This document shows, piece after piece, positions 1 through 64,000 of a DNA stretch of 64,000 nucleotides (the first letter of the stretch is position 1; every line of letters starts with the position of its first letter). The stretch lies in assembly GCA_050303855.1 (NCBI GenBank), contig JBNLCO010000010.1, positions 124,093 to 188,092 on the forward strand. Direction: 5' to 3'. The notes under the pieces are model-generated. The model had not been told where the DNA came from. It made no database searches and was given only the letters and a program-made list of their open reading frames with translations. This DNA comes from Candidatus Pacearchaeota archaeon (lineage in GTDB: Archaea; Nanobdellota; Nanobdellia; Pacearchaeales; GW2011-AR1). A program made the position numbers and the translations under genes.

Positions 1-1097
1 AGTATTTGTCCTGCAAGAAAGGCTGACTTCTCGCTAAGGTCTTCTGGACCTTCTTCGGAAGGATTGAGAACTTTGATTATGTCAATTAGTTCTAGGATGG
101 GCCCAATTCCATTTCCTATAGGCTCGTTTCCATTTGTCAAAACAACTTTTATGTTTATTTTGAAGTGTTTCCCTAATTTTTCAAAATCTTTCTTAAGCTT
201 TAGTGCTTCAATTTTTCCAACTTTTGCGGTTTTACCGTAAGGGATATCAATTAGAATGTGTTTGCTTCCTGCAGCAATTTTCTTGGACATTATTGAAGCT
301 AATAACTGTGATCTTGGATCAACTTTTAGCATCTTTTCTACTTTAAGGATTTTAGAATCAGCGGGCACAAGGCCTAAAGAACCTCCCCAAATAAGGAATG
401 CTCCCGTCTTCTTTATTATGCTCTTGAGTTCTTTTAGATTAAACTCTACTTTTGCAATCGCCTCTATCACATCTGCAGTTCCAGCCGCACTTGTAATTGC
501 CTTTGAAGAAGATTTAGGAAATATCAGTCCTGATGCGGCACAAATTGCAACTACGATAGGAGTTGTTCTGTTTCCAGGAATTCCCCCAATACAATGCTTA
601 TCTACAACTATCCCTCTACTGAATTTCAAAATGTTTCCAAATTTTAGGAAAGAATTTATTGTGCTCACTGTTTCTTTAAAATTCATTTTATTTTGGTATA
701 TTGCAGAAATGAACAGAGCTATTTCTGGTTCAGAAAGAGAATTATCTACTACGTCTTTTACAATTTCATCTATTTCTTGGGGAGTCAATCTTTTTCCATT
801 TAGTTTTTTTCTTATGTAGCTTAAACTCATAGGAGATTTAGCAAGGTTAACATCTATTTTTTGTCCATCTCTTAAACCCAAATGATTTGTTATTTCTGTA
901 GATATTCCAAGCTCACCTTTTTTTACTAACTTATTTACAATATCAACAATAGTAGAAAACTCCCCATCTTTTTTTGATAGAGGGGTTATTGAAATTCTAT
1001 CGCCTTCATGAACTCCAATTTCTGAAGAAGTATCCCTATGAAGCATAGCAACAGGCAATCCGGCAGACCAATCTAGAATTTTTACTTTTAATTCCAT
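1..1097 (-). CDS. deoA: AMP phosphorylase / archaeal thymidine-phosphorylase-family enzyme; the C-terminal part runs off the window
   Basis: Not in the ORF track because it is open at the window edge. Manual minus-strand translation from the ATG at 1097-1095 gives MELKVKILDWSAGLPVAMLHRDTSSEIGVHEGDRISI...DKHCIGGIPGNRTTPIVVAICAASG...SKAITSAAGTADVIE. These are glycosyl-transferase-family-3 / AMP-phosphorylase-type motifs. The + strand ORF 256-819 is its antisense shadow. Confidence 0.75.
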   Translation of the reverse strand, partial: MELKVKILDWSAGLPVAMLHRDTSSEIGVHEGDRISITPLSKKDGEFSTIVDIVNKLVKKGELGISTEITNHLGLRDGQKIDVNLAKSPMSLSYIRKKLNGKRLTPQEIDEIVKDVVDNSLSEPEIALFISAIYQNKMNFKETVSTINSFLKFGNILKFSRGIVVDKHCIGGIPGNRTTPIVVAICAASGLIFPKSSSKAITSAAGTADVIEAIAKVEFNLKELKSIIKKTGAFLIWGGSLGLVPADSKILKVEKMLKVDPRSQLLASIMSKKIAAGSKHILIDIPYGKTAKVGKIEALKLKKDFEKLGKHFKINIKVVLTNGNEPIGNGIGPILELIDIIKVLNPSEEGPEDLSEKSAFLAGQI

Positions 1098-1100
1098 TGT

Positions 1101-2135
1101 TTATCTTGGGCTTTCTATAAATGCCCCTGGAACTTTTTTATCTCTATAAATTTCAAGAACTATAAGCAAGTAAGCTAGTATTAACGGCCCCAAAATAATT
1201 CCCATTATTCCGAATAAGAATAATCCTCCAATCATACCTATAAGTATAACAGAAGAATTCATTTGAGTTCTTCTTGATACAAACACTGGTTTTATGAAGT
1301 TCTCTATGATTGAAGATATCACCCCAAATATTGCAACACCAAATGCACCAAAGGTATTTCCACCTATGAGAAGATATATTGTAACGGGGATCCAAATAAT
1401 GGTCGTACCAATTATAGGGAATATACCTGCAAGAGCTGCAAGGGCGGTAAGCAATAACGCGTTAGGAACTTTAAACAAGTAGAAACCAATACCTGCAACA
1501 ATACCCTGCACAATACCAATAATTATTTGTCCGTATAAAACAGAAAGTGTTATGTCTTTAGAAGATTTGAATAATTTCTTTTCTACTTCTTTAGAGAAAG
1601 GTATCAAACTTTGTATATAGGCTATCATTTCTTTTTTGTCCCTTAAAACAAAATAGAAAGTGAAGAAGGTTACCAATAATTGTAAAAATAATGTTGGGAA
1701 ATTTAAAATCAAGTTAGAAAGAGAATTTGTCATAGAATTTGTTGTTCTTGTTACAAAGGTTCTTATGGCAGATCCAATTTCATTTGAGAATGCTTCAGAT
1801 TGGAATAGCGAAGGGAAAATCTTTTGGAAAGGTGTAACAAAATCAATTTGTTGTGAAGCTAAGTAGAATTTTATTGACTGCTGAATCATTATTGGAGCAA
1901 GGTACCAAATAGGCAAGACTATCAAAACCAATAAAATCAAACAAACAATCGTAGCAGAAATATCCTTAGAACGTAACATTTTGTAGAGCCATTGATATAT
2001 TGGCATAAAAATAAAGGCCAATAATATACCTATGATAATTGCCATTAGTATCGGTTTTAGAAGTAGAAAAGATAAAACTATCAAAACTGCTAGAATAATT
2101 GTTGTGGAAATCTTTTTGAAATAATCGTCAACCAT
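1101..2135 (-). CDS. AI-2E family transporter (PerM/UPF0118-like permease)
   Basis: 344 aa polytopic membrane protein. The C-terminal region (GIFPIIGTTIIWIPVTIYLL...ENFIKPVFVSRRTQMNSSVILIGMIGG) is typical of the AI-2E/UPF0118 family. Its stop lies 3 nt upstream of the deoA start, so the two are probably co-transcribed. Confidence 0.8.
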   Translation of the reverse strand: MVDDYFKKISTTIILAVLIVLSFLLLKPILMAIIIGILLAFIFMPIYQWLYKMLRSKDISATIVCLILLVLIVLPIWYLAPIMIQQSIKFYLASQQIDFVTPFQKIFPSLFQSEAFSNEIGSAIRTFVTRTTNSMTNSLSNLILNFPTLFLQLLVTFFTFYFVLRDKKEMIAYIQSLIPFSKEVEKKLFKSSKDITLSVLYGQIIIGIVQGIVAGIGFYLFKVPNALLLTALAALAGIFPIIGTTIIWIPVTIYLLIGGNTFGAFGVAIFGVISSIIENFIKPVFVSRRTQMNSSVILIGMIGGLFLFGIMGIILGPLILAYLLIVLEIYRDKKVPGAFIESPR

Positions 2136-2212
2136 TTTTTTAACCTCTTTTAACGTTAATGGGAAGAAGATTGTATATTTAAAGTTTGTCCATATAAGAA
2201 TGGTTAAAAAAA

Positions 2213-2220
2213 TTTATAAA
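2213..2220 (+). promoter_or_regulatory. TATA-box-like element (TTTATAAA) about 26 nt upstream of the ATG at 2242
   Basis: An A/T-rich box at the spacing expected for an archaeal TBP/TFB promoter driving a leaderless mRNA. The same geometry recurs at many operon-leading genes in this window. Confidence 0.5.
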
Positions 2221-2241
2221 GACAGTTGATAGAATCTATTT

Positions 2242-2949
2242 ATGAATTTCATAAAAAAAGTTGCTGATAAGCATTTTGATGAGTCTGTTCATTTGCAGTT
2301 TCAAAAATTCTCTAAAGGAGAGTTCAGAAATAGGGCTATAATTGAAGCTAAAAATTCTAAAGGAAAATATACAATCAAAACTTCTGCGGAATTCTCCAAT
2401 GAACTCGTTAGAGATGTTGCTGAAAAACTTGGAAGTAATAAATCAAAAATTACAGGAGCGATTGTTTCTACCTCTGATCTAAAGGGAGAGTTAGAATTTA
2501 AAGAAGTTAAGCAATTTCAAGGCGTTAAAAGATATTTGATTGATAGTGAAATGTCGGGCGAGGAGATTATCAAGTTATTGGATAAATTCCCAAAGAATTT
2601 CTTTGCACTTTCTTTCAAATTGGAAGATGGAACTGAACTTAAGATAAAACCCAAAGCTCCTAAATCAGGAAAACCGGGGAAGGGAGAGGAAGCTCCTAAA
2701 GCAGATTTCTGTGTTTTGAAAACCACAGATAAAGATTTAGCAGAAGGATTTATCTTTGAGCAACCAATGTTTAAGACTGCAAAGATTAATCATACTTTCT
2801 TTATTGATAAAATAGAGATACCAGAAGATTTGAAGAGTTCTAAAGATTTTGCAATGATAAGGGAAATGTCAAAAAGAATTGGGAGAATTATAAGAAATGC
2901 TGAAATTGATGATAAAAAGCTTGAGGAAGAATTGAGCTTTGAGGCTTAA
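2242..2949 (+). CDS. hypothetical protein (235 aa), no family recognised
   Basis: Clean ORF with its own TATA-like box. Lys/Glu-rich soluble protein with a central KPKAPKSGKPGKGEEAPK linker. Confidence 0.6.
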   Translation: MNFIKKVADKHFDESVHLQFQKFSKGEFRNRAIIEAKNSKGKYTIKTSAEFSNELVRDVAEKLGSNKSKITGAIVSTSDLKGELEFKEVKQFQGVKRYLIDSEMSGEEIIKLLDKFPKNFFALSFKLEDGTELKIKPKAPKSGKPGKGEEAPKADFCVLKTTDKDLAEGFIFEQPMFKTAKINHTFFIDKIEIPEDLKSSKDFAMIREMSKRIGRIIRNAEIDDKKLEEELSFEA

Positions 2950-3069
2950 ATGAGGATTAGGCCTTTATTTGCATGGTATGATTTTTGGGTTGGATTATTT
3001 TGGGATAAAAACAAGAAAATACTCTATTTCTTTCCTATTCCCATGTTTGGACTAAAGTTCGTGTTCTGA
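2950..3069 (+). CDS. 39-aa micro-ORF (MRIRPLFAWYDFWVGLFWDKNKKILYFFPIPMFGLKFVF), putative small hydrophobic protein
   Basis: Below the ORF-track length cutoff. Its ATG directly follows the TAA of the upstream gene (TAA|ATG). It is aromatic-rich with a WYDFWVG..FWDK..K.LYFFP pattern. Confidence 0.35.
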   Translation: MRIRPLFAWYDFWVGLFWDKNKKILYFFPIPMFGLKFVF

Positions 3070-3171
3070 TCTATGGGATCTACCCACACAAGGTTTATAA
3101 ACCGAAATTTTCTATGATTTATATTCCAGGGTAGGACAAAATGAGATCCGCATCATTGACAATTATAGAAA

Positions 3172-4128
3172 ATGCCAACAAGAAAATCACCAAGAAAAGG
3201 AAGCTTGCAATTTTGGCCTCGAAAGAGGATCAACAAATTTTTGCCTAGAGTTAACTGGAGTGCTATTAATTCTGATAAGAAATTGAAGGGATTTGTTGGA
3301 TATAAGGCAGGGATGGTTTCTGTTGAAGTTAAGGATTTAACTGCCAATTCAATGACTAAAGATAAGAAGATAATTATTCCGGCTACAGTTATTGAATGTC
3401 CTAAGATGAAAATCTTTTCGGTTAGATTCTACAAAAATGGGGTCGTTAAGAAGGATGTTTTAGCTGAACAATTCGACAAGGAACTTAAGAAAAAGGTTAA
3501 GGTTCCAAAAGAGAATAAATTGAAGCTTGATTCTGTAAAAAGTGAGAATTATGATGATGTTTCTGTTATTGCTTATACTGTTGTTAAGAAAACAGGATTG
3601 AAGAAGAAACCAGATATGGCTGAAATTGGTATTTCAGGTTCAAGTGTTGATGAGAAATTAAGTTTTGTTAAAGAGAATTTGAATAAAGAGTTGAGTGTTA
3701 CGGATTTATTCGCTTCAGGAGATTTAGTTGACTTTAGAGGTTTAACTAAAGGTAAAGGTCTTGTTGGTCCTGTAAAGAGATTTGGAATTACATTAAAAGC
3801 TCATAAGTCGGAGAAAGGTGTTAGAAGACCAGGTAATGTTGGTCCGTGGCATCCTGCAAGAGTTACTTTTAGAATCCCTATGGCAGGTCAATTAGGGAAG
3901 TTTACAAGAGTACATTATAATCAAAAAGTTATTGTAACTGGAAATGATGAAGAAGTTAAGAAATCTTTGAAAGCGATAAAGAACTATGGAAATGTTAACA
4001 TGGATTATGTTATTGTTTCTGGTTCAGTTCAAGGTCCAGCAAAGAGACAAGTGTTTATTACTGCTCCTTTGAGAAAAAGTAAAATGTCTGCAAAGAAGAA
4101 TTATGAATTCGGGAGAATATTGAGATAA
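3172..4128 (+). CDS. rpl3: 50S ribosomal protein uL3
   Basis: N-terminus MPTRKSPRKGSLQFWPRKR and the ...GKGLVGPVKRFG...GPWHPARV motifs; first gene of the S10-like cluster. Confidence 0.95.
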   Translation: MPTRKSPRKGSLQFWPRKRINKFLPRVNWSAINSDKKLKGFVGYKAGMVSVEVKDLTANSMTKDKKIIIPATVIECPKMKIFSVRFYKNGVVKKDVLAEQFDKELKKKVKVPKENKLKLDSVKSENYDDVSVIAYTVVKKTGLKKKPDMAEIGISGSSVDEKLSFVKENLNKELSVTDLFASGDLVDFRGLTKGKGLVGPVKRFGITLKAHKSEKGVRRPGNVGPWHPARVTFRIPMAGQLGKFTRVHYNQKVIVTGNDEEVKKSLKAIKNYGNVNMDYVIVSGSVQGPAKRQVFITAPLRKSKMSAKKNYEFGRILR

Positions 4129-4129
4129 A

Positions 4130-4375
4130 ATGGATATTGGAGAATCAATGGCGAAGAGAAAAATGATTGAAGAATTTAAGAAGTTAGAAATTGTAGCAGA
4201 AGCATTTTCTGAGGTTAAGGGGAATGTTGCTAAAGACAAAGATCTTGGGATGAGGATTGATGAAACAACAGAATTTCATTATAATATTAAAACAAATTAT
4301 GAAGAAGCAAAGGGAAAATTCGTTGGAGAAGATGGAATGCAATATGCTTTTGAAATAAGGAGATATAACGATTAA
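4130..4375 (+). CDS. ORFan A (81 aa) inserted between uL3 and uL4; acidic, no family recognised
   Basis: TAA-A-ATG junctions on both sides, identical to genuine r-protein junctions. By my count 18 D/E versus 14 K/R, so it is not r-protein-like. Confidence 0.6.
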   Translation: MDIGESMAKRKMIEEFKKLEIVAEAFSEVKGNVAKDKDLGMRIDETTEFHYNIKTNYEEAKGKFVGEDGMQYAFEIRRYND

Positions 4376-4376
4376 A

Positions 4377-5216
4377 ATGAAAACTAAAACATACGATTTA
4401 ACAGGGAAAGAAAAAGCAGAAATTGCATTACCCAAAGAATTTAGTTCTAAGGTAAGAGAAGATATTGTTTCTAAAGTTCTTGAAGCTGCAAAGAAACATC
4501 AACCTTACTCTCCAAGTCCTGTTGCAGGAAAACAACATTCTGCCAAAGGAAAGATTGTACATAGAAGACATGTTTGGAGAAGTGGTTATGGTAGAGGAGC
4601 ATCAAGAGTACCAAGAAAAATATTCTCACAGAAAGGTTCAAGATTTAATTGGGAAGCTGCAGAAGTTCCATTCGCAAGAGGCGGTATGAGAGCTCACCCT
4701 CCAAAGATAGAACACTTCTTAAAAGAACTTAAGATCAATAAGAAAGAATTAAAGATTGCTTTTGTATCTGCATTGAGTGCAACAGCTTCTGAAAAATATG
4801 TTGTTGATAAATATGCTACAGTAAATAAATTGAATAAAAAAGTGCCATTCATCTTAACTCTTGGAAATACTGAAAACTTGAAAGTTAAAGATTTACTTAA
4901 TGGTTTGAAAGGTATGCTTGGAGAAGAACTTTACAATATTGCAATAAAGAAAAAATCAATTAGGGCTGGAAAAGGAACAATGAGAGGTAGAAAATACAAA
5001 TCAAATGCAGGTATGCTTTTAGTTGTTGGAAAAGATGAAATTGGAAAAGTAAAAACTAAAATGTTTGAAGTTGTTTCGGCTGGAGAACTTGGAGTTACAG
5101 ATCTTGCCCGAGGAGGATTAGGAAGATTAACTGTTTATACTGAAAATTCTGTTAAAGAATTAGAAAATAAGTTTAATGGTAAAACTGAAAAGAAAGTGGA
5201 GGAAAAGAAAAAATGA
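4377..5216 (+). CDS. rpl4: 50S ribosomal protein uL4
   Basis: Contains ...HQPYSPSPVAGKQHSAKGKIVHRRHVWRSGYGRGASRVPRK...; position in the operon. Confidence 0.95.
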   Translation: MKTKTYDLTGKEKAEIALPKEFSSKVREDIVSKVLEAAKKHQPYSPSPVAGKQHSAKGKIVHRRHVWRSGYGRGASRVPRKIFSQKGSRFNWEAAEVPFARGGMRAHPPKIEHFLKELKINKKELKIAFVSALSATASEKYVVDKYATVNKLNKKVPFILTLGNTENLKVKDLLNGLKGMLGEELYNIAIKKKSIRAGKGTMRGRKYKSNAGMLLVVGKDEIGKVKTKMFEVVSAGELGVTDLARGGLGRLTVYTENSVKELENKFNGKTEKKVEEKKK

Positions 5217-5545
5217 ATAGTGTAGAAATTAAAGTTGTTGAAAATTGGGAAAAACCTGAAGTTTTCAGGACTTTAAAAGAAAAAGATTTGATAAGTGATA
5301 AAGAAGTTGTATTTGAATCCTTCAAGTTGAGAGGAGAAGGAACTTCTTTAATTCATACGCTCCAGAGAGTCAAGCCAGGAATTGTGAAGGTTAAAAAATA
5401 TTATTTTGAATCAGGTAAATTGAGCAGTAACGCAGGAGTGGATTATTGGACCAATTCACTGGATATAGGATATAATCCAGAAGCAAAATCAGATCAAATA
5501 CTTTATGATGCAGAAGATAAATTCCTAAGAGAGGCAGGATTATGA
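5213..5545 (+). CDS. ORFan B (110 aa) inserted between uL4 and uL23; no family recognised
   Basis: ATGA start/stop overlaps at both ends (5213-5216 and 5542-5545). GGAGG lies 10 nt upstream of its ATG (5198-5202). Confidence 0.6.
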   Translation: MNSVEIKVVENWEKPEVFRTLKEKDLISDKEVVFESFKLRGEGTSLIHTLQRVKPGIVKVKKYYFESGKLSSNAGVDYWTNSLDIGYNPEAKSDQILYDAEDKFLREAGL

Positions 5546-5778
5546 GACCAATAGCAACTGAAAAAGCAGTAATGAAAATTGAAGCAGAGAATGTAATGAC
5601 CTTTGAATTTGATAAAAGAATGAATAAAGAGGACATTAAGAAAGAAATTGAAGAGCTTTTAGATGTTAAAGTTGATTCGGTTAAAACGCAAATAAGAAAG
5701 AACAAGAAAATTGTTTACGCTAAATTAAATAAGAAGAACCTTGCAATTGATCTTGCAACTAAATTAGGAATGATGTAA
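5542..5778 (+). CDS. rpl23: 50S ribosomal protein uL23
   Basis: 78 aa, MRPIATEKAVMKIEAENVMTFEFDKRMNK...; operon position. Confidence 0.9.
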   Translation: MRPIATEKAVMKIEAENVMTFEFDKRMNKEDIKKEIEELLDVKVDSVKTQIRKNKKIVYAKLNKKNLAIDLATKLGMM

Positions 5779-5779
5779 A

Positions 5780-6478
5780 ATGGGAAAGAGAATAATACAA
5801 CAGGCACGGGGAAAGGGAAGTTCAACTTATAGAGTTAAGAGAAAAGCTTTCAGTCACAAAATCCAATATCCAAGAGGATTAACTGGAGAAGGAAGAATTG
5901 TAAAGTTATTCTTAACTGGTGGACATAGTGCTCCGCTTGCAAAGATAAACTGGTCTGGAGAGAGTTTTTATGTTCCTGCATTCAAAGGAATGGTTCAAGG
6001 AGAGAAGATTAATTTTGATTCAAAAGAAATTGTTAAAGGAAGTATCCTTGAGTTAGGAGATATTCCACTTAAGACAAAGATATTTTGCATTGAATCGAGA
6101 CCTGGAGATGGTGGAAAGTTCATAAAGACTGCAGGAAGTTCTGCAGAAGTTGTTAGAAGGGTCGGCAAAAATGTTCATGTATTAATGCCGTCGAAAAAAG
6201 AAAAACCTTTTAACCCGAAATGTCGGGCTATTATTGGTGAAGCTGCTGGTCATGGTAGAACAGACAAACCAATAATGAAAGCTGGAAAGCAACATCATAT
6301 TAAGAAAGCAAAAAGTAAATTATGGCCAAGAACAGGTGCATTGAAAGTTAATGCTATCGATCATCCTTTCGGTTCAGGTAGAGGAAAGAACCCTAAGAGC
6401 AAGATTGCAAAGAGAAATTCAGCTCCTGGTCAAAAGGTTGGTTTATTGAGACCAAGAAGGACAGGTAAGAGAAAGTAA
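5780..6478 (+). CDS. rpl2: 50S ribosomal protein uL2
   Basis: Contains MGKRIIQQARGKGSSTYR...AIDHPFGSGRGKN... Confidence 0.95.
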   Translation: MGKRIIQQARGKGSSTYRVKRKAFSHKIQYPRGLTGEGRIVKLFLTGGHSAPLAKINWSGESFYVPAFKGMVQGEKINFDSKEIVKGSILELGDIPLKTKIFCIESRPGDGGKFIKTAGSSAEVVRRVGKNVHVLMPSKKEKPFNPKCRAIIGEAAGHGRTDKPIMKAGKQHHIKKAKSKLWPRTGALKVNAIDHPFGSGRGKNPKSKIAKRNSAPGQKVGLLRPRRTGKRK

Positions 6479-6479
6479 A

Positions 6480-6848
6480 ATGGAAATGAAATTACAAACA
6501 ACTGGAATAAAGTATGAAAATCTAGTTGGAAAAGGATTAGAACTTTTTTGTGAAAGTGCGGTCAATAAAGATGAAAATGTTGTGGGAAGGTATCTTCCTG
6601 GAATTGAGGGACAAGAGATAACCTATTTAGGAAATTTAGGACATAGATTCGGAGAAAGAGATTTATTTGGATTTGAAGAAGACAATAAATTGACTGTCCT
6701 TGTTGGAAACATAAAAGACATTACTGGAAACAGGGCAACGTTAAGCACCTTTGTTCAAAGCATTTCCCCAAATTTTTACGGAACTGAAAATTTGAGTGAT
6801 GAGATTTTAAAACAATGCAAAGAGATTTTGTCAGGAGTAAAAGAATAA
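6480..6848 (+). CDS. ORFan C (122 aa) inserted between uL2 and uS19; no family recognised
   Basis: TAA-A-ATG junctions on both sides. Gly/Glu-rich, not basic. Confidence 0.6.
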   Translation: MEMKLQTTGIKYENLVGKGLELFCESAVNKDENVVGRYLPGIEGQEITYLGNLGHRFGERDLFGFEEDNKLTVLVGNIKDITGNRATLSTFVQSISPNFYGTENLSDEILKQCKEILSGVKE

Positions 6849-6849
6849 A

Positions 6850-7254
6850 ATGGTAGATATAGGATCACAAAAGAAACAATTCAAGTATCGAGGCAAAGAT
6901 ATTGAAGAGTTGAAGGCTTTAGATACTCGAGAGGTTGCAAAATACCTTGATTCGAGAGCTAGAAGAACTGTACTTAGAAACTTCCAAGAAATTGAGGATT
7001 TCCTTCAGAGAGCTAAGAGAAAACAATCAAAGAATAAGAAGATTAAAACTCATAAGAGAAAATTGATAGTTGTTCCTCAAATGGTTGGAATGCAAATCCA
7101 AGTACATAACGGAAGAATGTTTATTCCAATTGAGGTTGTCCCGGAGATGATCGGACATTATTTGGGAGAATTTTCATTAACAAGGGCAAAAGCTTCACAT
7201 AGTAAATCAGGAGTTGGTGCTACTAAGGGTAGTAGAGCCAAATCCAAGAAGTAA
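6850..7254 (+). CDS. rps19: 30S ribosomal protein uS19
   Basis: Contains ...IVVPQMVGMQIQVHNGRMFIPIEVVPEMIGHYLGEFSLTR... Confidence 0.95.
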   Translation: MVDIGSQKKQFKYRGKDIEELKALDTREVAKYLDSRARRTVLRNFQEIEDFLQRAKRKQSKNKKIKTHKRKLIVVPQMVGMQIQVHNGRMFIPIEVVPEMIGHYLGEFSLTRAKASHSKSGVGATKGSRAKSKK

Positions 7255-7259
7255 GTAAA

Positions 7260-7871
7260 ATGACAGAAAAACAATACGCTCCAAGTGCTAAAGAAAAGAA
7301 GATGTCTACAAAGAAAGTAGAATCCCCAGTAGCAGAAGCTCCTAAAAAGGTTGAAGCTAAAGAAAATAAAACTGAAGAGAAAAAAGTTGAAGAAAAGAAA
7401 ACAGAAGTAAAGCAACCTGTTAAAGTTACAAAAGTTAAGAAAGATCTTGCTGTAGTTAATGCAAACAATTCAAAAGTTTCATTAAAATATGCAATAAGCA
7501 TTTGTAAATTCATTAAAGGCAAAAGAATTGGCGATGCGATAAGAGATTTAGAAGCAGTTGTTGTTAAGAAAAAGGCAGTTCCAATGACTGGAGAGTATGC
7601 GCATAAGAAAAGTGTAAAGAAATATGCATCAGGTGCTGGAAAATACCCTGTTAATGCTGCAAAGGCTTTCCTTGTGTTGGTTAAAAGCCTTTTAGGAAAT
7701 GCTAATGCAAATGACATAAATGAACCTGTAATCACTGAATGTATTGCAAACAAAGCCCCCAAACCAATGGGAAGATTTGGAAGATGGGAAAGAAAAAGAT
7801 GCCACATCAAATTGGTTGCAAGAGAAATTAAAGTTAAAGAGAATAAAGCTAAGACAGAGGAAAAGAAATAA
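7260..7871 (+). CDS. rpl22: 50S ribosomal protein uL22 with an N-terminal Lys/Glu-rich extension of about 60 aa
   Basis: The core ...VSLKYAISICKFIKGKRIGDAIRDLEAVV... is preceded by MTEKQYAPSAKEKKMSTKKVESPVAEAPKKVEAKENKTEEKKVEEKKTEVKQ. Confidence 0.9.
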   Translation: MTEKQYAPSAKEKKMSTKKVESPVAEAPKKVEAKENKTEEKKVEEKKTEVKQPVKVTKVKKDLAVVNANNSKVSLKYAISICKFIKGKRIGDAIRDLEAVVVKKKAVPMTGEYAHKKSVKKYASGAGKYPVNAAKAFLVLVKSLLGNANANDINEPVITECIANKAPKPMGRFGRWERKRCHIKLVAREIKVKENKAKTEEKK

Positions 7872-7872
7872 A

Positions 7873-8565
7873 ATGGAAGAAAAACAAACTGTAAAATTCA
7901 AGAAGGAAGACTTTGCTATAAAGGAAATCATAAGAAAGACAATTGGAAAGGGAAAGATGAGCAGAGTTAGAATTGAATATACTCCGGTTGGAGAAAAAGT
8001 AATAATCTCCACAGATAAACCAGGTTTGGTTATTGGAAGGGGTGGAGAGAGTTTGAACGAATTAAGTGATATGCTTAGAAAGAATTTCAAATTCCAAAAT
8101 TTACATATTGAAATTGAAGAAATAAAAGAACCTGAATTTGACTCTCAAACTATTGCAGATGAGATTGCTTTAGGTTTAGAGAGAGCTGGACCATTAAAGT
8201 TCAAGGTTATTGCTTACAGAACACTTGAGAAAGTGATGAAAGCGGGAGCATTAGGTTGTGAAATAAGATTAAGCGGAAAACTTCCAAGTTCAAGAGCTAA
8301 GACATGGAGATTCGCTCAAGGATATTTAAAGAAAACAGGAGACTCTGCAAAGGTTGTAAGTCGTGCTCAAGCAAGAGCTGAGACTAAGCCGGGAACTGTG
8401 GGAGTTAAGGTTAGTATATTATCACCGCATGCAATATTGAAAGATAGAATAAAGATCAACGAAGATTTGATAAACCAGTTGAAAGAAAACGCTGAAAAAT
8501 TAAATGAAGTTCCAGAGAAGAAAACTAAGAAAAAAGCTAAGACTGCTAAGGAGAGTAAAAAATGA
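7873..8565 (+). CDS. rps3: 30S ribosomal protein uS3
   Basis: The track ORF starts at 7744, inside uL22. The in-frame ATG at 7873 (TAA-A-ATG junction) gives MEEKQTVKFKKEDFAIKEIIRK... with the KH-domain motif LVIGRGGESL. Confidence 0.9.
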   Translation: MEEKQTVKFKKEDFAIKEIIRKTIGKGKMSRVRIEYTPVGEKVIISTDKPGLVIGRGGESLNELSDMLRKNFKFQNLHIEIEEIKEPEFDSQTIADEIALGLERAGPLKFKVIAYRTLEKVMKAGALGCEIRLSGKLPSSRAKTWRFAQGYLKKTGDSAKVVSRAQARAETKPGTVGVKVSILSPHAILKDRIKINEDLINQLKENAEKLNEVPEKKTKKKAKTAKESKK

Positions 8566-8756
8566 AACACTCAGAAGTAAAGAAATTAAGTAAGACAGAC
8601 AGAGATAAGAAATTAAAAGAACTAAAGTTGGAATTAGTTAAAGAAAACGTATCAAAGCAAGGCGGAAATAAATCTGCTAAAATAAGAAAAATAATCGCAA
8701 GAATACACACACTCAACAACATGGAAAATAAACCCAAGGAGTTGAATAACAAATAA
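8562..8756 (+). CDS. rpl29: 50S ribosomal protein uL29
   Basis: 64 aa, MKHSEVKKLSKTDRDKKLKELKLELVK...; ATGA overlap with uS3. Confidence 0.9.
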   Translation: MKHSEVKKLSKTDRDKKLKELKLELVKENVSKQGGNKSAKIRKIIARIHTLNNMENKPKELNNK

Positions 8757-8760
8757 AACA

Positions 8761-9060
8761 ATGGAAATAGATCCAAAAACAGGATTGCCAGTTCAGGCAA
8801 TGGAGTGGGAAGACCTTGCAAAGGGTTCCCAAAAAATACGGGTAACGACCGATAAAAAAAGATACGGAAAGATCGTTACTCTAGTGAGTGGTTTCGACAA
8901 AGGAATCGACATAAAGAAAACCGCAAAGGCATTGAAGAATGAACTTGCGTGTGGCGGGACCTTTAAGGACGATGCAGTTGAACTGCAAGGAGACCACACA
9001 AAGAAAGTAAAGCAAGTCCTTGTAAAAATGGGATTTGACGAAAGCTCCATAGAAGACTGA
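8761..9060 (+). CDS. translation initiation factor SUI1 (aSUI1/eIF1 family)
   Basis: 99 aa, ...IRVTTDKKRYGKIVTLVSGFD...LKNELACGGTFKDDAVELQGDH... is the typical SUI1 core. Confidence 0.9.
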   Translation: MEIDPKTGLPVQAMEWEDLAKGSQKIRVTTDKKRYGKIVTLVSGFDKGIDIKKTAKALKNELACGGTFKDDAVELQGDHTKKVKQVLVKMGFDESSIED

Positions 9061-9078
9061 AGAGGTGAAAAATAAAAA

Positions 9079-9423
9079 ATGGAAAGTAAGAAAATGAAAA
9101 AAACAGAAGTAAAAGAATCAAAAATAGTTGGAACTGAAAAGAGTATAAACCCAAGAGGAAAGATCTTCGAGGGAGTTGTAACAGCAAAGTTCCACAAGAG
9201 AATAACAATCGAATTCGAAAGAATGGTTTATATTAGAAAGTATGAAAGATATGCAAAGTCGAAGACAAAAATCCATGCAAGACTCCCAGTTTCAATGGAA
9301 AACGAAGTTAATGTTGGAGATTTGATAAGAGTTCAAGAGTGTAGACCTTTAAGTAAGATAATCCATTTCATCGTGGTTAAGAAATTAAAAGATGCTTCAG
9401 AAATTTTAGGAGGAAAGAAATAA
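9079..9423 (+). CDS. rps17: 30S ribosomal protein uS17
   Basis: Contains ...RGKIFEGVVTAKFHKRITIEFERMVYIRKYERYAKSKTKIHA...VGDLIRVQECRPLSK... Confidence 0.92.
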   Translation: MESKKMKKTEVKESKIVGTEKSINPRGKIFEGVVTAKFHKRITIEFERMVYIRKYERYAKSKTKIHARLPVSMENEVNVGDLIRVQECRPLSKIIHFIVVKKLKDASEILGGKK

Positions 9424-9424
9424 G

Positions 9425-9826
9425 ATGAAAGCAATAAGTTCAAGAGCTACAGAAGGATTGAATTTGGGGGCAATAATGGTTGCTGCAGACAATAGTGGGG
9501 CTAAAGTTGTAAAATTAGTTTCGGTTAAGAAAGCTAAAGCTAAGAAGGGAAAACAAGTTGCTGGAAAGATTGCTGACTGGGTTAAAGTATCCGTAAGAAA
9601 AGGTGTTCCAGATATGAAAGGAAAAGTGTTTGATGCAGTAATAGTTAGACAGAAAAAACCATGGAGAAGGAATACGGGGGAGAGAGTTGCATTTGAAGAT
9701 AACGCTGTTGCAATCTTGAAAGACGATAAAGGTAATCCGAAAGGAACTCAAATTAAAGGACCAATTGCAAGGGAGGTTCAGGAGCGATGGCAATCTGTTG
9801 CTAAAATAGCTCAAACTGTTTATTAA
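9425..9826 (+). CDS. rpl14: 50S ribosomal protein uL14
   Basis: Contains ...MVAADNSGAKVVKLVSV...DAVIVRQKKPWRR... Confidence 0.95.
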   Translation: MKAISSRATEGLNLGAIMVAADNSGAKVVKLVSVKKAKAKKGKQVAGKIADWVKVSVRKGVPDMKGKVFDAVIVRQKKPWRRNTGERVAFEDNAVAILKDDKGNPKGTQIKGPIAREVQERWQSVAKIAQTVY

Positions 9827-9827
9827 A

Positions 9828-10325
9828 ATGAAGAACAAATTTTCAACAAAATGGAAGGCAAGTAAGAGACCTTCAAAGCAGAGAAAGTATTTAGCAAATG
9901 CTCCTTTACATATAAAGGCAAAACTAGTTAGCGTAAATCTTGCAAAACCTCTTAGAAAGACTTCAGAAAAGAGAAATGTTCCAGTAAGAAAGGATGACAA
10001 GGTAAAGATTATGAGAGGTAAATTCAAAGGGAAAGAAGGAAAGGTTTTGAGTGTAAGTACAAAATATTCAAAAGTAATTGTCGAAGGAATAACAATCAAG
10101 AAAATGGATGGTTCACAAGCAAATGTTCCATTAAAACCTTCAAACTTACAGATAATTGAGATGACAGATAGAAAACAAAAAGCAGTTTCTGAGAAGAAGA
10201 CTGAAGTAAAAAAAAGAGTCTCTGAAACAAAGTCTCAGGACTCATCCGCTGTAGCGACGTCGAACGAAACACCTAAAAAGGAAGTTAAAGAAGTAAAAGA
10301 TAAAGGTAAGGAGAATAAAAAATGA
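9828..10325 (+). CDS. rpl24: 50S ribosomal protein uL24 with a C-terminal K/E/S-rich tail
   Basis: KOW motif VRKDDKVKIMRGKFKGKEGKVLSV. The tail is ...EKKTEVKKRVSETKSQDSSAVATSNETPKKEVKEVKDKGKENKK. Confidence 0.92.
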   Translation: MKNKFSTKWKASKRPSKQRKYLANAPLHIKAKLVSVNLAKPLRKTSEKRNVPVRKDDKVKIMRGKFKGKEGKVLSVSTKYSKVIVEGITIKKMDGSQANVPLKPSNLQIIEMTDRKQKAVSEKKTEVKKRVSETKSQDSSAVATSNETPKKEVKEVKDKGKENKK

Positions 10326-10972
10326 AACATCTAAAGAGAGAAGTAGTACCAAAGAGTTGGCCAGTTCCAAGGAAAGGAACAACTTTTGTAGTTAGATCTA
10401 ACTCAAATCCTGAAAAGGGTGTTCCAATGTTGATATTCCTTAGAGATATGGTAAAGGTTTCTCAAAATAGAAAAGAAGTGAAGAGAGCTTTAGTTAACAA
10501 GAATATTCTAATTAATGGAAAATACGTTTCAGATGAGAAAAACGCAGTTGTATTACTTGATGTTGTTACAATTGTTCCATCAAAGAAATATTTCGTTCTT
10601 GATTTAACAGAAAACGGAAAGTTCGTTGCTAGAGAAATATCTGAGAAAGAGTCAATGAATAAAGTTTCAAAGATTACCGGAAAGAAATCTCTAAGAGGGA
10701 AGAAAACTCAAATTAATTTGATAGACGGAAGAAATTTCATCTCAAATGTAAAATGTGTAGTAGGAGATTCTGTTTTGATTGATTTCAAAGGAAATAAAAT
10801 TGAGAAATGTGTTCCATTGAAAGATAAAGCGAAAGTAATTATTTTTGCAGGAAAACACGCAGGAATGAAAGGAGAAATAGAAAAGATTGACGAGGAAAGA
10901 AAGATGGCTTCAGTGTCTTCAAATGGAGAAAAAATAAATGTTCTTGTTGAACAACTAATGGTAACAGAATAA
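10322..10972 (+). CDS. rps4e: 30S ribosomal protein eS4
   Basis: MKHLKREVVPKSWPVPRKGTTFVVRS...; an archaeal/eukaryotic-specific r-protein. Confidence 0.93.
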   Translation: MKHLKREVVPKSWPVPRKGTTFVVRSNSNPEKGVPMLIFLRDMVKVSQNRKEVKRALVNKNILINGKYVSDEKNAVVLLDVVTIVPSKKYFVLDLTENGKFVAREISEKESMNKVSKITGKKSLRGKKTQINLIDGRNFISNVKCVVGDSVLIDFKGNKIEKCVPLKDKAKVIIFAGKHAGMKGEIEKIDEERKMASVSSNGEKINVLVEQLMVTE

Positions 10973-10973
10973 A

Positions 10974-11492
10974 ATGGCAGAAGAAAAAACTGAAAAAGTA
11001 AACCCTATGAATGAGGTTAAAATTGAAAAGGTAGTTTTAAGCATAGGTGGGACTGGAGATTATTTGGATAGAGGTTACAGATTGTTGAAATATCTTACAG
11101 GAAAGAATCCTATGAAGACAAAGGCTCAGAAAAGAATTCCAGCATGGGGGGTTAGACCTGGTTTGGAAGTTGGAGCAACAGTAACATTAAGGAAAGATGC
11201 TATTGATTTTTTGAAGAGAATGTTGGTTACAATAGATAATAACTTGAAAAAGAAGCAAGTAAGTGAAAATAGTCTTTCATTTGGAATAAAAGAGTATATT
11301 GAAATACCTGATGTAGAATATCAAAGGGATATCGGTATAATGGGGTTCGATGTAACAATAACATTTAAGAGATCAGGAAGAAGAGTTAAATTAAGAAAGA
11401 TAAAATCTGGAAAAGTTGGAAAAAAACAGATTATAAAGAAGGAAGAAATAGTAAAATATATGGAGGATAATTTCGGAACGGAATTTATATAA
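10974..11492 (+). CDS. rpl5: 50S ribosomal protein uL5
   Basis: Contains ...NPMNEVKIEKVVLSIGGTG...FGIKEYIEIPDVEYQRDIGIMGFDVTI... Confidence 0.93.
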   Translation: MAEEKTEKVNPMNEVKIEKVVLSIGGTGDYLDRGYRLLKYLTGKNPMKTKAQKRIPAWGVRPGLEVGATVTLRKDAIDFLKRMLVTIDNNLKKKQVSENSLSFGIKEYIEIPDVEYQRDIGIMGFDVTITFKRSGRRVKLRKIKSGKVGKKQIIKKEEIVKYMEDNFGTEFI

Positions 11493-11493
11493 A

Positions 11494-11760
11494 ATGGCAA
11501 ATAAAATAACTTTAAAGAATAGGGAGAAATTGAGGGAAGAGCTTGAGAAGTTAGTTGTACAAGTTGATGAGATAAACGACTTCATGGGGCAGTTACCTCA
11601 TAACAATCATGGGCAGGCAACTAGGAGCTTAAACCCTAAGAAAGGTGAATATTTAAGTCACTTTGATGGAAATAGCGAAGGCATAGTTGGAAAATATCGT
11701 TCAAAAAATGGAGAGGTTTATACTATTAGCGTATCAAAAGAATACGGAGGTGGAAAATAA
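11494..11760 (+). CDS. ORFan D (88 aa) inserted between uL5 and uS14; no family recognised
   Basis: TAA-A-ATG junctions on both sides. N-terminal helical K/E segment, then PHNNHGQ and a C-terminal EYGGGK. Confidence 0.6.
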   Translation: MANKITLKNREKLREELEKLVVQVDEINDFMGQLPHNNHGQATRSLNPKKGEYLSHFDGNSEGIVGKYRSKNGEVYTISVSKEYGGGK

Positions 11761-11761
11761 A

Positions 11762-11992
11762 ATGACAGCAAGCAATTACGAAAAGATGTTGAAGCAATTA
11801 AGAAGCAAACCTGCAAAGATGCAGAGATACTTGAAGCACAATAAGCCAAAAACTAGAACTACTGGTAAGGCTTTGAGAAGATGTGAACAGACGGGACAAT
11901 TCGGAGGACACATAAAAATGTACGGATTGAACTTATGTAGACAGGCATTCAGAGAAATAGCGGAGGAATTAGGATTTAAGAAATACTCTTAA
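11762..11992 (+). CDS. rps14: 30S ribosomal protein uS14, a variant lacking two of the four zinc-ribbon cysteines
   Basis: The track ORF starts at 11687, inside ORFan D. The ATG at 11762 gives MTASNYEKMLKQLRSKPAK...RRCEQTGQFGGHIKMYGLNLCRQAFREIAEELGFKKYS. Confidence 0.88.
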   Translation: MTASNYEKMLKQLRSKPAKMQRYLKHNKPKTRTTGKALRRCEQTGQFGGHIKMYGLNLCRQAFREIAEELGFKKYS

Positions 11993-12006
11993 ATTGCAAA
12001 AGTAAA

Positions 12007-12387
12007 ATGAGTCACGATGTTGTAGCAGATGGATTGAATATGTTGAGAAATGCAGCTGTAGCTGGAAAAGAAACCGTGAAGATAAATAGAATCTCAAATG
12101 TTTTGATAGAAGTTCTTAAAATAATGAAGCAAGATGGAGCAATAAAGAAATATAAAATAGATTCTGAAGATAAATCTCTTACAGTTACAATAGACAAATT
12201 AGATGAATGTAAGGCAATAAAACCAAGATTCACTTGTGATGTTTCGCAAATAGAGAACTATAGAAGAAGATATCTTCCAGCAAGAGATGTTGGAACAATG
12301 ATACTTTCTACAAACAAAGGGTTAATGACTCACAAAGAGGCAACAGAAGAAAATATTGGAGGATGCCTAATTGCATATTTCTATTAA
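12007..12387 (+). CDS. rps8: 30S ribosomal protein uS8
   Basis: MSHDVVADGLNMLRNAAVAGKETV...GGCLIAYFY. Confidence 0.93.
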   Translation: MSHDVVADGLNMLRNAAVAGKETVKINRISNVLIEVLKIMKQDGAIKKYKIDSEDKSLTVTIDKLDECKAIKPRFTCDVSQIENYRRRYLPARDVGTMILSTNKGLMTHKEATEENIGGCLIAYFY

Positions 12388-12388
12388 A

Positions 12389-12931
12389 ATGAAAAAACCT
12401 TTATCAAAAATAATTGAAATTCCTGAAGGAGTGGAAGTTGCTCTAGATGGAAGAGATGTTAAGGTAAAAGGCCCAGAAGGAGAGATAACTAAAGATTTTG
12501 ATTTTGGGACTTTAGATATTGTTATCAAAGATGGAAAGATAGAATTAAGCCATAAAAGTGCAACAAAGACTGAAAAGAGAACAATGAATACTTTTGCAGC
12601 GCATATACTAAACATGATTAAAGGTGTTCAAGAGAAATTCGAATATACGCTTAAGGTTGCTTCAAGCCACTTCCCTATGACTGTGAAGGTAGAAGGAAAC
12701 ATTGCAACAATAAAGAATTATTACGGAGAAAAAACTGATAGAAAAACAAAAATTCCGAAAGGAGTTGAGGTAGAAGTTAACAAAGATTCAATTGTTGTTA
12801 AGTCTGTTGATAAAGAACTTGCAGGTCAGGCTGCAGCAAATTTCGAGAACGCTACAAAAGTTAGAAATAGGGATAGAAGAATTTTCCAAGATGGAATTTA
12901 CATAACTAAAAAACACGATAAAGCTATTTAA
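12389..12931 (+). CDS. rpl6: 50S ribosomal protein uL6
   Basis: The track start at 12371 is a TTG inside uS8. The ATG at 12389 (TAA-A-ATG) gives MKKPLSKIIEIPEGVEVALDGRDVKVKGPEGE... Confidence 0.92.
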   Translation: MKKPLSKIIEIPEGVEVALDGRDVKVKGPEGEITKDFDFGTLDIVIKDGKIELSHKSATKTEKRTMNTFAAHILNMIKGVQEKFEYTLKVASSHFPMTVKVEGNIATIKNYYGEKTDRKTKIPKGVEVEVNKDSIVVKSVDKELAGQAAANFENATKVRNRDRRIFQDGIYITKKHDKAI

Positions 12932-12936
12932 TTAAA

Positions 12937-13341
12937 ATGACCGAAAAGAAAAAACCAAATTTCAAGAGAAAGGACTCACACAAGTATTCTAAGCTTGGAA
13001 AGTCAAGAAAGAATAAACAGAAGTGGAAGAAACCTACTGGAAGAGATAACAAAATGCGTGAGAAGAAGAAGGGTCATCCAGCGGTTGTTTCAATAGGGTA
13101 TAAGACAAACACTTCAATAAGAGGAAAAGTGGAAGAAAAGAAACCAGTTTATGTTTACAACATCAAGGATTTGGAAAATGTAAACACAAATGAAATTGTA
13201 ATTGTTGGAAATGTTGGGATGAAGAAGAAAGTAGAAATTACAAAGGTTGCAAAAGAAAAGAAAATCAAAATAAAAAACATTAATGAGAAAAAATTAATGA
13301 AGAAAGTTAAGAAAAAAACAACTAAGGAGAGTAAAAAATGA
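12937..13341 (+). CDS. rpl32e: 50S ribosomal protein eL32
   Basis: Contains ...KQKWKKPTGRDNKMREKKKGHPAVVSIGYK... Confidence 0.9.
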   Translation: MTEKKKPNFKRKDSHKYSKLGKSRKNKQKWKKPTGRDNKMREKKKGHPAVVSIGYKTNTSIRGKVEEKKPVYVYNIKDLENVNTNEIVIVGNVGMKKKVEITKVAKEKKIKIKNINEKKLMKKVKKKTTKESKK

Positions 13342-13805
13342 ATTTGAGATCAAAGAAGGAGCTAGCTGCAAGAACATTCAAGGTTGGTAAAGAAAGAATT
13401 ACTTTCATTAAAGAAAGATTGGATGAAGTAAAAGAAGCTATAACTAAACAAGATATGATTGGTTTGGAGAAAGACGGAGCAATAAAGGTAAAGGAAGTAA
13501 GTGGGAGAAAGAAGGTACATACTGTAAGAAATAGAAGCCCAGGGAACGTAAGAAAGAAGGTTAACACTAGAAAAAGGGACTATGTTATCATGACTAGAAA
13601 GCTTAGACAACACGTTAGACACCTTAAATCCAATGGAGAATTAAGCCCTGAAGAAGTTAAAGAAATAAGAAAAAGAATAAGAAACAAAGGATTTAAGAGT
13701 AAAGCACATATGAAAGAACAGATAGCAACAAAGAATTATTCCTCTGTTCAAGTATCAGGAAAATCAAAAAATAAAAAAACTAAATCAAGTAAAAAGAAAA
13801 AATGA
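13338..13805 (+). CDS. rpl19e: 50S ribosomal protein eL19
   Basis: MNLRSKKELAARTFKVGKERITF...; ATGA overlaps at both ends. Confidence 0.92.
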   Translation: MNLRSKKELAARTFKVGKERITFIKERLDEVKEAITKQDMIGLEKDGAIKVKEVSGRKKVHTVRNRSPGNVRKKVNTRKRDYVIMTRKLRQHVRHLKSNGELSPEEVKEIRKRIRNKGFKSKAHMKEQIATKNYSSVQVSGKSKNKKTKSSKKKK

Positions 13806-14290
13806 AAGTACAAAAACGAAGAAGAAGAGAAAATAAGACAGACTATCTTAAGAGAATGAAGCTTCTTAAGAGCGCAAAGCCAAGAGTAGTATTCAGAAAA
13901 ACAAACAAATATGTTATTGCGCAATATGTTGTTAGTGATGAAGCTAAAGATAAAGTTGTATTTGGAGTAAGTTCAAAAGATTTGTTAAAGAAAGGTTGGG
14001 ATGAAAATGCTAAAGGATCTTTGAAGTCAATACCTGCAACATATTTAACAGGGTATTATGCTGGTAAAAAAATCTTGAAAGAAGGGCTTGAAACTCCAAT
14101 AGTGGATTTAGGTATGATAAAAACTTTACATAAAACAAAGGTTTTTGCTTTTATCAAAGGTTTAATTGATTCTGGAGTAGAAATTGGATCAAAAGAAGAA
14201 GCATTCCCTGAAGAAGAAAGAATAAATGGAGAAAGTTTAAAGAACAAGGTAGACATTCAAAAAATTAAATCAAGTTTAGATAAAGAATAA
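13802..14290 (+). CDS. rpl18: 50S ribosomal protein uL18
   Basis: MKVQKRRRRENKTDYLKRMKLLKSAKPRVVFRKTNKYVIAQYV... Confidence 0.92.
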   Translation: MKVQKRRRRENKTDYLKRMKLLKSAKPRVVFRKTNKYVIAQYVVSDEAKDKVVFGVSSKDLLKKGWDENAKGSLKSIPATYLTGYYAGKKILKEGLETPIVDLGMIKTLHKTKVFAFIKGLIDSGVEIGSKEEAFPEEERINGESLKNKVDIQKIKSSLDKE

Positions 14291-14291
14291 A

Positions 14292-15158
14292 ATGACCGAA
14301 AAAGAACTTAATAAAAAAACTGCAGAAGCATACAAAGATAATTTGAATACTGACGCGGAAGAAGCTACAGAGAAAATGATAAAGGATGAAGAAAATGATG
14401 AATATGCAGAAGTTCCTGAAGAAGTTTTAGATGAGAAAGAACTTAAGGAATTAAAAGAGATGGAAAAGGACACTAAGAAGCCTGGAAGGGACAGAAGAGA
14501 TAGCGCTCCTGCAGAAGCATGGTCTCCTATTACAAAGTTAGGGGTTGCTGTAAAAGAAGGAACAATCAAAGATATTGATGAAATTATTGAGAAAAAAATG
14601 AAGATCCTTGAACCAGAAATAGTTGATAAATTAATACCTGTTGAATCAGATTTAATTTCTATAGGGCAATCTAAAGGTAAGTTTGGTGGTGGAAAAAGGA
14701 GAGCATGGAGACAGACTCAAAGAAAAAAGAAGGAAGGAAATGTTGCTACATTCTCAGCTATGGCCGTTATTGGCGATGGTAATGGTCATGTGGGTATTGG
14801 AACAGGAAAGTCTACAGAGACTCTTCCAGCAAGAGATAAAGCTACAAGAAAAGCTAAAATTAATGTAATAAAAATTATTAGGGGGGATGGAAGTTTCGAT
14901 TCTGTTGGAGGAGGAAATACAAGTATTCCATTCAAAGTTTCAGGTCAAGCAGGAAGTGTAAGAATTACTTTAATGCCTGCTGCTCCAGGTACAGGTCTTG
15001 TTGCAGGGGATGAAATGAAGAAGATACTTAGAATTGCAGGAATAAAAGATATATACTCAAAAACAGAAGGAAAATTGTCTACAAAGTTTAACCTTGCAAA
15101 AGCAACAATAGATGCACTTAAGAAAACAAATCCTTTGTATAAGAGGGCAAAACAATAA
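14292..15158 (+). CDS. rps5: 30S ribosomal protein uS5 with an acidic N-terminal extension of about 75 aa
   Basis: Core ...AWSPITKLGVAVKEGTI...FSAMAVIGDGNGHVGIGTGKS..., preceded by MTEKELNKKTAEAYKDNLNTDAEEATEKMIKDEENDEYAEVPEEVLDEKELKELKEMEKD. Confidence 0.92.
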   Translation: MTEKELNKKTAEAYKDNLNTDAEEATEKMIKDEENDEYAEVPEEVLDEKELKELKEMEKDTKKPGRDRRDSAPAEAWSPITKLGVAVKEGTIKDIDEIIEKKMKILEPEIVDKLIPVESDLISIGQSKGKFGGGKRRAWRQTQRKKKEGNVATFSAMAVIGDGNGHVGIGTGKSTETLPARDKATRKAKINVIKIIRGDGSFDSVGGGNTSIPFKVSGQAGSVRITLMPAAPGTGLVAGDEMKKILRIAGIKDIYSKTEGKLSTKFNLAKATIDALKKTNPLYKRAKQ

Positions 15159-15159
15159 A

Positions 15160-15522
15160 ATGAAAATCGCAGTAATAAGGATAAAAGGAATGGTTGGACT
15201 AAAAACAGACATAGCTGAGACTTTGGATAGATTAAGATTGAGAAGAAAATATGCGTGTGTGGTTATAGAAGATACACCAGAGAATTTAGGAATGATAAAG
15301 AAGGTTGGAGACTTTGTTGCACATGGCCCTATTGATGAAAAAACCTACAAAGAATTAGTTGATAAGAGAGGAAAGAAAGATTCTGAAGGCAAACTTAAAC
15401 CATTCTTTAGATTGCACCCTGCTAGAGGCGGAATGGAAACTAAAAAACACTTTGGAGTGGGTAAAGGAGTTTTAGGAAATAATAAAGATAAAATAAATGA
15501 ATTAATAGGGAGGATGTTGTGA
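15160..15522 (+). CDS. rpl30: 50S ribosomal protein uL30
   Basis: The track ORF starts at 15112, inside uS5. The ATG at 15160 (TAA-A-ATG) gives MKIAVIRIKGMVGLKTDIAETLDRLRLRRKYACVVI... Confidence 0.9.
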   Translation: MKIAVIRIKGMVGLKTDIAETLDRLRLRRKYACVVIEDTPENLGMIKKVGDFVAHGPIDEKTYKELVDKRGKKDSEGKLKPFFRLHPARGGMETKKHFGVGKGVLGNNKDKINELIGRML

Positions 15523-15523
15523 A

Positions 15524-15742
15524 GTGTCCGAGTACTATAAGGGCAAAAAAATTAATGGCGAGCTTATTTGCGGAGTGAGTGATCAGGGAAACTACAATCC
15601 TATAATTACAACCGTTTCAAAGTCAGAGGACGAGAATTTAAGGAATACTTATGTTCTCAAAGAAGACATCCTTGAGTTTGTCAAGGCCGATCCGCTAACA
15701 GACAAACAAGCTAGAAATTACATAAACAAATCAAAAAGATAA
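15524..15742 (+). CDS. ORFan E (72 aa, GTG start) inserted between uL30 and uL15; no family recognised
   Basis: TGA-A-GTG junction upstream and TAA-A-ATG downstream. Sequence MSEYYKGKKINGELICGVSDQGNYNPIITTVSK... Confidence 0.5.
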   Translation: MSEYYKGKKINGELICGVSDQGNYNPIITTVSKSEDENLRNTYVLKEDILEFVKADPLTDKQARNYINKSKR

Positions 15743-15743
15743 A

Positions 15744-16235
15744 ATGGCGCAAAGAACACATAAAAGAAAAAAATCAACAAGATACCATGGAAGGAATATG
15801 GGTACTTCTAGCAATGGTTCTAGAAAAACACATAGAAGTTCAGGTAATAAAGGTGGAACGGGATTATCTGGTACTGGAAAGAGAGCAGACCATAAGAAAA
15901 CATTGATAAACAAATTATACGGAAATAATTACTTTGGGAAACAAGGAATTACCTCTAAGAAGACTCAGAGAGATAAGAGATTAAGAATAACTCTTTCTCA
16001 AATAATGAATAACCTTGAAAGCTATGGAAAAAAGACTGCAAAAGGTTGGGAAATTGATTTAAGCAAGTACAAAATACTTGGTAAAATTGAAGTTAAGGAA
16101 AAATTAATAATAAAGGCTCTTGAAGCATCAAAAGGAGCAATTGAATCGGTTAAGAAATCTGGTGGAGAGATAGTTTTGCCTGTTCCTAAAAAGAAGGTTG
16201 AAGTCAAAAGTTCCGACGATGGCAAAGAAGAATAG
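15744..16235 (+). CDS. rpl15: 50S ribosomal protein uL15
   Basis: MAQRTHKRKKSTRYHGRNMGTSSNGSRKTHRSSGNKGGTGLSGTGKRADHKK... Confidence 0.92.
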   Translation: MAQRTHKRKKSTRYHGRNMGTSSNGSRKTHRSSGNKGGTGLSGTGKRADHKKTLINKLYGNNYFGKQGITSKKTQRDKRLRITLSQIMNNLESYGKKTAKGWEIDLSKYKILGKIEVKEKLIIKALEASKGAIESVKKSGGEIVLPVPKKKVEVKSSDDGKEE

Positions 16236-16244
16236 TTTTAAAAA
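16236..16244 (+). promoter_or_regulatory. TATA-like box (TTTTAAAAA) about 27 nt upstream of the secY ATG
   Basis: It lies in the only sizeable spacer (31 nt) at the end of the r-protein string. The geometry matches the other leaderless promoters in the window. Confidence 0.5.
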
Positions 16245-16266
16245 CACTCTTTCTTAATTCTATACT

Positions 16267-17661
16267 ATGGCAAATCTTACGAAGATATTCTCTTTAATTC
16301 CTGAAGTTAGGAATCCAGATGAAAAGAAGCTAGCTTTTAATGTGAAGCTTAAGTGGACACTTGTTGTATTGATAGGATTTTTTATTTTAGCAAACATACC
16401 TTTGTTTGGTTTGACGAATAATGCTTTGGAGAGATTCCAATATTTAGCTATAATTTTAGGGACAGATTTTGGTTCAATAATTTCTTTAGGTATTGGTCCG
16501 ATCGTTATGGCTTCGATTATATTGCAGTTGTTAACGGGAGCGGGTATTTTAAACATAAATACAAACACTGCAGAAGGAAAGAAGTTTTTCCAAGGAGTTC
16601 AGAAATTAATGGTGTTCTTCTTTATATTATTTGAAGCCACAGTTTATGTATTAATGAAAGGTCTTGAAGCTGCCCCTGGACTTGCAGGAATAGTTATCTT
16701 CCAACTTATAATTGGAGGTATTGCGATTTACTATATGAATGAACTTTGTGAAAAATGGGGATTCGGTTCGGGAGTTAGTTTGTTCATTGCAGCGGGAGTA
16801 TCTTGGAATCTATTTACTGGTGCATTCCAGTTCATAAATCAGCAAGGTAGAAACTGTCTTGCAGATTTCTCGGGAACTGCATGTTCAGGAAAGATTTTCG
16901 TATTAATACAATCAATTGTGAATAAGTACCCTGTTGAATTTATGTCCGCACTTGGGGCTATTGTAGCAACGGTTGCTATATTTTTGTTGGTAGTTTGGGC
17001 CCAATCGCTTAAGGTAGAAATTCCTTTGAGTTTTGGAAGAATTAGAGGATATGGTGTAAAGTGGCCTTTGAGTTTCTTCTACGCTTCAGTTATCCCTGTT
17101 ATTTTAACTGCTGCTTTAGTTGCAAACATACAACTATTTGGAGGGCTTTTGGAGAATTGGAGAGGTCATGCAACATTCCTAGGTCATTTCGTAAATGGTC
17201 AGGCAGTGTCCGGTTTAGGGTTCTGGCTTGGGCATACGAATTTGCTTGAATTGGCAATAAGAGGAGGATTCTTACCTAGGTTCTTAGTCCAAGGATTGAC
17301 GCACATAATATTCTATACTGGACTTGCAATGTTGTTCTCGATATTTTGGGTTAAAAGTTCTGGAATGGACTCAAAAGCTCAAGCTCAAAAGATATCTTCA
17401 TCAGGATTACAAGTTGCAGGTTTCAGACAAGATAACAGAGTTTTGGAAAGCATATTAGATAGATATATAATGCCTTTAACAGTTATGGGAGGAGCGGCAA
17501 TAGGATTGCTAGCTGCTTTAACAGACTTGTTAGGTGCTATGGTTTCAGGAACAGCGATACTTTTGGTTATCATGATAATGTTCCAATTCTATCAGAGTAT
17601 TGCACAACAACACATGACAGATATGAATCCTGCTATGAGGAAGTTTATGGGAAATGCATAA
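16267..17661 (+). CDS. secY: preprotein translocase subunit SecY
   Basis: 464 aa, 10-TM-like profile, ...LGIGPIVMASIILQLL...; canonical position after uL15. Confidence 0.95.
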   Translation: MANLTKIFSLIPEVRNPDEKKLAFNVKLKWTLVVLIGFFILANIPLFGLTNNALERFQYLAIILGTDFGSIISLGIGPIVMASIILQLLTGAGILNINTNTAEGKKFFQGVQKLMVFFFILFEATVYVLMKGLEAAPGLAGIVIFQLIIGGIAIYYMNELCEKWGFGSGVSLFIAAGVSWNLFTGAFQFINQQGRNCLADFSGTACSGKIFVLIQSIVNKYPVEFMSALGAIVATVAIFLLVVWAQSLKVEIPLSFGRIRGYGVKWPLSFFYASVIPVILTAALVANIQLFGGLLENWRGHATFLGHFVNGQAVSGLGFWLGHTNLLELAIRGGFLPRFLVQGLTHIIFYTGLAMLFSIFWVKSSGMDSKAQAQKISSSGLQVAGFRQDNRVLESILDRYIMPLTVMGGAAIGLLAALTDLLGAMVSGTAILLVIMIMFQFYQSIAQQHMTDMNPAMRKFMGNA

Positions 17662-17662
17662 G

Positions 17663-18376
17663 ATGACAGAAGAAGAAAATACAAAAAAAGAGGAAGTGGA
17701 CGATACTGTTTCTGAAGAAGTTTTGAAGGTTGAAGAGAAAACTCCCGAGGAAGATAAAAAAACTGAAGAAGTTAAAGAGGAAATTGTTCAAGAGAAAAAA
17801 ACTGATCCAAGGAATTCAAGCAACCTTATGAAAGATAAGAATGCTAAAGAAGGAAGTTTTACACCATTAGTTTTGATTATGATTGCTTCACTAGTTATTG
17901 CATTTTATTGGGATAAAATATCATTCATAAAAGAAGCGATACACTTTATTTTTAATCCAACCGCTGGAGCATTATTGGATTGGAATTTAAACATTGGTAT
18001 GTTGATTATAGTTTTTATTATTTCTATTATTACAACACTAGTTCAGAAATATGCAACGGACCAAGATAAGTTGAAAGAATTGAAGAAAGAGCAGAAAGAA
18101 ATACAAAAGCAGATGAAAGAGTTCAAGAATCATCCTGAGAAAATCATGGAGTTGCAGAAAAAACAATTTGCAATGATGCCAAAGCAGATGAAGTTGTCTA
18201 TGAGAGGTATTGCTTATACAGGTATACCGTTTATATTGTTCTTTAGATGGTTTAATGATTATTTCTTAGCTGCAGGAAATCCAAAATTCATTCTTGGATT
18301 GAGTTGGTTCTGGTTCTATTTGATATTTGCAATGGTATTCAGTTCTATCCTTAGGAAGAAAATGGATGTTGTTTAG
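17663..18376 (+). CDS. DUF106 / EMC3-TMCO1-like archaeal YidC/Oxa1-type insertase homolog with an acidic N-terminal extension
   Basis: The ATG at 17663 (TAA-G-ATG) is preferred over the track start at 17654. A TM segment is followed by a coiled-coil hairpin (QDKLKELKKEQKEIQKQMKEFKNHPEKIMELQKKQFAMMPKQMK) and then more TM segments. This gene neighbours secY in many archaea. Confidence 0.75.
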   Translation: MTEEENTKKEEVDDTVSEEVLKVEEKTPEEDKKTEEVKEEIVQEKKTDPRNSSNLMKDKNAKEGSFTPLVLIMIASLVIAFYWDKISFIKEAIHFIFNPTAGALLDWNLNIGMLIIVFIISIITTLVQKYATDQDKLKELKKEQKEIQKQMKEFKNHPEKIMELQKKQFAMMPKQMKLSMRGIAYTGIPFILFFRWFNDYFLAAGNPKFILGLSWFWFYLIFAMVFSSILRKKMDVV

Positions 18377-18389
18377 ACCATTCAAAACC

Positions 18390-18398
18390 CTTAAAAAT
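18390..18398 (+). promoter_or_regulatory. TATA-like box (CTTAAAAAT) about 25 nt upstream of the ATG at 18419
   Basis: Spacing and composition as at the other operon-leading genes. Confidence 0.45.
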
Positions 18399-18418
18399 GC
18401 TTTTTATCTGGATTATTC

Positions 18419-18820
18419 ATGGCTAAAAGTGAGAAATCAGAACAAGAACTTATGATGAAGTTTAGTATGTTTGAACAGCAAATAAGACTAATTCAAGATC
18501 AACTTCAGGCAGTTGAACAGAAAATACTAGAATTGAAAGATATAGAATTAGGCCTTGAAGAATTAATCGGTAAAGCGAACTCAGAAATCTATGCTCCAGT
18601 TGGAAGCGGAATATATGTTAAAGCAAAATTGGAATCAGAAGAGTTATTAGTTAATGTTGGAGGGAGAAACCTTATTTCAAAAGATATTCCTGAAACAAGA
18701 AAGATTTTACAAGAACAAATAAAGAAATTAGAGGGAATAAGAGGGGACTTGAATAAAGAAATGGATAAAATCAATGACGAAGTAACTAAGGTTTTTATGG
18801 AACACAAAGAAAATAACTAA
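18419..18820 (+). CDS. pfdA: prefoldin alpha subunit
   Basis: 133 aa. Two coiled-coil arms flank the beta-hairpin region ...IYAPVGSGIYVKAKLESEELLVNVGGRNLISKD... Confidence 0.8.
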   Translation: MAKSEKSEQELMMKFSMFEQQIRLIQDQLQAVEQKILELKDIELGLEELIGKANSEIYAPVGSGIYVKAKLESEELLVNVGGRNLISKDIPETRKILQEQIKKLEGIRGDLNKEMDKINDEVTKVFMEHKENN

Positions 18821-18823
18821 TAA

Positions 18824-19642
18824 TTATTTCATCATTTTTCTTATGAAAGTATTGTAGGACATAAAACCCTCTTCAGTTATTATTCCAGAAATGTATTTTT
18901 TATCGATAAATTCAAATGCGGGATTTTTTATTTTTATTTTTCTTGGAGCGTTATCCCAAATTTCATTTAATTTTCTTTGTTCAATAGGCACAGGGCTTTT
19001 TGTGAATTTCCAAGAGTCTGCAACTATGTAAAAAGGTATTTTTTCGTCCTTGGCGATTCTGGCTACAAGTTCCGAACCCACTTTATTGATAACTCCATTT
19101 TTTGTCAGGGCATCGGCTCCAAGAAAGACAATTGAGACTTTTTTTGTTCCTTGTTCCTTCCCAAGTGCAATTCCAATAGCAGAATCTACAAACATAGTAA
19201 CTTTTATTCCTGCTTTACGAAGTTCTTTTGAAGTTTTTCTTCCTTGGAATAGAGGTCGAGTCTCAGTGTTATACACTTCAAACTTTTTTCCCTTATTATG
19301 AGAATATTTTAGAGCATTAGAAACATTTGTAGAATGGCAATGTGTGAATATTACTGAATTTGGTTTTATTATTTTATGAACGTAAGAATTTATTTTATCT
19401 TGAGCGGAATCAAAATGGTATAGAATTGTCTCTTTTGGAATTCCCAATTCGGCCATTTCCAACACATTTTCCATCATTGGCTCGGTAGGTCTAGATTTAA
19501 GGAGGGCTTTCTTTGATTTCTTTGAAGGAACTAAGAAATAAGCTTTTATTGCTGCTTTAGCAACATTACGCGCCCCTTGTATTTTTACGGATTTTATATC
19601 CCTTACAACTTTATCAAACTTCTTTTGTTTTGAAAACATCAT
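18824..19642 (-). CDS. eIF-2B alpha/beta/delta-family protein (candidate ribose-1,5-bisphosphate isomerase / aIF-2B-II-like)
   Basis: 272 aa, ...IQGARNVAKAAIKAY...VIFTHCHSTNV...VFLGADALTKNGVINKVGSELVA... is the typical IF-2B fold family. GAGGTG lies just upstream of the ATG. Confidence 0.65.
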   Translation of the reverse strand: MMFSKQKKFDKVVRDIKSVKIQGARNVAKAAIKAYFLVPSKKSKKALLKSRPTEPMMENVLEMAELGIPKETILYHFDSAQDKINSYVHKIIKPNSVIFTHCHSTNVSNALKYSHNKGKKFEVYNTETRPLFQGRKTSKELRKAGIKVTMFVDSAIGIALGKEQGTKKVSIVFLGADALTKNGVINKVGSELVARIAKDEKIPFYIVADSWKFTKSPVPIEQRKLNEIWDNAPRKIKIKNPAFEFIDKKYISGIITEEGFMSYNTFIRKMMK

Positions 19643-19723
19643 ACACCTCTTTGAGTCTTAAGAAAGATGAATATAAAAATTGTTCGTAAGAATATTATTT
19701 CTAATGTGTCCAACCTAAGAACA

Positions 19724-19733
19724 TTTAAAAATA
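19724..19733 (+). promoter_or_regulatory. TATA-like box (TTTAAAAATA) about 25 nt upstream of the ATG at 19753
   Basis: Same geometry as the other promoters in the window. Confidence 0.5.
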
Positions 19734-19752
19734 TCTTTTATTATTTTTAGTT

Positions 19753-20619
19753 ATGCTTGAAAGAATAATAAGCCCAAAAACAGGTGAGAAATATCCGTGG
19801 AGAATGTTCTTTGTAGGAATAATTTACGCTTCTCTTTCACTATTGCTTGTTCATTGGTTGTTTGGAGATGACCCTAGTCTGTCTGGAGCATCAGGGATGA
19901 TGGTTGTTCTATTTTGCATAATGTTTACATTACCTTATATGTATTTTATAATACGTAGAGAGGAAAGAGAAGACGAAGGCGTAGAGGGTTTCTTTGGTGT
20001 TTGGAAAGTTCATAAAGACGCAATTTATTCCCTTATGTGGTTGTTCTTTGGTTTTATAGTTGCTTTTGCTTTCTGGAATATGATCTTGCAAGACCCAAAT
20101 CTTCTAAATTTCCAAGTTCAAACTTACTGTCAAATAAATGATCCTGCAAATGTTTCAAGATGTGTCTCTGACTATTCATTTGAAAGTATTGGGCAGTCTC
20201 TTGGAACTGGTGCTGCAACAAAGGAATTAAGATTGTTGGCAATTATCGAAAATAATGTATATGTTATGATCTTTACTTTAATATTTTCATTGTTGTTTGG
20301 TGCTGGAGCAATATTTATTTTGGTATGGAATGCTAGCGTTATATCCGCAGCAATAGGTATTTTCTCCAGATATAATCTGAAAGATCTTCCATTGGGCATT
20401 GCAAGATATATGATCCATGGATTCCCTGAAATCGCAGCTTACTTCATAACGGCTCTTGCAGGAGGAATGTTTGGAGTAGGAATTTTAAGGCATGGCTTCA
20501 AGGATAAAAGAACACTTAGAGTAATTGAGAATTCTATAATACTTCTGTTTATTGCAATAATTGTAATTATTCTTGCAGGGATTATTGAGGTTTATATAAC
20601 TCCTCTTCTGTTTGGGTAG
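19753..20619 (+). CDS. SpoIIM-like (DUF95) integral membrane protein
   Basis: 288 aa, ...IIENNVYVMIFTLIFSLLFGAGAIFILVWNASVI...IHGFPEIAAYFITALAGG... is the pattern of the stage-II-sporulation-protein-M family. Confidence 0.65.
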   Translation: MLERIISPKTGEKYPWRMFFVGIIYASLSLLLVHWLFGDDPSLSGASGMMVVLFCIMFTLPYMYFIIRREEREDEGVEGFFGVWKVHKDAIYSLMWLFFGFIVAFAFWNMILQDPNLLNFQVQTYCQINDPANVSRCVSDYSFESIGQSLGTGAATKELRLLAIIENNVYVMIFTLIFSLLFGAGAIFILVWNASVISAAIGIFSRYNLKDLPLGIARYMIHGFPEIAAYFITALAGGMFGVGILRHGFKDKRTLRVIENSIILLFIAIIVIILAGIIEVYITPLLFG

Positions 20620-20620
20620 A

Positions 20621-20630
20621 TTTAAAAAAA
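20621..20630 (+). promoter_or_regulatory. TATA-like box (TTTAAAAAAA) about 25 nt upstream of the ATG at 20650
   Basis: Same geometry as the other promoters in the window. Confidence 0.5.
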
Positions 20631-20649
20631 CCCAAATCAATAGAAAAGT

Positions 20650-21636
20650 ATGGAACCCTTAATTGCAATAACAATTTTTGCGAGTTTTTTTTGCTCATTT
20701 TTGATAACACCCCTTTGGATAAGGAAAGCCAAGTCTTTAGGGTTAACAGGTAAAGATATTCACAAGAAAAAATCTGAAGAGGTAGCAGAAGGGGGAGGAG
20801 TAGGTATCTTGTTTGGATTTACAATAGGCGTTTTACTTTATGTTGCAATAAATACGTTCTACTTTAACAATACTACCAAACTTACAGAAATATTTGCTTT
20901 ACTTTGTGTTATATTCATAGGGTCAATTGTAGGAATAGTTGATGATTTGACTGGATGGAAAAAGGGGTTGAGTAGGAAGATAAGAATTGCGATAGTTGTA
21001 TTTGCTGCAATTCCTTTAATGGTTATAAACGCGGGGGAATCTTCTATACTTGGAATAAATCTGGGCATATTCTTCCCATTGATAGTTATACCTCTTGGGA
21101 TTGTTGGGGCGACAACAGTTTACAACACTCTAGCTGGATACAATGGTCTTGAAACTTCGCAAGGTATGCTTTTACTTGGAGCTTTGGCTTATATTACATA
21201 CATTACGGGAAACCCTTGGTTAAGTGTTGTTGCATTGTGTATGGTTGCTGCTCTTCTTGCATTCTACTTTTTCAATATGAATCCTGCTAAAATCTTCCCA
21301 GGAGATATTACAACATACTCAATTGGGGCTCTATTTGGGGGGATTGCTATAATTGGAAATGTAGAAAAAATAGCTTTGTTCTTTTTCATACCCTATATAT
21401 TTGAGATCATATTAAAGATCAGAGGTAAATTGGAAAAGGAGAGTTTTGGTAAATTAAACCAAGATGGAGAAAGTCTTGATTTGAGGTATAATAAGATATA
21501 TGGTCTTGAACATCTTGCTATAAAAATATTAAAGAAAGTCAAGAAATCTGGAAAAGCATACGAAAACGAAGTGGTCTGGTTGATAAATGGTTTCCAATTA
21601 TTAATAATTATTCTTGGACTTTTGATATTCTTTTAA
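20650..21636 (+). CDS. polyprenyl/dolichyl-phosphate HexNAc-1-phosphate transferase (MraY/WecA/AglH superfamily, Pfam Glycos_transf_4)
   Basis: 328 aa polytopic protein with ...GSIVGIVDDLTGW...TVYNTLAGYNGLETSQG...NPAKIFPGDITTYSIGA... Confidence 0.8.
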   Translation: MEPLIAITIFASFFCSFLITPLWIRKAKSLGLTGKDIHKKKSEEVAEGGGVGILFGFTIGVLLYVAINTFYFNNTTKLTEIFALLCVIFIGSIVGIVDDLTGWKKGLSRKIRIAIVVFAAIPLMVINAGESSILGINLGIFFPLIVIPLGIVGATTVYNTLAGYNGLETSQGMLLLGALAYITYITGNPWLSVVALCMVAALLAFYFFNMNPAKIFPGDITTYSIGALFGGIAIIGNVEKIALFFFIPYIFEIILKIRGKLEKESFGKLNQDGESLDLRYNKIYGLEHLAIKILKKVKKSGKAYENEVVWLINGFQLLIIILGLLIFF

Positions 21637-21645
21637 TAAAAAAGG

Positions 21646-21653
21646 TTTTAAAT
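21646..21653 (+). promoter_or_regulatory. TATA-like box (TTTTAAAT) about 24 nt upstream of the aglB ATG
   Basis: Same geometry as the other promoters in the window. Confidence 0.45.
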
Positions 21654-21673
21654 GATCATTATTTATCAAGAAG

Positions 21674-24415
21674 ATGAGTGATAAAGAATTTTCCCTAAAT
21701 GTTAAGGAAATTAAGAGTAGTTACAAAAAATCTAAGCATTTCTTTATGGACAAAAGAGTACAATTAATCCTTACTGCAGTTATTTTTCTTATTATACTAA
21801 TATCTGCTTCTGTAATAAGAACCTCCAATTTGGACAATCTTAAAGACATGACTACCGGAAACTATTCTGCAGCAGATCCAGATGCTCTTTATTTCCTAAG
21901 GCTGTCCCACGTTGTTCTTGACCAAGGAAATTTAAATGGTGTTGATGCTTTAAGGGCTCCAGGTTTAAACATACCTTATCTTAAGGAGATTGCCCCTTAC
22001 ACAATTGTTGGAATTTACAAAATAGCTAGTGTGTTTAGCCAGGGGGCAGATCTTAACTTCATTGCGGTAATTTCGCCAGTAATATTCTTCATTTTGGGAC
22101 TAATTGTCTTTTTCTTTCTCTGTTATTATTTAACAAAATCAAAACTTGTTGCTTTACTTTCTTCCGCATTTTTAGCATTTTCACCTGCATATTTGTTTAG
22201 AACTATGTCTGGAGTTTTAGATCACGATTCTATAGGTATGTTGGGAATATTTGCGACACTACTCGTTTTTGCTGTAGGCTCTAAGAGATATAATAAATCA
22301 AAAAATAAAACTTTGTTGTGGGGAGGAATTTTGGGCCTATCAACAGCATTCGCATTGGGAGCATGGGCAGGAGGGGTTACATTCTTGTTTATGATTATAC
22401 CTCTTGCAATAATTGTTAATTACTTGTTTAACCTTGAAGGGAAAAAGGAGGAAAAAGAGAAACTAATTTTATTCAATATAACTTGGCTTGTTTCATATGT
22501 AATCTTCACTAGAATCATTGGATTTGCTATGTCTGATATACTTAATCGGTTGACAAATCCTTCAAGTATGTTGGTATTACTCGTCTTAGGTTTTATCGTG
22601 GTGGATTATCTTGTTGAAAGAAACATGAAGAAGTTGAAAATGATTAAAGAAGAAAATAGGGTTGCTTATTCTATTGTTGCAGCAATAATTTTGGGAATCT
22701 TATTATTGACTTTGACGGGAAACAATTTCTTCTCTATGGTCTCTCAAATATATTATAAAATCTTGAATCCTTTCGGTTACGGAGGAAGATTAGGTTCCAC
22801 CGTTTCAGAAAATGCCCAACCGTATCTAACCTCTTGGATAAGCCAAATAGGAAAGGGTCTGTTCGCTTTATTCTTTGCAGGAATGGTTCTTATGGGGTTT
22901 GATTTTTCTAAGAAGATCGGCTCTAAAAAACACCGTATTTATTTTGTTGCGTTTTGGATAATCCTTATATCAGGGATATTATTTAGTAGAATCTCTCAAG
23001 GCCATATACTAAACGGAGAAAATTTCATAAGTCAAATATTTTACATTGGAGGATTTTTATTATTCCTTATTTATTTCGTAAGACTATATTTCAAAAACAG
23101 ATTTGAGATAGACAAAGACATGATCTTGGTTTTCTCTTGGATGTTATTCATGTTAGTTCTTAGTAGGGCTGCTGCAAGAACAATATTTGTTGCAACACCC
23201 TTTGCATGTTTCGCTGCAAGCTATTTGCTTGTTGGGTTGGGAAAGAGATTGAGAAAACCTAGAGAAGATACGATGAAAATGATTCTTTGGTTAATTTTCA
23301 TAATAGGAGTTATACTTGCATTCGTTTCTTTATTTGGAAACCCTTTAACTCAGTCTCCAGGTACGTATCAAATACTTAAGAATCAGGCGTCAGGCATCGG
23401 TCAAGCAGCAAATTATCAATGGCAATACGCAATGGAGTGGGCAAGAGATAATACTGGAGAAGGAGATATTTTTGTACACTGGTGGGATTATGGGTATCTC
23501 GTCCAAACCCTAGCAAATAGAAAGACCGTTAGTGATGGAGGTCATGCTGCAGGAGATTCAGGAGACCATAATGTAGGGAGATACATCTTAACAACCCCTA
23601 ACCCTATTACTGCCTTGAGCTATATGAAGACTTGGAATGTTTCCTATTTGATAATTGATCCAACAGATCTTGGAAAATATGGAGCATATTCAAAGATTGG
23701 AAGTGATAAGGATTATGATAGATACTCAGCTCCATTTGCTTTAGCAAAAGAAGATAGTCAAACTGTTGAAACTTCTTCAGGAAACAAATTTGTTTACCAA
23801 GGAAGTAGTTTTGTTGACGGAGATATCAGCTATCAAGATATATTCATCCCTGGACCAAGCTTTACAGAATCAGGACAAGCAACTGCGAACGCATACATTA
23901 TAGGATTACTTTTAGAAACCTCCGATGTGTCGGAAGGAAGAACCGAGATAAAACAACCCCAAGCAGTATTCTACTATAAAGATAAACAATATCAAATTCC
24001 CATAAGATATGTGTATTATCAAGGAAGGATTATGGATTTCCAATCAGGTATAGAATCAACATTCGTTTTGATTCCTAAAGTAAATGAAGACTCTTTAGGG
24101 TCAATAGGCATTGATTATACAGGGGCAGGAATGTATTTATCAGAAAAAGTCTCCGATAGTCTATTTGCAAACCTTTATTTGATGGATGATCCATTCAATA
24201 AATACCCTACAATCACTCTTGCAAATTCTGAAGATGATTACGTTGTTAATGCTTTGAAACAACAGGGTGCAGAGGTTGGGGACTTTGTATATTATGGTGG
24301 TTTCAGAGGTCCTTTAAAAATTTGGAAAGTAGAATACCCTCAAGGAACTGAAACACATGATGAATTCTTGCAGTTGACTTCTAATTGGGAAGGAGAATTA
24401 GATAAATTATTTTGA
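21674..24415 (+). CDS. aglB: archaeal oligosaccharyltransferase AglB (STT3 family)
   Basis: 913 aa with a multi-TM N-terminal half and the catalytic WWDYGY motif (...IFVHWWDYGYLVQ...). Confidence 0.92.
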   Translation: MSDKEFSLNVKEIKSSYKKSKHFFMDKRVQLILTAVIFLIILISASVIRTSNLDNLKDMTTGNYSAADPDALYFLRLSHVVLDQGNLNGVDALRAPGLNIPYLKEIAPYTIVGIYKIASVFSQGADLNFIAVISPVIFFILGLIVFFFLCYYLTKSKLVALLSSAFLAFSPAYLFRTMSGVLDHDSIGMLGIFATLLVFAVGSKRYNKSKNKTLLWGGILGLSTAFALGAWAGGVTFLFMIIPLAIIVNYLFNLEGKKEEKEKLILFNITWLVSYVIFTRIIGFAMSDILNRLTNPSSMLVLLVLGFIVVDYLVERNMKKLKMIKEENRVAYSIVAAIILGILLLTLTGNNFFSMVSQIYYKILNPFGYGGRLGSTVSENAQPYLTSWISQIGKGLFALFFAGMVLMGFDFSKKIGSKKHRIYFVAFWIILISGILFSRISQGHILNGENFISQIFYIGGFLLFLIYFVRLYFKNRFEIDKDMILVFSWMLFMLVLSRAAARTIFVATPFACFAASYLLVGLGKRLRKPREDTMKMILWLIFIIGVILAFVSLFGNPLTQSPGTYQILKNQASGIGQAANYQWQYAMEWARDNTGEGDIFVHWWDYGYLVQTLANRKTVSDGGHAAGDSGDHNVGRYILTTPNPITALSYMKTWNVSYLIIDPTDLGKYGAYSKIGSDKDYDRYSAPFALAKEDSQTVETSSGNKFVYQGSSFVDGDISYQDIFIPGPSFTESGQATANAYIIGLLLETSDVSEGRTEIKQPQAVFYYKDKQYQIPIRYVYYQGRIMDFQSGIESTFVLIPKVNEDSLGSIGIDYTGAGMYLSEKVSDSLFANLYLMDDPFNKYPTITLANSEDDYVVNALKQQGAEVGDFVYYGGFRGPLKIWKVEYPQGTETHDEFLQLTSNWEGELDKLF

Positions 24416-24420
24416 GAACA

Positions 24421-25221
24421 ATGGATGGCAAAATTAAGAATAGCTTGAAAGAGAACTATGTCAAAAGAATAGCTAATAGAGTGATGAACACGCTTTATAT
24501 CTACCCTTTCTTCAAACTAAAGGGTCCTTTGAAAGGCCATACGGCAAAAATAATTAATTTGCATTACATAGAGAGGGCTCCAGAAACTCAAGTTGCGGAA
24601 ATAATTGAGAGTAAAGTAAACCTCGGAGACAAGGTAATTGATGTGGGAACACATTTTGGATACTATACCTTACTCATGGCAAAGAAGGTTGGATCGGAAG
24701 GAAAAGTCATATGTTTTGAGCCTTCTAAAGAGACAAGAAATATTCTTAGGAACAATATTAAGAAAAATAAATACCAAGATAGAACAATAATTGAGAGCAA
24801 AGGCGTTTCCAATGAAAGAAAAACTCTCCCATTTAGCGTTAGGAAATTTAGTCCAATGAATACTTTTACGATTGAGGAATATGGAAATGTCAAAAAAATT
24901 GAATGTATTGATTTAGACACTTATTGTAAAGAGAAGGATATTACCCCTTCTTTCCTAAAGATTGATGTAGAGGGTGTGGAAAAAGAAGTTATTGAAGGTA
25001 TGAAGAAGCTAATAAGAATAAGTAAACCAAAGGTTCTCCTTGAAGCTTCAAAAGAAACAGAAGGTATGGAAGAAATATTTGATATGTTTATTAAAAATGG
25101 ATACAAAGTTTACACTTGGAGAACAAGGGTTGATGAGGACTCTTGGAAAGATCTGGTTGAAATAAAAAGGCCAGGAGAAGTGATTACAAAACACATCTAC
25201 TTCGAGTATCCTCTTTTCTAG
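24421..25221 (+). CDS. FkbM-family SAM-dependent methyltransferase
   Basis: The track start at 24412 is a TTG overlapping the aglB stop; the ATG at 24421 is preferred. Motifs: ...VIDVGTHFGYYTLLMA...KVICFEPS...LKIDVEGVEKEVIEGM... Confidence 0.8.
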   Translation: MDGKIKNSLKENYVKRIANRVMNTLYIYPFFKLKGPLKGHTAKIINLHYIERAPETQVAEIIESKVNLGDKVIDVGTHFGYYTLLMAKKVGSEGKVICFEPSKETRNILRNNIKKNKYQDRTIIESKGVSNERKTLPFSVRKFSPMNTFTIEEYGNVKKIECIDLDTYCKEKDITPSFLKIDVEGVEKEVIEGMKKLIRISKPKVLLEASKETEGMEEIFDMFIKNGYKVYTWRTRVDEDSWKDLVEIKRPGEVITKHIYFEYPLF

Positions 25222-26324
25222 TTTATCGCTTTAGAATATATTTCTCTTAGAATTTCATTTCTTTTTTCTATGGAAAATTTCTCTTTTGATTCTTTTATAG
25301 CATTCTTAGACATTTTATTAAGTAGTTTTTTATTCTTTATTAGCAATGAAGTTTTCTCAACAAGATTACTTATGAACGTTTCATCCATTTCAGCATACCC
25401 TTTCCAATTTTTAGGAAGATCTATTAGAAAACCTGTTTTCCCTTCAGAAACCAATTCTGATTTTGCAAAACTATTTGTTGTTATTACAGGTAATCCGTAC
25501 GCCAATGCTTCTGGAACTGCAAAACCATAAGAATCTCCAAACCCGGGGTAAAAGAATATATCTGAAGAAGGATAAATTTCTTTGAATAACTTCTCTTGAG
25601 GAATAAGGTCCATTATTTTTATCTGTTTGTTTTTAGAATACTTATCTTTAAACTCCTTTGGAATCGGACAGAGAAATATAAATTCAACATTCTTATGATT
25701 TTTTGATAAACGATCAAAGACCTCCAAAGTTTGACGGCCCCCTTTTGCATCAAACCACCTTGCAACGAATAAAACTCTTGTTTTTTTGTGAGGTATTTTC
25801 TTAAAATTAACGGGAGGTGTTGCGAAAGGCACAATAGCCATTTTGTCTAAGATCTTTCTATTTCTATGGAATGCTTTTTCAAAAGTTTTTTTGCAATCTT
25901 CTGACCAAACCAATATTTTCTTACAATATTTACTCTCTAGCCTATTTCTTATTATTGCTTTTCCTAAGCCCTTTGTGGCAGTATTTCTACCTGCAGAAGC
26001 TAATTGATCATAAACTTCAGTATCTACCACCCATGGTTTCCTATTTAAGCTTAAACAGTGAGCACAATGAATTAGATCAAAATTTCTTGAGGTAGTAAAG
26101 GTTAAGTTAGGCAAGTGGATCAGCCTCAATAATTTCCTTATTCTATTTTTGAAAACCCTCATAGATTCGAATTTCCTTCCAGATCCAATAATTTCCATTT
26201 TCTTTGAATTCTTTTTGTAGTTAACATAACTAATATTTTTTGGAGGAAAATCAAGAATGTTTTTGTAGTATGAACTATCTGGAAATTTCCATGGATATTG
26301 CAGATGAACCTTGATTTCTTTCAT
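25218..26324 (-). CDS. GT-B fold glycosyltransferase (CAZy GT4-like)
   Basis: 368 aa, ...GFGDSYGFAVPEALAYGLPVITTNSFAKSELVSEGKTGFLI... (E-x7-E type motif). Confidence 0.8.
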   Translation of the reverse strand: MKEIKVHLQYPWKFPDSSYYKNILDFPPKNISYVNYKKNSKKMEIIGSGRKFESMRVFKNRIRKLLRLIHLPNLTFTTSRNFDLIHCAHCLSLNRKPWVVDTEVYDQLASAGRNTATKGLGKAIIRNRLESKYCKKILVWSEDCKKTFEKAFHRNRKILDKMAIVPFATPPVNFKKIPHKKTRVLFVARWFDAKGGRQTLEVFDRLSKNHKNVEFIFLCPIPKEFKDKYSKNKQIKIMDLIPQEKLFKEIYPSSDIFFYPGFGDSYGFAVPEALAYGLPVITTNSFAKSELVSEGKTGFLIDLPKNWKGYAEMDETFISNLVEKTSLLIKNKKLLNKMSKNAIKESKEKFSIEKRNEILREIYSKAIN

Positions 26325-26347
26325 ATATATTTTGCATACCAGAAGAG

Positions 26348-26362
26348 TTTATAAAATTATAA
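26348..26362. promoter_or_regulatory. single near-palindromic TATA element (TTTATAAAATTATAA) shared by divergent genes
   Basis: It is centred in the 52-nt spacer 26325-26376, about 28 nt from the minus-strand ATG (26324) and about 25 nt from the plus-strand ATG (26377). Confidence 0.45.
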
Positions 26363-26376
26363 CCTTGATAATAAGT

Positions 26377-27570
26377 ATGGTTAAGGAAGTGGACGCGGTT
26401 TACGTTGTTGCATCCAAATTGGGAAGTATTGGAATGGGTTCTGCAGCATATAGTGCTATAAAAGGTATTGATAAATCAAAAGACATATCTTATAGAATTT
26501 TCTGTAGAGGATATAATTCTAAAGTTAAAATAAATAAAAAAAATCTTATTTCTTATGGATATTTAGAATATCTTTCTTACCCTTTTCGTTTTTTGGAGAA
26601 AAAACTTAAGATAAAGATTGATTCATTCAAATGGGTAAACTATCTTTTTGGCAAAAGAATTTATAAAAATCTGCCAAAGTGTAAGATCTACCATACTTGG
26701 ATGGGGATATCTCCAGAAGCGATAAAAAAGGCAAAAAAGAACGGAGCAATATTGATTCTAGAAGCGGCAAATTCCCACCCCCTAAATTTCTTAAATCTTA
26801 TTAATGAAGAATACAAAACTTTTGATTGCGATAAATTCATTTTAGAAACTGAAAAATTTAAGAAAGATGTGGAATACATAAAATCATTTGACTATATTTC
26901 TTGCCCGTCTGATTTCGTTTATAATTCTTTTTTGGAAGAAGGCTTTGCAAAAGAAAAACTAATAAAGATTAACTATGGGGTTGATGTGGACAAATTTTCT
27001 CCTTCTAGAAGAAAGAAAGATAAGAAATTTCGGGTGTTATTTGTGGGATCAATACAAATGAGAAAAGGAATTCCTTATTTACTAAAAGCGTGGGAAGAAT
27101 TGAATTTAAAAGATTCTGAACTAGTTGTTGTAGGAAGTGTTTATCCTGAAGCTGTTCAAATTATTAAGAAATATTTAAAAAACCCTTCAATAAAATTCTG
27201 CGGTTTTAACCCTGATTTGAGGGAATACTATTCAAATGCGGATGTTTTTGTATTTCCTTCTATTGAAGAGGGTTCTGCTTTAGTTAATTATGAGGCTATG
27301 GCTTCAGGTTTACCATTAATCACAACATTTAATTCAGGAAGTGTTGCAAGAGACGGAAAGGAGGGATTTATTATACCTATAAGAAATACAGAGAAGTTAA
27401 AAGAAAAAATAAAATTTATGCATGACAACCCTAAAAAACGTATTCAAATGGGCAAAAATGCTAGAAAAAGAATCGAAGAATTTACTTGGGACATATACGG
27501 AAAGAAGTTATCAAATCTTTATCGAGATCTCCTGAAGAAATCAAAATATACTTCTCTTACAATTATTTAA
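26377..27570 (+). CDS. GT-B fold glycosyltransferase (CAZy GT4-like)
   Basis: The track start at 26311 is a TTG overlapping the divergent gene. The ATG at 26377 gives MVKEVDAVYVVASKLGSIGMG...; ...PSIEEGSALVNYEAMASGLPLITT... Confidence 0.8.
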   Translation: MVKEVDAVYVVASKLGSIGMGSAAYSAIKGIDKSKDISYRIFCRGYNSKVKINKKNLISYGYLEYLSYPFRFLEKKLKIKIDSFKWVNYLFGKRIYKNLPKCKIYHTWMGISPEAIKKAKKNGAILILEAANSHPLNFLNLINEEYKTFDCDKFILETEKFKKDVEYIKSFDYISCPSDFVYNSFLEEGFAKEKLIKINYGVDVDKFSPSRRKKDKKFRVLFVGSIQMRKGIPYLLKAWEELNLKDSELVVVGSVYPEAVQIIKKYLKNPSIKFCGFNPDLREYYSNADVFVFPSIEEGSALVNYEAMASGLPLITTFNSGSVARDGKEGFIIPIRNTEKLKEKIKFMHDNPKKRIQMGKNARKRIEEFTWDIYGKKLSNLYRDLLKKSKYTSLTII

Positions 27571-27589
27571 GAATAATAATGTTTATTAA

Positions 27590-28612
27590 ATGTCATTTTT
27601 TGAGGTTCTTATGGATTTAACAAATGAATATTTGAATAAAAAAGTATTGATTACAGGCGGTGGCGGCTTTATTGGAAGCAACCTTGCAATAAAATTAGTA
27701 GAATTAGGCGCAGAAGTTTCGGTAATGGATTCGAAATTAAAGCCTTATGGGTTTAATTTGTTTAATCTTGATCCAGTGTTGGATAAAATAAATATAGATT
27801 ATTCGGATATAAGGGATAGAAATGCTGTTGAAAGGAATATTGCTGGACAAGATATAATCTTTAATTTGGCTGCACAGGTAGGTGAAAAAGTAGGAGAGGA
27901 AAATCCTTTTTTAGACTGGGACATAAATGTTAGAGGGCACATGGAAGTATTAAATGCATGCAAAAACAAAAATAAAGAAGCAAGAATAATATTTCCAGGT
28001 TCAAGGTTACAATATGGTAAGACAAATGGGGCAGAGATAATTTCTGAAAGCCACCCCATGAACCCCTTAACTAATTATGCCAGAAACAAAGTCGTGGGGG
28101 AAGAAATGTACCAAAAACTTAACAAAGAGGGTTTAGAAACGGTAACATTTAGAATTGCTAATCCTTTCGGTCCTCGTGCATCAATTAATAATCCTGGTTA
28201 TTGTATTGTCAATTGGTTTATTGGTAGGGCCTTGGATGGAAAAGATTTACCCATTTATGGAGAAGGGTCTCAGGCAAGAGATTATATTTTTATAGAAGAT
28301 TTAACAGATGCTATGGCAATCGCAGGAGTCCATAAAAATTCTCCAGGAAACACTTACAATTTAGGGTCAGGCCAGAAGACTTTATTCAAAGATATGGCTG
28401 AGAAAATAGTTGCACTTTCAGAAAATAATTATTCAAAAATAAATTTTGTTGAATGGCCAAAAGATGCAAAAGAAAGAGAGACTGGAAATTTTGTCGCAGA
28501 TATCTCAAAGATAGAAAGAGAATTGGGTTGGAAGCCTAAGTATAGTTTAGAAGAGGGTCTGAAAAGAACAATTGAATTTTATAGAGAAAATAAGAACAAT
28601 TATATTGGATAA
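27590..28612 (+). CDS. NAD-dependent nucleotide-sugar epimerase/dehydratase (extended SDR)
   Basis: Contains VLITGGGGFIGSNL...; a YxxxK region. The start could instead be the Met at 27611. Confidence 0.8.
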   Translation: MSFFEVLMDLTNEYLNKKVLITGGGGFIGSNLAIKLVELGAEVSVMDSKLKPYGFNLFNLDPVLDKINIDYSDIRDRNAVERNIAGQDIIFNLAAQVGEKVGEENPFLDWDINVRGHMEVLNACKNKNKEARIIFPGSRLQYGKTNGAEIISESHPMNPLTNYARNKVVGEEMYQKLNKEGLETVTFRIANPFGPRASINNPGYCIVNWFIGRALDGKDLPIYGEGSQARDYIFIEDLTDAMAIAGVHKNSPGNTYNLGSGQKTLFKDMAEKIVALSENNYSKINFVEWPKDAKERETGNFVADISKIERELGWKPKYSLEEGLKRTIEFYRENKNNYIG

Positions 28613-28694
28613 AATCACGAGAATATTTATAAAATAGAAAAAAATTCTAGATGAATGAGGAATAATTTTATTACATTTTGTAGGAGGTTATTGG

Positions 28695-29279
28695 ATGGAA
28701 GATCAAGAAAGTAAAGTTTATTTTTCGATTGGGGAGAGTATAAATGCAAAAAAATCTTTTTATAGTCGCCCAAAAGATCTTGTTGATATTTCAAACAAAA
28801 TTTATGAGTCTTTAAATAAAGGTCAAAAAATACTTGTTTTTGGGAATGGAGGTAGTGCGGCAGATGCACAACACATTGCAGGAGAGTTAGTTGGAAGGTT
28901 TAAGAAAGAACGTAAAGCTTTAGCAGCAATGGCTTTAACCACAGATACATCCGTAATAACATCATTATCTAATGATTATGATTATTCAAAGGTATTCGAG
29001 AGGCAAATTGAAGCATTTGCTAGGGAAGGAGATATTTTATGGGGAATTTCAACCTCAGGAAACTCGGAAAACGTTATTAAAGGTCTTGAAAAAGGAAGAG
29101 AAATAGGCACTTATAATTTTTCTATGACTGGTAAAGATGGAGGCATAGTAAAGAAATTAAGTGATTTTAATATAAATATTGATTCTAAAAACACTCCAAG
29201 AATTCAGGAAGCACATCAATTGGCGTACCATATTATTTGCGAATTGGTTGAAGATAAAATATATCATAATAATCTTTAA
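28695..29279 (+). CDS. gmhA: SIS-domain sedoheptulose-7-phosphate isomerase (GmhA-like)
   Basis: 194 aa, ...LVFGNGGSAADAQHIAGELVGRF...LTTDTSVITSLSNDYDYSKVFERQIEA...GDILWGISTSGNSENV...; GGAGGT lies 8 nt upstream of the ATG. Confidence 0.85.
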   Translation: MEDQESKVYFSIGESINAKKSFYSRPKDLVDISNKIYESLNKGQKILVFGNGGSAADAQHIAGELVGRFKKERKALAAMALTTDTSVITSLSNDYDYSKVFERQIEAFAREGDILWGISTSGNSENVIKGLEKGREIGTYNFSMTGKDGGIVKKLSDFNINIDSKNTPRIQEAHQLAYHIICELVEDKIYHNNL

Positions 29280-29305
29280 AAAGAAAAACAAAGTTTTAGG
29301 AAGGT

Positions 29306-30286
29306 ATGGTAAGAAATCTTATAACAGGCACTACAGGGATGGTGGGTTCTCATTTGGCAGAATTTCTTTTGGACAAAGGGGAAGAAGTTTATGGAACACG
29401 TCGTTGGCGAAGTAGGATGGATAATTGTAGAGGATTTGAGGACAAAATAAATTGGGTGAATATGGAATTAATTGACGCCCATTCTGTTAGAAATGCTATT
29501 GAAAGTGTAAGACCTGATGTGATCTATCATCTTGCTGCACAAAGCTATGTTGTTGATTCAAAAGATGAGCCTGTAGCCACAATGGAAATTAACGCCCATG
29601 GAACTGCTCATATTCTTGAAACCGTGAAGGAAATGAAGAAAAGAGATGGGTACAACCCTGTTATTCATGTTTGTAGTAGTAGTGAAGTTTATGGGCAGGT
29701 GAATCCGGACGAAGTTCCAATAAAAGAAACAAACCAATATCGACCGGCCTCTCCTTATGCGATAGGAAAGCTAGGAGCAGATATGCTTGCTAGGTGGTAT
29801 TTTGAAGAATATGATCTGAAGACGATACGTACAAGAATGTTTACTCATACAGGGCCAAGAAGAGGGGATGTTTTTGTAGTTTCAGCTTTTGCCAAACAAA
29901 TTGCAAAAATTGAGAAAGGATTACAAAAACCAAAATTAAAAGTAGGTAATCTAGAATCTGTTAGGACTTTTGCAGATGTTAGAGATACTGTGCATGCATA
30001 CTATCTCTTAACTAAGCATTGTAAGCCTGGAGAAGTCTATAACATAGGAGGAAATAGAACAATGAAGATTGGAGAGATGTTGGATATCCTTTTAAGCTAC
30101 TCTCCAATGAAAGATAAAATAGAAGTTGAAGTGGATCCGAATCTTCTAAGAAAAACTGATGTAACATATCAAATACCCGACACATCTAAGTTCAAAAAAG
30201 AAACCGGATGGGATAGCCCAATTCCTCTTGAGAAGACTTTAGAAGACACCCTAGACTATTGGAGAGGGGAATTTAAGAATGAGTAA
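29306..30286 (+). CDS. GDP-sugar 4,6-dehydratase family enzyme (Gmd/Rmd/DmhA-like)
   Basis: Contains ITGTTGMVGSHLAEFLL...CSSSEVYG...PASPYAIGKLGAD...FTHTGPRRGDVFVVSAFAKQI (compare the Gmd motif NHESPRRG..FVTRKI). Confidence 0.75.
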   Translation: MVRNLITGTTGMVGSHLAEFLLDKGEEVYGTRRWRSRMDNCRGFEDKINWVNMELIDAHSVRNAIESVRPDVIYHLAAQSYVVDSKDEPVATMEINAHGTAHILETVKEMKKRDGYNPVIHVCSSSEVYGQVNPDEVPIKETNQYRPASPYAIGKLGADMLARWYFEEYDLKTIRTRMFTHTGPRRGDVFVVSAFAKQIAKIEKGLQKPKLKVGNLESVRTFADVRDTVHAYYLLTKHCKPGEVYNIGGNRTMKIGEMLDILLSYSPMKDKIEVEVDPNLLRKTDVTYQIPDTSKFKKETGWDSPIPLEKTLEDTLDYWRGEFKNE

Positions 30287-31349
30287 AGAAGTAAAAGTAA
30301 AATTAAATCATTTTTCTGGGGAATATGAAAATGATGAAGAGTATTATGAGAAATATTGGTCAATTAAAGTTTTGTTAGATAATTTTAATGTAAAAATTGT
30401 AGATAATGTGAAAGAGGCGGATGTTATATTTGAACAGTGTACAAGAGGAAGTAATTATAATTTTTTAAATGAAAAGAATAAAAAAATAGTGCTCTTTTCT
30501 TCAGAAGATCTATATAAAAAAAGAGATATTTTTAATTTAATAGAATCCTTTCTTTATAAGGTAGGATTGGGGGATAAAAAGTGGAAAATTATAGATAAAC
30601 TAGATAGTATTATTCCTTCAAGTATCTCAAGCATTCCATTGAAATATTTTCTACCAAAACATTTGAAGTTTGTGAGAAAAATTTCAGAAGGAAAAATAAA
30701 AAATGCATACGCAATTGTTCAAAATGATATAAAAGGGGAAAACATCTTGATAATTCCCTGTTTCTTGCATGTTTTTTATTATAATTTGAAAGATTTCACA
30801 AAAAAGAAAAAACAGGAATCAAGTAAAAGGAAGAAATTTTGTGCGTTTATTGTATCTAGCAATTCCTCTAGGGAAAGGGTTAAATTTTTTAAGAAATTGT
30901 CCAAATACAAGAAAATTGATTCTTATGGAAGGGTCATGAATAATATGGGAGATAGTATTTTTAATGGCCACTGGAGTGGAACCCACCCGGAGATATATAA
31001 AGACTATAAATTCGTGATTTGTTTTGAGAATAGTTTTACAAAAGAGTATATTTGTGAGAAATTGCCTAGGACTATGCTTTCTGGAGCAATACCTATATTC
31101 AGAGGTGCTCCAAACATTGGAGAATATTTCAATAAAAAATCTTTCATTAATTATGATAATTATGGAAGTTATGAAAATATGATAAAGAAAATTATTGAGT
31201 TGGATAGTGATGATAAAAGATATGAATCATTCCTAAGAGAACCTTGGTTCAAAGATAACAAGATTCCAAAGATATTTAGAGATAAAGAGAAAGAATTAAT
31301 TCAATTTTATACCAAGATTTTTGGACCTCCAAAGAGAAAATTAAAATGA
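30279..31349 (+). CDS. GT10-like (alpha-1,3-fucosyltransferase family) glycosyltransferase
   Basis: Contains ...KKFCAFIVSSNSSRERVKFFKKLSKYKKIDSYGRVMNN...YKDYKFVICFENSFTKEYICEKLPRTMLSGAIPIF...; this matches the GT10 YKF.L.FENS....Y.TEK motif. Confidence 0.7.
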   Translation: MSKEVKVKLNHFSGEYENDEEYYEKYWSIKVLLDNFNVKIVDNVKEADVIFEQCTRGSNYNFLNEKNKKIVLFSSEDLYKKRDIFNLIESFLYKVGLGDKKWKIIDKLDSIIPSSISSIPLKYFLPKHLKFVRKISEGKIKNAYAIVQNDIKGENILIIPCFLHVFYYNLKDFTKKKKQESSKRKKFCAFIVSSNSSRERVKFFKKLSKYKKIDSYGRVMNNMGDSIFNGHWSGTHPEIYKDYKFVICFENSFTKEYICEKLPRTMLSGAIPIFRGAPNIGEYFNKKSFINYDNYGSYENMIKKIIELDSDDKRYESFLREPWFKDNKIPKIFRDKEKELIQFYTKIFGPPKRKLK

Positions 31350-32002
31350 ACAATATTTTTTATGGAATACTTTCTGTAGGGTTTGACATCGATCAAACAA
31401 TGTACGCAAAAAATAGTGAAATAGACTTAATTATTCAAGATGAAATTGCGAGGAAGATTCTTGAAATAAAACCTTCTTTCAATAATCTTGAATCAGCAAA
31501 AGAATTTTCTGAAAGAAGATATTCTGAATTAGGGAGCCGAACAAGTGTGTTAGAAGAGGTTGGCTATAAAAATGCTCAAGAAATCTTGTACGGATGCATT
31601 TCAAGTGATAAAACAATAAACCCTCTCCAGAAAGACGAAAGGCTTCAGGAAATGATTTCAAGATTGGGACATAAATATGATCTTTTTTTAATAACTAATA
31701 ATTCGGAGGATATTGCGACTAAAAAATTAGATCGATTAGGTGTTGACAAGTCTTTATTTAACCTAAAATTTTATGGAGACACATTACCTGGAATAAAAAA
31801 ATCTGATGGTTCTTTGTTCAAATATTTCCTAAGTAGGTCCAAACATTCCCCTGAAAACCACATATATGTCGGAGATAGCCTTAATGCAGACATAATCCCT
31901 TCTAAAAAGCTAGGTTTCAAAACAATTTGTGTAGGAAATCACTTTCTTGAAGCGAATTATTCTGTTAAAGAAATTTATGATATAGAAAATCTTCTTCTAT
32001 AA
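31346..32002 (+). CDS. HAD-superfamily hydrolase/phosphatase
   Basis: N-terminal nucleophile motif GFDIDQT and C-terminal ...YVGDSLNADI... Confidence 0.7.
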   Translation: MNNIFYGILSVGFDIDQTMYAKNSEIDLIIQDEIARKILEIKPSFNNLESAKEFSERRYSELGSRTSVLEEVGYKNAQEILYGCISSDKTINPLQKDERLQEMISRLGHKYDLFLITNNSEDIATKKLDRLGVDKSLFNLKFYGDTLPGIKKSDGSLFKYFLSRSKHSPENHIYVGDSLNADIIPSKKLGFKTICVGNHFLEANYSVKEIYDIENLLL

Positions 32003-32033
32003 GGCAATTTAGGGTAACCTAGGACATAAATTC

Positions 32034-32041
32034 TTTTAAAG
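32034..32041 (+). promoter_or_regulatory. TATA-like box (TTTTAAAG) about 25 nt upstream of the ATG at 32062
   Basis: Same geometry as the other promoters in the window. Confidence 0.4.
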
Positions 32042-32061
32042 GAATCACCCATCAAATATTA

Positions 32062-33849
32062 ATGAAGTTAGCAGATTATGTTATTGATTATTTTGGAGAT
32101 AAGGGAGTGAAGGATATATTTGAGGTCTATGGTGCTGCGAATGGTGATTTGATTGATGCTTTTACGAGAACAGATAAAACAAGATATGTTGCTATAATGC
32201 ACGAACAAGCTGCAGGGTTTGCTACAGAATGTTATTCTAAGATCAGCGGTAAGCCAGGTGTTGCGATAGCCACAAGTGGCCCTGGAGGCCAGAATTTTGT
32301 GACTCCAATTGCAAATTGTTATTATGATTCTGTTCCGGCAATTTTTATAACAGGTCAGGTAAACTCCAGATTTTTAAGGCCTGATGAAAGTATAAGACAG
32401 AGAGGATTCCAAGAAACCCCTATTGCAGAAATTGTTGCTCCCATAACAAAATATTCTAAAATGATTACAGACCCAAGCACAATAAAACATGAACTTGAAA
32501 AAGCATGGTATATTTCCCAAGAAGGAAGACCAGGCCCAATTCTTCTTGATCTTCCGATAGATATTCAAAAAGCGGAAGTAGATCCGTCAAAACTATTTGG
32601 GTTTAATTCAGAAACTTATAAAACCAATTTTAATATGGAACAGGTTAATAACCAGATAGACCACTATCTTGAAGACTTGTCCCGTGCTGAAAGACCAGTT
32701 ATTCTTGTTGGAGGAGGAGTAAGACCTTCAGGAGGAATAGAAAAACTTCTGAGTTTGGGAGAGAAATTAAAAATTCCGATGTTCCCCACATGGAATTCAT
32801 TAGATATTGTTACTTCTGATTACAATTACTATGGAGGAAGGGTTGGAACTTATGGCGGAAAAGGAAGAAACTTTGGTTTGCAGAACTCCGATTTAGTTTT
32901 GGCTTTGGGAAGCAGAATTTCTGGAAGACTTTATGGAAGCCAGACAAAGGCTTTCTTAAGAGATGCAAAGAAATATGTAGTAGATATTGATAAAGCTAAC
33001 TTACAACAAATATTCCAAGAAGTTCCCTTTGACGAGAACATTTTTTGTGACGCGAAAACTTTTATAGAAAGTTTAGATAAAAAGTTGGAAGGTGTTCCTA
33101 AGAAAGATTTCTCTTCATGGACAAGTAAAGTTATGGGTTGGAGAAACAAGTATGACCCTGTAAAGAAAGAATTTTTTGAGGCTAATGAGAATGCAAACCC
33201 CTATGCTTTTTTTAGAACACTTTCTCAAGAAATGAAATCTGGAGATATCCTTGTGGGAGACTGTGGGGGAAATATTGTTGTTGCTAGTCACGCTTTTGAA
33301 ACAAAGAAAGGGCAAAGATTCATTACAAATAATGGAAACTCCCCTATGGGATTTTCATTTTCAGGAGCCATGGGGGCCTACCTTGCTGCAAATGAAGGCC
33401 AAAATGTAGTTTGCACGATTGGAGATGGAGGTTTCAATATGAATATCCAAGAACTACAAACTTTAAAGAATTATGATCTAAATTTCAAGACATTCATAAT
33501 TAACAATGGAATTTATGGTATCACTAAAGCATTCCAAGAAAAGAAGTTTGAGGGTAGGGCTGAAGCATGTGGTCCAAAAGGCTATGTTCCTCCTAATTTT
33601 ATGGCCATATGTGATGCTTACGGAATTAAAACCGAATCTATAAAAGGAAATGATATTGATAGCATGAGAGAGAAAATTGGAGATGTTTTGAATTCAAAAG
33701 GTCCTGTTGTGTGTGATGTAAGTTGTCCAGACTGGCATACTTACGAACCAACAGTTTTTGGATCAGTCCCAATCGAAGAAATGCACCCTCAGTTGCCTGA
33801 AGAAGAATTCAGAGAAAATATGATTATAAAACCTTGGAAAAAGAAATAA
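32062..33849 (+). CDS. thiamine-diphosphate-dependent enzyme, acetolactate-synthase-large-subunit-like (YerE-like candidate)
   Basis: 595 aa, ...HEQAAGFATECYSKISGKPGVAIATSGPGGQNFVTPIANCYYDSVPAIFITGQV...IGDGGFNMNIQELQTL... (ThDP-binding GDG..N motif). Confidence 0.8.
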   Translation: MKLADYVIDYFGDKGVKDIFEVYGAANGDLIDAFTRTDKTRYVAIMHEQAAGFATECYSKISGKPGVAIATSGPGGQNFVTPIANCYYDSVPAIFITGQVNSRFLRPDESIRQRGFQETPIAEIVAPITKYSKMITDPSTIKHELEKAWYISQEGRPGPILLDLPIDIQKAEVDPSKLFGFNSETYKTNFNMEQVNNQIDHYLEDLSRAERPVILVGGGVRPSGGIEKLLSLGEKLKIPMFPTWNSLDIVTSDYNYYGGRVGTYGGKGRNFGLQNSDLVLALGSRISGRLYGSQTKAFLRDAKKYVVDIDKANLQQIFQEVPFDENIFCDAKTFIESLDKKLEGVPKKDFSSWTSKVMGWRNKYDPVKKEFFEANENANPYAFFRTLSQEMKSGDILVGDCGGNIVVASHAFETKKGQRFITNNGNSPMGFSFSGAMGAYLAANEGQNVVCTIGDGGFNMNIQELQTLKNYDLNFKTFIINNGIYGITKAFQEKKFEGRAEACGPKGYVPPNFMAICDAYGIKTESIKGNDIDSMREKIGDVLNSKGPVVCDVSCPDWHTYEPTVFGSVPIEEMHPQLPEEEFRENMIIKPWKKK

Positions 33850-34416
33850 TTAAATTAATATTTTCTCTAATTCGTTTATAAATTTCTTTGAACCTTTACG
33901 AACTATTTTTTTATCTAAATAATTTTCTTCGGTATTGAGAACTAAATAGGAAACAAAATCAACCCCTGGATATTTGAAGTCAAGGTCTATATCTTCCCAG
34001 TACTTTGCTGTTTTATCCCAAACAGATACGTCTGAAGGATCTGAGATAAGTCCATCTGAAGGGGGCCTAGATTTCATTCTTTTCTTTGCTTCAGCCTCAG
34101 AACAAACACATTCTACAACAATTACATTCTTTCCTGCACCCGAAGCTACACCATAAATCTGTTGTCTTCTAAAGGTATGTCTATTTACGCTATCGATTAT
34201 TACCCCTTTCCCTTTGGTTAAATAATCCATTGCAGTCCGATCAATAAGCCTTAAAGTTTCTTCTTGTTTCTTTGGCATTTTTTTTAGTCCTAAATTACGT
34301 CTTACTTCGTTTTGAGAAATATATTCATAATTTTGGAGGCCTTTAGCCAATTTAGCAGAAGCACTAGTTTTACCTGTACCGGGGAAACCAGTCATCAAAA
34401 TGAGGTAATTTTCCAT
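33850..34416 (-). CDS. P-loop kinase-like ATP-binding protein (AAA_33-like)
   Basis: The internal ATG at 34416 (MENYLILMTGFPGTGKTSAS...) is preferred because it avoids overlap with the upstream SDR gene and places the Walker A motif at the N-terminus. Confidence 0.65.
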   Translation of the reverse strand: MENYLILMTGFPGTGKTSASAKLAKGLQNYEYISQNEVRRNLGLKKMPKKQEETLRLIDRTAMDYLTKGKGVIIDSVNRHTFRRQQIYGVASGAGKNVIVVECVCSEAEAKKRMKSRPPSDGLISDPSDVSVWDKTAKYWEDIDLDFKYPGVDFVSYLVLNTEENYLDKKIVRKGSKKFINELEKILI

Positions 34417-34438
34417 ATAACCCCAATTTTTATTTAAT

Positions 34439-35128
34439 TTAAATAGATTTATGTCTTTGTTTAGAATGTTTTCTTCCATCTAAAATGAGTTCAGATTTTT
34501 TTTCTTTGTATGCAGCAAATATTTCTTCTGAAACATATTTTGGATCCATGGAGTTTTCTCTACCAGGTCGAGTTCTTATTCTAGTTGGATAAACTCCCAT
34601 CACATGTATTCCGTTTTCAATTGCTTCCAAATTTAAGCTATCTGTGAAACCCTTAAGCCCGTATTTGCATGCTGAAGCCACGCTACGAAACTTTTTGCTT
34701 TCAAGGCCCATTATTGAGTTAATATTTATGATTGTTCCAGAGTTCTTCTTTAAAAAAAGAGGATAAATTTCCTTAGATAATTTTATTGGAGCATATAGAT
34801 TTGTTTCGAGTAATTCGTCTACTGTTTCTCTGGATATTTTATCTAAGGGTAAACCAGGACAAAAAACCCCTGCATTATTTACTAAAATTGACAAGTCTTT
34901 TTTCTCTGCAATGTTTGCCAAGTCCTTAATAGTCTTCTCGGATCTTAAATCTCCATAAACCACTTCCACCTTTGACCCGTATTTTAGTATTTCTCTCTGA
35001 GAATCATTTAAGCTAGTTTTATCCCTTCCATGGATTATTAAATTGTAACCTTCTCTTGCAAAAGTTAAAGCTAATTCCTTTCCAAGACCTTTGCTAGAAC
35101 CAGTTATCAGAACAGATTCTTTTTTCAT
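34439..35128 (-). CDS. short-chain dehydrogenase/reductase (classical SDR)
   Basis: Contains VLITGSSKGLGKELAL...NNAG... Confidence 0.8.
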   Translation of the reverse strand: MKKESVLITGSSKGLGKELALTFAREGYNLIIHGRDKTSLNDSQREILKYGSKVEVVYGDLRSEKTIKDLANIAEKKDLSILVNNAGVFCPGLPLDKISRETVDELLETNLYAPIKLSKEIYPLFLKKNSGTIININSIMGLESKKFRSVASACKYGLKGFTDSLNLEAIENGIHVMGVYPTRIRTRPGRENSMDPKYVSEEIFAAYKEKKSELILDGRKHSKQRHKSI

Positions 35129-35132
35129 TTTT

Positions 35133-36044
35133 TTAATTCGAAGAATTTTTTGAATACCAATCCAAAGTTTTTACAATACCTTCTTCAAGCGGGACTTTTT
35201 GAGACCACCCAATTTCATTTGCTTTGGTACAATCTAAGGATAGATTCATCTTAATCGTAGGTTTTGTTGTATCATGCTCAATTTTCAAATTCTTTCCGGA
35301 GGCATTAATGATCTTCTTTGTTAAGTCATTAACTGGTACTTGCTCTCCAGATCCAACATTATAAACCCCATCAAGTTCTTTTTCAAGAGCAATTTCCACA
35401 AAATCTACAAAATCAGAAACATACAAGAAATCTCTTTTTTCTTTTCCATCTCCCCAAATTACAATGCTTTCTCCGTCTGGAGTATTAGTAACTTCATTAA
35501 TTTTTGCTGCAAAAACATGAGAAGTAGCCAAATCAAAATTATCGTTAGGTCCGTAAATATTGGAGTGTCTCATCACAGTATGTTTTGTTCTTCCCAATCC
35601 AGAATAAAAATTGCACATATTTTCAAGATAAATCTTTGTACCTCCTCCACCTGAATATTTTACATTTGGAGAAGTGGGATCTGTTTCCTTATGGGGTTTA
35701 TCGCTTGAAGGGTAAACATTTGTACAGCTTGGAAATATAAACTGTTTAACATTATTTTCAAAAGCACTTCTTAACAAAAGAGAATTCATTACTGCATTAT
35801 CGGTTACATGAATATAAGGCCTCTCTATTATATCTTTAACCCCTGTACTCGTAGCAGCCATTTGAATTATAACGTCTTGACCTTTTACTACCCTTTCAAC
35901 GTCTTCTTTTCTAGTTAAATCGGCATATACATCTGATTTATTTCTAAATCCAACTCCTGTAACATCATATTTATCTTTTAGTCTTTCATATATGTTACTT
36001 CCTAAGAATCCTGTTGCTCCAGTTATTAACACTTTCTTTTTCAT
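35133..36044 (-). CDS. NAD-dependent nucleotide-sugar epimerase/reductase (extended SDR)
   Basis: Contains KVLITGATGFLGSNIYERL... Confidence 0.78.
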   Translation of the reverse strand: MKKKVLITGATGFLGSNIYERLKDKYDVTGVGFRNKSDVYADLTRKEDVERVVKGQDVIIQMAATSTGVKDIIERPYIHVTDNAVMNSLLLRSAFENNVKQFIFPSCTNVYPSSDKPHKETDPTSPNVKYSGGGGTKIYLENMCNFYSGLGRTKHTVMRHSNIYGPNDNFDLATSHVFAAKINEVTNTPDGESIVIWGDGKEKRDFLYVSDFVDFVEIALEKELDGVYNVGSGEQVPVNDLTKKIINASGKNLKIEHDTTKPTIKMNLSLDCTKANEIGWSQKVPLEEGIVKTLDWYSKNSSN

Positions 36045-36081
36045 TATATATCTTCCTTTACTTTTTACTTTTTATATTTTA

Positions 36082-37062
36082 TCATTCAAAGATATTATAT
36101 CTTTTATTTACAATATCTTTATTTTCTTTATACCAATCCATTGTTCTCCGAACTCCCTCTTCTAGAGATACTTTTGGATTCCATCCAAGAGACTTTGCTC
36201 TTGATACATCCATTAACCTTATTTTATCTCCTCTTGGCATAGAAGGATCCCATTTTATGGAGGGTTTTCCTTCAATGTTATTTACAATTATATTTGCTAA
36301 TTCTTTTATGCTCTTTCTTTCCCCTGATCCAAGATTTAAAGGGTAGTCTGGGCCTGGAGCCTTTTCTAAAGCCACAAGCATTCCTTCAGCAACATCCTCT
36401 GAATAAATGAAATCTCTTATTGGACTTCCATCTCCTCCTACTTTAAGGGGATTTTCTCCATCAACAGCCCTTTTTATCAATGAAGGTATTACCATTGCGT
36501 TATTCACATCAAAGTTATCAAAAGGCCCGTAGACATTTGCAGGTCTTACTATTGCTGTTTTATCCCACCCATGTTGAATTTTATATGCCCTTGCTTGTAA
36601 TTCACCAGATCTCTTTGCATAACCCCCAAACAAATCATTCTCGGAAGGAAGCGTTTTGAAAACGTCATCCTCTCTCAAAATTTCGGCAGGTTGATAAACA
36701 CCTATTGTGCTTGTAAACAAGAATCTTTCTGTCCCCTCTTTTCTAGCAGCTTCCATCAAATTTGTATTAAATTGGAGAACAGGAACAAGAAAATTAGCTG
36801 GTTTTTCCAAGGTCATTTTTGGAGAACCTTTTATTCCAAGAAGATTAAAAACATAATCCTGTCCTTCGCAAGCAATTTCACAGTTGTGATAATTGGTTAG
36901 ATCAAGTTTCAAATATTCTGAATTGGGATTTGCCCTTGAAGGATCATCCATTGAAACAACTCTTACATTTGCACCTTCCTCAAGAAGTCTATTTACTAGA
37001 GGCTTTCCAATAAGTCCGGTTCCCCCTGCGACAAGAACGTTTTTTCCCTCATAAAAACCCAT
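36082..37062 (-). CDS. NAD-dependent nucleotide-sugar epimerase/dehydratase (extended SDR)
   Basis: Contains NVLVAGGTGLIGKPLVNRLL...GGYAKRSGE...; first gene of the minus-strand sub-operon 37062 to 33850. Confidence 0.78.
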   Translation of the reverse strand: MGFYEGKNVLVAGGTGLIGKPLVNRLLEEGANVRVVSMDDPSRANPNSEYLKLDLTNYHNCEIACEGQDYVFNLLGIKGSPKMTLEKPANFLVPVLQFNTNLMEAARKEGTERFLFTSTIGVYQPAEILREDDVFKTLPSENDLFGGYAKRSGELQARAYKIQHGWDKTAIVRPANVYGPFDNFDVNNAMVIPSLIKRAVDGENPLKVGGDGSPIRDFIYSEDVAEGMLVALEKAPGPDYPLNLGSGERKSIKELANIIVNNIEGKPSIKWDPSMPRGDKIRLMDVSRAKSLGWNPKVSLEEGVRRTMDWYKENKDIVNKRYNIFE

Positions 37063-37083
37063 AAAGAGATGTATTTCCTTTTC

Positions 37084-37090
37084 TTTTTAA
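37084..37090 (-). promoter_or_regulatory. TATA-like box (TTAAAAA on the minus strand) about 25 nt upstream of the ATG at 37062
   Basis: Divergent partner of the plus-strand box at 37144-37152. Confidence 0.4.
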
Positions 37091-37143
37091 GGATTTGTTT
37101 TATTGATAGTATATTTACAAAACATACAGAAAAGAACAATTAA

Positions 37144-37152
37144 TTTTATAAA
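37144..37152 (+). promoter_or_regulatory. TATA-like box (TTTTATAAA) about 26 nt upstream of the ATG at 37174
   Basis: Same geometry as the other promoters in the window. Confidence 0.5.
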
Positions 37153-37173
37153 CAATTATAGCCCAGGTTCAGG

Positions 37174-38304
37174 ATGGGAATTTCTTTTGGAGATTTGAGA
37201 GTCAGTAAGGAGTCTAGAAAACATCTTGAAGACTGTCTCAATAATAATATGATTTCTGGAGGAGATAAAGTGAAAATCTTGGAGGATTCTTGGGGAAAAC
37301 TTTTTGGATATAAATATAATGTTGCTATGGGTTCTGGAACAGATGCAGATATGGCTGCTGCAATGACTCTTTATGATACAGTGGAAGCCAAACCAGGTGA
37401 TGAGGTTATCGTTCCTGCTCTTGCATTTGCAGCCGTAGGGAATAGTGTAAGAGCTGCAGGTTTTACACCTAAATTTGTTGACATAGAAAGAGAAACATTA
37501 AACATCAACCCTGATTTGATTGAAGAAAAAATAACTCCAAAAACAAAGGCCATAATGGCAGTCCATACAATGGGAAAACCAAATGAGATGGACAAAATAA
37601 CTCAAATTGCAAACAAGTATAACCTAAGGGTTTTAGAAGATTGTTGTGAATCTCATGGGGGAGAATATAAGGGGAAGTTTTTAGGTAGCTTTGGGGATGC
37701 ATCTGCATTTAGTTTTTATGTTGCACACATTGTTTCTTGTGGTGATGGAGGCATGCTTTCAACAAACTCTGAAGAGATAAGCGATTTAGCCGATTCAGTA
37801 AAACACCACGGAAGAAAACCTAGAACAATTTATTTTGATCATCCAAGATTTGGTATGAATTTTAGGATGAATGCCTTGACAGCTTCCATAGGCATCCCCG
37901 AAATACAAAATTTTTGGAAGATTTTTGATAAAAGAAAAGGCAATTTGAATTATTTACTGGATTCAACAAAAGACCTTCAGGATTTTGCTTATTTTGTTAA
38001 GGAGGAACCTCATGAGGTTGTCTCTCCTCACGCTTTTAGTATAACTCTTAAAAATCCGGATCACGATTTCAAAGGATTGTATGCATTCTTAGAAAAAAAT
38101 GATATAGAATGTAAAAGAAACTTCGGGAGTATGCCAACACAGCATAAAGCTTTTGAATATCTTGGATACAAGAAAGGTGAATTTCCTGAAGCAGAGTATG
38201 TTGGAGATAATGGGTTGCATTTTGGAATCCATCAATTCTTAGAAAAGAGTGATTTAGATTATGCTTCAGAAAAAATCCACGAATATTTTAAAAAATTTAA
38301 ATAA
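37174..38304 (+). CDS. DegT/DnrJ/EryC1-family PLP/PMP enzyme with His in place of the Schiff-base Lys (ColD-like sugar 3-dehydratase candidate)
   Basis: 376 aa. The motif region is ...DASAFSFYVAHIVSCGDGGM... In aminotransferases of this family the aligned position (SF...K....GEGG) is Lys; here it is His185 (codon CAC at 37726-37728). Confidence 0.7.
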   Translation: MGISFGDLRVSKESRKHLEDCLNNNMISGGDKVKILEDSWGKLFGYKYNVAMGSGTDADMAAAMTLYDTVEAKPGDEVIVPALAFAAVGNSVRAAGFTPKFVDIERETLNINPDLIEEKITPKTKAIMAVHTMGKPNEMDKITQIANKYNLRVLEDCCESHGGEYKGKFLGSFGDASAFSFYVAHIVSCGDGGMLSTNSEEISDLADSVKHHGRKPRTIYFDHPRFGMNFRMNALTASIGIPEIQNFWKIFDKRKGNLNYLLDSTKDLQDFAYFVKEEPHEVVSPHAFSITLKNPDHDFKGLYAFLEKNDIECKRNFGSMPTQHKAFEYLGYKKGEFPEAEYVGDNGLHFGIHQFLEKSDLDYASEKIHEYFKKFK

Positions 38305-38310
38305 AAAAAT

Positions 38311-39168
38311 TTATTTTTTAGAATCTAAAGATTGAATATAGTTCTTTATTTCATTCAAATTGTCTTCGGATATTTTGTAGAAAAGGTTTTCTTCGGGAAA
38401 ACTTCCAGATCTTATTTCGTTTACATAACTAGACAAACCTTTCTTCATTTCACTTCCAACATCTGAGAATTGTTTTACAAACTTAGCTTTTATTCCGCCT
38501 AAACCAACCACATCGTTAACTATTGCCAAGATACCGTCTACGTTTTTTCCAGCCCCGATTCCGTAAACAGGAATGTTCAAAGATTTTGCGATATATCCTG
38601 CAGGTTCATTTGGAACAGCTTCCAAAAGTATTGCGCAAGCTCCCGCGTCCTGTAATGCTTTTGAATCATTATAGAGGGTTTTGAATCCGTCTAAACTTTT
38701 TGATTGTACAACCCCCATTAGATCTGTTGATTGGGGTGTATATCCTATATGCCCTATTGTCGCTATCCCAGCATCTTTCAAGGCCTTTACTCTTTGAGTT
38801 ACTCTTTCTCCCCCTTCAAGCTTAACTGCATCAACACCTGCTTCTTTCATAAATCTTAATGCATTGAAAGTTGCATTTTCATTAGAAATTTGGTAAGAAC
38901 CTAAAGGCATATCCCCCACAATAAAAGTATTTGGAGCTCCTCTACGGACTGCTTTTGTTAACATGATCATCTCATCCATTGTTACTGGAATAGTATTTTC
39001 ATAACCTAGAAGATTATTTCCTGCAGAATCTCCAACAAGGATCATATCCACTCCAGACTCTTCAGCTATTCTTGCTGTTTGAAAATCATAAGAAGTTATC
39101 CATGTGACTTTTTCCCCTTTTTTTTTCATCTTTACAAGATCTCCGAGGGTTTTTCTCTTTCCTTCCAT
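38311..39168 (-). CDS. panB: 3-methyl-2-oxobutanoate hydroxymethyltransferase (PanB family)
   Basis: Contains ...KVTWITSYDFQTARIAEESGVDMILVGDSAGNNLLGYENTIPVTMDEMIMLTKAVRRGAPNTFIVGDMPLGSYQ... Confidence 0.8.
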   Translation of the reverse strand: MEGKRKTLGDLVKMKKKGEKVTWITSYDFQTARIAEESGVDMILVGDSAGNNLLGYENTIPVTMDEMIMLTKAVRRGAPNTFIVGDMPLGSYQISNENATFNALRFMKEAGVDAVKLEGGERVTQRVKALKDAGIATIGHIGYTPQSTDLMGVVQSKSLDGFKTLYNDSKALQDAGACAILLEAVPNEPAGYIAKSLNIPVYGIGAGKNVDGILAIVNDVVGLGGIKAKFVKQFSDVGSEMKKGLSSYVNEIRSGSFPEENLFYKISEDNLNEIKNYIQSLDSKK

Positions 39169-39394
39169 ATTCTTTGGTACAGGCTATTCTTTTTAAAATT
39201 AATTATATCCTAAAATACACTAAATAAAGGATGCTTTGATAAATTCAATTGTTTAACTAAGTTTTAGATTAAATTTATAACAATCCTTTTGGAAAAAATG
39301 TCTTTTACCCTATAAATATTTATAAACAATTTTCTTATTATTGGAAAATGAGGTTTATCATCTTTTTGAATAAAGTATTGATTGCAGGCAAAAG

Positions 39395-41440
39395 ATGAAA
39401 GCATTGATACTTGCAGGAGGATTTGGTACCCGACTTCAAGGGGTTGTTAAAGATGTTCCAAAACCAATGGCCTCTATTGCGGGAAAACCTTTTTTGGAGC
39501 ATCAGATACGTTATTTGAAAAGACAAGGAATTAACGAATTTATCTTGGGAGTTCATTATAAATCAGATGTCATAAAATCTTATTTTGGCAACGGTATGAG
39601 GCAAGATGTAAGCATAACTTATTCTGAAGAGGATTCTCCTCTTGGAACAGGGGGAGCAATAAAACTCGCGCAGAAATTCATTGACGGGCCATTTTTAGTT
39701 TTGAATGGGGACTCGTATACTGATTTGGATCTGGGCAAATTTATGAGATTCCATGAAAAAAATAATTCTGTTGCAAGCATGGTCTTGCAAAAAATGGAAA
39801 AGGATAATTCCCACTATGGAAATGTTGAATTAGAAGGGGATACAATAAAGAGATATTCCGAAAAAAAATCAGTTGGCAAAGGACTGTCCAATTCAGGAAT
39901 CTATTTATTTGATCAAGAGATATTTGACTACATTCCTGGATCTAAAAAGATTTCTTTGGAAGAAAGAGTGTTTCCTGAACTGGTAAAGAAGGGTGCTATT
40001 TCTGGATTTGTCAACAAAGGTTATTTTGTCGATATCGGAAGACCCGAGACCTATCTTCAATTTAAAAAAGATTTTATTGAGAAATTGCAATCTTCAAAAG
40101 ACATTATTTTAAGAGATGCTATAAAAAAGATGTATGAAAATGGTTCAGACATATTGTTTATGGTTAATGAAGAGAAAGAATTTCAAGGTTTGCTAACAGA
40201 TGGAATTATTAAAAGATACCTAATAAGAGGGGGAGAATTTGAAGCAGGAGTTGATGAAGCCATGATAGAAAAACCAGAAAGGATTGCTACAATAAAAGAC
40301 AGTGAGGATAAAATAAGAGGTTTCTTAAAAGAAGGGGTCAAGAATCTTCCAATACTGGACGAACAAGGAAAAATATACGATATTCGATTTAGAACCGAAG
40401 AGGTAAAAGGAGAAGAATATCCAACCATTAGAGGTAAAACTCCTTTGAGAATAAGTTTTGCAGGAGGCGGTACAGATATGCCCTATTTTTTTGAGAAATA
40501 CGGAGGGGCTGTAATAAGCACAACTATTGATAAGTATTGCAACATTACTGCAAAAAAAAGAGGGGATTCCAAAATCGTAATTAATTCGGATATTTTAGAG
40601 GAGGAAGTGATTTTGGATGCCGGGAATTTAAAATATGATAGAAGTAAATTTGATCTAGTAAAATCAGTATATAATCTTGTAAACCCGGGGTGTGGTGTTG
40701 ATCTCCATTTGAATAATGACGTACCTCCAGGAAGAGGTCTTGGTTCATCTGCATCATTTGCAGTTCTTTTAACTAAAATTTTGGGCAAGCTAAAAGGGAG
40801 TAATTTGAGTGATGAGGAAGTTGCAGAATTTGCTTATAGAGCAGAAGTTGAAGAATTGGGAATAAGAGGAGGCAAGCAAGATCAATACGCTGCAGTATTT
40901 GGAGGATTTAATTGGATGGAATTTGAAAATGGAAATAGAAAAATAATGACATCCCTTAGAATAAAAGAAGATACTTTGAATGAATTGAAAGATCATTTAA
41001 CTTTATGCTACACTGGCAAAGAACATGAATCAATCCATCAACAGAAGTTATTGGAAGACAAATTTAAAAAAGAGAACCAGAGTGCAATTGAAAGGCTAAA
41101 AAGAATGAAACTTAATGCACGAGAAATAAAGAATTATCTTCTATCTCCGACCCCCGATTTTCAAAGGATAGGCGAGATAACCCATAAAATCTGGACAGAT
41201 AAAAAGAAGACTTCTTCGAAAGTAACCAGCAAAGTTATTGAAAACCTTTATGAAGTGGGAATGACTAATGGATCATATGGAGGTAAGCTTTTAGGTTCTG
41301 GTGGGGGAGGCTACTTGTTATTTTTCCATCCTCCAGAAAAAAGGAACAAATTAGAGAGAGGATTATCTCAGGAAGGTGGAGAAATCATGAACTTCAATTT
41401 TACTGAAGATGGTGCCAAGATATGGGTTCCGAACAAATAA
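39395..41440 (+). CDS. tri-domain fusion: sugar-1-phosphate nucleotidyltransferase (HddC/ManC-like) + CBS pair + GHMP sugar kinase (HddA-like)
   Basis: N-terminus MKALILAGGFGTRLQ...KPM. The middle has a CBS-like segment (...LLTDGIIKRYL...NLPILDEQGKIYDIRF). The C-terminal half has RGKTPLRISFAGGGTDMPYFFEKYGGAVISTTIDKY...PPGRGLGSSASFAV (GHMP motif). Confidence 0.8.
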   Translation: MKALILAGGFGTRLQGVVKDVPKPMASIAGKPFLEHQIRYLKRQGINEFILGVHYKSDVIKSYFGNGMRQDVSITYSEEDSPLGTGGAIKLAQKFIDGPFLVLNGDSYTDLDLGKFMRFHEKNNSVASMVLQKMEKDNSHYGNVELEGDTIKRYSEKKSVGKGLSNSGIYLFDQEIFDYIPGSKKISLEERVFPELVKKGAISGFVNKGYFVDIGRPETYLQFKKDFIEKLQSSKDIILRDAIKKMYENGSDILFMVNEEKEFQGLLTDGIIKRYLIRGGEFEAGVDEAMIEKPERIATIKDSEDKIRGFLKEGVKNLPILDEQGKIYDIRFRTEEVKGEEYPTIRGKTPLRISFAGGGTDMPYFFEKYGGAVISTTIDKYCNITAKKRGDSKIVINSDILEEEVILDAGNLKYDRSKFDLVKSVYNLVNPGCGVDLHLNNDVPPGRGLGSSASFAVLLTKILGKLKGSNLSDEEVAEFAYRAEVEELGIRGGKQDQYAAVFGGFNWMEFENGNRKIMTSLRIKEDTLNELKDHLTLCYTGKEHESIHQQKLLEDKFKKENQSAIERLKRMKLNAREIKNYLLSPTPDFQRIGEITHKIWTDKKKTSSKVTSKVIENLYEVGMTNGSYGGKLLGSGGGGYLLFFHPPEKRNKLERGLSQEGGEIMNFNFTEDGAKIWVPNK

Positions 41441-41441
41441 A

Positions 41442-42314
41442 ATGAATAATAATAAATCCAAGAAATTTGATTTGAATACTCCTGTTTTATTTTTAGTATT
41501 TAATCGATTAAATTCTACAAAAAAAGTTTTTGAAGAAATTAAGAAAGCTAAGCCAAAAAAAATATTCATAGCTGCAGATGGGCCTCGGAATCAAGAAGAA
41601 AAATCTAAGACAGATTCTGTTAGAGAATATATTATAAAAAACATTAAATGGAAATGTCAGGTCAAAACTCTTTTTCGGGAAAAAAACCTTGGTTGCAAAT
41701 ATGCAGTATCTTCCGCGATTGATTGGTTCTTCAAAAATGTTGAAAGAGGGATTATATTAGAGGATGATTGTTTGCCTAACCAAAGTTTCTTTAGATTTTG
41801 TCAAGAAATGCTTGAAAAATACAGGGATAACGAGAAAATAATGCATGTTTCAGGGACCAATATTGAAGAAGTCTCAAAAATTCCAGAGAGTTATTTCCTC
41901 TCAAGATGCACCAACGTTTGGGGATGGGCTACATGGAGAAGAGCTTGGAAAGATTATGATGTTGAAATGAGAAAATGGCCAATTTGGAAAATAAAAATTC
42001 TTGGTCTGATGAAAAATTATGGACTATTTAACAAAATAAAATCTTGGAGGTTGTATGAATTAACTTATAGAAATAAGATAAATACGTGGGACTACCAATG
42101 GGATTTCTTATGTAGAATAAAAAAAGGACTAAGCATTGTTCCAAAGGTTAATTTGATAACCAATCTCGGTTTTATTGAAGGAACCCATACAGTCAATTAT
42201 CAAAAAAATGAAAAAACATTAAAGAGGAGAGAGCTAAAATTCCCTTTAGAATCCAGAAAAATCAATATTTTGGAAGAATATCAGAAGAAATATTTTAGAT
42301 TCTTTGGGAAATAA
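41442..42314 (+). CDS. GT-A-fold nucleotide-diphospho-sugar transferase-like protein
   Basis: The ATG at 41442 (TAA-A-ATG junction) is preferred over the track start at 41409. Contains ...TPVLFLVFNRLNSTKKVFEEI...IILEDDCLP... (DxD-like). Confidence 0.55.
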   Translation: MNNNKSKKFDLNTPVLFLVFNRLNSTKKVFEEIKKAKPKKIFIAADGPRNQEEKSKTDSVREYIIKNIKWKCQVKTLFREKNLGCKYAVSSAIDWFFKNVERGIILEDDCLPNQSFFRFCQEMLEKYRDNEKIMHVSGTNIEEVSKIPESYFLSRCTNVWGWATWRRAWKDYDVEMRKWPIWKIKILGLMKNYGLFNKIKSWRLYELTYRNKINTWDYQWDFLCRIKKGLSIVPKVNLITNLGFIEGTHTVNYQKNEKTLKRRELKFPLESRKINILEEYQKKYFRFFGK

Positions 42315-42351
42315 GGAATATTTTTAAAAAGTGTATGGAATTGGTTAATCA

Positions 42352-43005
42352 ATGGTCGAAAAGCTTAGGGGAGATTATTCACTCCATACTTTCAAAAAAG
42401 AAATTTTTAGAAGAGTTCCAAGAAATTCTAAGGTTTTGGAAGTTGGATGTAATTTTGGTCTTTTAGGAAAAGCCCTTAAAGATAAAAAAGAATGTACTGT
42501 TTACGGTATAGAGATTTATGAGCCTGCTCTGAAGAAGGCTAAAGAGAATCTTGATTTAGCAAAGAAAGTAGATTTGGAAGATTATTCTTTACCATTTAAG
42601 GAGAAATTTGATGTAATAATCTTTGAAGATGTTCTCGAGCATATACGATACCCAGAAGTTACACTTAAATTATATAGGGATATGCTTACCCCAAAAGGAA
42701 AAATCATCATATCTCTTCCAAATGTTGCAAACATAAAAATTAGATTTAAACTTTTATTTGGAAAATGGGACTATGAAGATGAAGGGATACTAGACAAAAG
42801 TCATTTTAAATTTTATACAAGAAAAACTTCTCTTCTTCTCCTAAGAAATGCAGGCTACTCTGCAAAAATAGTAGACTTTACTCCAGGTTTTAGTTTTATA
42901 TTTTTTAGGTTTTACCCCTTATTAAAGAGAATAAGGAAGGTTCTATGTTCAATAAACCCAAAATTATTTTCACAACAGTTTATCCTAGAAGGAAAATTAA
43001 GATGA
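42352..43005 (+). CDS. class I SAM-dependent methyltransferase
   Basis: Contains ...KVLEVGCNFGLLGKAL...IIFEDVLEHI... Confidence 0.8.
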   Translation: MVEKLRGDYSLHTFKKEIFRRVPRNSKVLEVGCNFGLLGKALKDKKECTVYGIEIYEPALKKAKENLDLAKKVDLEDYSLPFKEKFDVIIFEDVLEHIRYPEVTLKLYRDMLTPKGKIIISLPNVANIKIRFKLLFGKWDYEDEGILDKSHFKFYTRKTSLLLLRNAGYSAKIVDFTPGFSFIFFRFYPLLKRIRKVLCSINPKLFSQQFILEGKLR

Positions 43006-43886
43006 AATCCAAACCATTTGTAAATATTGTATTGCTAAATTTAAACAATTATTTGGATACAGTAGAATGTTTGGATTCGATTAAAAATATAGAATATAAG
43101 AAATGGGGCATAACGCTTTTAGATAATGGATCTACAGACAATTCTTTTGATAAGTTGAAGAAGAAATATGGAAAGAACAAGAAAATAAAATTCATGTCAA
43201 ACAAAACAAACTTAGGATTTGCTAAAGCAAACAATCAGGCTATGAAAAAGGACCTATTTGACTCTGATTATTTTCTTTTGTTAAATAATGATACAATTGT
43301 TAAGAGAGATTTTTTAACAAAACTTGTTCATGAAGAAAAAGATCTAATTTCTCCTTTAATTTACAACTACTATTCTAAGAAAGAATTGAGTAGAAACGAT
43401 TTTCCAGGAAAATTCAATCTTTTTATTGGAGGGGGGAGAGCAATCAACCCTGTGAGAGATAAAACAACCAAGGTAGATTATGCTTCAGGGTGTTGTTGGT
43501 TAATAAAGAAGTCATTATTCAAAGAAACAAACGGGTTTAACGAGGAATATTTTGCATATAATGAGGAAGTTGAGTGGGCGTATAGGTTGAGAAAATCAGG
43601 CTATCAATTTTACTTGTCCGGCCATTCAAAGATCTGGCACAAAGGGGCAAAAACCTCTTCTAAAATATCAGGTTTCAAAATGAAATTTATGAACCGAAAT
43701 ATAATCTGGTTTGAAAAAAAATATGCCGGATGGAAATATCCTATTTTCCTAATATATTTATTTTTATATAGGGTTCCAAAGAACATTATTAAGATTATCG
43801 TCTCGAGGAAAGAAGTTGTTAAAAACATAAAGAGTTTTTTTTCAGGTCTTGGAGAAGGTTTATTTTCAAAAGAGGTAAATCAATAA
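43002..43886 (+). CDS. GT2-family glycosyltransferase
   Basis: The ATG at 43002 (ATGA overlap) gives MKSKPFVNIVLLNLNNYLDTVECLDSI...LLDNGSTDNS...LLLNNDTIV... Confidence 0.8.
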   Translation: MKSKPFVNIVLLNLNNYLDTVECLDSIKNIEYKKWGITLLDNGSTDNSFDKLKKKYGKNKKIKFMSNKTNLGFAKANNQAMKKDLFDSDYFLLLNNDTIVKRDFLTKLVHEEKDLISPLIYNYYSKKELSRNDFPGKFNLFIGGGRAINPVRDKTTKVDYASGCCWLIKKSLFKETNGFNEEYFAYNEEVEWAYRLRKSGYQFYLSGHSKIWHKGAKTSSKISGFKMKFMNRNIIWFEKKYAGWKYPIFLIYLFLYRVPKNIIKIIVSRKEVVKNIKSFFSGLGEGLFSKEVNQ

Positions 43887-43910
43887 AAACCCTTTTTTAC
43901 TGAAGAAAGT

Positions 43911-45716
43911 ATGTGTGGAATAAACGGATTTAATTTTTTAGACAAAAAAACTCTAAGATCTATGAATGGGTCTCTGAGTCATAGGGGCCCTGACGGATCA
44001 GGAGAATTCTTTGATACAAGGGGCAAAGTTTCACTCGGGCATCTAAGACTTTCTATTATTGACTTATCTAAAAAAGGATCTCAGCCAATGACTTATACCC
44101 ACAAAGGGAAGAAGGTAGTTATTGTATTTAATGGGGAAATCTATAATTTTATGGAAATAAAAGAAGATCTCTTGAAAAAAGGACATAGGTTTAAATCAAA
44201 TTCGGATACGGAGATTATAACTGCAAGTTATTTGGAATGGGGAAAGGAATGTGTAAAGAAGTTCAACGGTATGTGGGCTTTTTGTATCTATGATCCTCAA
44301 AAAGAAATCTTGTTCTTATCCAGAGACCGAATTGGAAAAAAGCCAATTTACTATTACTTTGATAAGAAGAAATTTATTTTTTCATCAGAAATAAAGGGTA
44401 TATTGGAACATAAAGTAAAGAAAAAAATAAATCCAGAGTCATTGGATCTTTATTTCTCTCTAGGATTCATCCCTGCTCCTTATTCAATTTATGAGAATAT
44501 ATTTAAGCTAGAGCAAAGACAATCAGTGATATTTGATTTGAACAAGAAAAAACTTACAAAAGAATATTATTATCACTGGCCCGAATATTCACCAAAGAGA
44601 AATAAAGATAAGAATATCGAAGAAATAAAGAATCTTCTGAGGGACTCGGTTAAGAGGAGAATGATTTCTGATGTCCCTTTAGGCGCTTTCCTTTCTGGAG
44701 GTCTCGATAGCTCGACAATAGTTAACTTTGCAAAGAAACTAAACCCAAACATAAATACTTATTCAATTGGATTTGAAGGCAAATATGATGAAACCCAAAA
44801 CATAAACCAAATAGTTAAAAAATTCAAGACAAAACACCACCATAAATATTATCACGAATCTGATTTCAAAAAAGGTTTAAAGAAAATATTTTATTACTAT
44901 GATGAGCCTTTTTCGGATCCTTCCATGTTTCCAACTATATTTCTTTCAAGGTTTGCTCGTCAAAAAATCACAGTATCTCTTAGCGGAGATGGAGGGGATG
45001 AAATTTTTGGAGGTTATCCAAGGTACAAAAAAGCAAAACAACTTGAGAAATTAATGAAAATCCCAAGATTTTTAAGAAAAATTGTTTTACATCTCCCCCT
45101 GCCTTATTCTCTCAAAGAAGGAATCAAATTAAGTTTGAATAAAAAGGATTTGTTCTATTCTGAAGCAAGAAGTGATTTCTATAAACCATTCGTTACTAAG
45201 AATCTGCTTCAAGAAAAATTAGCATCGTGTCTTAAAAGAACAAAAGGCAACCTTGTAGAGGCAGTTAGGCTGATGGACATTGAATTTTATACTCTTCCGG
45301 ATAATTTCTTAACTAAGGTAGACCGAGCTTCTATGGCCAATGGATTAGAGATTAGATGTCCTTTTTTAGATTACAAAATTATAGAATACTCTATGAAAAT
45401 TCCAACAAAATATAGGGTTTCATTATTTAGAGATAAAATTCTTTTTAAGAAAATTATAAAGAATTTCTTGCCCAAAAAGATTATCTCACAAAAAAAGAAA
45501 GGATTTACTCCTCCAATAAATGATTGGATTTCTCGAAAAGAGTACGGAGATACACTCAACAAAATCATATCTGAATTGGAAAAAAATAAGGTGTTGTCTG
45601 GAGATTGGATCAATTTTTATAAAAAAAGGATACTGGATAGAAACTCTCTTGTTGAAAATAACTATAAAATAAGACTTTATTTGTTCTATGAATGGTATAA
45701 ACTTTGGATTAAATAG
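43911..45716 (+). CDS. asnB: asparagine synthase (glutamine-hydrolysing) family amidotransferase
   Basis: N-terminal nucleophile MCGI..., ...GHLRLSIIDLS...; PP-loop ...FLSGGLDSS... Confidence 0.85.
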   Translation: MCGINGFNFLDKKTLRSMNGSLSHRGPDGSGEFFDTRGKVSLGHLRLSIIDLSKKGSQPMTYTHKGKKVVIVFNGEIYNFMEIKEDLLKKGHRFKSNSDTEIITASYLEWGKECVKKFNGMWAFCIYDPQKEILFLSRDRIGKKPIYYYFDKKKFIFSSEIKGILEHKVKKKINPESLDLYFSLGFIPAPYSIYENIFKLEQRQSVIFDLNKKKLTKEYYYHWPEYSPKRNKDKNIEEIKNLLRDSVKRRMISDVPLGAFLSGGLDSSTIVNFAKKLNPNINTYSIGFEGKYDETQNINQIVKKFKTKHHHKYYHESDFKKGLKKIFYYYDEPFSDPSMFPTIFLSRFARQKITVSLSGDGGDEIFGGYPRYKKAKQLEKLMKIPRFLRKIVLHLPLPYSLKEGIKLSLNKKDLFYSEARSDFYKPFVTKNLLQEKLASCLKRTKGNLVEAVRLMDIEFYTLPDNFLTKVDRASMANGLEIRCPFLDYKIIEYSMKIPTKYRVSLFRDKILFKKIIKNFLPKKIISQKKKGFTPPINDWISRKEYGDTLNKIISELEKNKVLSGDWINFYKKRILDRNSLVENNYKIRLYLFYEWYKLWIK

Positions 45717-46821
45717 TTTCAAATATTTTTATAAACCTTTTAGAGAATTTTTTTAATTCAAATTCCTTTATGAATTTTTTTCTTCCCGTAAGACCCATTT
45801 TTTTCCTTTTGTTGAAATTCTTTAACTTTAAAACAGCCTCCGCTATTTCTTCGGGTTTATTTTCCTTTAGAACGAATCCTGTTTTTTCATCATCAATTAT
45901 TGAGGGTATGGTTGCTATTCCATTTGCAACAACAGGGATCCCAAACATCATCCCTTCAATTATAACCCTTCCAAAAGTCTCCAAGGGATATTCTGTTGGA
46001 AATATTATAATATCAGACTTACTTAGGACCATGTTTTTTTCCTCTCCTGATTTTTTTCCTAGGTAAGAGATGTTCTCTTGTAGATTGTGTGATGTGGCAA
46101 AATTCTTGAATAAATTGAATTCGTTTTTTCCAGGAAAAGCGCCAACAAAAGCACAATTAAATTTTAATCCAGATTTTTTTAATAAAACACAAGATTGAAG
46201 TAGTTTCATCCATCCTTTGGAGATATCCATATTTGATAAAAAAAGAAGGTCAAGTTTTCGTTTTGAACTTTTTTTGTTTATAAGTTTACTTAGTTCTTTT
46301 TCGGATACCACGTTCTCAATTGCGTTAGGAAGTAAAATTATGTTCTCTCTAGATATTGAACCGTGTAGATCTTTGATAAGTTCTTCTCCTAACAGAATGA
46401 TTTTTTGGTTTTTAATCATCTTTGATAATTTTCGCTTAAACGATTTTTTTCCCCAATCGTTATCAAGAATCCTACTCCTTAGATGAAAAATAATCTTTCC
46501 CGCATAATTCTTCTTTATTTGTTTCCAGAATAAATAATCTCTCTTGAAACCCCAGGAAGAAGTTGCAGGGACAAAATATATTACGTCTGGGTTAAATTTC
46601 TTTAAAGTCTTTTTAATCATAGATCTTACCTTAAAAAAACCCCTTATTTTTTCGATATTGAATTTTCCTATATCAGATATTTTTTTAGAATAGTTTAGAC
46701 GAATGTTTTCTACATCAAATTTTCTAGAATCATTTAATATCTTAAGGCACATCTCGCTAGAAAGTGCACTCCCGTAATTAGGGGGAGGTAACGGACTTAT
46801 GAACAAGATTCTCTTTTTCAT
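45709..46821 (-). CDS. GT-B fold glycosyltransferase (GT4/GT1-like)
   Basis: Contains ...FPTEYPLETFGRVIIEGMMFGIPVVANGIATIPSIIDDEKTGFVL... Confidence 0.75.
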   Translation of the reverse strand: MKKRILFISPLPPPNYGSALSSEMCLKILNDSRKFDVENIRLNYSKKISDIGKFNIEKIRGFFKVRSMIKKTLKKFNPDVIYFVPATSSWGFKRDYLFWKQIKKNYAGKIIFHLRSRILDNDWGKKSFKRKLSKMIKNQKIILLGEELIKDLHGSISRENIILLPNAIENVVSEKELSKLINKKSSKRKLDLLFLSNMDISKGWMKLLQSCVLLKKSGLKFNCAFVGAFPGKNEFNLFKNFATSHNLQENISYLGKKSGEEKNMVLSKSDIIIFPTEYPLETFGRVIIEGMMFGIPVVANGIATIPSIIDDEKTGFVLKENKPEEIAEAVLKLKNFNKRKKMGLTGRKKFIKEFELKKFSKRFIKIFETI

Positions 46822-47549
46822 TTTATCAAGGTTGTGTGTTTAAGGAGGTATTTATTTGCCATAAAACTTCGTTTCACTTTTTTCCAAGTATGTCTGAAAT
46901 CGGTTATTAACCTATAGAACCATTCCAAACCAATAGATTGGAAAAACGTTGGAGATTGTTTTTTGTTCCCTTTTGCATAATCAAAGAATGCACCGACATT
47001 AAAGAAAAAAGACACATTTACTTTTTCTGATAAATCGTTAGATAAAATTTCCTGTTTGGGGTTTCCAATTGCAATCCAAACATAATCTGTCTTTATTTTT
47101 TTTATCTTTTTTACTAATTCACTGTCATCAAATTTCTCTTTTTTTAGTTGAGGAAGCCCGTAGTAAAAACAACTTGTTTTTTTTAATAAAGGGTATTTTT
47201 CAACAATGTTTTCTATATCTTCTTCTGAAAAATTTCCAATAAATAAATGTCTTTTTCCTTTTAGAATAGCCTCATTTTTCATAAAAGAATCTGAGAAATC
47301 AGGACCCTTCAATCTTTTTACGGGTTTTAGAAATTTGAAGGATAATATAATGGAGAGGATAAAACCATCAACAAAGTTATAATTTTTGTCTTTTAATATA
47401 TGTTCTCTAAAAATTTTGTGATTTCTGAACAAATATACAGTGTGAGAATTTACAAAATTAAAAATAGAATTTTTTGGGAATTCATTCTGAGAGATTCTTT
47501 CAAATAAACCATTAATTGACGTTTCTGTTAAACCTAATGATTCTTTCAT
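46818..47549 (-). CDS. WecB/TagA/CpsF-family (GT26) glycosyltransferase
   Basis: Contains ...IAIGNPKQEIL...VGAFFDYAKGNKKQSPTFFQSIGLEWFYRLITDFRHTWKK... Confidence 0.8.
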   Translation of the reverse strand: MKESLGLTETSINGLFERISQNEFPKNSIFNFVNSHTVYLFRNHKIFREHILKDKNYNFVDGFILSIILSFKFLKPVKRLKGPDFSDSFMKNEAILKGKRHLFIGNFSEEDIENIVEKYPLLKKTSCFYYGLPQLKKEKFDDSELVKKIKKIKTDYVWIAIGNPKQEILSNDLSEKVNVSFFFNVGAFFDYAKGNKKQSPTFFQSIGLEWFYRLITDFRHTWKKVKRSFMANKYLLKHTTLIK

Positions 47550-47585
47550 GTAAATTTAAGAAATAAGCCCATTAAAAGGGTTTTG

Positions 47586-48980
47586 CTACCCTCTATTTCT
47601 TCTCCGAGAATAAATTATACCCACAAAATAAATTAGTCTGCTTGCTATCGTAGCGAAACAAGCTCCAAGTACTGCTTGAAACATTCCAGGGGGACCAAAG
47701 AAGCCATGATTTAAACCATAAGTTATTCCGAAATAGTTAAACCCAATATTAAAAATTGTACTTACGATTAGAAGCTTTGCAATTACACTTGTTTTCTTTT
47801 GTGAAATCATATAGTTATCGTATATTCCTGAAATCGGAAGTAAGAAAATTATAGCCGCTAGAAGTTTTAGGATAGGAACGGCTGTCAGATATTCTGAACC
47901 ATAAGCAATTTTAACAACATAATAAGCGATAAAATAAGTTATTATTGCAGATAAAAATGCGATTAGGAAAGTTATATTTCTAGATTTCTTAAATAATCTT
48001 TCTAGAGATCTACCTTCAAGTTTAGCAAATAAAGGGAATAGTGCTGCAGCAGTAAAACCGATTATTGCTGTGGCAGAACCCACCAAACTAAATGCTGCCC
48101 CATAATATGCTATAAATTCTTCTGAAACAAAATGTCCAAGCATAAGAGTATCAATATATCCAAAAAACACTCCCGAAAGGGCTGTGACCGTTAAAGGGAG
48201 AAGGAATTTCTTTACTTCTTTTACTTCTTGTTTATCTAATTTTCCAGCTTTCCCTTTTACGAAAGAGACTTTCTTCCTTGCCATGAGGGCAAATATGAAG
48301 AGACTAATTGCATAACAAATCGTTAAAGAAAGTAAAACAAGTGCTACAACGGTTCCATTTGATAAACTTGTCTTTAGCAAGAACAAAATAGTCAAAGGAA
48401 CAATTGTCAATCTTAGGGTCTGAAATATTATTTCCTTTACAAGAGGCATCTTGAAATTATTTGTTGCTTTAAAAGACTGCTCAAAGAAATTTAGGAATCC
48501 TACAATTGGTATATAAAGGCCTCCTACCAGCAAAGCATAGAATATTGGTTTGTTATAATATCCATTTGCAACAAAATAAGCACTTGCTAGGAGAACTAAG
48601 GAGCACACTGTGGTTAAAACAAATTTCCATCTTAATAAGGTTCTGAAATATTTTTTAGCTTTTTCTAGATCTTTTCTTCCAAGAACTTTAGAAATAAACG
48701 TGACAACGCCTGTTGATATCCCAAAATCAGAAAATGCAGAAAACAAAACAATTGTGGATAGTGCAAGTGAATAAAGGCCCATTCTCTCTGGCATAAGTAG
48801 TCTTGCAACGATTATTGTGAAAAAAAGTGATCCAAACTTAATTGTCAAATTTTCTGCTAATTGGTAACTAGAATTCTTTATAGCTTGTCCAGTGTTTCCT
48901 GAAAAATCTCTCTTCTTAAAACGCCTGAAAACATTTCTCGCATCTCCTTCTTCCTTTTCTAAAAAATCATCCATGAACAA
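47586..48980 (-). CDS. MOP-superfamily oligosaccharide flippase (Wzx-like polysaccharide biosynthesis protein)
   Basis: 464 aa with a 12-14-TM-like profile; position at the head of the minus-strand GT sub-operon. Confidence 0.7.
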   Translation of the reverse strand: MFMDDFLEKEEGDARNVFRRFKKRDFSGNTGQAIKNSSYQLAENLTIKFGSLFFTIIVARLLMPERMGLYSLALSTIVLFSAFSDFGISTGVVTFISKVLGRKDLEKAKKYFRTLLRWKFVLTTVCSLVLLASAYFVANGYYNKPIFYALLVGGLYIPIVGFLNFFEQSFKATNNFKMPLVKEIIFQTLRLTIVPLTILFLLKTSLSNGTVVALVLLSLTICYAISLFIFALMARKKVSFVKGKAGKLDKQEVKEVKKFLLPLTVTALSGVFFGYIDTLMLGHFVSEEFIAYYGAAFSLVGSATAIIGFTAAALFPLFAKLEGRSLERLFKKSRNITFLIAFLSAIITYFIAYYVVKIAYGSEYLTAVPILKLLAAIIFLLPISGIYDNYMISQKKTSVIAKLLIVSTIFNIGFNYFGITYGLNHGFFGPPGMFQAVLGACFATIASRLIYFVGIIYSRRRNRG

Positions 48981-49024
48981 CGAAGGAGGATTTTATTTTT
49001 ATATATATTGGATTTAAAGAAATC

Positions 49025-50542
49025 TTAATCTTTATGAATCTTTTTTATTATCTCGCCAAATGCAGGTCTTGTAATGAAAACCCCTACAGAAATACCAATT
49101 ATTGTTGTTATTGCGAACCCTTTTAATAAACCTGCTCCAGCCCACATTAGAGGAAGTAGTGAAACCAATGCGGTGAAATAAGCTCCCATAATTATTGCAA
49201 ATGCCCTTTTCAACCTTTGCTTGAGGCTCATAACCGTCTTGTTTCTAGATTCGTCAAGCAAAACAATTTGATCATCAAATCCTGTACCAATTGTAGCCAG
49301 TATTCCCGCAATTCCCGCTAAATCTATGTTCCAATCTATTAAAGAAGCTATCCCTAAAATAATTATAATTTCTGAAAAACTAACCACAACTAGAGCTATT
49401 GAAGACTTAAAATCACGGTATCTAATGAACACCACAATTGATGCTGCTATAAGTGCGGCTATTCCAGCAAGCATGATGAATTTTATGAAATTATTTCCAA
49501 GGGTGGGAGATATTGTATCAAGCTTTACAATTTCTAATTGGTAAGGCAAGCTACCTGTTATTAAAACTGTTTTAAGTCTATTCATTTCTGCCTGAGCGTT
49601 GTCGTATGCTTCTTCGATAGTTGCCCCTGATTCTGAACCCGAAATAGAAATTCTTGTTTCTAATTGGCCTTTAAGTCCTGTACTAATTTGTAAGCTACTT
49701 ACAAGAGAATCATCAACATAAAGGTCAAGTGATTCTTCCAAATAAGTTGGATTGGAATCATTTGATGAAAGATTAGACGTTACTTTTGCGAATTTCTTTG
49801 CTGCTTCTGGGCTTAGAGTTATTCCGAATTGGAAACTACAAACTGGATCGTTGGTAGGGCAGGACACATAAGACTCTTGGGCATTGTTACTTACGGAAGC
49901 TATATCTTTATCCCCTCCAATAAATACAATTTCATCCCCGATTTTGGCTTCAAATTTACCTTGATTTTCGATTAGATCTTTCAAGTCTTTAGGGGTAGAT
50001 CCTGCAATCTCTATTAACATGAAATAATTCCCATCCAAATCTCTTACTGGGCTTACCTTAACATCGGATAAACCATATACGTTTAATCTGTTTGTTGTAA
50101 TTGAAACCAAATCGCTTATTTCTTCTGAATTTAATTCTTGCCCTTTAGCTTTGATTAACGCTCTTGCCCCTCCTGATAAATCCAACCCAGTTTTTATAGA
50201 AGTTTTGGGTATTTGGGCAACGGTTATTTCAGGGGCTGAACTAGAATAATAAATTATCTCTGAACCCTTTGTTTGAAAAACCATTTTTGTGTTTCCATTC
50301 AAGAATTTCCCTTGCAAATAATTTGAGAAATCTGAAAGGTTTTCTATTTTTACATTGTCAATAGAAGTTATTATTTGTCCTTGCCGGAATCCTTGGTCAA
50401 AAGCGGTAGAATTGGCTTCTACGCTAGTAACCAAAACTCCTTTTTGTAAAATGGTAAAACCATTTGATGAAACGAAAATAGACAATAAGGAGATCAAAAT
50501 TAGGATTAACCAGATCCAAGTCTTAATTCCAAGTTTCTTCAT
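49025..50542 (-). CDS. secD: protein-export membrane protein SecD
   Basis: 505 aa. N-terminal TM segment, large periplasmic-type domain, C-terminal 5-TM block (...GIAGILATIGTGFDDQIVLLDE...). Confidence 0.8.
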   Translation of the reverse strand: MKKLGIKTWIWLILILISLLSIFVSSNGFTILQKGVLVTSVEANSTAFDQGFRQGQIITSIDNVKIENLSDFSNYLQGKFLNGNTKMVFQTKGSEIIYYSSSAPEITVAQIPKTSIKTGLDLSGGARALIKAKGQELNSEEISDLVSITTNRLNVYGLSDVKVSPVRDLDGNYFMLIEIAGSTPKDLKDLIENQGKFEAKIGDEIVFIGGDKDIASVSNNAQESYVSCPTNDPVCSFQFGITLSPEAAKKFAKVTSNLSSNDSNPTYLEESLDLYVDDSLVSSLQISTGLKGQLETRISISGSESGATIEEAYDNAQAEMNRLKTVLITGSLPYQLEIVKLDTISPTLGNNFIKFIMLAGIAALIAASIVVFIRYRDFKSSIALVVVSFSEIIIILGIASLIDWNIDLAGIAGILATIGTGFDDQIVLLDESRNKTVMSLKQRLKRAFAIIMGAYFTALVSLLPLMWAGAGLLKGFAITTIIGISVGVFITRPAFGEIIKKIHKD

Positions 50543-51432
50543 CTTGAACCTCCGTGTTTTTTATGGAAGTACCACTTAAGTATTGAAACATTGGTGATCC
50601 AAGTGTTTATCATATCAAAGAATAATCCTATTACAAGGATTGTGAAAATTTGAGTTAAAATTTCTGAGAAAGATGAGGCAACAAACAGAGCTATTGCCAT
50701 AGCAAAAAATGAAGTTAAAGTCATAGTCATACCGGTCTTAAAAGCCCCAGATATTCTTTCGTTTAGAGAGCCTTCGTGACGTTTCAATACTCTGTTTGTA
50801 AGAAGGATATCCGTATCCACAGAATAACCAATAAGCATAAGCAAAGCAATTATTCCTGCGCTAGACATCTTTATTCCAAAGAGATTTATTGCAACAAGGG
50901 TTAACAGGATATCTGCAAAAGCAGAAATTATAACTGCTCCTGAAGGAATTAGATCTTTGAAAATTATGAAAACAACTATTGCCATAAATAAGAATGCTAC
51001 AAGAACTGCAATTATCAATTGCTTATAGAAACTTTCACCAAAAGAAGATCCTGTTGAAATTATGTCTGAATTCTCTCCAGATATTAATTCGTAACCCAAG
51101 AATGTCTCTAATTCGGCTTTAGCTGTGTCAACATCTGAAGTAGTTTCTATTGTGAGGGCTATTTGCTCTTGAGTTAGAAGATCAGAGATTTCTCTTACTG
51201 CGAGATTATCCAATTTTGGTTCTAGAGCTAAGGTTAATTCGGAAGCGGATATTTTATCATAAACAGTTATTGAAGTTCCCCCTGTAAGGGAGATATCTTT
51301 CTCAAAGAATGCTCCGTGGTTTGAATTATAAACTCCAAGATAAACTAGTGAAAATAGGATTAAAACTGCAGGGATAATTAGCAAATATTTGTAAGATTTA
51401 TCATGCCAGTGTTTTTTTGTTGATTCTTCCAT
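50539..51432 (-). CDS. secF: protein-export membrane protein SecF
   Basis: 297 aa, ...LLMLIGYSVDTDILLTNRVLK...; 4-nt overlap with secD. Confidence 0.8.
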   Translation of the reverse strand: MEESTKKHWHDKSYKYLLIIPAVLILFSLVYLGVYNSNHGAFFEKDISLTGGTSITVYDKISASELTLALEPKLDNLAVREISDLLTQEQIALTIETTSDVDTAKAELETFLGYELISGENSDIISTGSSFGESFYKQLIIAVLVAFLFMAIVVFIIFKDLIPSGAVIISAFADILLTLVAINLFGIKMSSAGIIALLMLIGYSVDTDILLTNRVLKRHEGSLNERISGAFKTGMTMTLTSFFAMAIALFVASSFSEILTQIFTILVIGLFFDMINTWITNVSILKWYFHKKHGGSR

Positions 51433-51443
51433 TTGAAATTCTA

Positions 51444-51531
51444 TGCGCGGACCGGGGATCGAACCCGGATCAACTGGTCTCTTCAGACAACCTGTGGAAG
51501 CCAGTTATTCTAACCATTAAACTATCCACGC
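51444..51531 (-). tRNA. tRNA-Gly(UCC) with a 16-nt intron at the canonical 37/38 position
   Basis: Manual fold. Acceptor GCGTGGA/TCCGCGC plus discriminator A73; D arm GTTT-AATGGTTA-GAAT; anticodon stem ACTGG/CCAGT; loop CTTCCA|intron CAGGTTGTCTGAAGAG|A; T arm CCGGG-TTCGATC-CCCGG. No encoded CCA. Confidence 0.85.
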
Positions 51532-51891
51532 CTATTTATCTATATTGTGGGTGTGTTTTAAAGGTTTTTGCTTTTCCCAATGTAATTTTCTATGGCAGTT
51601 GGCACAAAGCACTTTGCATTTTTTAATCTCATGAAGTATCCTCTTAATTGAATATCCTTCGGAAACCATCTTGGCAACTTCCATTTCTTTATCATCCCTT
51701 TGGTGATGAAAATCTATTGTGGCGGGATGGTTTTCTTTGCAAATTGTGCAACCCAAACTATCCTTATAGTTGCGAAACCAGGATTTTATTTCTTTTTTCC
51801 TTCTTGCCACGTGCTTTATCTCTGATTCCTTATTTTTGCTGTACCAATTTTTCCGATACTCCAATCTTTTTTTACGGTCTTTGAAGGGCAT
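51532..51891 (-). CDS. HNH endonuclease-domain protein (119 aa)
   Basis: Contains ...GCTICKENHPATIDFHHQRDD...VLCANCHRKLH... (Cys-box plus HNH signature). Its stop codon directly abuts the tRNA-Gly 5' end. Confidence 0.7.
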   Translation of the reverse strand: MPFKDRKKRLEYRKNWYSKNKESEIKHVARRKKEIKSWFRNYKDSLGCTICKENHPATIDFHHQRDDKEMEVAKMVSEGYSIKRILHEIKKCKVLCANCHRKLHWEKQKPLKHTHNIDK

Positions 51892-51944
51892 ATAAATTTC
51901 AGGATTTAAACCATTATAAAAGGTTGTAACCTCTTAAGAATAAA

Positions 51945-52020
51945 ACGCCCGAGACAGGATTTGAACCTGCGACCTATTCCTTAGGAGGGAATCGCTCTAA
52001 TCCAGGCTGAGCTACCCGGG
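51945..52020 (-). tRNA. tRNA-Arg(CCU)
   Basis: Manual fold: GCCCGGG-TA-GCTC-AGCCTGGATTA-GAGC-G-ATTCC-CTCCTAA-GGAAT-AGGTC-GCAGG-TTCAAAT-CCTGT-CTCGGGC-G. Confidence 0.88.
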
Positions 52021-52104
52021 CAATTGTTCTCAGAACAAGAAAAGGAGATTTAAATGTTATGCAAGGAACTAAATCTTTAATAATAAGGCTTTAGATGCGA
52101 AATA

Positions 52105-52920
52105 ATGGTTACAAAGAACATCATATCTGACTATGAAATTGAAAAAGGTAGGAAAGTTCTTGAAAACCACCTTGTTTACCCTTTAACAAAAGAAGGAGCA
52201 TTTGAATCAGGATTGTGGTGCATAAGCAGTCAGGCAACACCTTGGGAAATGGCCTCCAACATAATCTATAAACTTAGGGAAAATTCTTATCCAGGAGACC
52301 CTCATGCAAAAAAGAAGATTTCTCGGATGGAAACTCTTAAGGATGTAGGAGAAGTTAACAAGTCTGCTAAAGAAGCGGGATGGAGGTTTGCAAAGGGAAA
52401 TAGATTCAACGATTTTATTAATTATTTCTCAAAAGAGGAAATATCTTCAAAGGACTGGCACTATGAAGTTAGAGATGCCAATAATGAATATAGAAAACAA
52501 ATTGTGAAGGATGTTGGGTGGCTAGGCTTGAAGACTTTCTCATTTTGGAACATCTGTTTGGGAGGAAAAGATTTTCTTGCATTAGATGTATGGATTCTAA
52601 AAGATCTTAAGAAATTAGGTTTAGATATAAAAGAGGAATATGTTGTAGCTCAGAGTAGGAATGTGGGAAAACAAAAAGTAAGGAAGACCCCTAGGGAAAA
52701 AGAATATTGTAAGGTAGAAAACGAAGCAAGAGAATTATTTTCTAAAGATAAAAGATTCCTACAAGAAGATGGAAAGGTCGACCTTGCTTTAGTAGATAGT
52801 GTTTTATGGTGGAGAGGTGCAAACAGAGGTACTTTGTATCAGCAGTCTCTTTTTGAAGAAGAAGTACTTTTAGAAATGCCTTATCAAAATATGCGGAGAA
52901 CAGGATTCGAACCTGCGTAG
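52105..52920 (+). CDS. HhH-GPD-superfamily DNA glycosylase candidate (Ogg2-type 8-oxoguanine glycosylase/AP-lyase-like)
   Basis: The pattern parallels archaeal Ogg as I recall it: ...GLWCISSQATPWE..., ...VGWLGLKTFSFWNICLGGKDFLALDVWILKDL... (HhH with Lys, then Asp), ...LALVDSVLWW... The last 29 nt overlap tRNA-Leu on the opposite strand. Confidence 0.45.
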   Translation: MVTKNIISDYEIEKGRKVLENHLVYPLTKEGAFESGLWCISSQATPWEMASNIIYKLRENSYPGDPHAKKKISRMETLKDVGEVNKSAKEAGWRFAKGNRFNDFINYFSKEEISSKDWHYEVRDANNEYRKQIVKDVGWLGLKTFSFWNICLGGKDFLALDVWILKDLKKLGLDIKEEYVVAQSRNVGKQKVRKTPREKEYCKVENEARELFSKDKRFLQEDGKVDLALVDSVLWWRGANRGTLYQQSLFEEEVLLEMPYQNMRRTGFEPA

Positions 52921-52975
52921 GCACTAAGCCATAAGAGCCTTAATCTTACCCATTTGACCACTCTGGCATCTCCGC
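52892..52975 (-). tRNA. type-II tRNA-Leu with an apparent anticodon AAG
   Basis: Manual fold: GCGGAGA-TG-CCA-GAGTGGTCAAA-TGG-G-TAAGA-TTAAGGC-TCTTA-(variable arm TGGCTTAGTGCCTAC)-GCAGG-TTCGAAT-CCTGT-TCTCCGC-A73. Confidence 0.75.
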
Positions 52976-53044
52976 ATAAGCACAGAAAAACAAACTTCAG
53001 ACCCTATAAAAAAGTTTGGAATGTGGTCTGTAAAGACATAAATG

Positions 53045-53053
53045 TTTTTAAAA
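53045..53053 (+). promoter_or_regulatory. TATA-like box (TTTTTAAAA) about 26 nt upstream of the ATG at 53075
   Basis: The track ATG at 53042 sits just upstream of and abutting this box, so the downstream Met is the more likely start. Confidence 0.4.
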
Positions 53054-53074
53054 TTGGGAGGGTTTGATAAAACC

Positions 53075-53230
53075 ATGACAGATGAATTAGTTCTTAAAAT
53101 GGCGGTTATTGCAGGTGCGTCAAACGCTCTTAAGTTAAAAGAGAAGAATCCTAGTTGGAATGATGATAAAATATTCCAGAAGATCAACGATCAAATTCTT
53201 GAGATTTTAAGCAAACTCGATAGAGAATAA
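53075..53230 (+). CDS. small hypothetical protein (51 aa from the ATG at 53075)
   Basis: MTDELVLKMAVIAGASNALKLKEKNPSWNDDKIFQKINDQILEILSKLDRE; helical and short. No family recognised. Confidence 0.4.
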   Translation: MTDELVLKMAVIAGASNALKLKEKNPSWNDDKIFQKINDQILEILSKLDRE

Positions 53231-53263
53231 AAAGGTTTAAATAGCCCTTATTTCTTGAAAAAT

Positions 53264-53379
53264 TAAGACGGCCATAGTAGCGATGGTTCCACCTGGTCTC
53301 TTTCCGAACCCAGAAGTTAAGCATCCTACGTTGTTACCGGTACTGTCCTGCAAGATGGGAAAGTAACAAGCTGTCCTAC
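53264..53379 (+). rRNA. rrf: 5S rRNA (ends approximate to within about 4 nt)
   Basis: GACGGCCATAGTAGCGATGGTTCCACCTGGTCTCTTTCCGAACCCAGAAGTTAAGCATCC...GGGAAAGTAACAAGCTGTCC. It has the conserved CCGAAC..GAAGTTAAGC loop region, and the terminal helix GACGGC/GCTGTC pairs. Confidence 0.88.
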
Positions 53380-54119
53380 TTTTTTTTATAGAATTTATTT
53401 AATATTTGAACATATTCTTTATTTATTCCTTCTAACCTAAAAATGACTACTTTCTTGAACCCAGATTTTTTTACAAAGTTCAGATCTTTTTCTAAATTCT
53501 CTGGAGAGAGGATTGGTTCGTTTCCAAGAATCCCTATCGCAATTGTCCCGAGAGATATAGAATGGTTCTCTTTATTTCTCAGCCCCATTAAATTAGATTT
53601 AACCCTTTTATTAAAAGCTCTTGGAAACATACTTGAATACCACATTATGCTCCGCTCATAATTGAGATTATAATTTAACCCAATTAACTTCATAAATTTT
53701 GAAACAAATGCGAAGGGATATTCTGCGGTAGTTACTCTTTCCTTGTTGTTCTTCAAGAATTCTAGGATAAGCTTTTTGTTTTTCTTAAAGTGAAAAATAT
53801 TTCTAAAGTACATCTTCCATTTATTTCTTAGAGGCAGCTCCAGATCAATAAGAAGATGATTTTTTATGGAATTTAATTCATGGAATAATTCCTTAAGATC
53901 TTCTGTGTTGGAAAATGGAGAAATCCAATAAGAATTTTTTACAATAGGCCAATATGCTACTTCAAGATCTTTTTTGTAAGACTTAGCTATCTTTTCGTAT
54001 TTTTGGAATTCATTAATTGATTTAGAAGCAATAAATATTTTTGTTGGATATTTTATTAATTTTAGTTTAGAAAGATTTTCTTCATTTGGAAATTCTTCAT
54101 AAAATTCTATCTCCATCAA
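53376..54119 (-). CDS. hypothetical protein (247 aa), no family recognised
   Basis: Clean ORF, MMEIEFYEEFPNEENLSKLKLIKYPTKIFIASKS... Its stop codon overlaps the 5S 3' end on the opposite strand. Confidence 0.55.
   Translation of the reverse strand: MMEIEFYEEFPNEENLSKLKLIKYPTKIFIASKSINEFQKYEKIAKSYKKDLEVAYWPIVKNSYWISPFSNTEDLKELFHELNSIKNHLLIDLELPLRNKWKMYFRNIFHFKKNKKLILEFLKNNKERVTTAEYPFAFVSKFMKLIGLNYNLNYERSIMWYSSMFPRAFNKRVKSNLMGLRNKENHSISLGTIAIGILGNEPILSPENLEKDLNFVKKSGFKKVVIFRLEGINKEYVQILNKFYKKK
53380..53387 (+). terminator. oligo-T tract (T8) immediately after the 5S rRNA
   Basis: Archaeal RNAP terminates on T-runs, and the tract follows the 5S 3' helix directly. Confidence 0.6.
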
Positions 54120-54146
54120 TTAATATAAATAAAGAAGCTCTTAAAA

Positions 54147-54347
54147 TTAACTCTTCTTGAACTTAGAAATAATTTCAATTGTATCTGTTTGACCTAAGAA
54201 GATTGATCTGCAACACATTCTTTCAAGACCTAATTCATCTAGAACTTTTTTTGGGTTCTCACTATTTTCTTGTGTTCTCTTTTTGAACTCTTCCCACAAG
54301 TGACCAAGAGGCTTTCCACAACTCATACATCTTACTGGAACTATCAT
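54147..54347 (-). CDS. rpoN: DNA-directed RNA polymerase subunit N (Rpo10)
   Basis: MIVPVRCMSCGKPLGHLWEEF...LGLERMCCRSIFLGQTD... Confidence 0.92.
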   Translation of the reverse strand: MIVPVRCMSCGKPLGHLWEEFKKRTQENSENPKKVLDELGLERMCCRSIFLGQTDTIEIISKFKKS

Positions 54348-54465
54348 GATATTAAAGACAATTGGCTATTTTTAAAGCTTTTGATGTAAGAAATATTCTG
54401 ATTTATACAAATCTTTAAAAAGAAATTTTCTCTAAGAATTTGATTAATCAAAAAAAGGTGTGCTA

Positions 54466-54663
54466 ATGTCAAAAAAGTGTATTTATTGTAAATCTGAGAT
54501 ACCTGATGAATCCGTAATAGATTTCTGCAATAGGTGTGGAGTTAGTGTCTGGGGAGAAAAGATGTTTGAAGCGATAGTTAAGAATATGGAAGATGCGAGA
54601 GATAACGACGATCTCTGCAGAACAAATATGAACCCGGATCAGATTGGAGAAACTCCAAGATAA
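54466..54663 (+). CDS. small zinc-ribbon protein (65 aa from the ATG at 54466)
   Basis: MSKKCIYCKSEIPDESVIDFCNRCGVSVWGEKMFE... has a CxxC...CxxC pattern. GGTG lies upstream of the ATG. Confidence 0.55.
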   Translation: MSKKCIYCKSEIPDESVIDFCNRCGVSVWGEKMFEAIVKNMEDARDNDDLCRTNMNPDQIGETPR

Positions 54664-54676
54664 AACAAAAGGATAG

Positions 54677-54686
54677 TTTTTTAAAG
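54677..54686 (+). promoter_or_regulatory. TATA-like box (TTTTTTAAAG) about 26 nt upstream of the eL21 ATG
   Basis: Same geometry as the other promoters in the window. Confidence 0.5.
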
Positions 54687-54706
54687 AGAATATTTCTGGA
54701 TATTTT

Positions 54707-54961
54707 ATGGCAAACAAGAAACCAATAAGGACAAGAGGAAAAATAAGCCTTAGTAGATACTTTAGAAGATATAATGATGGAGATAGAGTATCTATTGTTG
54801 AAGAAAGATCTGTTCCAAAGAATTTTCCTGGGAGATTACAAGGTAGGACAGGGATAGTGGAAGGAAAACAAGGAAGGTCTTATAGGGTGAAATTGAAGGA
54901 TCAGAACAAGGAAAAAGTATATCTTGTGCAATCAGCACATTTAAAAAAAATAAAAAACTAA
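54707..54961 (+). CDS. rpl21e: 50S ribosomal protein eL21
   Basis: MANKKPIRTRGKISLSRYFRRYNDGDRVSIVEERSVPKNFPGRLQGRTGIVEGKQGRSYRV... Confidence 0.9.
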   Translation: MANKKPIRTRGKISLSRYFRRYNDGDRVSIVEERSVPKNFPGRLQGRTGIVEGKQGRSYRVKLKDQNKEKVYLVQSAHLKKIKN

Positions 54962-54968
54962 TTATAAA

Positions 54969-55274
54969 ATGATAAAAAGCTCACAACAACTAAGTACGCC
55001 AGAAGCAATGGAATATGTAGATGGTAAAAGCGAACAAGGTGCAAAAGTACTAGCTTTTGCTAAGAAGTTTGGAGCAATAAACCCAAAGAAAGCTAATGAA
55101 ATGAGAGAGAAACTATTGGAAGTTAACTCTATAAAAATAAATGAGGGGCATATAGCTAAGATAATTGAGTTTATGCCTGAGAATTCTGAAGAAGTGAATA
55201 AGATATTCACTGAATTAAGTTTGGAAGAAGATGAAAAGAATAAAATACTTGACATCGTCAACCAGTTCAAATAA
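54969..55274 (+). CDS. rpoF: DNA-directed RNA polymerase subunit F (Rpo4/Rpb4-like)
   Basis: 101 aa helical protein in the conserved eL21-RpoF-DUF655 position; ...EVNSIKINEGHIAKIIEFMPENSEEVNKIF... Confidence 0.7.
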   Translation: MIKSSQQLSTPEAMEYVDGKSEQGAKVLAFAKKFGAINPKKANEMREKLLEVNSIKINEGHIAKIIEFMPENSEEVNKIFTELSLEEDEKNKILDIVNQFK

Positions 55275-55311
55275 AGGGACCAAAATCTTATATCAAGAGC
55301 GAGGAAATTAA

Positions 55312-55851
55312 ATGGCAAAAGAAGAAAAAGCAATAATTTTAGAATATTTACCTAACGGATATCCCCTATCAAAGAAGATGTTGCCAGTTGCACAGGCAAT
55401 AGGGGAGAATAACTTGACACTTTTAGAGCTTGTTCCAAGAAAAGGCGTTGGCTTAGAACTGGGAGAGGAAGTTTACATTGGAGAAGGTAAAAGAGATAAA
55501 ATATACTATATTTTGGGCAGATTACATAGAGAAAAGCTTACAGAAACTGCTAAGAATCAATTAGAAGAATTTATAAAGGGTGTTGTCAAGAAAAGAGAGA
55601 AGGAATTTGTAGAATTCTTCAATAAGGCAGATGCCATAAACAAAAGAATTCATCAGATTGAACTTCTTCCTGGTATGGGAAAAAAACATATGCAGGAGAT
55701 ATTAAAGCAAAGAAAGGAAAAGGATTTTGAGTCCTTTGACGACATGAAGGCGAGAGTACCTAACCTCCCTGACCCTGAAAAAGCCGTCGAAAAGAGAATT
55801 TTTCAGGAGTTAACGAATTTGGAAAGGTACAACTTGTTTACAGGAAACTAA
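55312..55851 (+). CDS. DUF655-family protein (putative nucleotide-binding, HhH-containing)
   Basis: MAKEEKAIILEYLPNGYP...LLELVPRKGV...IHQIELLPGMGKKHMQEILKQR... Confidence 0.8.
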   Translation: MAKEEKAIILEYLPNGYPLSKKMLPVAQAIGENNLTLLELVPRKGVGLELGEEVYIGEGKRDKIYYILGRLHREKLTETAKNQLEEFIKGVVKKREKEFVEFFNKADAINKRIHQIELLPGMGKKHMQEILKQRKEKDFESFDDMKARVPNLPDPEKAVEKRIFQELTNLERYNLFTGN

Positions 55852-55852
55852 G

Positions 55853-56320
55853 ATGGAAAAACCAATACAACAGAAAGACTCCGAAAGAATAGTAAGAATT
55901 TTATCTAAAGATATAGAAGGAAATACAACAGTTTATTCTGGATTAACTCAAATAAAGGGTGTTTCATGGAGTTTTTCAAATGCAGTTTGTAGAATTCTTG
56001 GAATCGACAAAAAAAAGAAAATTGGATCACTTACTTCTGAAGAAGTGAAAAAAATTGAAGATTTTATAAAAAATCCGCAATTACCTGAATATTTGTTGAA
56101 TAGAAGAAAGGATCTCGAAACAGGAAATGATAAGCATTTGCAAGGAACAGATTTGGAATTAAGAAAAGACTTTGATGTTAAGAGATTAAAACAAATAAGA
56201 AGCTACAGAGGTTTAAGACACACTCTTGGGTTACCTATGAGAGGTCAAAGAACAAAAGCTAATTTCAGAAGAAATAGGAAGAAAGGTTCAGGAATTAAAA
56301 AAAAGAACGTAAAGAAGTAA
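55853..56320 (+). CDS. rps13: 30S ribosomal protein uS13
   Basis: Contains ...IVRILSKDIEGNTTVYSGLTQIKGVSWSFSNAVC...RSYRGLRHTLGLPMRGQRTK... Confidence 0.93.
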   Translation: MEKPIQQKDSERIVRILSKDIEGNTTVYSGLTQIKGVSWSFSNAVCRILGIDKKKKIGSLTSEEVKKIEDFIKNPQLPEYLLNRRKDLETGNDKHLQGTDLELRKDFDVKRLKQIRSYRGLRHTLGLPMRGQRTKANFRRNRKKGSGIKKKNVKK

Positions 56321-56321
56321 A

Positions 56322-56831
56322 ATGAAAAGAAAACATAAGATATATTCGAGACCAAAGAGACCTTTTGATAAGAAAAGGATAGAAGAAGAAGGAAAAATCA
56401 AAGAAGAGTTTGGTTTAAAGAATAAGAGAGAAATCTGGAGAGCAGAAGCAAAAATAAAGGTTATAAGAGAAAGGGCTAAGAAACTTGTTTCAGCAAAAGA
56501 TGAAGAGAAGAAAGCGTTCTTTGATAAATTGAATAAACAAGGTTTCAAAGTAACTTCTATTGCAGAGGTTCTTTCATTAACAAAAGAAGATTATCTTAAT
56601 AGAAGATTGCAAACAATTGTTTTTAAGAAAGAGTTAGCAAAGACTCCAAAAGAAGCAAGACAGTTAATAACTCATAAGAAAGTTATTATTGGGGATAGCA
56701 TAGTTAATATTCCCTCTTATTTGGTTTCTATTGAAGAAGAAGGTAAACTGAAAGTTAAAGAAAAGAAGGTTAAGGCTAAGCCGGTAGAAGCTTCAAAAGA
56801 AGAACCAGAGGAGGAAGATAAATCAGAATAA
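56322..56831 (+). CDS. rps4: 30S ribosomal protein uS4 with an acidic C-terminal tail
   Basis: MKRKHKIYSRPKRPFDKKRIEEE...; S4 domain ...RLQTIVFKKELAKTPKEARQLITHKKVIIG... Confidence 0.93.
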   Translation: MKRKHKIYSRPKRPFDKKRIEEEGKIKEEFGLKNKREIWRAEAKIKVIRERAKKLVSAKDEEKKAFFDKLNKQGFKVTSIAEVLSLTKEDYLNRRLQTIVFKKELAKTPKEARQLITHKKVIIGDSIVNIPSYLVSIEEEGKLKVKEKKVKAKPVEASKEEPEEEDKSE

Positions 56832-56832
56832 A

Positions 56833-57315
56833 ATGGCAAAAGAAATAGAAGAAAAAAAAGAAGAAATTGTTGAAGATAATAAGGAAGAGGCTTCGAAAGA
56901 AGAAGTTAAAGAAAAGACTGAAGTTAAGAAAAAAAAGGAGAAGGAAATAGAAGCTGTTGTTAACATTTATACTTCATTCAATAACACAATAGTTCATGTT
57001 ACAGATATGTCTGGGAGGACTCTTGCAAAAGTTTCTGGAGGAATGGTCACAAAGCATTCTAGACTTAAGGCAAACCCTACAATTGCGATGTTTATAGCTA
57101 AAAGAATTGCAGAAAATATGAAAGAAAAAGGAGTCAAATCTCTTTATATTAAAATAAGAGCTAAGACTGGAAATCCAACTCCGGGTCCTGGAGCTAATGC
57201 TATCGTTAAGAGTCTTACAAAGGAAGGTTTTAGAATATTAAATATCTTAGATGTTACACGTGTTCCAAGAGGAGGTCCAAAGAAGAAAGGTGGAAGACGT
57301 GGTAGAAGGCCGTAG
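56833..57315 (+). CDS. rps11: 30S ribosomal protein uS11 with a K/E-rich N-terminal extension of about 40 aa
   Basis: Core ...VNIYTSFNNTIVHVTDMSGRTLAKVSGG..., preceded by MAKEIEEKKEEIVEDNKEEASKEEVKEKTEVKKKKEKE. Confidence 0.93.
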   Translation: MAKEIEEKKEEIVEDNKEEASKEEVKEKTEVKKKKEKEIEAVVNIYTSFNNTIVHVTDMSGRTLAKVSGGMVTKHSRLKANPTIAMFIAKRIAENMKEKGVKSLYIKIRAKTGNPTPGPGANAIVKSLTKEGFRILNILDVTRVPRGGPKKKGGRRGRRP

Positions 57316-57324
57316 ACCCCTTAA

Positions 57325-57334
57325 ATTTAAAAAA
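57325..57334 (+). promoter_or_regulatory. TATA-like box (ATTTAAAAAA) about 25 nt upstream of the rpoD ATG
   Basis: Same geometry as the other promoters in the window. Confidence 0.45.
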
Positions 57335-57354
57335 CCCCAAAATAACCTAATAAT

Positions 57355-58059
57355 ATGGAAAAAATAAACGAAACAAAGGATAAGCTTGTATTTAAGGCAG
57401 AAGTTGATGAGAGCTTAGCTAACGCCGTTAGAAGGTATGTTCACCAGATACCTGTGGTTGCTGTCGATAGTGTAGAAATCTCAAGAAACGATTCTCCTTT
57501 GTATGATGAAACCGTTGCTCATAGAATTGGATTAATCCCTTTGAAACAAAATAAAAAAGAAGGAACAATGAAATTAAAGGTGAGTAAAGAAGGATTTGCT
57601 TATTCCGGAGAATTTGAAGGAGACATTAGTGTAGTTTATGATGGAATACCAATAACTTTGTTGAATAAAGGACAAGAAATTGATTTAACTGCTACTGCAA
57701 AGACTGGAAAGGGTGCAGACCATTCTAAATTCTCTCCTGGATTATTTTATTACAGAAAAGTGTTAGAGCTATCTATGGAGAAAGATGTTGCAGACAGATT
57801 AAAAAGAATGTATCCAGAAATAGAAATTAAGACAAAAGGTAATAAAGCGGTAGTTATTGATGATCAAGAAAGAGAAGTTTATGATTTTTGTGAGGGAGTT
57901 AGTGAAAAGGAAGGAAAGGAAGTTGAAGTTAAACCAATGAAAGAGTTGGTTGTTACAATTGAATCATTTGGCCAGATCCCTGCTAAAGATATTTTTACTA
58001 AATCATTAGATGTTTTGAAAAAAGATTTAGAAGATTTTGCAAAAAAAATAGCAAAATAA
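57355..58059 (+). CDS. rpoD: DNA-directed RNA polymerase subunit D (Rpo3)
   Basis: Contains ...LANAVRRYVHQIPVVAVDSVEISRNDSPLYDETVAHRIGLIPLK... Confidence 0.9.
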   Translation: MEKINETKDKLVFKAEVDESLANAVRRYVHQIPVVAVDSVEISRNDSPLYDETVAHRIGLIPLKQNKKEGTMKLKVSKEGFAYSGEFEGDISVVYDGIPITLLNKGQEIDLTATAKTGKGADHSKFSPGLFYYRKVLELSMEKDVADRLKRMYPEIEIKTKGNKAVVIDDQEREVYDFCEGVSEKEGKEVEVKPMKELVVTIESFGQIPAKDIFTKSLDVLKKDLEDFAKKIAK

Positions 58060-58064
58060 TTTTT
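58060..58064 (+). terminator. oligo-T tract (T5) directly after the rpoD stop
   Basis: TAA followed by TTTTT; end of the plus-strand cluster. Confidence 0.35.
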
Positions 58065-58223
58065 CTAAAAAATAAAATATAATTTTGGATTTTTGTGACA
58101 AGAAATTTGTCTTTGGAAGTAATAATTTAATGAAATAGGGTATTTCGGGTAGGCTTATTTTTGGAAATTTTGCAAAAAAAATATCCCAAAACCAAATTAA
58201 TGATTCGGGGATATTTTGTGAAT

Positions 58224-58508
58224 TTAATGTAACGAATGATAAAGCTTCTGCGGGGGCAAAAGAATTTTAAAGAAATCACCGGAATTAAGGAAGTATAAAT
58301 AGAATTCAAATGAATCCCCTCCTTTATTTAAATAGAGGACCCAGCAATAATTTTCTTCCCAAATTAGCTTCGCTTTATTTCTTAATTCTCCCCAGCTAGG
58401 ACTAGTTTTTGTAAGCGACCAGTCATTTGTTTGAATTACTCCGAATATCGAATTAGGAGAATTTTCTTTATTGAAAGCTTCTTTTACAATTTCTAAATCA
58501 TTTTTCAT
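58224..58508 (-). CDS. hypothetical protein (94 aa)
   Basis: The ORF follows the upstream lipoprotein gene by 17 nt. No family recognised. The C-terminal third is low-complexity and may be read-through. Confidence 0.4.
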   Translation of the reverse strand: MKNDLEIVKEAFNKENSPNSIFGVIQTNDWSLTKTSPSWGELRNKAKLIWEENYCWVLYLNKGGDSFEFYLYFLNSGDFFKILLPPQKLYHSLH

Positions 58509-58525
58509 ACCATTTTATTTTAAGG

Positions 58526-59092
58526 TTAAGCAAAATAATTAATTGAGATGAAATTAAGAGGGTGGAATTCGCCTTGTTCTTTTTCAGATTTTATTTTCTC
58601 ATGAGACCTCCAAACCTTTCCATCTTGTCCAATCAATATGGCCTTATCGCCAGCGTAAACAATGTACTTGGGTCTTGGATCTACCTGATAAACATAATCC
58701 TCTTCGGCACTGTAATTATCACAGAAATCTTCATAATCTTCTATCTTTAATGACCGCCCGCTCTTAAATATAACTCTAACAGAGAGAGGGTTTTCTTTTA
58801 GGATAGGTTTCAGATCATCATATTTCCAAAATTCTTTGAATGGGACAAAACGAACAACTTTGACTAAAGAATCTTCTCCTTTAATCGAATATCCTTCCGT
58901 GTTTATTAGTTTGGATTCCTTTTTCTTCAGGAATCCTTTTTCTTCAACAAATTTTGCGGCGTCAGTCACAAAATCTTCAAGCGTTGCCTCTTTTGGAGGT
59001 TTTACTATTTTCTCCTGAGTTTTAGGAGATTTTTTATTGCAACCAGAAATAAAAAGTGCAATAATTACTAAAATAACGATACGTGTTTTCAT
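58526..59092 (-). CDS. putative lipoprotein (188 aa)
   Basis: N-terminus MKTRIVILVIIALFISGCNKK has a signal peptide plus a lipobox-like L-F-I-S-G-C. Confidence 0.6.
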   Translation of the reverse strand: MKTRIVILVIIALFISGCNKKSPKTQEKIVKPPKEATLEDFVTDAAKFVEEKGFLKKKESKLINTEGYSIKGEDSLVKVVRFVPFKEFWKYDDLKPILKENPLSVRVIFKSGRSLKIEDYEDFCDNYSAEEDYVYQVDPRPKYIVYAGDKAILIGQDGKVWRSHEKIKSEKEQGEFHPLNFISINYFA

Positions 59093-59118
59093 AATTATAA
59101 ATTTAATTTGGATAATTT

Positions 59119-59460
59119 TTAAAACAAAAGACTAAAATAATTATCAATTTCATTATCAGATACGGCCTCTTCAAAATTCTCTATATTTTTTACAGCAAGT
59201 TTTAATTTATTAAAACAATCTTCTGTAATGATCAAAAAAGGCGATTCTTTATAAGGGACCTTAATAGTGATGATGTAATCTTGATTTCTTAGAAGAGGAA
59301 TAATCTTCTTATAATGCTTATAGAATTCATCGGAATCTGACATGAAACCAAGCGCAATGAGCTCTTGAATTGCTTCTATAGTTAAACGTGTTATCCCGGG
59401 CTCTTTTAAAGTCTTTATAACATCTTTATTGTTCATCTTTTTATCAATTATATTAAACAA
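59119..59460 (-). CDS. hypothetical protein (113 aa), cytoplasmic-looking
   Basis: Clean ORF; no signal peptide; no family recognised. Confidence 0.5.
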   Translation of the reverse strand: MFNIIDKKMNNKDVIKTLKEPGITRLTIEAIQELIALGFMSDSDEFYKHYKKIIPLLRNQDYIITIKVPYKESPFLIITEDCFNKLKLAVKNIENFEEAVSDNEIDNYFSLLF

Positions 59461-59533
59461 AAAGAAAAGGCATAAGCTATTGCTCTTTGCCTTTTCTAAG
59501 TTAGAGATTGGTATAGAAGAAATTAATAGGAGA

Positions 59534-60397
59534 TTAATTTGTATTAGTTTGGGTTGTTGATGGATTGCTTAATACTTCAAACCTTTCTTTAATCATTGTT
59601 ATGGAAAGCTTCTTGTGGGTATTGGAGGCGTATCCCATATTAACAACAACCAAATATTGTCCTGGTTCAAGTTCCAGCCCGATATTTTTGCCTTGTACAA
59701 ACTTTTCAAAACGATTATTGTAACCGTTACCTCTTATCTGAAAAGTTTCAACTTTCAAGACCTTTCCAGTTGAAGCGTCATATATTTTTGCATTAATACA
59801 AGGTATATCTTTTGATAACATTTTAATATAAAATGCAAAGTTTATTTCTTCTCCTTGAACGAATGATCTTTTCTTGCCTTGGAATTCATCTATTTGAGCA
59901 AGACCATCTCTGTTAAAATCAGAATACCAATTGTACATGAAAATATTGCCCAAAGTGGCATAATCCTTTACTCCAAAAGTATTTGAGGGTATGTATGCAA
60001 AGTTTACTAACTCATTTTGAGTATACTCTGGAAGAGTATGGGAGACAGAAACGGGGGTGTGTATAACGTTAAAGTCGCCTGGATCTTCGTTTGCCCAGGT
60101 GTATCCTTCATCAGGGTACACTCTCCTAGTGCCATCAACTTCTAAAACATGAGTATTTGGATAGTTATGCGTTACATTTATGTTTTGGGTGGAAGTATTT
60201 GAAGCGGTAGTAATCTCCATAGTGTATTCCATTTCACCAGATGTTGTAAGAGCCTTTCCCAATACACGGGAAAATTTATTTGCACCATTTTCTACTAAAA
60301 ACTCTCCAGCAATAATTTTCGCCTGAGTTTTAACTGATTGCGCACTTGTACCTAGTACAAGTAGAACCATTACTGAAATAAAAACTAATTTTTTCAT
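59534..60397 (-). CDS. secreted hypothetical protein (287 aa)
   Basis: N-terminal signal peptide MKKLVFISVMVLLVLGTSAQS; Thr/Asn-rich mature protein; no family recognised. Confidence 0.6.
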   Translation of the reverse strand: MKKLVFISVMVLLVLGTSAQSVKTQAKIIAGEFLVENGANKFSRVLGKALTTSGEMEYTMEITTASNTSTQNINVTHNYPNTHVLEVDGTRRVYPDEGYTWANEDPGDFNVIHTPVSVSHTLPEYTQNELVNFAYIPSNTFGVKDYATLGNIFMYNWYSDFNRDGLAQIDEFQGKKRSFVQGEEINFAFYIKMLSKDIPCINAKIYDASTGKVLKVETFQIRGNGYNNRFEKFVQGKNIGLELEPGQYLVVVNMGYASNTHKKLSITMIKERFEVLSNPSTTQTNTN

Positions 60398-60439
60398 CTT
60401 ATTTAATTTTTGTTAATAAATGTTATTTTTAATAAAAAA

Positions 60440-60459
60440 GAAACCTCCAGAGAGGTTTC
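60440..60459 (-). terminator. perfect 8-bp stem / 4-nt loop hairpin followed by T6 on the minus strand (intrinsic-terminator-like)
   Basis: The minus strand reads GAAACCTC-TCTG-GAGGTTTC-TTTTTTATT, starting 19 nt after the stop of the 60479-61207 gene. Confidence 0.6.
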
Positions 60460-60478
60460 ATAAAAATTGCTTAAGAAA

Positions 60479-61207
60479 TTATTCTTTCTTAACAAAAATT
60501 CGAGAATAATTATTTATTCCAAGAAGCAATTGGTTTGAACAAATATAAACCAAATTTGTGACTATTTGACATCTAAAAGCCCCGTTTATGGAATTAGAGG
60601 GGTGCATTAAACTGATCTTATGATCTCCGTTTCCTTGTGTGGGCACCCCATATTCATCAATATCTCCATAATAACGCCACTTAGCTGAATAATCCTCAGA
60701 CCAAATAGATCTTTCTGTAAGATCGAATAACCCTTCCTTAGTTAATTCTAATCCCGGAAGATCAATTTTAAGAGGAATTTTTAATTTTCCAAAAGAATCA
60801 ATCTCTCCAAGAGATTTTTTGAATGATTTGAACTGGTTGATCAAATGGGTTGCATCTCCCTTATTTATACTCACTCCGTTAAGATAAATCCCTGCTTCAA
60901 CCAAGTGTTTTCCAAAGAATATTTTTTGGTTATTGTAACATTGATATGTTGTCAAAGGATTGTTTTTCAGACCTTCAGTATTTACCCACATATCATAAAG
61001 AACAATGAACTTTGGGTTAGCACGAATAATATCTACTTTTCCGGTTGAATAAACAATATCTTTTGTCATTAATTCGAAAACTTCTTTTCTAAGAAAAGAT
61101 CTTCCGAACCTGAGAACTTCTTTGAATATTTCAACATCTGAAAGCATTTCTCCATTCACTTTTAAACTTAATTCATGGAAAGGGTTTGATCTTAAAATAT
61201 TTTCCAT
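60479..61207 (-). CDS. hypothetical protein (242 aa)
   Basis: Clean ORF; no signal peptide; no family recognised. Confidence 0.55.
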   Translation of the reverse strand: MENILRSNPFHELSLKVNGEMLSDVEIFKEVLRFGRSFLRKEVFELMTKDIVYSTGKVDIIRANPKFIVLYDMWVNTEGLKNNPLTTYQCYNNQKIFFGKHLVEAGIYLNGVSINKGDATHLINQFKSFKKSLGEIDSFGKLKIPLKIDLPGLELTKEGLFDLTERSIWSEDYSAKWRYYGDIDEYGVPTQGNGDHKISLMHPSNSINGAFRCQIVTNLVYICSNQLLLGINNYSRIFVKKE

Positions 61208-61230
61208 AATTGTTGTTTTACATTATACAT

Positions 61231-61350
61231 TATTTTTTCTTCTTGTTGAAACCTTTCTTCCTATTATATTCCAACCTTCTTTTTATCTTCTCTGGATTTA
61301 CCTCAGAAGAATCAATAAAATCTTCTTGCAAAAATAGATTGTTTTTCATA
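61231..61350 (-). CDS. possible 39-aa basic micro-ORF (MKNNLFLQEDFIDSSEVNPEKIKRRLEYNRKKGFNKKKK)
   Basis: Found by manual reading of the 163-nt gap between two minus-strand genes. It is below the track cutoff and has no other support. Confidence 0.2.
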
Positions 61351-61370
61351 AGAACTAATTTAAATTATAA

Positions 61371-62561
61371 CTACTCTTTAATCCCTGTTATCCGGATTTT
61401 ACGGAGGTGTAGATATTCATTCTTTTCTTTTAGGAATTTATCATATTTTGCCACCACTCCTATCTTTATTATCCCTTCACTTTGATTAATTGACTTATTA
61501 AATTTTGTTAGATAATCTAAAGGGTCTTCCCAATTAAAGTCAGGGATTGGAGAAGAATAAATATCAAAAAGAAGGAAAATGTTTCCAAGACTATCTTGTC
61601 CAAATATTTCCAAATGACCTCCCTTTTTATTCCCCGCATCAAAAGATAGTTTTGTAATTGCATAACCTGACTCTGAGAACAAATCATCAAACCAAATAGT
61701 GTCCTTACACCCATATAATTTAAAGGGCCCTTCAATTTTGGAAGTCTCTTTTGGGATAAAGGTTGTATCTCCAGGGGCGAAAACAAATACAGAATCATAA
61801 ATCACAAGAGTATCTTTACTTGAAATGAAAACGCTGTCTATGCTATACACTGTGTCTTTCTGGTAAATGTAAATATACTCTATATTATAAATTGTATCAA
61901 GTTCAAAAGTAAAAATTGAATCTATACTAAAAACCGTATCTTTTTTATAGATAATAACAGAATCTATACTAAAAATAGTGTCAAAGAAATTATTTACAAC
62001 AAATACTGTATCTAACTTCGATATTATAAGTGTGTCCACATTGGAAATTATTTCTCTTATAGTATCATAAAAGAAATAAATTTTTGTCTGAACAATTGTG
62101 TCTTTTTCCACAATCCAATTAATTTTTCCACAAACTGTATCTTGAAGCAATAAAACATCTTCTTCATAAAACAAATAAATGTGGCACAAATCATTAAGGG
62201 CAACTGCCTCAAAATGAAAGTCGGGTTTTGTAACTTGGCTTGAATCGCCTTTTGGACCTTGAGGACCCCTATCTCCATTACAAGTAGTGTCTCTATATAT
62301 GAACCTGTCAACACCTTCATTATAGGTGGCATCTTCATCAAGGTTTTGATAAAGTGTTCTCACCCGGCACAATTCATCTATCTTTTTTGATTCAGAAAGA
62401 ATTGGGGGCCACTCTGGAGATCCGATATAGATTGTATCCACCCTGCCTTCTGGAGAGTTTATAGTTACATCAATAGAAACATTTGTTTCTTCCAAATAAT
62501 CTTCACAAGAGATAATTGTAAAGATTGTAATCACTATTACTAAATAGATTAAATTTCTCAT
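61371..62561 (-). CDS. putative surface lipoprotein (396 aa) with a short collagen-like tract and more than 10 degenerate D-T-[IVL]-[FYV] beta-repeat units
   Basis: N-terminus MRNLIYLVIVITIFTIISCEDYLEETN (lipobox Cys followed by acidic residues). GDRGPQGPKGDS at aa 96-107. Repeats such as KDTVFSIDS / FDTIFSIDS / KDTVYSIDS between aa 140 and 270. Confidence 0.65.
   Translation of the reverse strand: MRNLIYLVIVITIFTIISCEDYLEETNVSIDVTINSPEGRVDTIYIGSPEWPPILSESKKIDELCRVRTLYQNLDEDATYNEGVDRFIYRDTTCNGDRGPQGPKGDSSQVTKPDFHFEAVALNDLCHIYLFYEEDVLLLQDTVCGKINWIVEKDTIVQTKIYFFYDTIREIISNVDTLIISKLDTVFVVNNFFDTIFSIDSVIIYKKDTVFSIDSIFTFELDTIYNIEYIYIYQKDTVYSIDSVFISSKDTLVIYDSVFVFAPGDTTFIPKETSKIEGPFKLYGCKDTIWFDDLFSESGYAITKLSFDAGNKKGGHLEIFGQDSLGNIFLLFDIYSSPIPDFNWEDPLDYLTKFNKSINQSEGIIKIGVVAKYDKFLKEKNEYLHLRKIRITGIKE
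61752..62144 (-). repeat. degenerate intragenic tandem repeats (10-15 codon period) inside the 396-aa lipoprotein gene
   Basis: At the DNA level, for example GAATCTATACTAAAAACCGTATC and GAATCTATACTAAAAATAGTGTC lie about 45 nt apart on the + strand (61915-62000). At the protein level the motif x-D-T-[IVL]-[FYV]-S-I-D-S recurs. Confidence 0.6.
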
Positions 62562-62588
62562 AAATTTAAAGATTTAAAGGGTTATTAG

Positions 62589-63479
62589 TTAAAATTTTAT
62601 TTTTAAGCCTGCACCATATTGAGAGGTTTCTAATTCAAAAGAATTCAACAATTTGTATTGGTTTTTTATTTCTCTGAATTTTCTTCCAAATATTCCATCC
62701 AAAAGAATTATGCCGCCTGCTGTTATTAAAACTGGCTTAAAGGGGTTCATCGTTTCCTTATAGGATTCAATTTTAGTCGAAACTTCAACACCATCCAAGT
62801 TTAAGTTAATGTCTTGGTTCGTTCTTTTAATTCTATCAGGTAGAAAAAACCCTCCAATAATTAAACCTGATCCAAGAGCGGTTTCGTAGTTTAGAAAATC
62901 ATTAAATTTCCATTTCAAAGTTTCTTCAAGAGACAAGAGGGATTTTTTTGAGAGTAAATTACAAGGATATTCAAAATAATGGTACATTGAATCAATATCT
63001 CCTTTATAGTCTAAAAGAATTAATGTATCTTTTCTAGAATATTCTTCAATAACAATATACGAATCTTTTGGGCATTCTTTTTTATCAGTTTTTCCCAATT
63101 CAATAGAAGGTTCACTGTTATTACTCTCATTTCTGGAGGAATCAATCGTCACACCTTTATTTGCAGAAAAGGTTGAATTCTTCTTATGCGATCCAACCTT
63201 GGATCTGGAAGGTTTTCTATTAGTTTGTCCTTTAATTTTAGGACATGTGCAGCAACAAGTGTCTACTTTTTCTTCTAGTTTCCTTAATTTATCTGAAAGG
63301 ATAATCATTTCATCAGTTAAAGTATTCAAATTTAATTTATTTCTGAGTACTTCACTTTCGAGTGGAGATATACTTCCATTGGAGGAGCTTTTATCTTTCC
63401 AAAAAGTTCCGTACGCTACAAAACAAAGTATCGCAAAAAGCAATACAGTGTTTATGTGAGAATTTTTGATTGTTTTCAT
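62589..63479 (-). CDS. membrane-anchored hypothetical protein (296 aa) ending in ...GAGLKIKF
   Basis: N-terminal TM/signal anchor (INTVLLFAILCFVAYGTF), a coiled-coil segment, a Cys cluster DTCCCTCPK, a basic Ser-rich linker, and a C-terminal domain ending in Phe. Confidence 0.6.
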   Translation of the reverse strand: MKTIKNSHINTVLLFAILCFVAYGTFWKDKSSSNGSISPLESEVLRNKLNLNTLTDEMIILSDKLRKLEEKVDTCCCTCPKIKGQTNRKPSRSKVGSHKKNSTFSANKGVTIDSSRNESNNSEPSIELGKTDKKECPKDSYIVIEEYSRKDTLILLDYKGDIDSMYHYFEYPCNLLSKKSLLSLEETLKWKFNDFLNYETALGSGLIIGGFFLPDRIKRTNQDINLNLDGVEVSTKIESYKETMNPFKPVLITAGGIILLDGIFGRKFREIKNQYKLLNSFELETSQYGAGLKIKF

Positions 63480-63824
63480 TTTTAAAATTTTAAAGTTTTA
63501 AACTATTTTCAGATTATTTCTTGAACAAGAGGACAAATTAATATAACCTGATATTAAATTTTGGTTATTATTTTTCTTTGAATCCTTTCTTGAGAGATTT
63601 TCGATTCTAAATAAAATGATCTTTTTTCTCATTTTTCTACTATTTTTTGAGGATTGTTTTTTAAATAAACTAAAATATTATCAAACTCATGGAAGGCTCA
63701 ATACCGATATCTGGATCATCTGGAAAGTTATCTCCATAGTTATAATAGATGTCGTATTGATCCTCCTCAAAAAAATATTTTAAATTCATAATTTTATCTC
63801 CTATTTTTAATTATATCTTTTAAA

Positions 63825-64000
63825 ATTAAATTCTCTCGGCTCTTATGAACATGTCTCGGTAGGCATGTTTTTGGTTTCTAAATAGATTCCTCCAAGAACT
63901 TCTTCTCAAGATTATCTTTGCCAAAGTTTTAGACACGGCTATTGGATTCCAAAGCAAAGGAATCTCGGGAGATCTATAAATCTCTGTTTGAATTATTTTA
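63825..64000 (-). CDS. 3' end of an ORF entering from beyond the window (...IYRSPEIPLLWNPIAVSKTLAKIILRRSSWRNLFRNQKHAYRDMFIRAERI*)
   Basis: Manual minus-strand translation. It is open to the window edge with a stop at 63827-63825. No family recognised. Confidence 0.3.

Follow-up and report, generated by a model that had tools for sequence, protein, structure and literature searches.

In the 64,000-nucleotide stretch of Candidatus Pacearchaeota DNA that was analyzed here (the window), the gene for RNA polymerase subunit D, rpoD, is followed by a block of minus-strand genes, and the question that this locus raises is whether that block belongs to the archaeon. The first-pass annotation had seen in it an abrupt break of synteny and character with Bacteroidota-like hallmarks, and had left three explanations: an episymbiotic archaeon's island of surface or host-interaction proteins, acquisition from a bacterium, or a chimeric assembly. 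We favor the first, on the strength of islands at the same site in the clade, native composition, and the archaeal context of those homologs that can be placed. The region is quite probably native: a variable island of cell-surface ('secretome') genes, typical of its lineage, in a low-GC DPANN archaeon of the Woesearchaeota/Pacearchaeota type. The gene from which the comparison starts is the following.

57355..58059, plus strand: rpoD, RNA polymerase subunit D, last gene of the operon L21e-Rpb4-DUF655-S13-S4-S11-RpoD; Pfam RNA_pol_L and RNA_pol_A_bac were found on the identical Logan gene.

The break in synteny is real in the sense that the cluster ends at 58059, the downstream genes lie on the opposite strand, and eL18, uL13 and uS9 are all missing from the 64-kb window, but it is the norm of the clade. 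The same operon stops at rpoD in 79 of 79 related Woesearchaeota/Pacearchaeota-type loci that carry rpoD. Likewise, rpoN, whose separate position had been taken as a second oddity, was detected in 58 related loci and in every one of them lies upstream, on the opposite strand. To regard the location of rpoN and the stop of the operon at rpoD as anomalies is a wrong premise for this lineage. We counted what lies 3' of rpoD in the 63 related loci whose sequence extends 1.5 kb or more beyond it: about 37 have the anticipated eL18-uL13-uS9, 7 have SecDF, and 18 instead have convergent, minus-strand, mostly unique ORFs, the window's whole clade being among these 18. A five-protein neighbor-joining tree, which carries no support values, divides the 18 break-type loci into two coherent groups, the outlier L036 excepted, and places the window inside one of them with L021 as its sister.

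The content of these regions was compared using a simple home-made rule, not SignalP, for signal peptides and lipoboxes in the window and its relatives. Of the 213 ORFs downstream of rpoD in the 18 break-type loci, 72 (34%) have N-termini that resemble signal peptides, and 19 encode lipobox lipoproteins, as against 30 of 506 and none, respectively, in the other relatives. The window's island and those of its relatives therefore have the same kind of content at the same site. We claim no orthology between them, and zero homologs of the seven island proteins were detectable in the 80 related loci. Since blocks of this kind stand at the corresponding position in related archaea, the island appears to be native and only bacterial-looking.

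The break in character, also part of the earlier claim, does not show in the tetranucleotide and codon usage of the island, both of which match the rest of the window. The tetranucleotide distance of the island is 0.0218, compared with 0.0134-0.0326 for other chunks of the window; its RSCU distance is 0.261, a value exceeded by 21% of equal-sized gene blocks; and its GC3 is 0.263 versus 0.259 elsewhere in the window. This native composition argues against a chimeric join, a bacterial transfer and a mobile element alike.

The island itself (58224-63479) consists of seven ORFs, all on the minus strand, with a terminator-like element among them.

58224..58508, minus strand: I1, a 94-aa ORF without a signal peptide, of uncertain gene status; it covers the stretch that Logan leaves unbridged (58272-58501).
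58526..59092, minus strand: I2, a 188-aa predicted Sec lipoprotein that starts MKTRIVILVIIALFISGC; lipobox ISGC, Cys18.
59119..59460, minus strand: I3, 113 aa from a TTG or 105 aa from the ATG at 59436, without a signal peptide.
59534..60397, minus strand: I4, a 287-aa predicted secreted protein; signal peptide ...LGTSAQ|S, conserved N-terminal domain.
60434..60459, minus strand: a perfect 8-bp hairpin plus T6, terminator-like, between the I5 stop and the I4 start.
60479..61207, minus strand: I5, 242 aa, without a signal peptide; no relatives detected.
61371..62561, minus strand: I6, a 396-aa predicted lipoprotein that starts MRNLIYLVIVITIFTIISCEDYLEE; lipobox IISC, Cys19.
62589..63479, minus strand: I7, 296 aa; N-terminal membrane anchor, coiled coil, CC-rich motif, low-complexity linker and beta-rich C-terminal domain ending GAGLKIKF.

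The individual observations that had suggested a bacterial source were confirmed: the starts of I2 and I6 both fit a lipobox, the signal peptide ...GTSAQS is present in I4, I7 does end in GAGLKIKF, and the perfect hairpin with T6 lies at 60440-60459 on the minus strand. The lack of Shine-Dalgarno elements also holds (0 of 7 island genes) but does not discriminate, since only 14 of the 60 other genes of the window have one, and seven genes without any would be expected in about 16% of cases. Nearly all genes in the first 58 kb of the window are cytoplasmic housekeeping genes, and so the window offers no fair internal comparison for signal-peptide style. None of I1-I7 matches a Pfam or NCBIfam family. 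Within I6 we recognize Cys-bracketed modules that include a collagen-like GxxGxxG stretch, about ten DT-x-hydrophobic repeats (residues 141-265) and a C-terminal beta-sandwich domain. The structure models are poor; in the AF2 model of I6 only residues ~295-396 reach a pLDDT of 63-79, these are all-beta, and fold comparison gives weak jelly-roll/CBM matches only.

Homologs are few. For I6 a search of 1.84 billion representatives gave 14 matches, the close ones being lipobox proteins; the family members P0131, P0132, P0137 and P0142 all have lipoboxes. P0142 lies within a 15-kb run of co-oriented genes without Pfam matches, and this run adjoins a tRNA and an archaeal eL18-uL13-uS9. Homologs of I4 are P0002 (52% over 39% of the query) and a truncated gene of the metagenomic contig L088 (42% over 85 aa), which share its signal-peptide end as ..AQS or ..GQS. 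L088 also encodes an I7 homolog that is 34% identical with a conserved ending, ...GIGLKINF, and carries its I7-like, I6-like and I4-like genes in the order seen in the island. A word-indexed search found no homolog of I2. Two further reading frames lie beyond the island at the end of the window.

63670..63789, minus strand: a 39-aa ORF of uncertain status, called in a Logan contig, its coordinates mapped to the window.
63826..64000, minus strand: the 3' end of a class I SAM-methyltransferase gene that continues past the window; coordinates mapped from the Logan contig.

Beyond the window, the methyltransferase gene is preceded by a major-vault-protein homolog, and an independent Logan contig joins I2-I7 to both. 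The best match of the vault-protein homolog (51% identity) belongs to an 'archaeon' MAG, where more than 22 kb of co-oriented genes nearly all lack a Pfam match. The same stretch also encodes, 7 kb downstream from the gene for the vault protein, a lipobox lipoprotein to which the mature part of I2 is weakly similar (31% over 74 aa), the relative order being that of the island. The few homologs that can be placed have an archaeal context, and no bacterial homolog of I2, I4 or I6 was found.

That result weighs on the proposal that the island arrived by horizontal transfer from a Bacteroidota-like, Gram-negative bacterium, for instance a host or neighbor, which we regard as improbable. The proposal draws on the look of the signal peptides and lipoboxes: as in SusD-type lipoproteins of Bacteroidota, the island has MKK... 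signal peptides ending in AQ/SQ and a Cys with acidic or aromatic residues after it, a likeness that is superficial. It draws also on I7, whose C-terminus, reminiscent of the beta-signal of outer-membrane beta-barrels, is an alternating hydrophobic strand closed by a Phe, a feature that its homolog keeps, and on sub-threshold PF13505 OMP_b-brl matches in 5 of 10 secreted proteins of the relatives' islands (E 2.7e-5 to 1.6e-2). However, searches over billions of proteins gave zero bacterial homologs of I2, I4 and I6, the island has no detectable SusD, SusC or outer-membrane-barrel domain, and the window's proteins lack SusD or outer-membrane-protein family matches even at permissive thresholds. 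An hhalign comparison of I7 with the relatives' OMP-like proteins gave a probability of 0.2%. The 'C-E-D-Y-L-E' start of I6 is not a conserved feature of its family, the genomic context of the island is archaeal, and the supposed bacterial hallmarks occur throughout the related archaeal loci. Lipobox lipoproteins are, moreover, an archaeal trait that is prevalent in DPANN, where AliA occurs (Hong et al. 2025, PMC12462473). A recent bacterial transfer is unsupported; one that is ancient and fully ameliorated could have taken place.

The hairpins resemble bacterial intrinsic (Rho-independent) terminators in that stable stems stand directly before T6-T8 (60434-60459 and 58174-58217) where convergent or successive units end. 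For archaeal RNA polymerase, termination occurs at oligo-T, and a hairpin is not known to be needed. The inner hairpin, GAAACCTC-(4 nt)-GAGGTTTC at 60440-60459 followed by T6 on the minus strand (-10.8 kcal/mol, z = -4.0), is the sole intergenic perfect hairpin with a T-run in the window. The other forms part of the boundary at the rpoD 3' end.

58033..58047, plus strand: first motif copy, ATTTTGCAAAAAAA, within the rpoD 3' end (direct repeat D7 and motif scan).
58166..58180, plus strand: second motif copy, AATTTTGCAAAAAAA(ATAT), with GGGTATTTCGG just before it; the clade-conserved boundary motif.
58174..58217, minus strand: a hairpin plus U8 run, terminator-like, between convergent units; fold -17.1 kcal/mol, z = -3.5.

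The U8 hairpin begins 6 nt past the I1 stop, and 1 of 200 shuffles of its minus-strand fold was equally good. In the motif scan, AATTTTGCAAAAAAA was found on the plus strand directly past rpoD in 12 of the 18 break-type relatives, in L055 and in the window, and A-run/hairpin/T-run structures come after this motif; such structures are seen past rpoD in at least nine relatives. Since related archaea have similar elements after rpoD, we take the hairpin/T-run elements to be a lineage trait and not a bacterial import.

The same boundary bears on the possibility that the NCBI contig is chimeric, with an archaeal rpoD flank fused, somewhere after rpoD, to DNA from a different organism or strain. A join in 58060-58223, as first proposed, is contradicted, as this stretch bears the motif and terminator hairpin that are conserved past rpoD in related archaea. 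A join could in principle lie within 58272-58501: the independent Logan contigs of SRR36185838 end at 58271 and resume at 58502, both inside I1, leaving 230 nt unbridged; no exact I1 product is on record as a called gene; and strand and gene character switch at this point. Because of this gap, the physical continuity of rpoD and the island rests on one NCBI contig and on comparative arguments. These comparative arguments make a chimera very unlikely, and we consider it unsupported: 18 independently assembled relatives share the layout of rpoD followed by a convergent island, an intact 94-codon ORF spans the Logan gap, its stop lying 6 nt short of the conserved terminator, and the closest relative of the far flank is an archaeal MAG. 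Strain heterogeneity at the edge of a variable island would also be expected to break a de Bruijn graph.

An integrated mobile element or provirus at the rpoD 3' end, suggested by the fixed site with varying content among relatives and by a 17-nt exact repeat, ATTTTGCAAAAAAAATA, one copy of which lies in the rpoD 3' end and the other 133 nt farther downstream, is highly implausible, in that no integrase, transposase or capsid-like protein occurs in the island or 4.8 kb beyond, the I6 and I4 families have no relatives in 2.9 million viral contigs, and the repeat is the clade-conserved intergenic motif rather than an att pair flanking the island.

On this reading, the locus is organized as follows. 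Across the clade, ...S13-S4-S11-rpoD stops at rpoD, closed by the conserved motif and hairpin/T-tract terminator, and convergent minus-strand genes that vary between genomes adjoin this end. The island appears to form two transcription blocks, I7-I6-I5 and I4-I3-I2-I1, with a hairpin/T-tract after each. Its predicted exported products are the Sec-type lipobox lipoproteins I2 and I6, the secreted I4 and the N-terminally anchored coiled-coil protein I7, while I1, I3 and I5 are three small proteins without export signals. The lipobox cysteines may be lipidated through an archaeal AliA-type pathway. Like AliA/AliB-lipidated archaeal lipoproteins (PMC12462473), I2 and I6 combine a positively charged n-region and a hydrophobic core with the canonical lipobox (ISG|C in I2, IIS|C in I6), and their signals are of the Sec type, as in non-halophilic archaea, DPANN being rich in such proteins; they differ in that their mature domains are unrelated to characterized lipoproteins and their lipidation is a prediction. 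I7, I6 and I4 could form a surface assembly in which I6 displays its repeat stalk and CBM-like beta-sandwich and binds a host or substrate surface, and the island proteins may have a role in adhesion or host interaction. The rapid gene turnover may reflect selection on the cell surface of a host-dependent organism.

Among the proteins of Nanoarchaeota, hypothetical ones of the cell surface are the fastest to diversify (Jarett et al. 2018, PMC6142677). The present island resembles such DPANN variable surface-gene islands in grouping exported proteins that have few relatives or none, in a DPANN archaeon with a small genome, and in combining content that varies between related genomes with conserved flanking core genes and native composition. 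It differs from them in that the genomes that vary here are species-level MAGs and the variation falls at a single fixed position of the chromosome, the 3' flank of rpoD, which bears a conserved motif and terminator.

The island that adjoins rpoD in the window is a real, native feature and represents one case of a variable cell-surface gene island found clade-wide at the rpoD 3' flank. Its ORFs and their minus-strand orientation are as the first-pass annotation gave them, and that annotation's first explanation, a surface-protein island of the archaeon, is supported, since the same kind of island lies at the rpoD flank across the clade. The genes concerned, with I1 to I7 denoting the island ORFs, are as follows.

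57355-58059, plus strand, rpoD, last gene of the L21e-Rpb4-DUF655-S13-S4-S11-RpoD operon
58224-58508, minus strand, I1
58526-59092, minus strand, I2, predicted lipoprotein
59119-59460, minus strand, I3
59534-60397, minus strand, I4
60479-61207, minus strand, I5
61371-62561, minus strand, I6, predicted lipoprotein
62589-63479, minus strand, I7

The window has a G+C content of about 33%, and its genes include those for archaeal ribosomal proteins and RNA polymerase subunits (L21e, Rpb4, RpoN, S13, S4, S11 and RpoD). The window proteins tested all lie on one NCBI contig (268,280 bp) and are singletons at 90% identity, indicating that the organism has been sampled once. As relatives we used the best 80 genomic matches to the window's uS11, every one a MAG labelled Woesearchaeota, Pacearchaeota, Nanoarchaeota or 'archaeon', with two mislabelled 'bacterium'; these matches place the organism among the DPANN archaea of this group. 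Among the 63 related loci that have at least 1.5 kb after rpoD, we observed eL18, uL13 and uS9 downstream in about 37, SecD/SecF in seven, and minus-strand, mostly genome-specific ORFs, as in the window, in 18 (here called break-type). The window thus differs from the canonical uS13-uS4-uS11-RpoD-eL18-uL13-uS9 cluster in being without the eL18-uL13-uS9 part: tblastn found none of these genes in the window, and none lies right after rpoD in any typed member of the window's clade. The end of the cluster at rpoD had been noted at first pass as a break in synteny, but the stop after rpoD is what the 18 break-type relatives have as well. Likewise, the position of rpoN upstream and on the opposite strand, taken for a local anomaly, is the same ahead of the L21e-...-RpoD operon in 58 of the 58 related loci in which rpoN was found. 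When five proteins were concatenated for a neighbour-joining tree, built without support values, the break-type loci formed two coherent groups with L036 as the sole outlier; the window belongs to one of these groups as sister to L021, followed by L005, L040, L055, L006, L032, L024, L010 and L080.

We compared exported proteins on either side of rpoD using a simple heuristic rule for signal peptides and lipoboxes rather than SignalP; a lipobox was called where [LVI][ASTVI][GAS]C ends a hydrophobic core.

Signal-peptide-like starts and lipobox lipoproteins around rpoD in the related loci
Downstream of rpoD, break-type relatives: 72/213 ORFs (34%); lipobox lipoproteins, 19
Downstream of rpoD, other relatives: 30/506 ORFs; lipobox lipoproteins, 0
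Upstream housekeeping regions: 6-8%; lipobox lipoproteins, 1-2

By the same rule, 4 of the 7 island ORFs of the window carry export-type signals. The break-type islands therefore share with flexible genomic islands both an enrichment in exported or surface proteins and a fixed site between conserved flanks, with a gene content that differs among related genomes (18 relatives, with a conserved boundary motif). The first 58 kb of the window encode almost no exported proteins and so offer no internal standard for what an 'archaeal' signal peptide looks like. Many N-termini in the break-type relatives are equally 'Bacteroidota-like' (for example, ..LFSSCSKE and ..FFVSSCEYDDNF), indicating that this look belongs to the archaeal clade, in agreement with the prevalence of lipobox lipoproteins in DPANN and the presence there of the lipidation enzyme AliA (PMC12462473).

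The composition of the island is native. The character break proposed at 58 kb does not appear in tetranucleotide usage, where the distance of 0.0218 falls within the 0.0134-0.0326 of other chunks, and codon usage is not foreign, as 21% of gene blocks of the same size equal or surpass the RSCU distance of 0.261; GC3 values are 0.263 for the island and 0.259 for the rest. Shine-Dalgarno-like elements are indeed lacking in the island (0 of 7 genes), but this is not telling, because the motif precedes just 14 of the other 60 window genes, and the GGAG-type motifs that do occur stand chiefly ahead of internal operon genes. Roughly 16 genes that come first in their units (e.g., those at 18419, 19753, 20650, 36082, 38311, 54147 and 57355) lack a Shine-Dalgarno motif and have a TTTAAAAA/TTTATAA box that starts some 22-32 nt upstream of the ATG, which by sequence reads as the archaeal TATA promoter and leaderless mRNA pattern. 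Ahead of the island genes, TATA-like boxes rich in A+T lie at -17 to -35; we dropped the contrast between the two kinds of box as evidence, as it is indistinguishable from background in AT-rich DNA. A scan for sigma-70 promoters gave 75 sites versus 75.3 in shuffled sequence, and hence no excess.

The edge of the island is marked by two conserved kinds of element.

58033-58047 and 58166-58180, rpoD strand, two copies of the boundary motif (G)AAATTTTGCAAAAAAAATAT (palindromic core, TTTTGCAAAA), which in the break-type clade lies downstream of rpoD and always on its strand
58217-58178, minus strand, hairpin followed by U8 (-17.1 kcal/mol, z = -3.5), beginning 6 nt past the I1 stop

Directly past rpoD, the plus strand carries the motif in the form AATTTTGCAAAAAAA(ATAT) in L055 and in 12 of the 18 break-type loci; the window has two copies, at 58033 and 58166. 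Away from this flank the motif is rare and scattered, and it may be part of a terminator, a protein-binding site or a recombination site. The form (G)AAATTTTGCAAAAAAAATAT occurs just past rpoD in L005, L006, L007, L010, L014, L016, L019, L021, L022, L040, L054, L055 and L069, frequently in two copies and at times with GGGTATTTCGG ahead, and at least nine relatives have A-run/hairpin/T-run structures after it. Motif and hairpin/T-run together indicate that the rpoD flank is built as a meeting point of convergent transcription units, and the motif gives the locus of surface-gene turnover in this uncultured, presumably host-dependent archaeal clade a recognizable signature. A second element, the perfect palindrome ATATGAAAATATTTTCATAT, lies between the boundary motif and the hairpin/T-run, about 30-70 nt past the rpoD-proximal motif, and is limited to the L005/L006/L010/L040 sub-clade. 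The hairpin plus T6 at 60440-60459, described earlier as a bacterial hallmark, is present and is the only intergenic perfect hairpin with a T-run in the window; similar elements in the islands of the relatives show that it is no foreign signature. Terminator-like matches overall number 15, compared with 10.8 ± 2.5 in shuffles, an enrichment that is not clear.

Continuity of the assembly bears on the proposal that the junction is chimeric. Two Logan contigs of SRR36185838 align to the window with 100% identity, the first over 49189-58271 and the second over 58502-64000 plus 4.8 kb beyond. Their ends leave 230 nt (58272-58501) unbridged, wholly inside the 94-codon I1 ORF, which is absent from the record as a called gene. 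This gap is the one real weakness at the junction; strain-level heterogeneity where the island begins would account for it, as would a mis-join, and low coverage could be another cause. A mis-join within 58272-58501 is nevertheless unlikely, given that the same rpoD-island layout recurs in 18 independent assemblies, that the island composition is native, that an intact I1 ORF runs into the conserved terminator and that the far flank is archaeal. The zone in which a join had been proposed, 58060-58223, itself reads as conserved archaeal sequence when set beside the relatives.

The far flank is seen in the second Logan contig, L001, which joins I2-I7 to a methyltransferase gene and a vault-protein gene.

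L001:1365-3968, about 2.8 kb past the right end of the window and on its minus strand, 867-aa protein homologous to the eukaryotic major vault protein (Pfam Vault_3, MVP_shoulder)

The best relative of this protein, at 51% identity, is in the 'archaeon' MAG GCA_018653105.1, where its gene belongs to a stretch of co-oriented genes that exceeds 22 kb and is almost devoid of Pfam matches. The lipobox lipoprotein encoded 7 kb downstream of that vault gene has weak similarity to I2 (31% over 74 aa), such that order and strand are as in the window's contig and the intervening genes are different. The vault homologue has more than 170 further homologues, mostly on metagenomic contigs, and the few named ones are Riflebacteria and Ozemobacteraceae. 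At the far end of L001, the protein at 2-1231 contains a repeated unit about 60 aa long (...FCKVLIPKM.D.SEILEILSEI...), which probably explains why the contig ends there.

None of the seven island proteins matches a Pfam or NCBIfam family, and tblastn and phmmer found no homologues of them in the 80 related loci. The two lipobox lipoproteins are as first described, with I2 carrying ..ISGC (I-S-G-C18) and I6 ..IISC (I-I-S-C19). Their best 10-residue hydropathy windows are 3.9 and 3.2, respectively, with K/R and no D/E ahead (by heuristic, not SignalP), and they thus share with archaeal and prokaryotic Sec lipobox lipoproteins a predicted basic n-region, a hydrophobic core and a lipobox at the core's end. 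A word-indexed search returned no homologues of I2. By eye, I2 seemed to belong to the relatives' C11 lipoprotein cluster, but an HMM test yielded signal-peptide similarity only (6 bits), and we rejected this assignment. I2 also contains a 17-nt tandem duplication (GGAATCCTTTTTCTTCA x2, 58913-58946) that forms a perfect hairpin with a T-run on the antisense (plus) strand and is probably incidental. The signal peptide of I4, ending ..GTSAQS, and the GAGLKIKF end of I7 are both as claimed, and I4 has one distant relative, P0002.

For I6, HMMER run exhaustively against 1.84 billion representatives gave 14 matches, two of them at 44-47% identity. The lipobox is present in all four homologues compared (P0131, P0132, P0137 and P0142), its Cys being the invariant column C19. 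The start of mature I6, CEDYLEE, had been likened to the SusD-type C-x-D-[FY]-L-[DE], but the relatives begin CEEYEDD, CEKEEIL, CEEIEHF and CTKEYVI. No SusD/RagB domain was found in I6 (Pfam SusD_RagB and SusD-like at E <= 1, and NCBIfam), and 58-64 kb plus the next 4.8 kb contain neither a SusC-type TonB-dependent receptor domain nor an ORF of more than 400 aa. Unlike SusD-like Bacteroidota lipoproteins, I6 therefore lacks a SusD domain, an adjacent SusC and a conserved mature start. Acquisition of the island from a bacterium, which the lipoprotein starts had brought to mind, is thus not supported: SusD and SusC are missing, composition is native and the 'bacterial' look is common to the archaeal clade. 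In DPANN MAGs generally, relative-less, bacterial-looking gene runs beside core genes may be mis-called contamination or transfer although they are a lineage trait. An integrative mobile element or provirus at rpoD is also unlikely, as the island and the next 4.8 kb have no integrase or recombinase domain, the sole repeat is the clade-wide boundary motif with its copies 133 nt apart, and two scans of viral contigs found no relatives of the I6 or I4 families.

In I6, modules bracketed by Cys include a collagen-like GxxGxxG stretch, and there are about ten DT-x-hydrophobic units, the number of which varies among homologues. Its model has a pLDDT of 40, with only the C-terminal domain usable, as a beta-sandwich at moderate confidence; this modelled domain has weak matches to carbohydrate-binding-module-like folds, and a Foldseek search of the PDB with I6 gave nothing at E <= 1e-3. 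P0136 and P0144 are distant, domain-level matches in uninformative contexts. On L088, a 4.8-kb JGI contig of 27% G+C, I7-like and I6-like genes, three small ORFs and an I4-like gene follow in the same order as in the window, which makes I7-I6-...-I4 a conserved module. Two scans of the JGI metagenome contig collection, in which alignments of the I6 and I4 families served as queries, gave no relatives. On L086, a 35-kb ENA contig of 33% G+C, the I6 relative P0142 lies within a 15-kb co-oriented run of exported proteins (4164-19301) almost without Pfam matches; this run abuts archaeal eL18-uL13-uS9 on the other strand (L086:1-2460), ahead of which is a tRNA, not rpoD. This arrangement suggests a split of the ancestral rpoD|eL18 junction that left surface-gene islands to either side of it, L086 showing the eL18 side.

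I7 combines an anchor at the N-terminus with a coiled coil, a Cys-rich motif and, at the C-terminus, a domain rich in beta structure; the AF2 model of I7 (pLDDT 34) is uninformative. The end of the protein is GIGLKINF in the L088 homologue, so that G-x-G-L-K-I-x-F is kept. The comparison of this end to an outer-membrane beta-signal holds at the motif level, in that I7 shares with outer-membrane beta-barrels (OMP_b-brl and relatives) an aromatic-ended amphipathic strand, but no barrel family was detected: neither I7 nor its C-terminal 98 aa has any Pfam match at E <= 10. As hhalign against the relatives' OMP-like proteins also gave a probability of just 0.2%, we rejected an outer-membrane barrel for I7. 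I6 and I7 would most economically be read as a membrane-anchored surface assembly for attachment, in keeping with how rapidly hypothetical surface proteins diversify in Nanoarchaeota (PMC6142677). The small I7-I6-...-I4 module is a candidate for attachment studies.

Many secreted proteins in the relatives' islands end in G-hydrophobic-x-hydrophobic-x-[FLW]. Those with OMP-like ends (e.g., ..SAGMVFSL, ..GGFSLKINLF and ..SSGIKYNF) include the following.

L024:13772-14560, secreted protein
L032:16588-17361, secreted protein
L040:5385-6158, secreted protein
L054:12803-13438, secreted protein
L007:14393-14953, secreted protein
L005:9668-10486, further secreted protein
L007:17128-17718, further secreted protein
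L088:263-721, further secreted protein

Five of 10 secreted proteins tested gave consistent sub-threshold matches to Pfam OMP_b-brl (E 2.7e-5 to 1.6e-2), the best at 24.9 bits versus a cutoff of 28.7; PDB sequences and NCBIfam gave these proteins no support. To our knowledge, outer-membrane-type beta-barrel proteins are not expected in archaea, and the signal is at present weak. If real, it would bear on the envelope of these archaea or on the hosts they touch. It is a long shot that this Woesearchaeota-type DPANN clade keeps, at a fixed rpoD-side site, a fast-changing diderm-type array of lipobox lipoproteins and small secreted proteins resembling outer-membrane beta-barrels, serving an outer-membrane-like layer or as exported effectors, with I7-I6-I4 as one cassette. 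Such an array, if true, would mean an archaeal outer-membrane-like layer, or else exported effectors, barrels and lipoproteins, that become inserted in the outer membrane of hosts that are Gram-negative bacteria.

The RNA genes of the window are one lone 5S rRNA and three tRNAs, of which two features merit description.

53264-53379, plus strand, stand-alone 5S rRNA, abutting the start of the minus-strand ORF 53376-54119
51444-51531, minus strand, 88-nt tRNA for which ARAGORN reports no anticodon

The missing anticodon of this tRNA is possibly due to an intron inside the gene.
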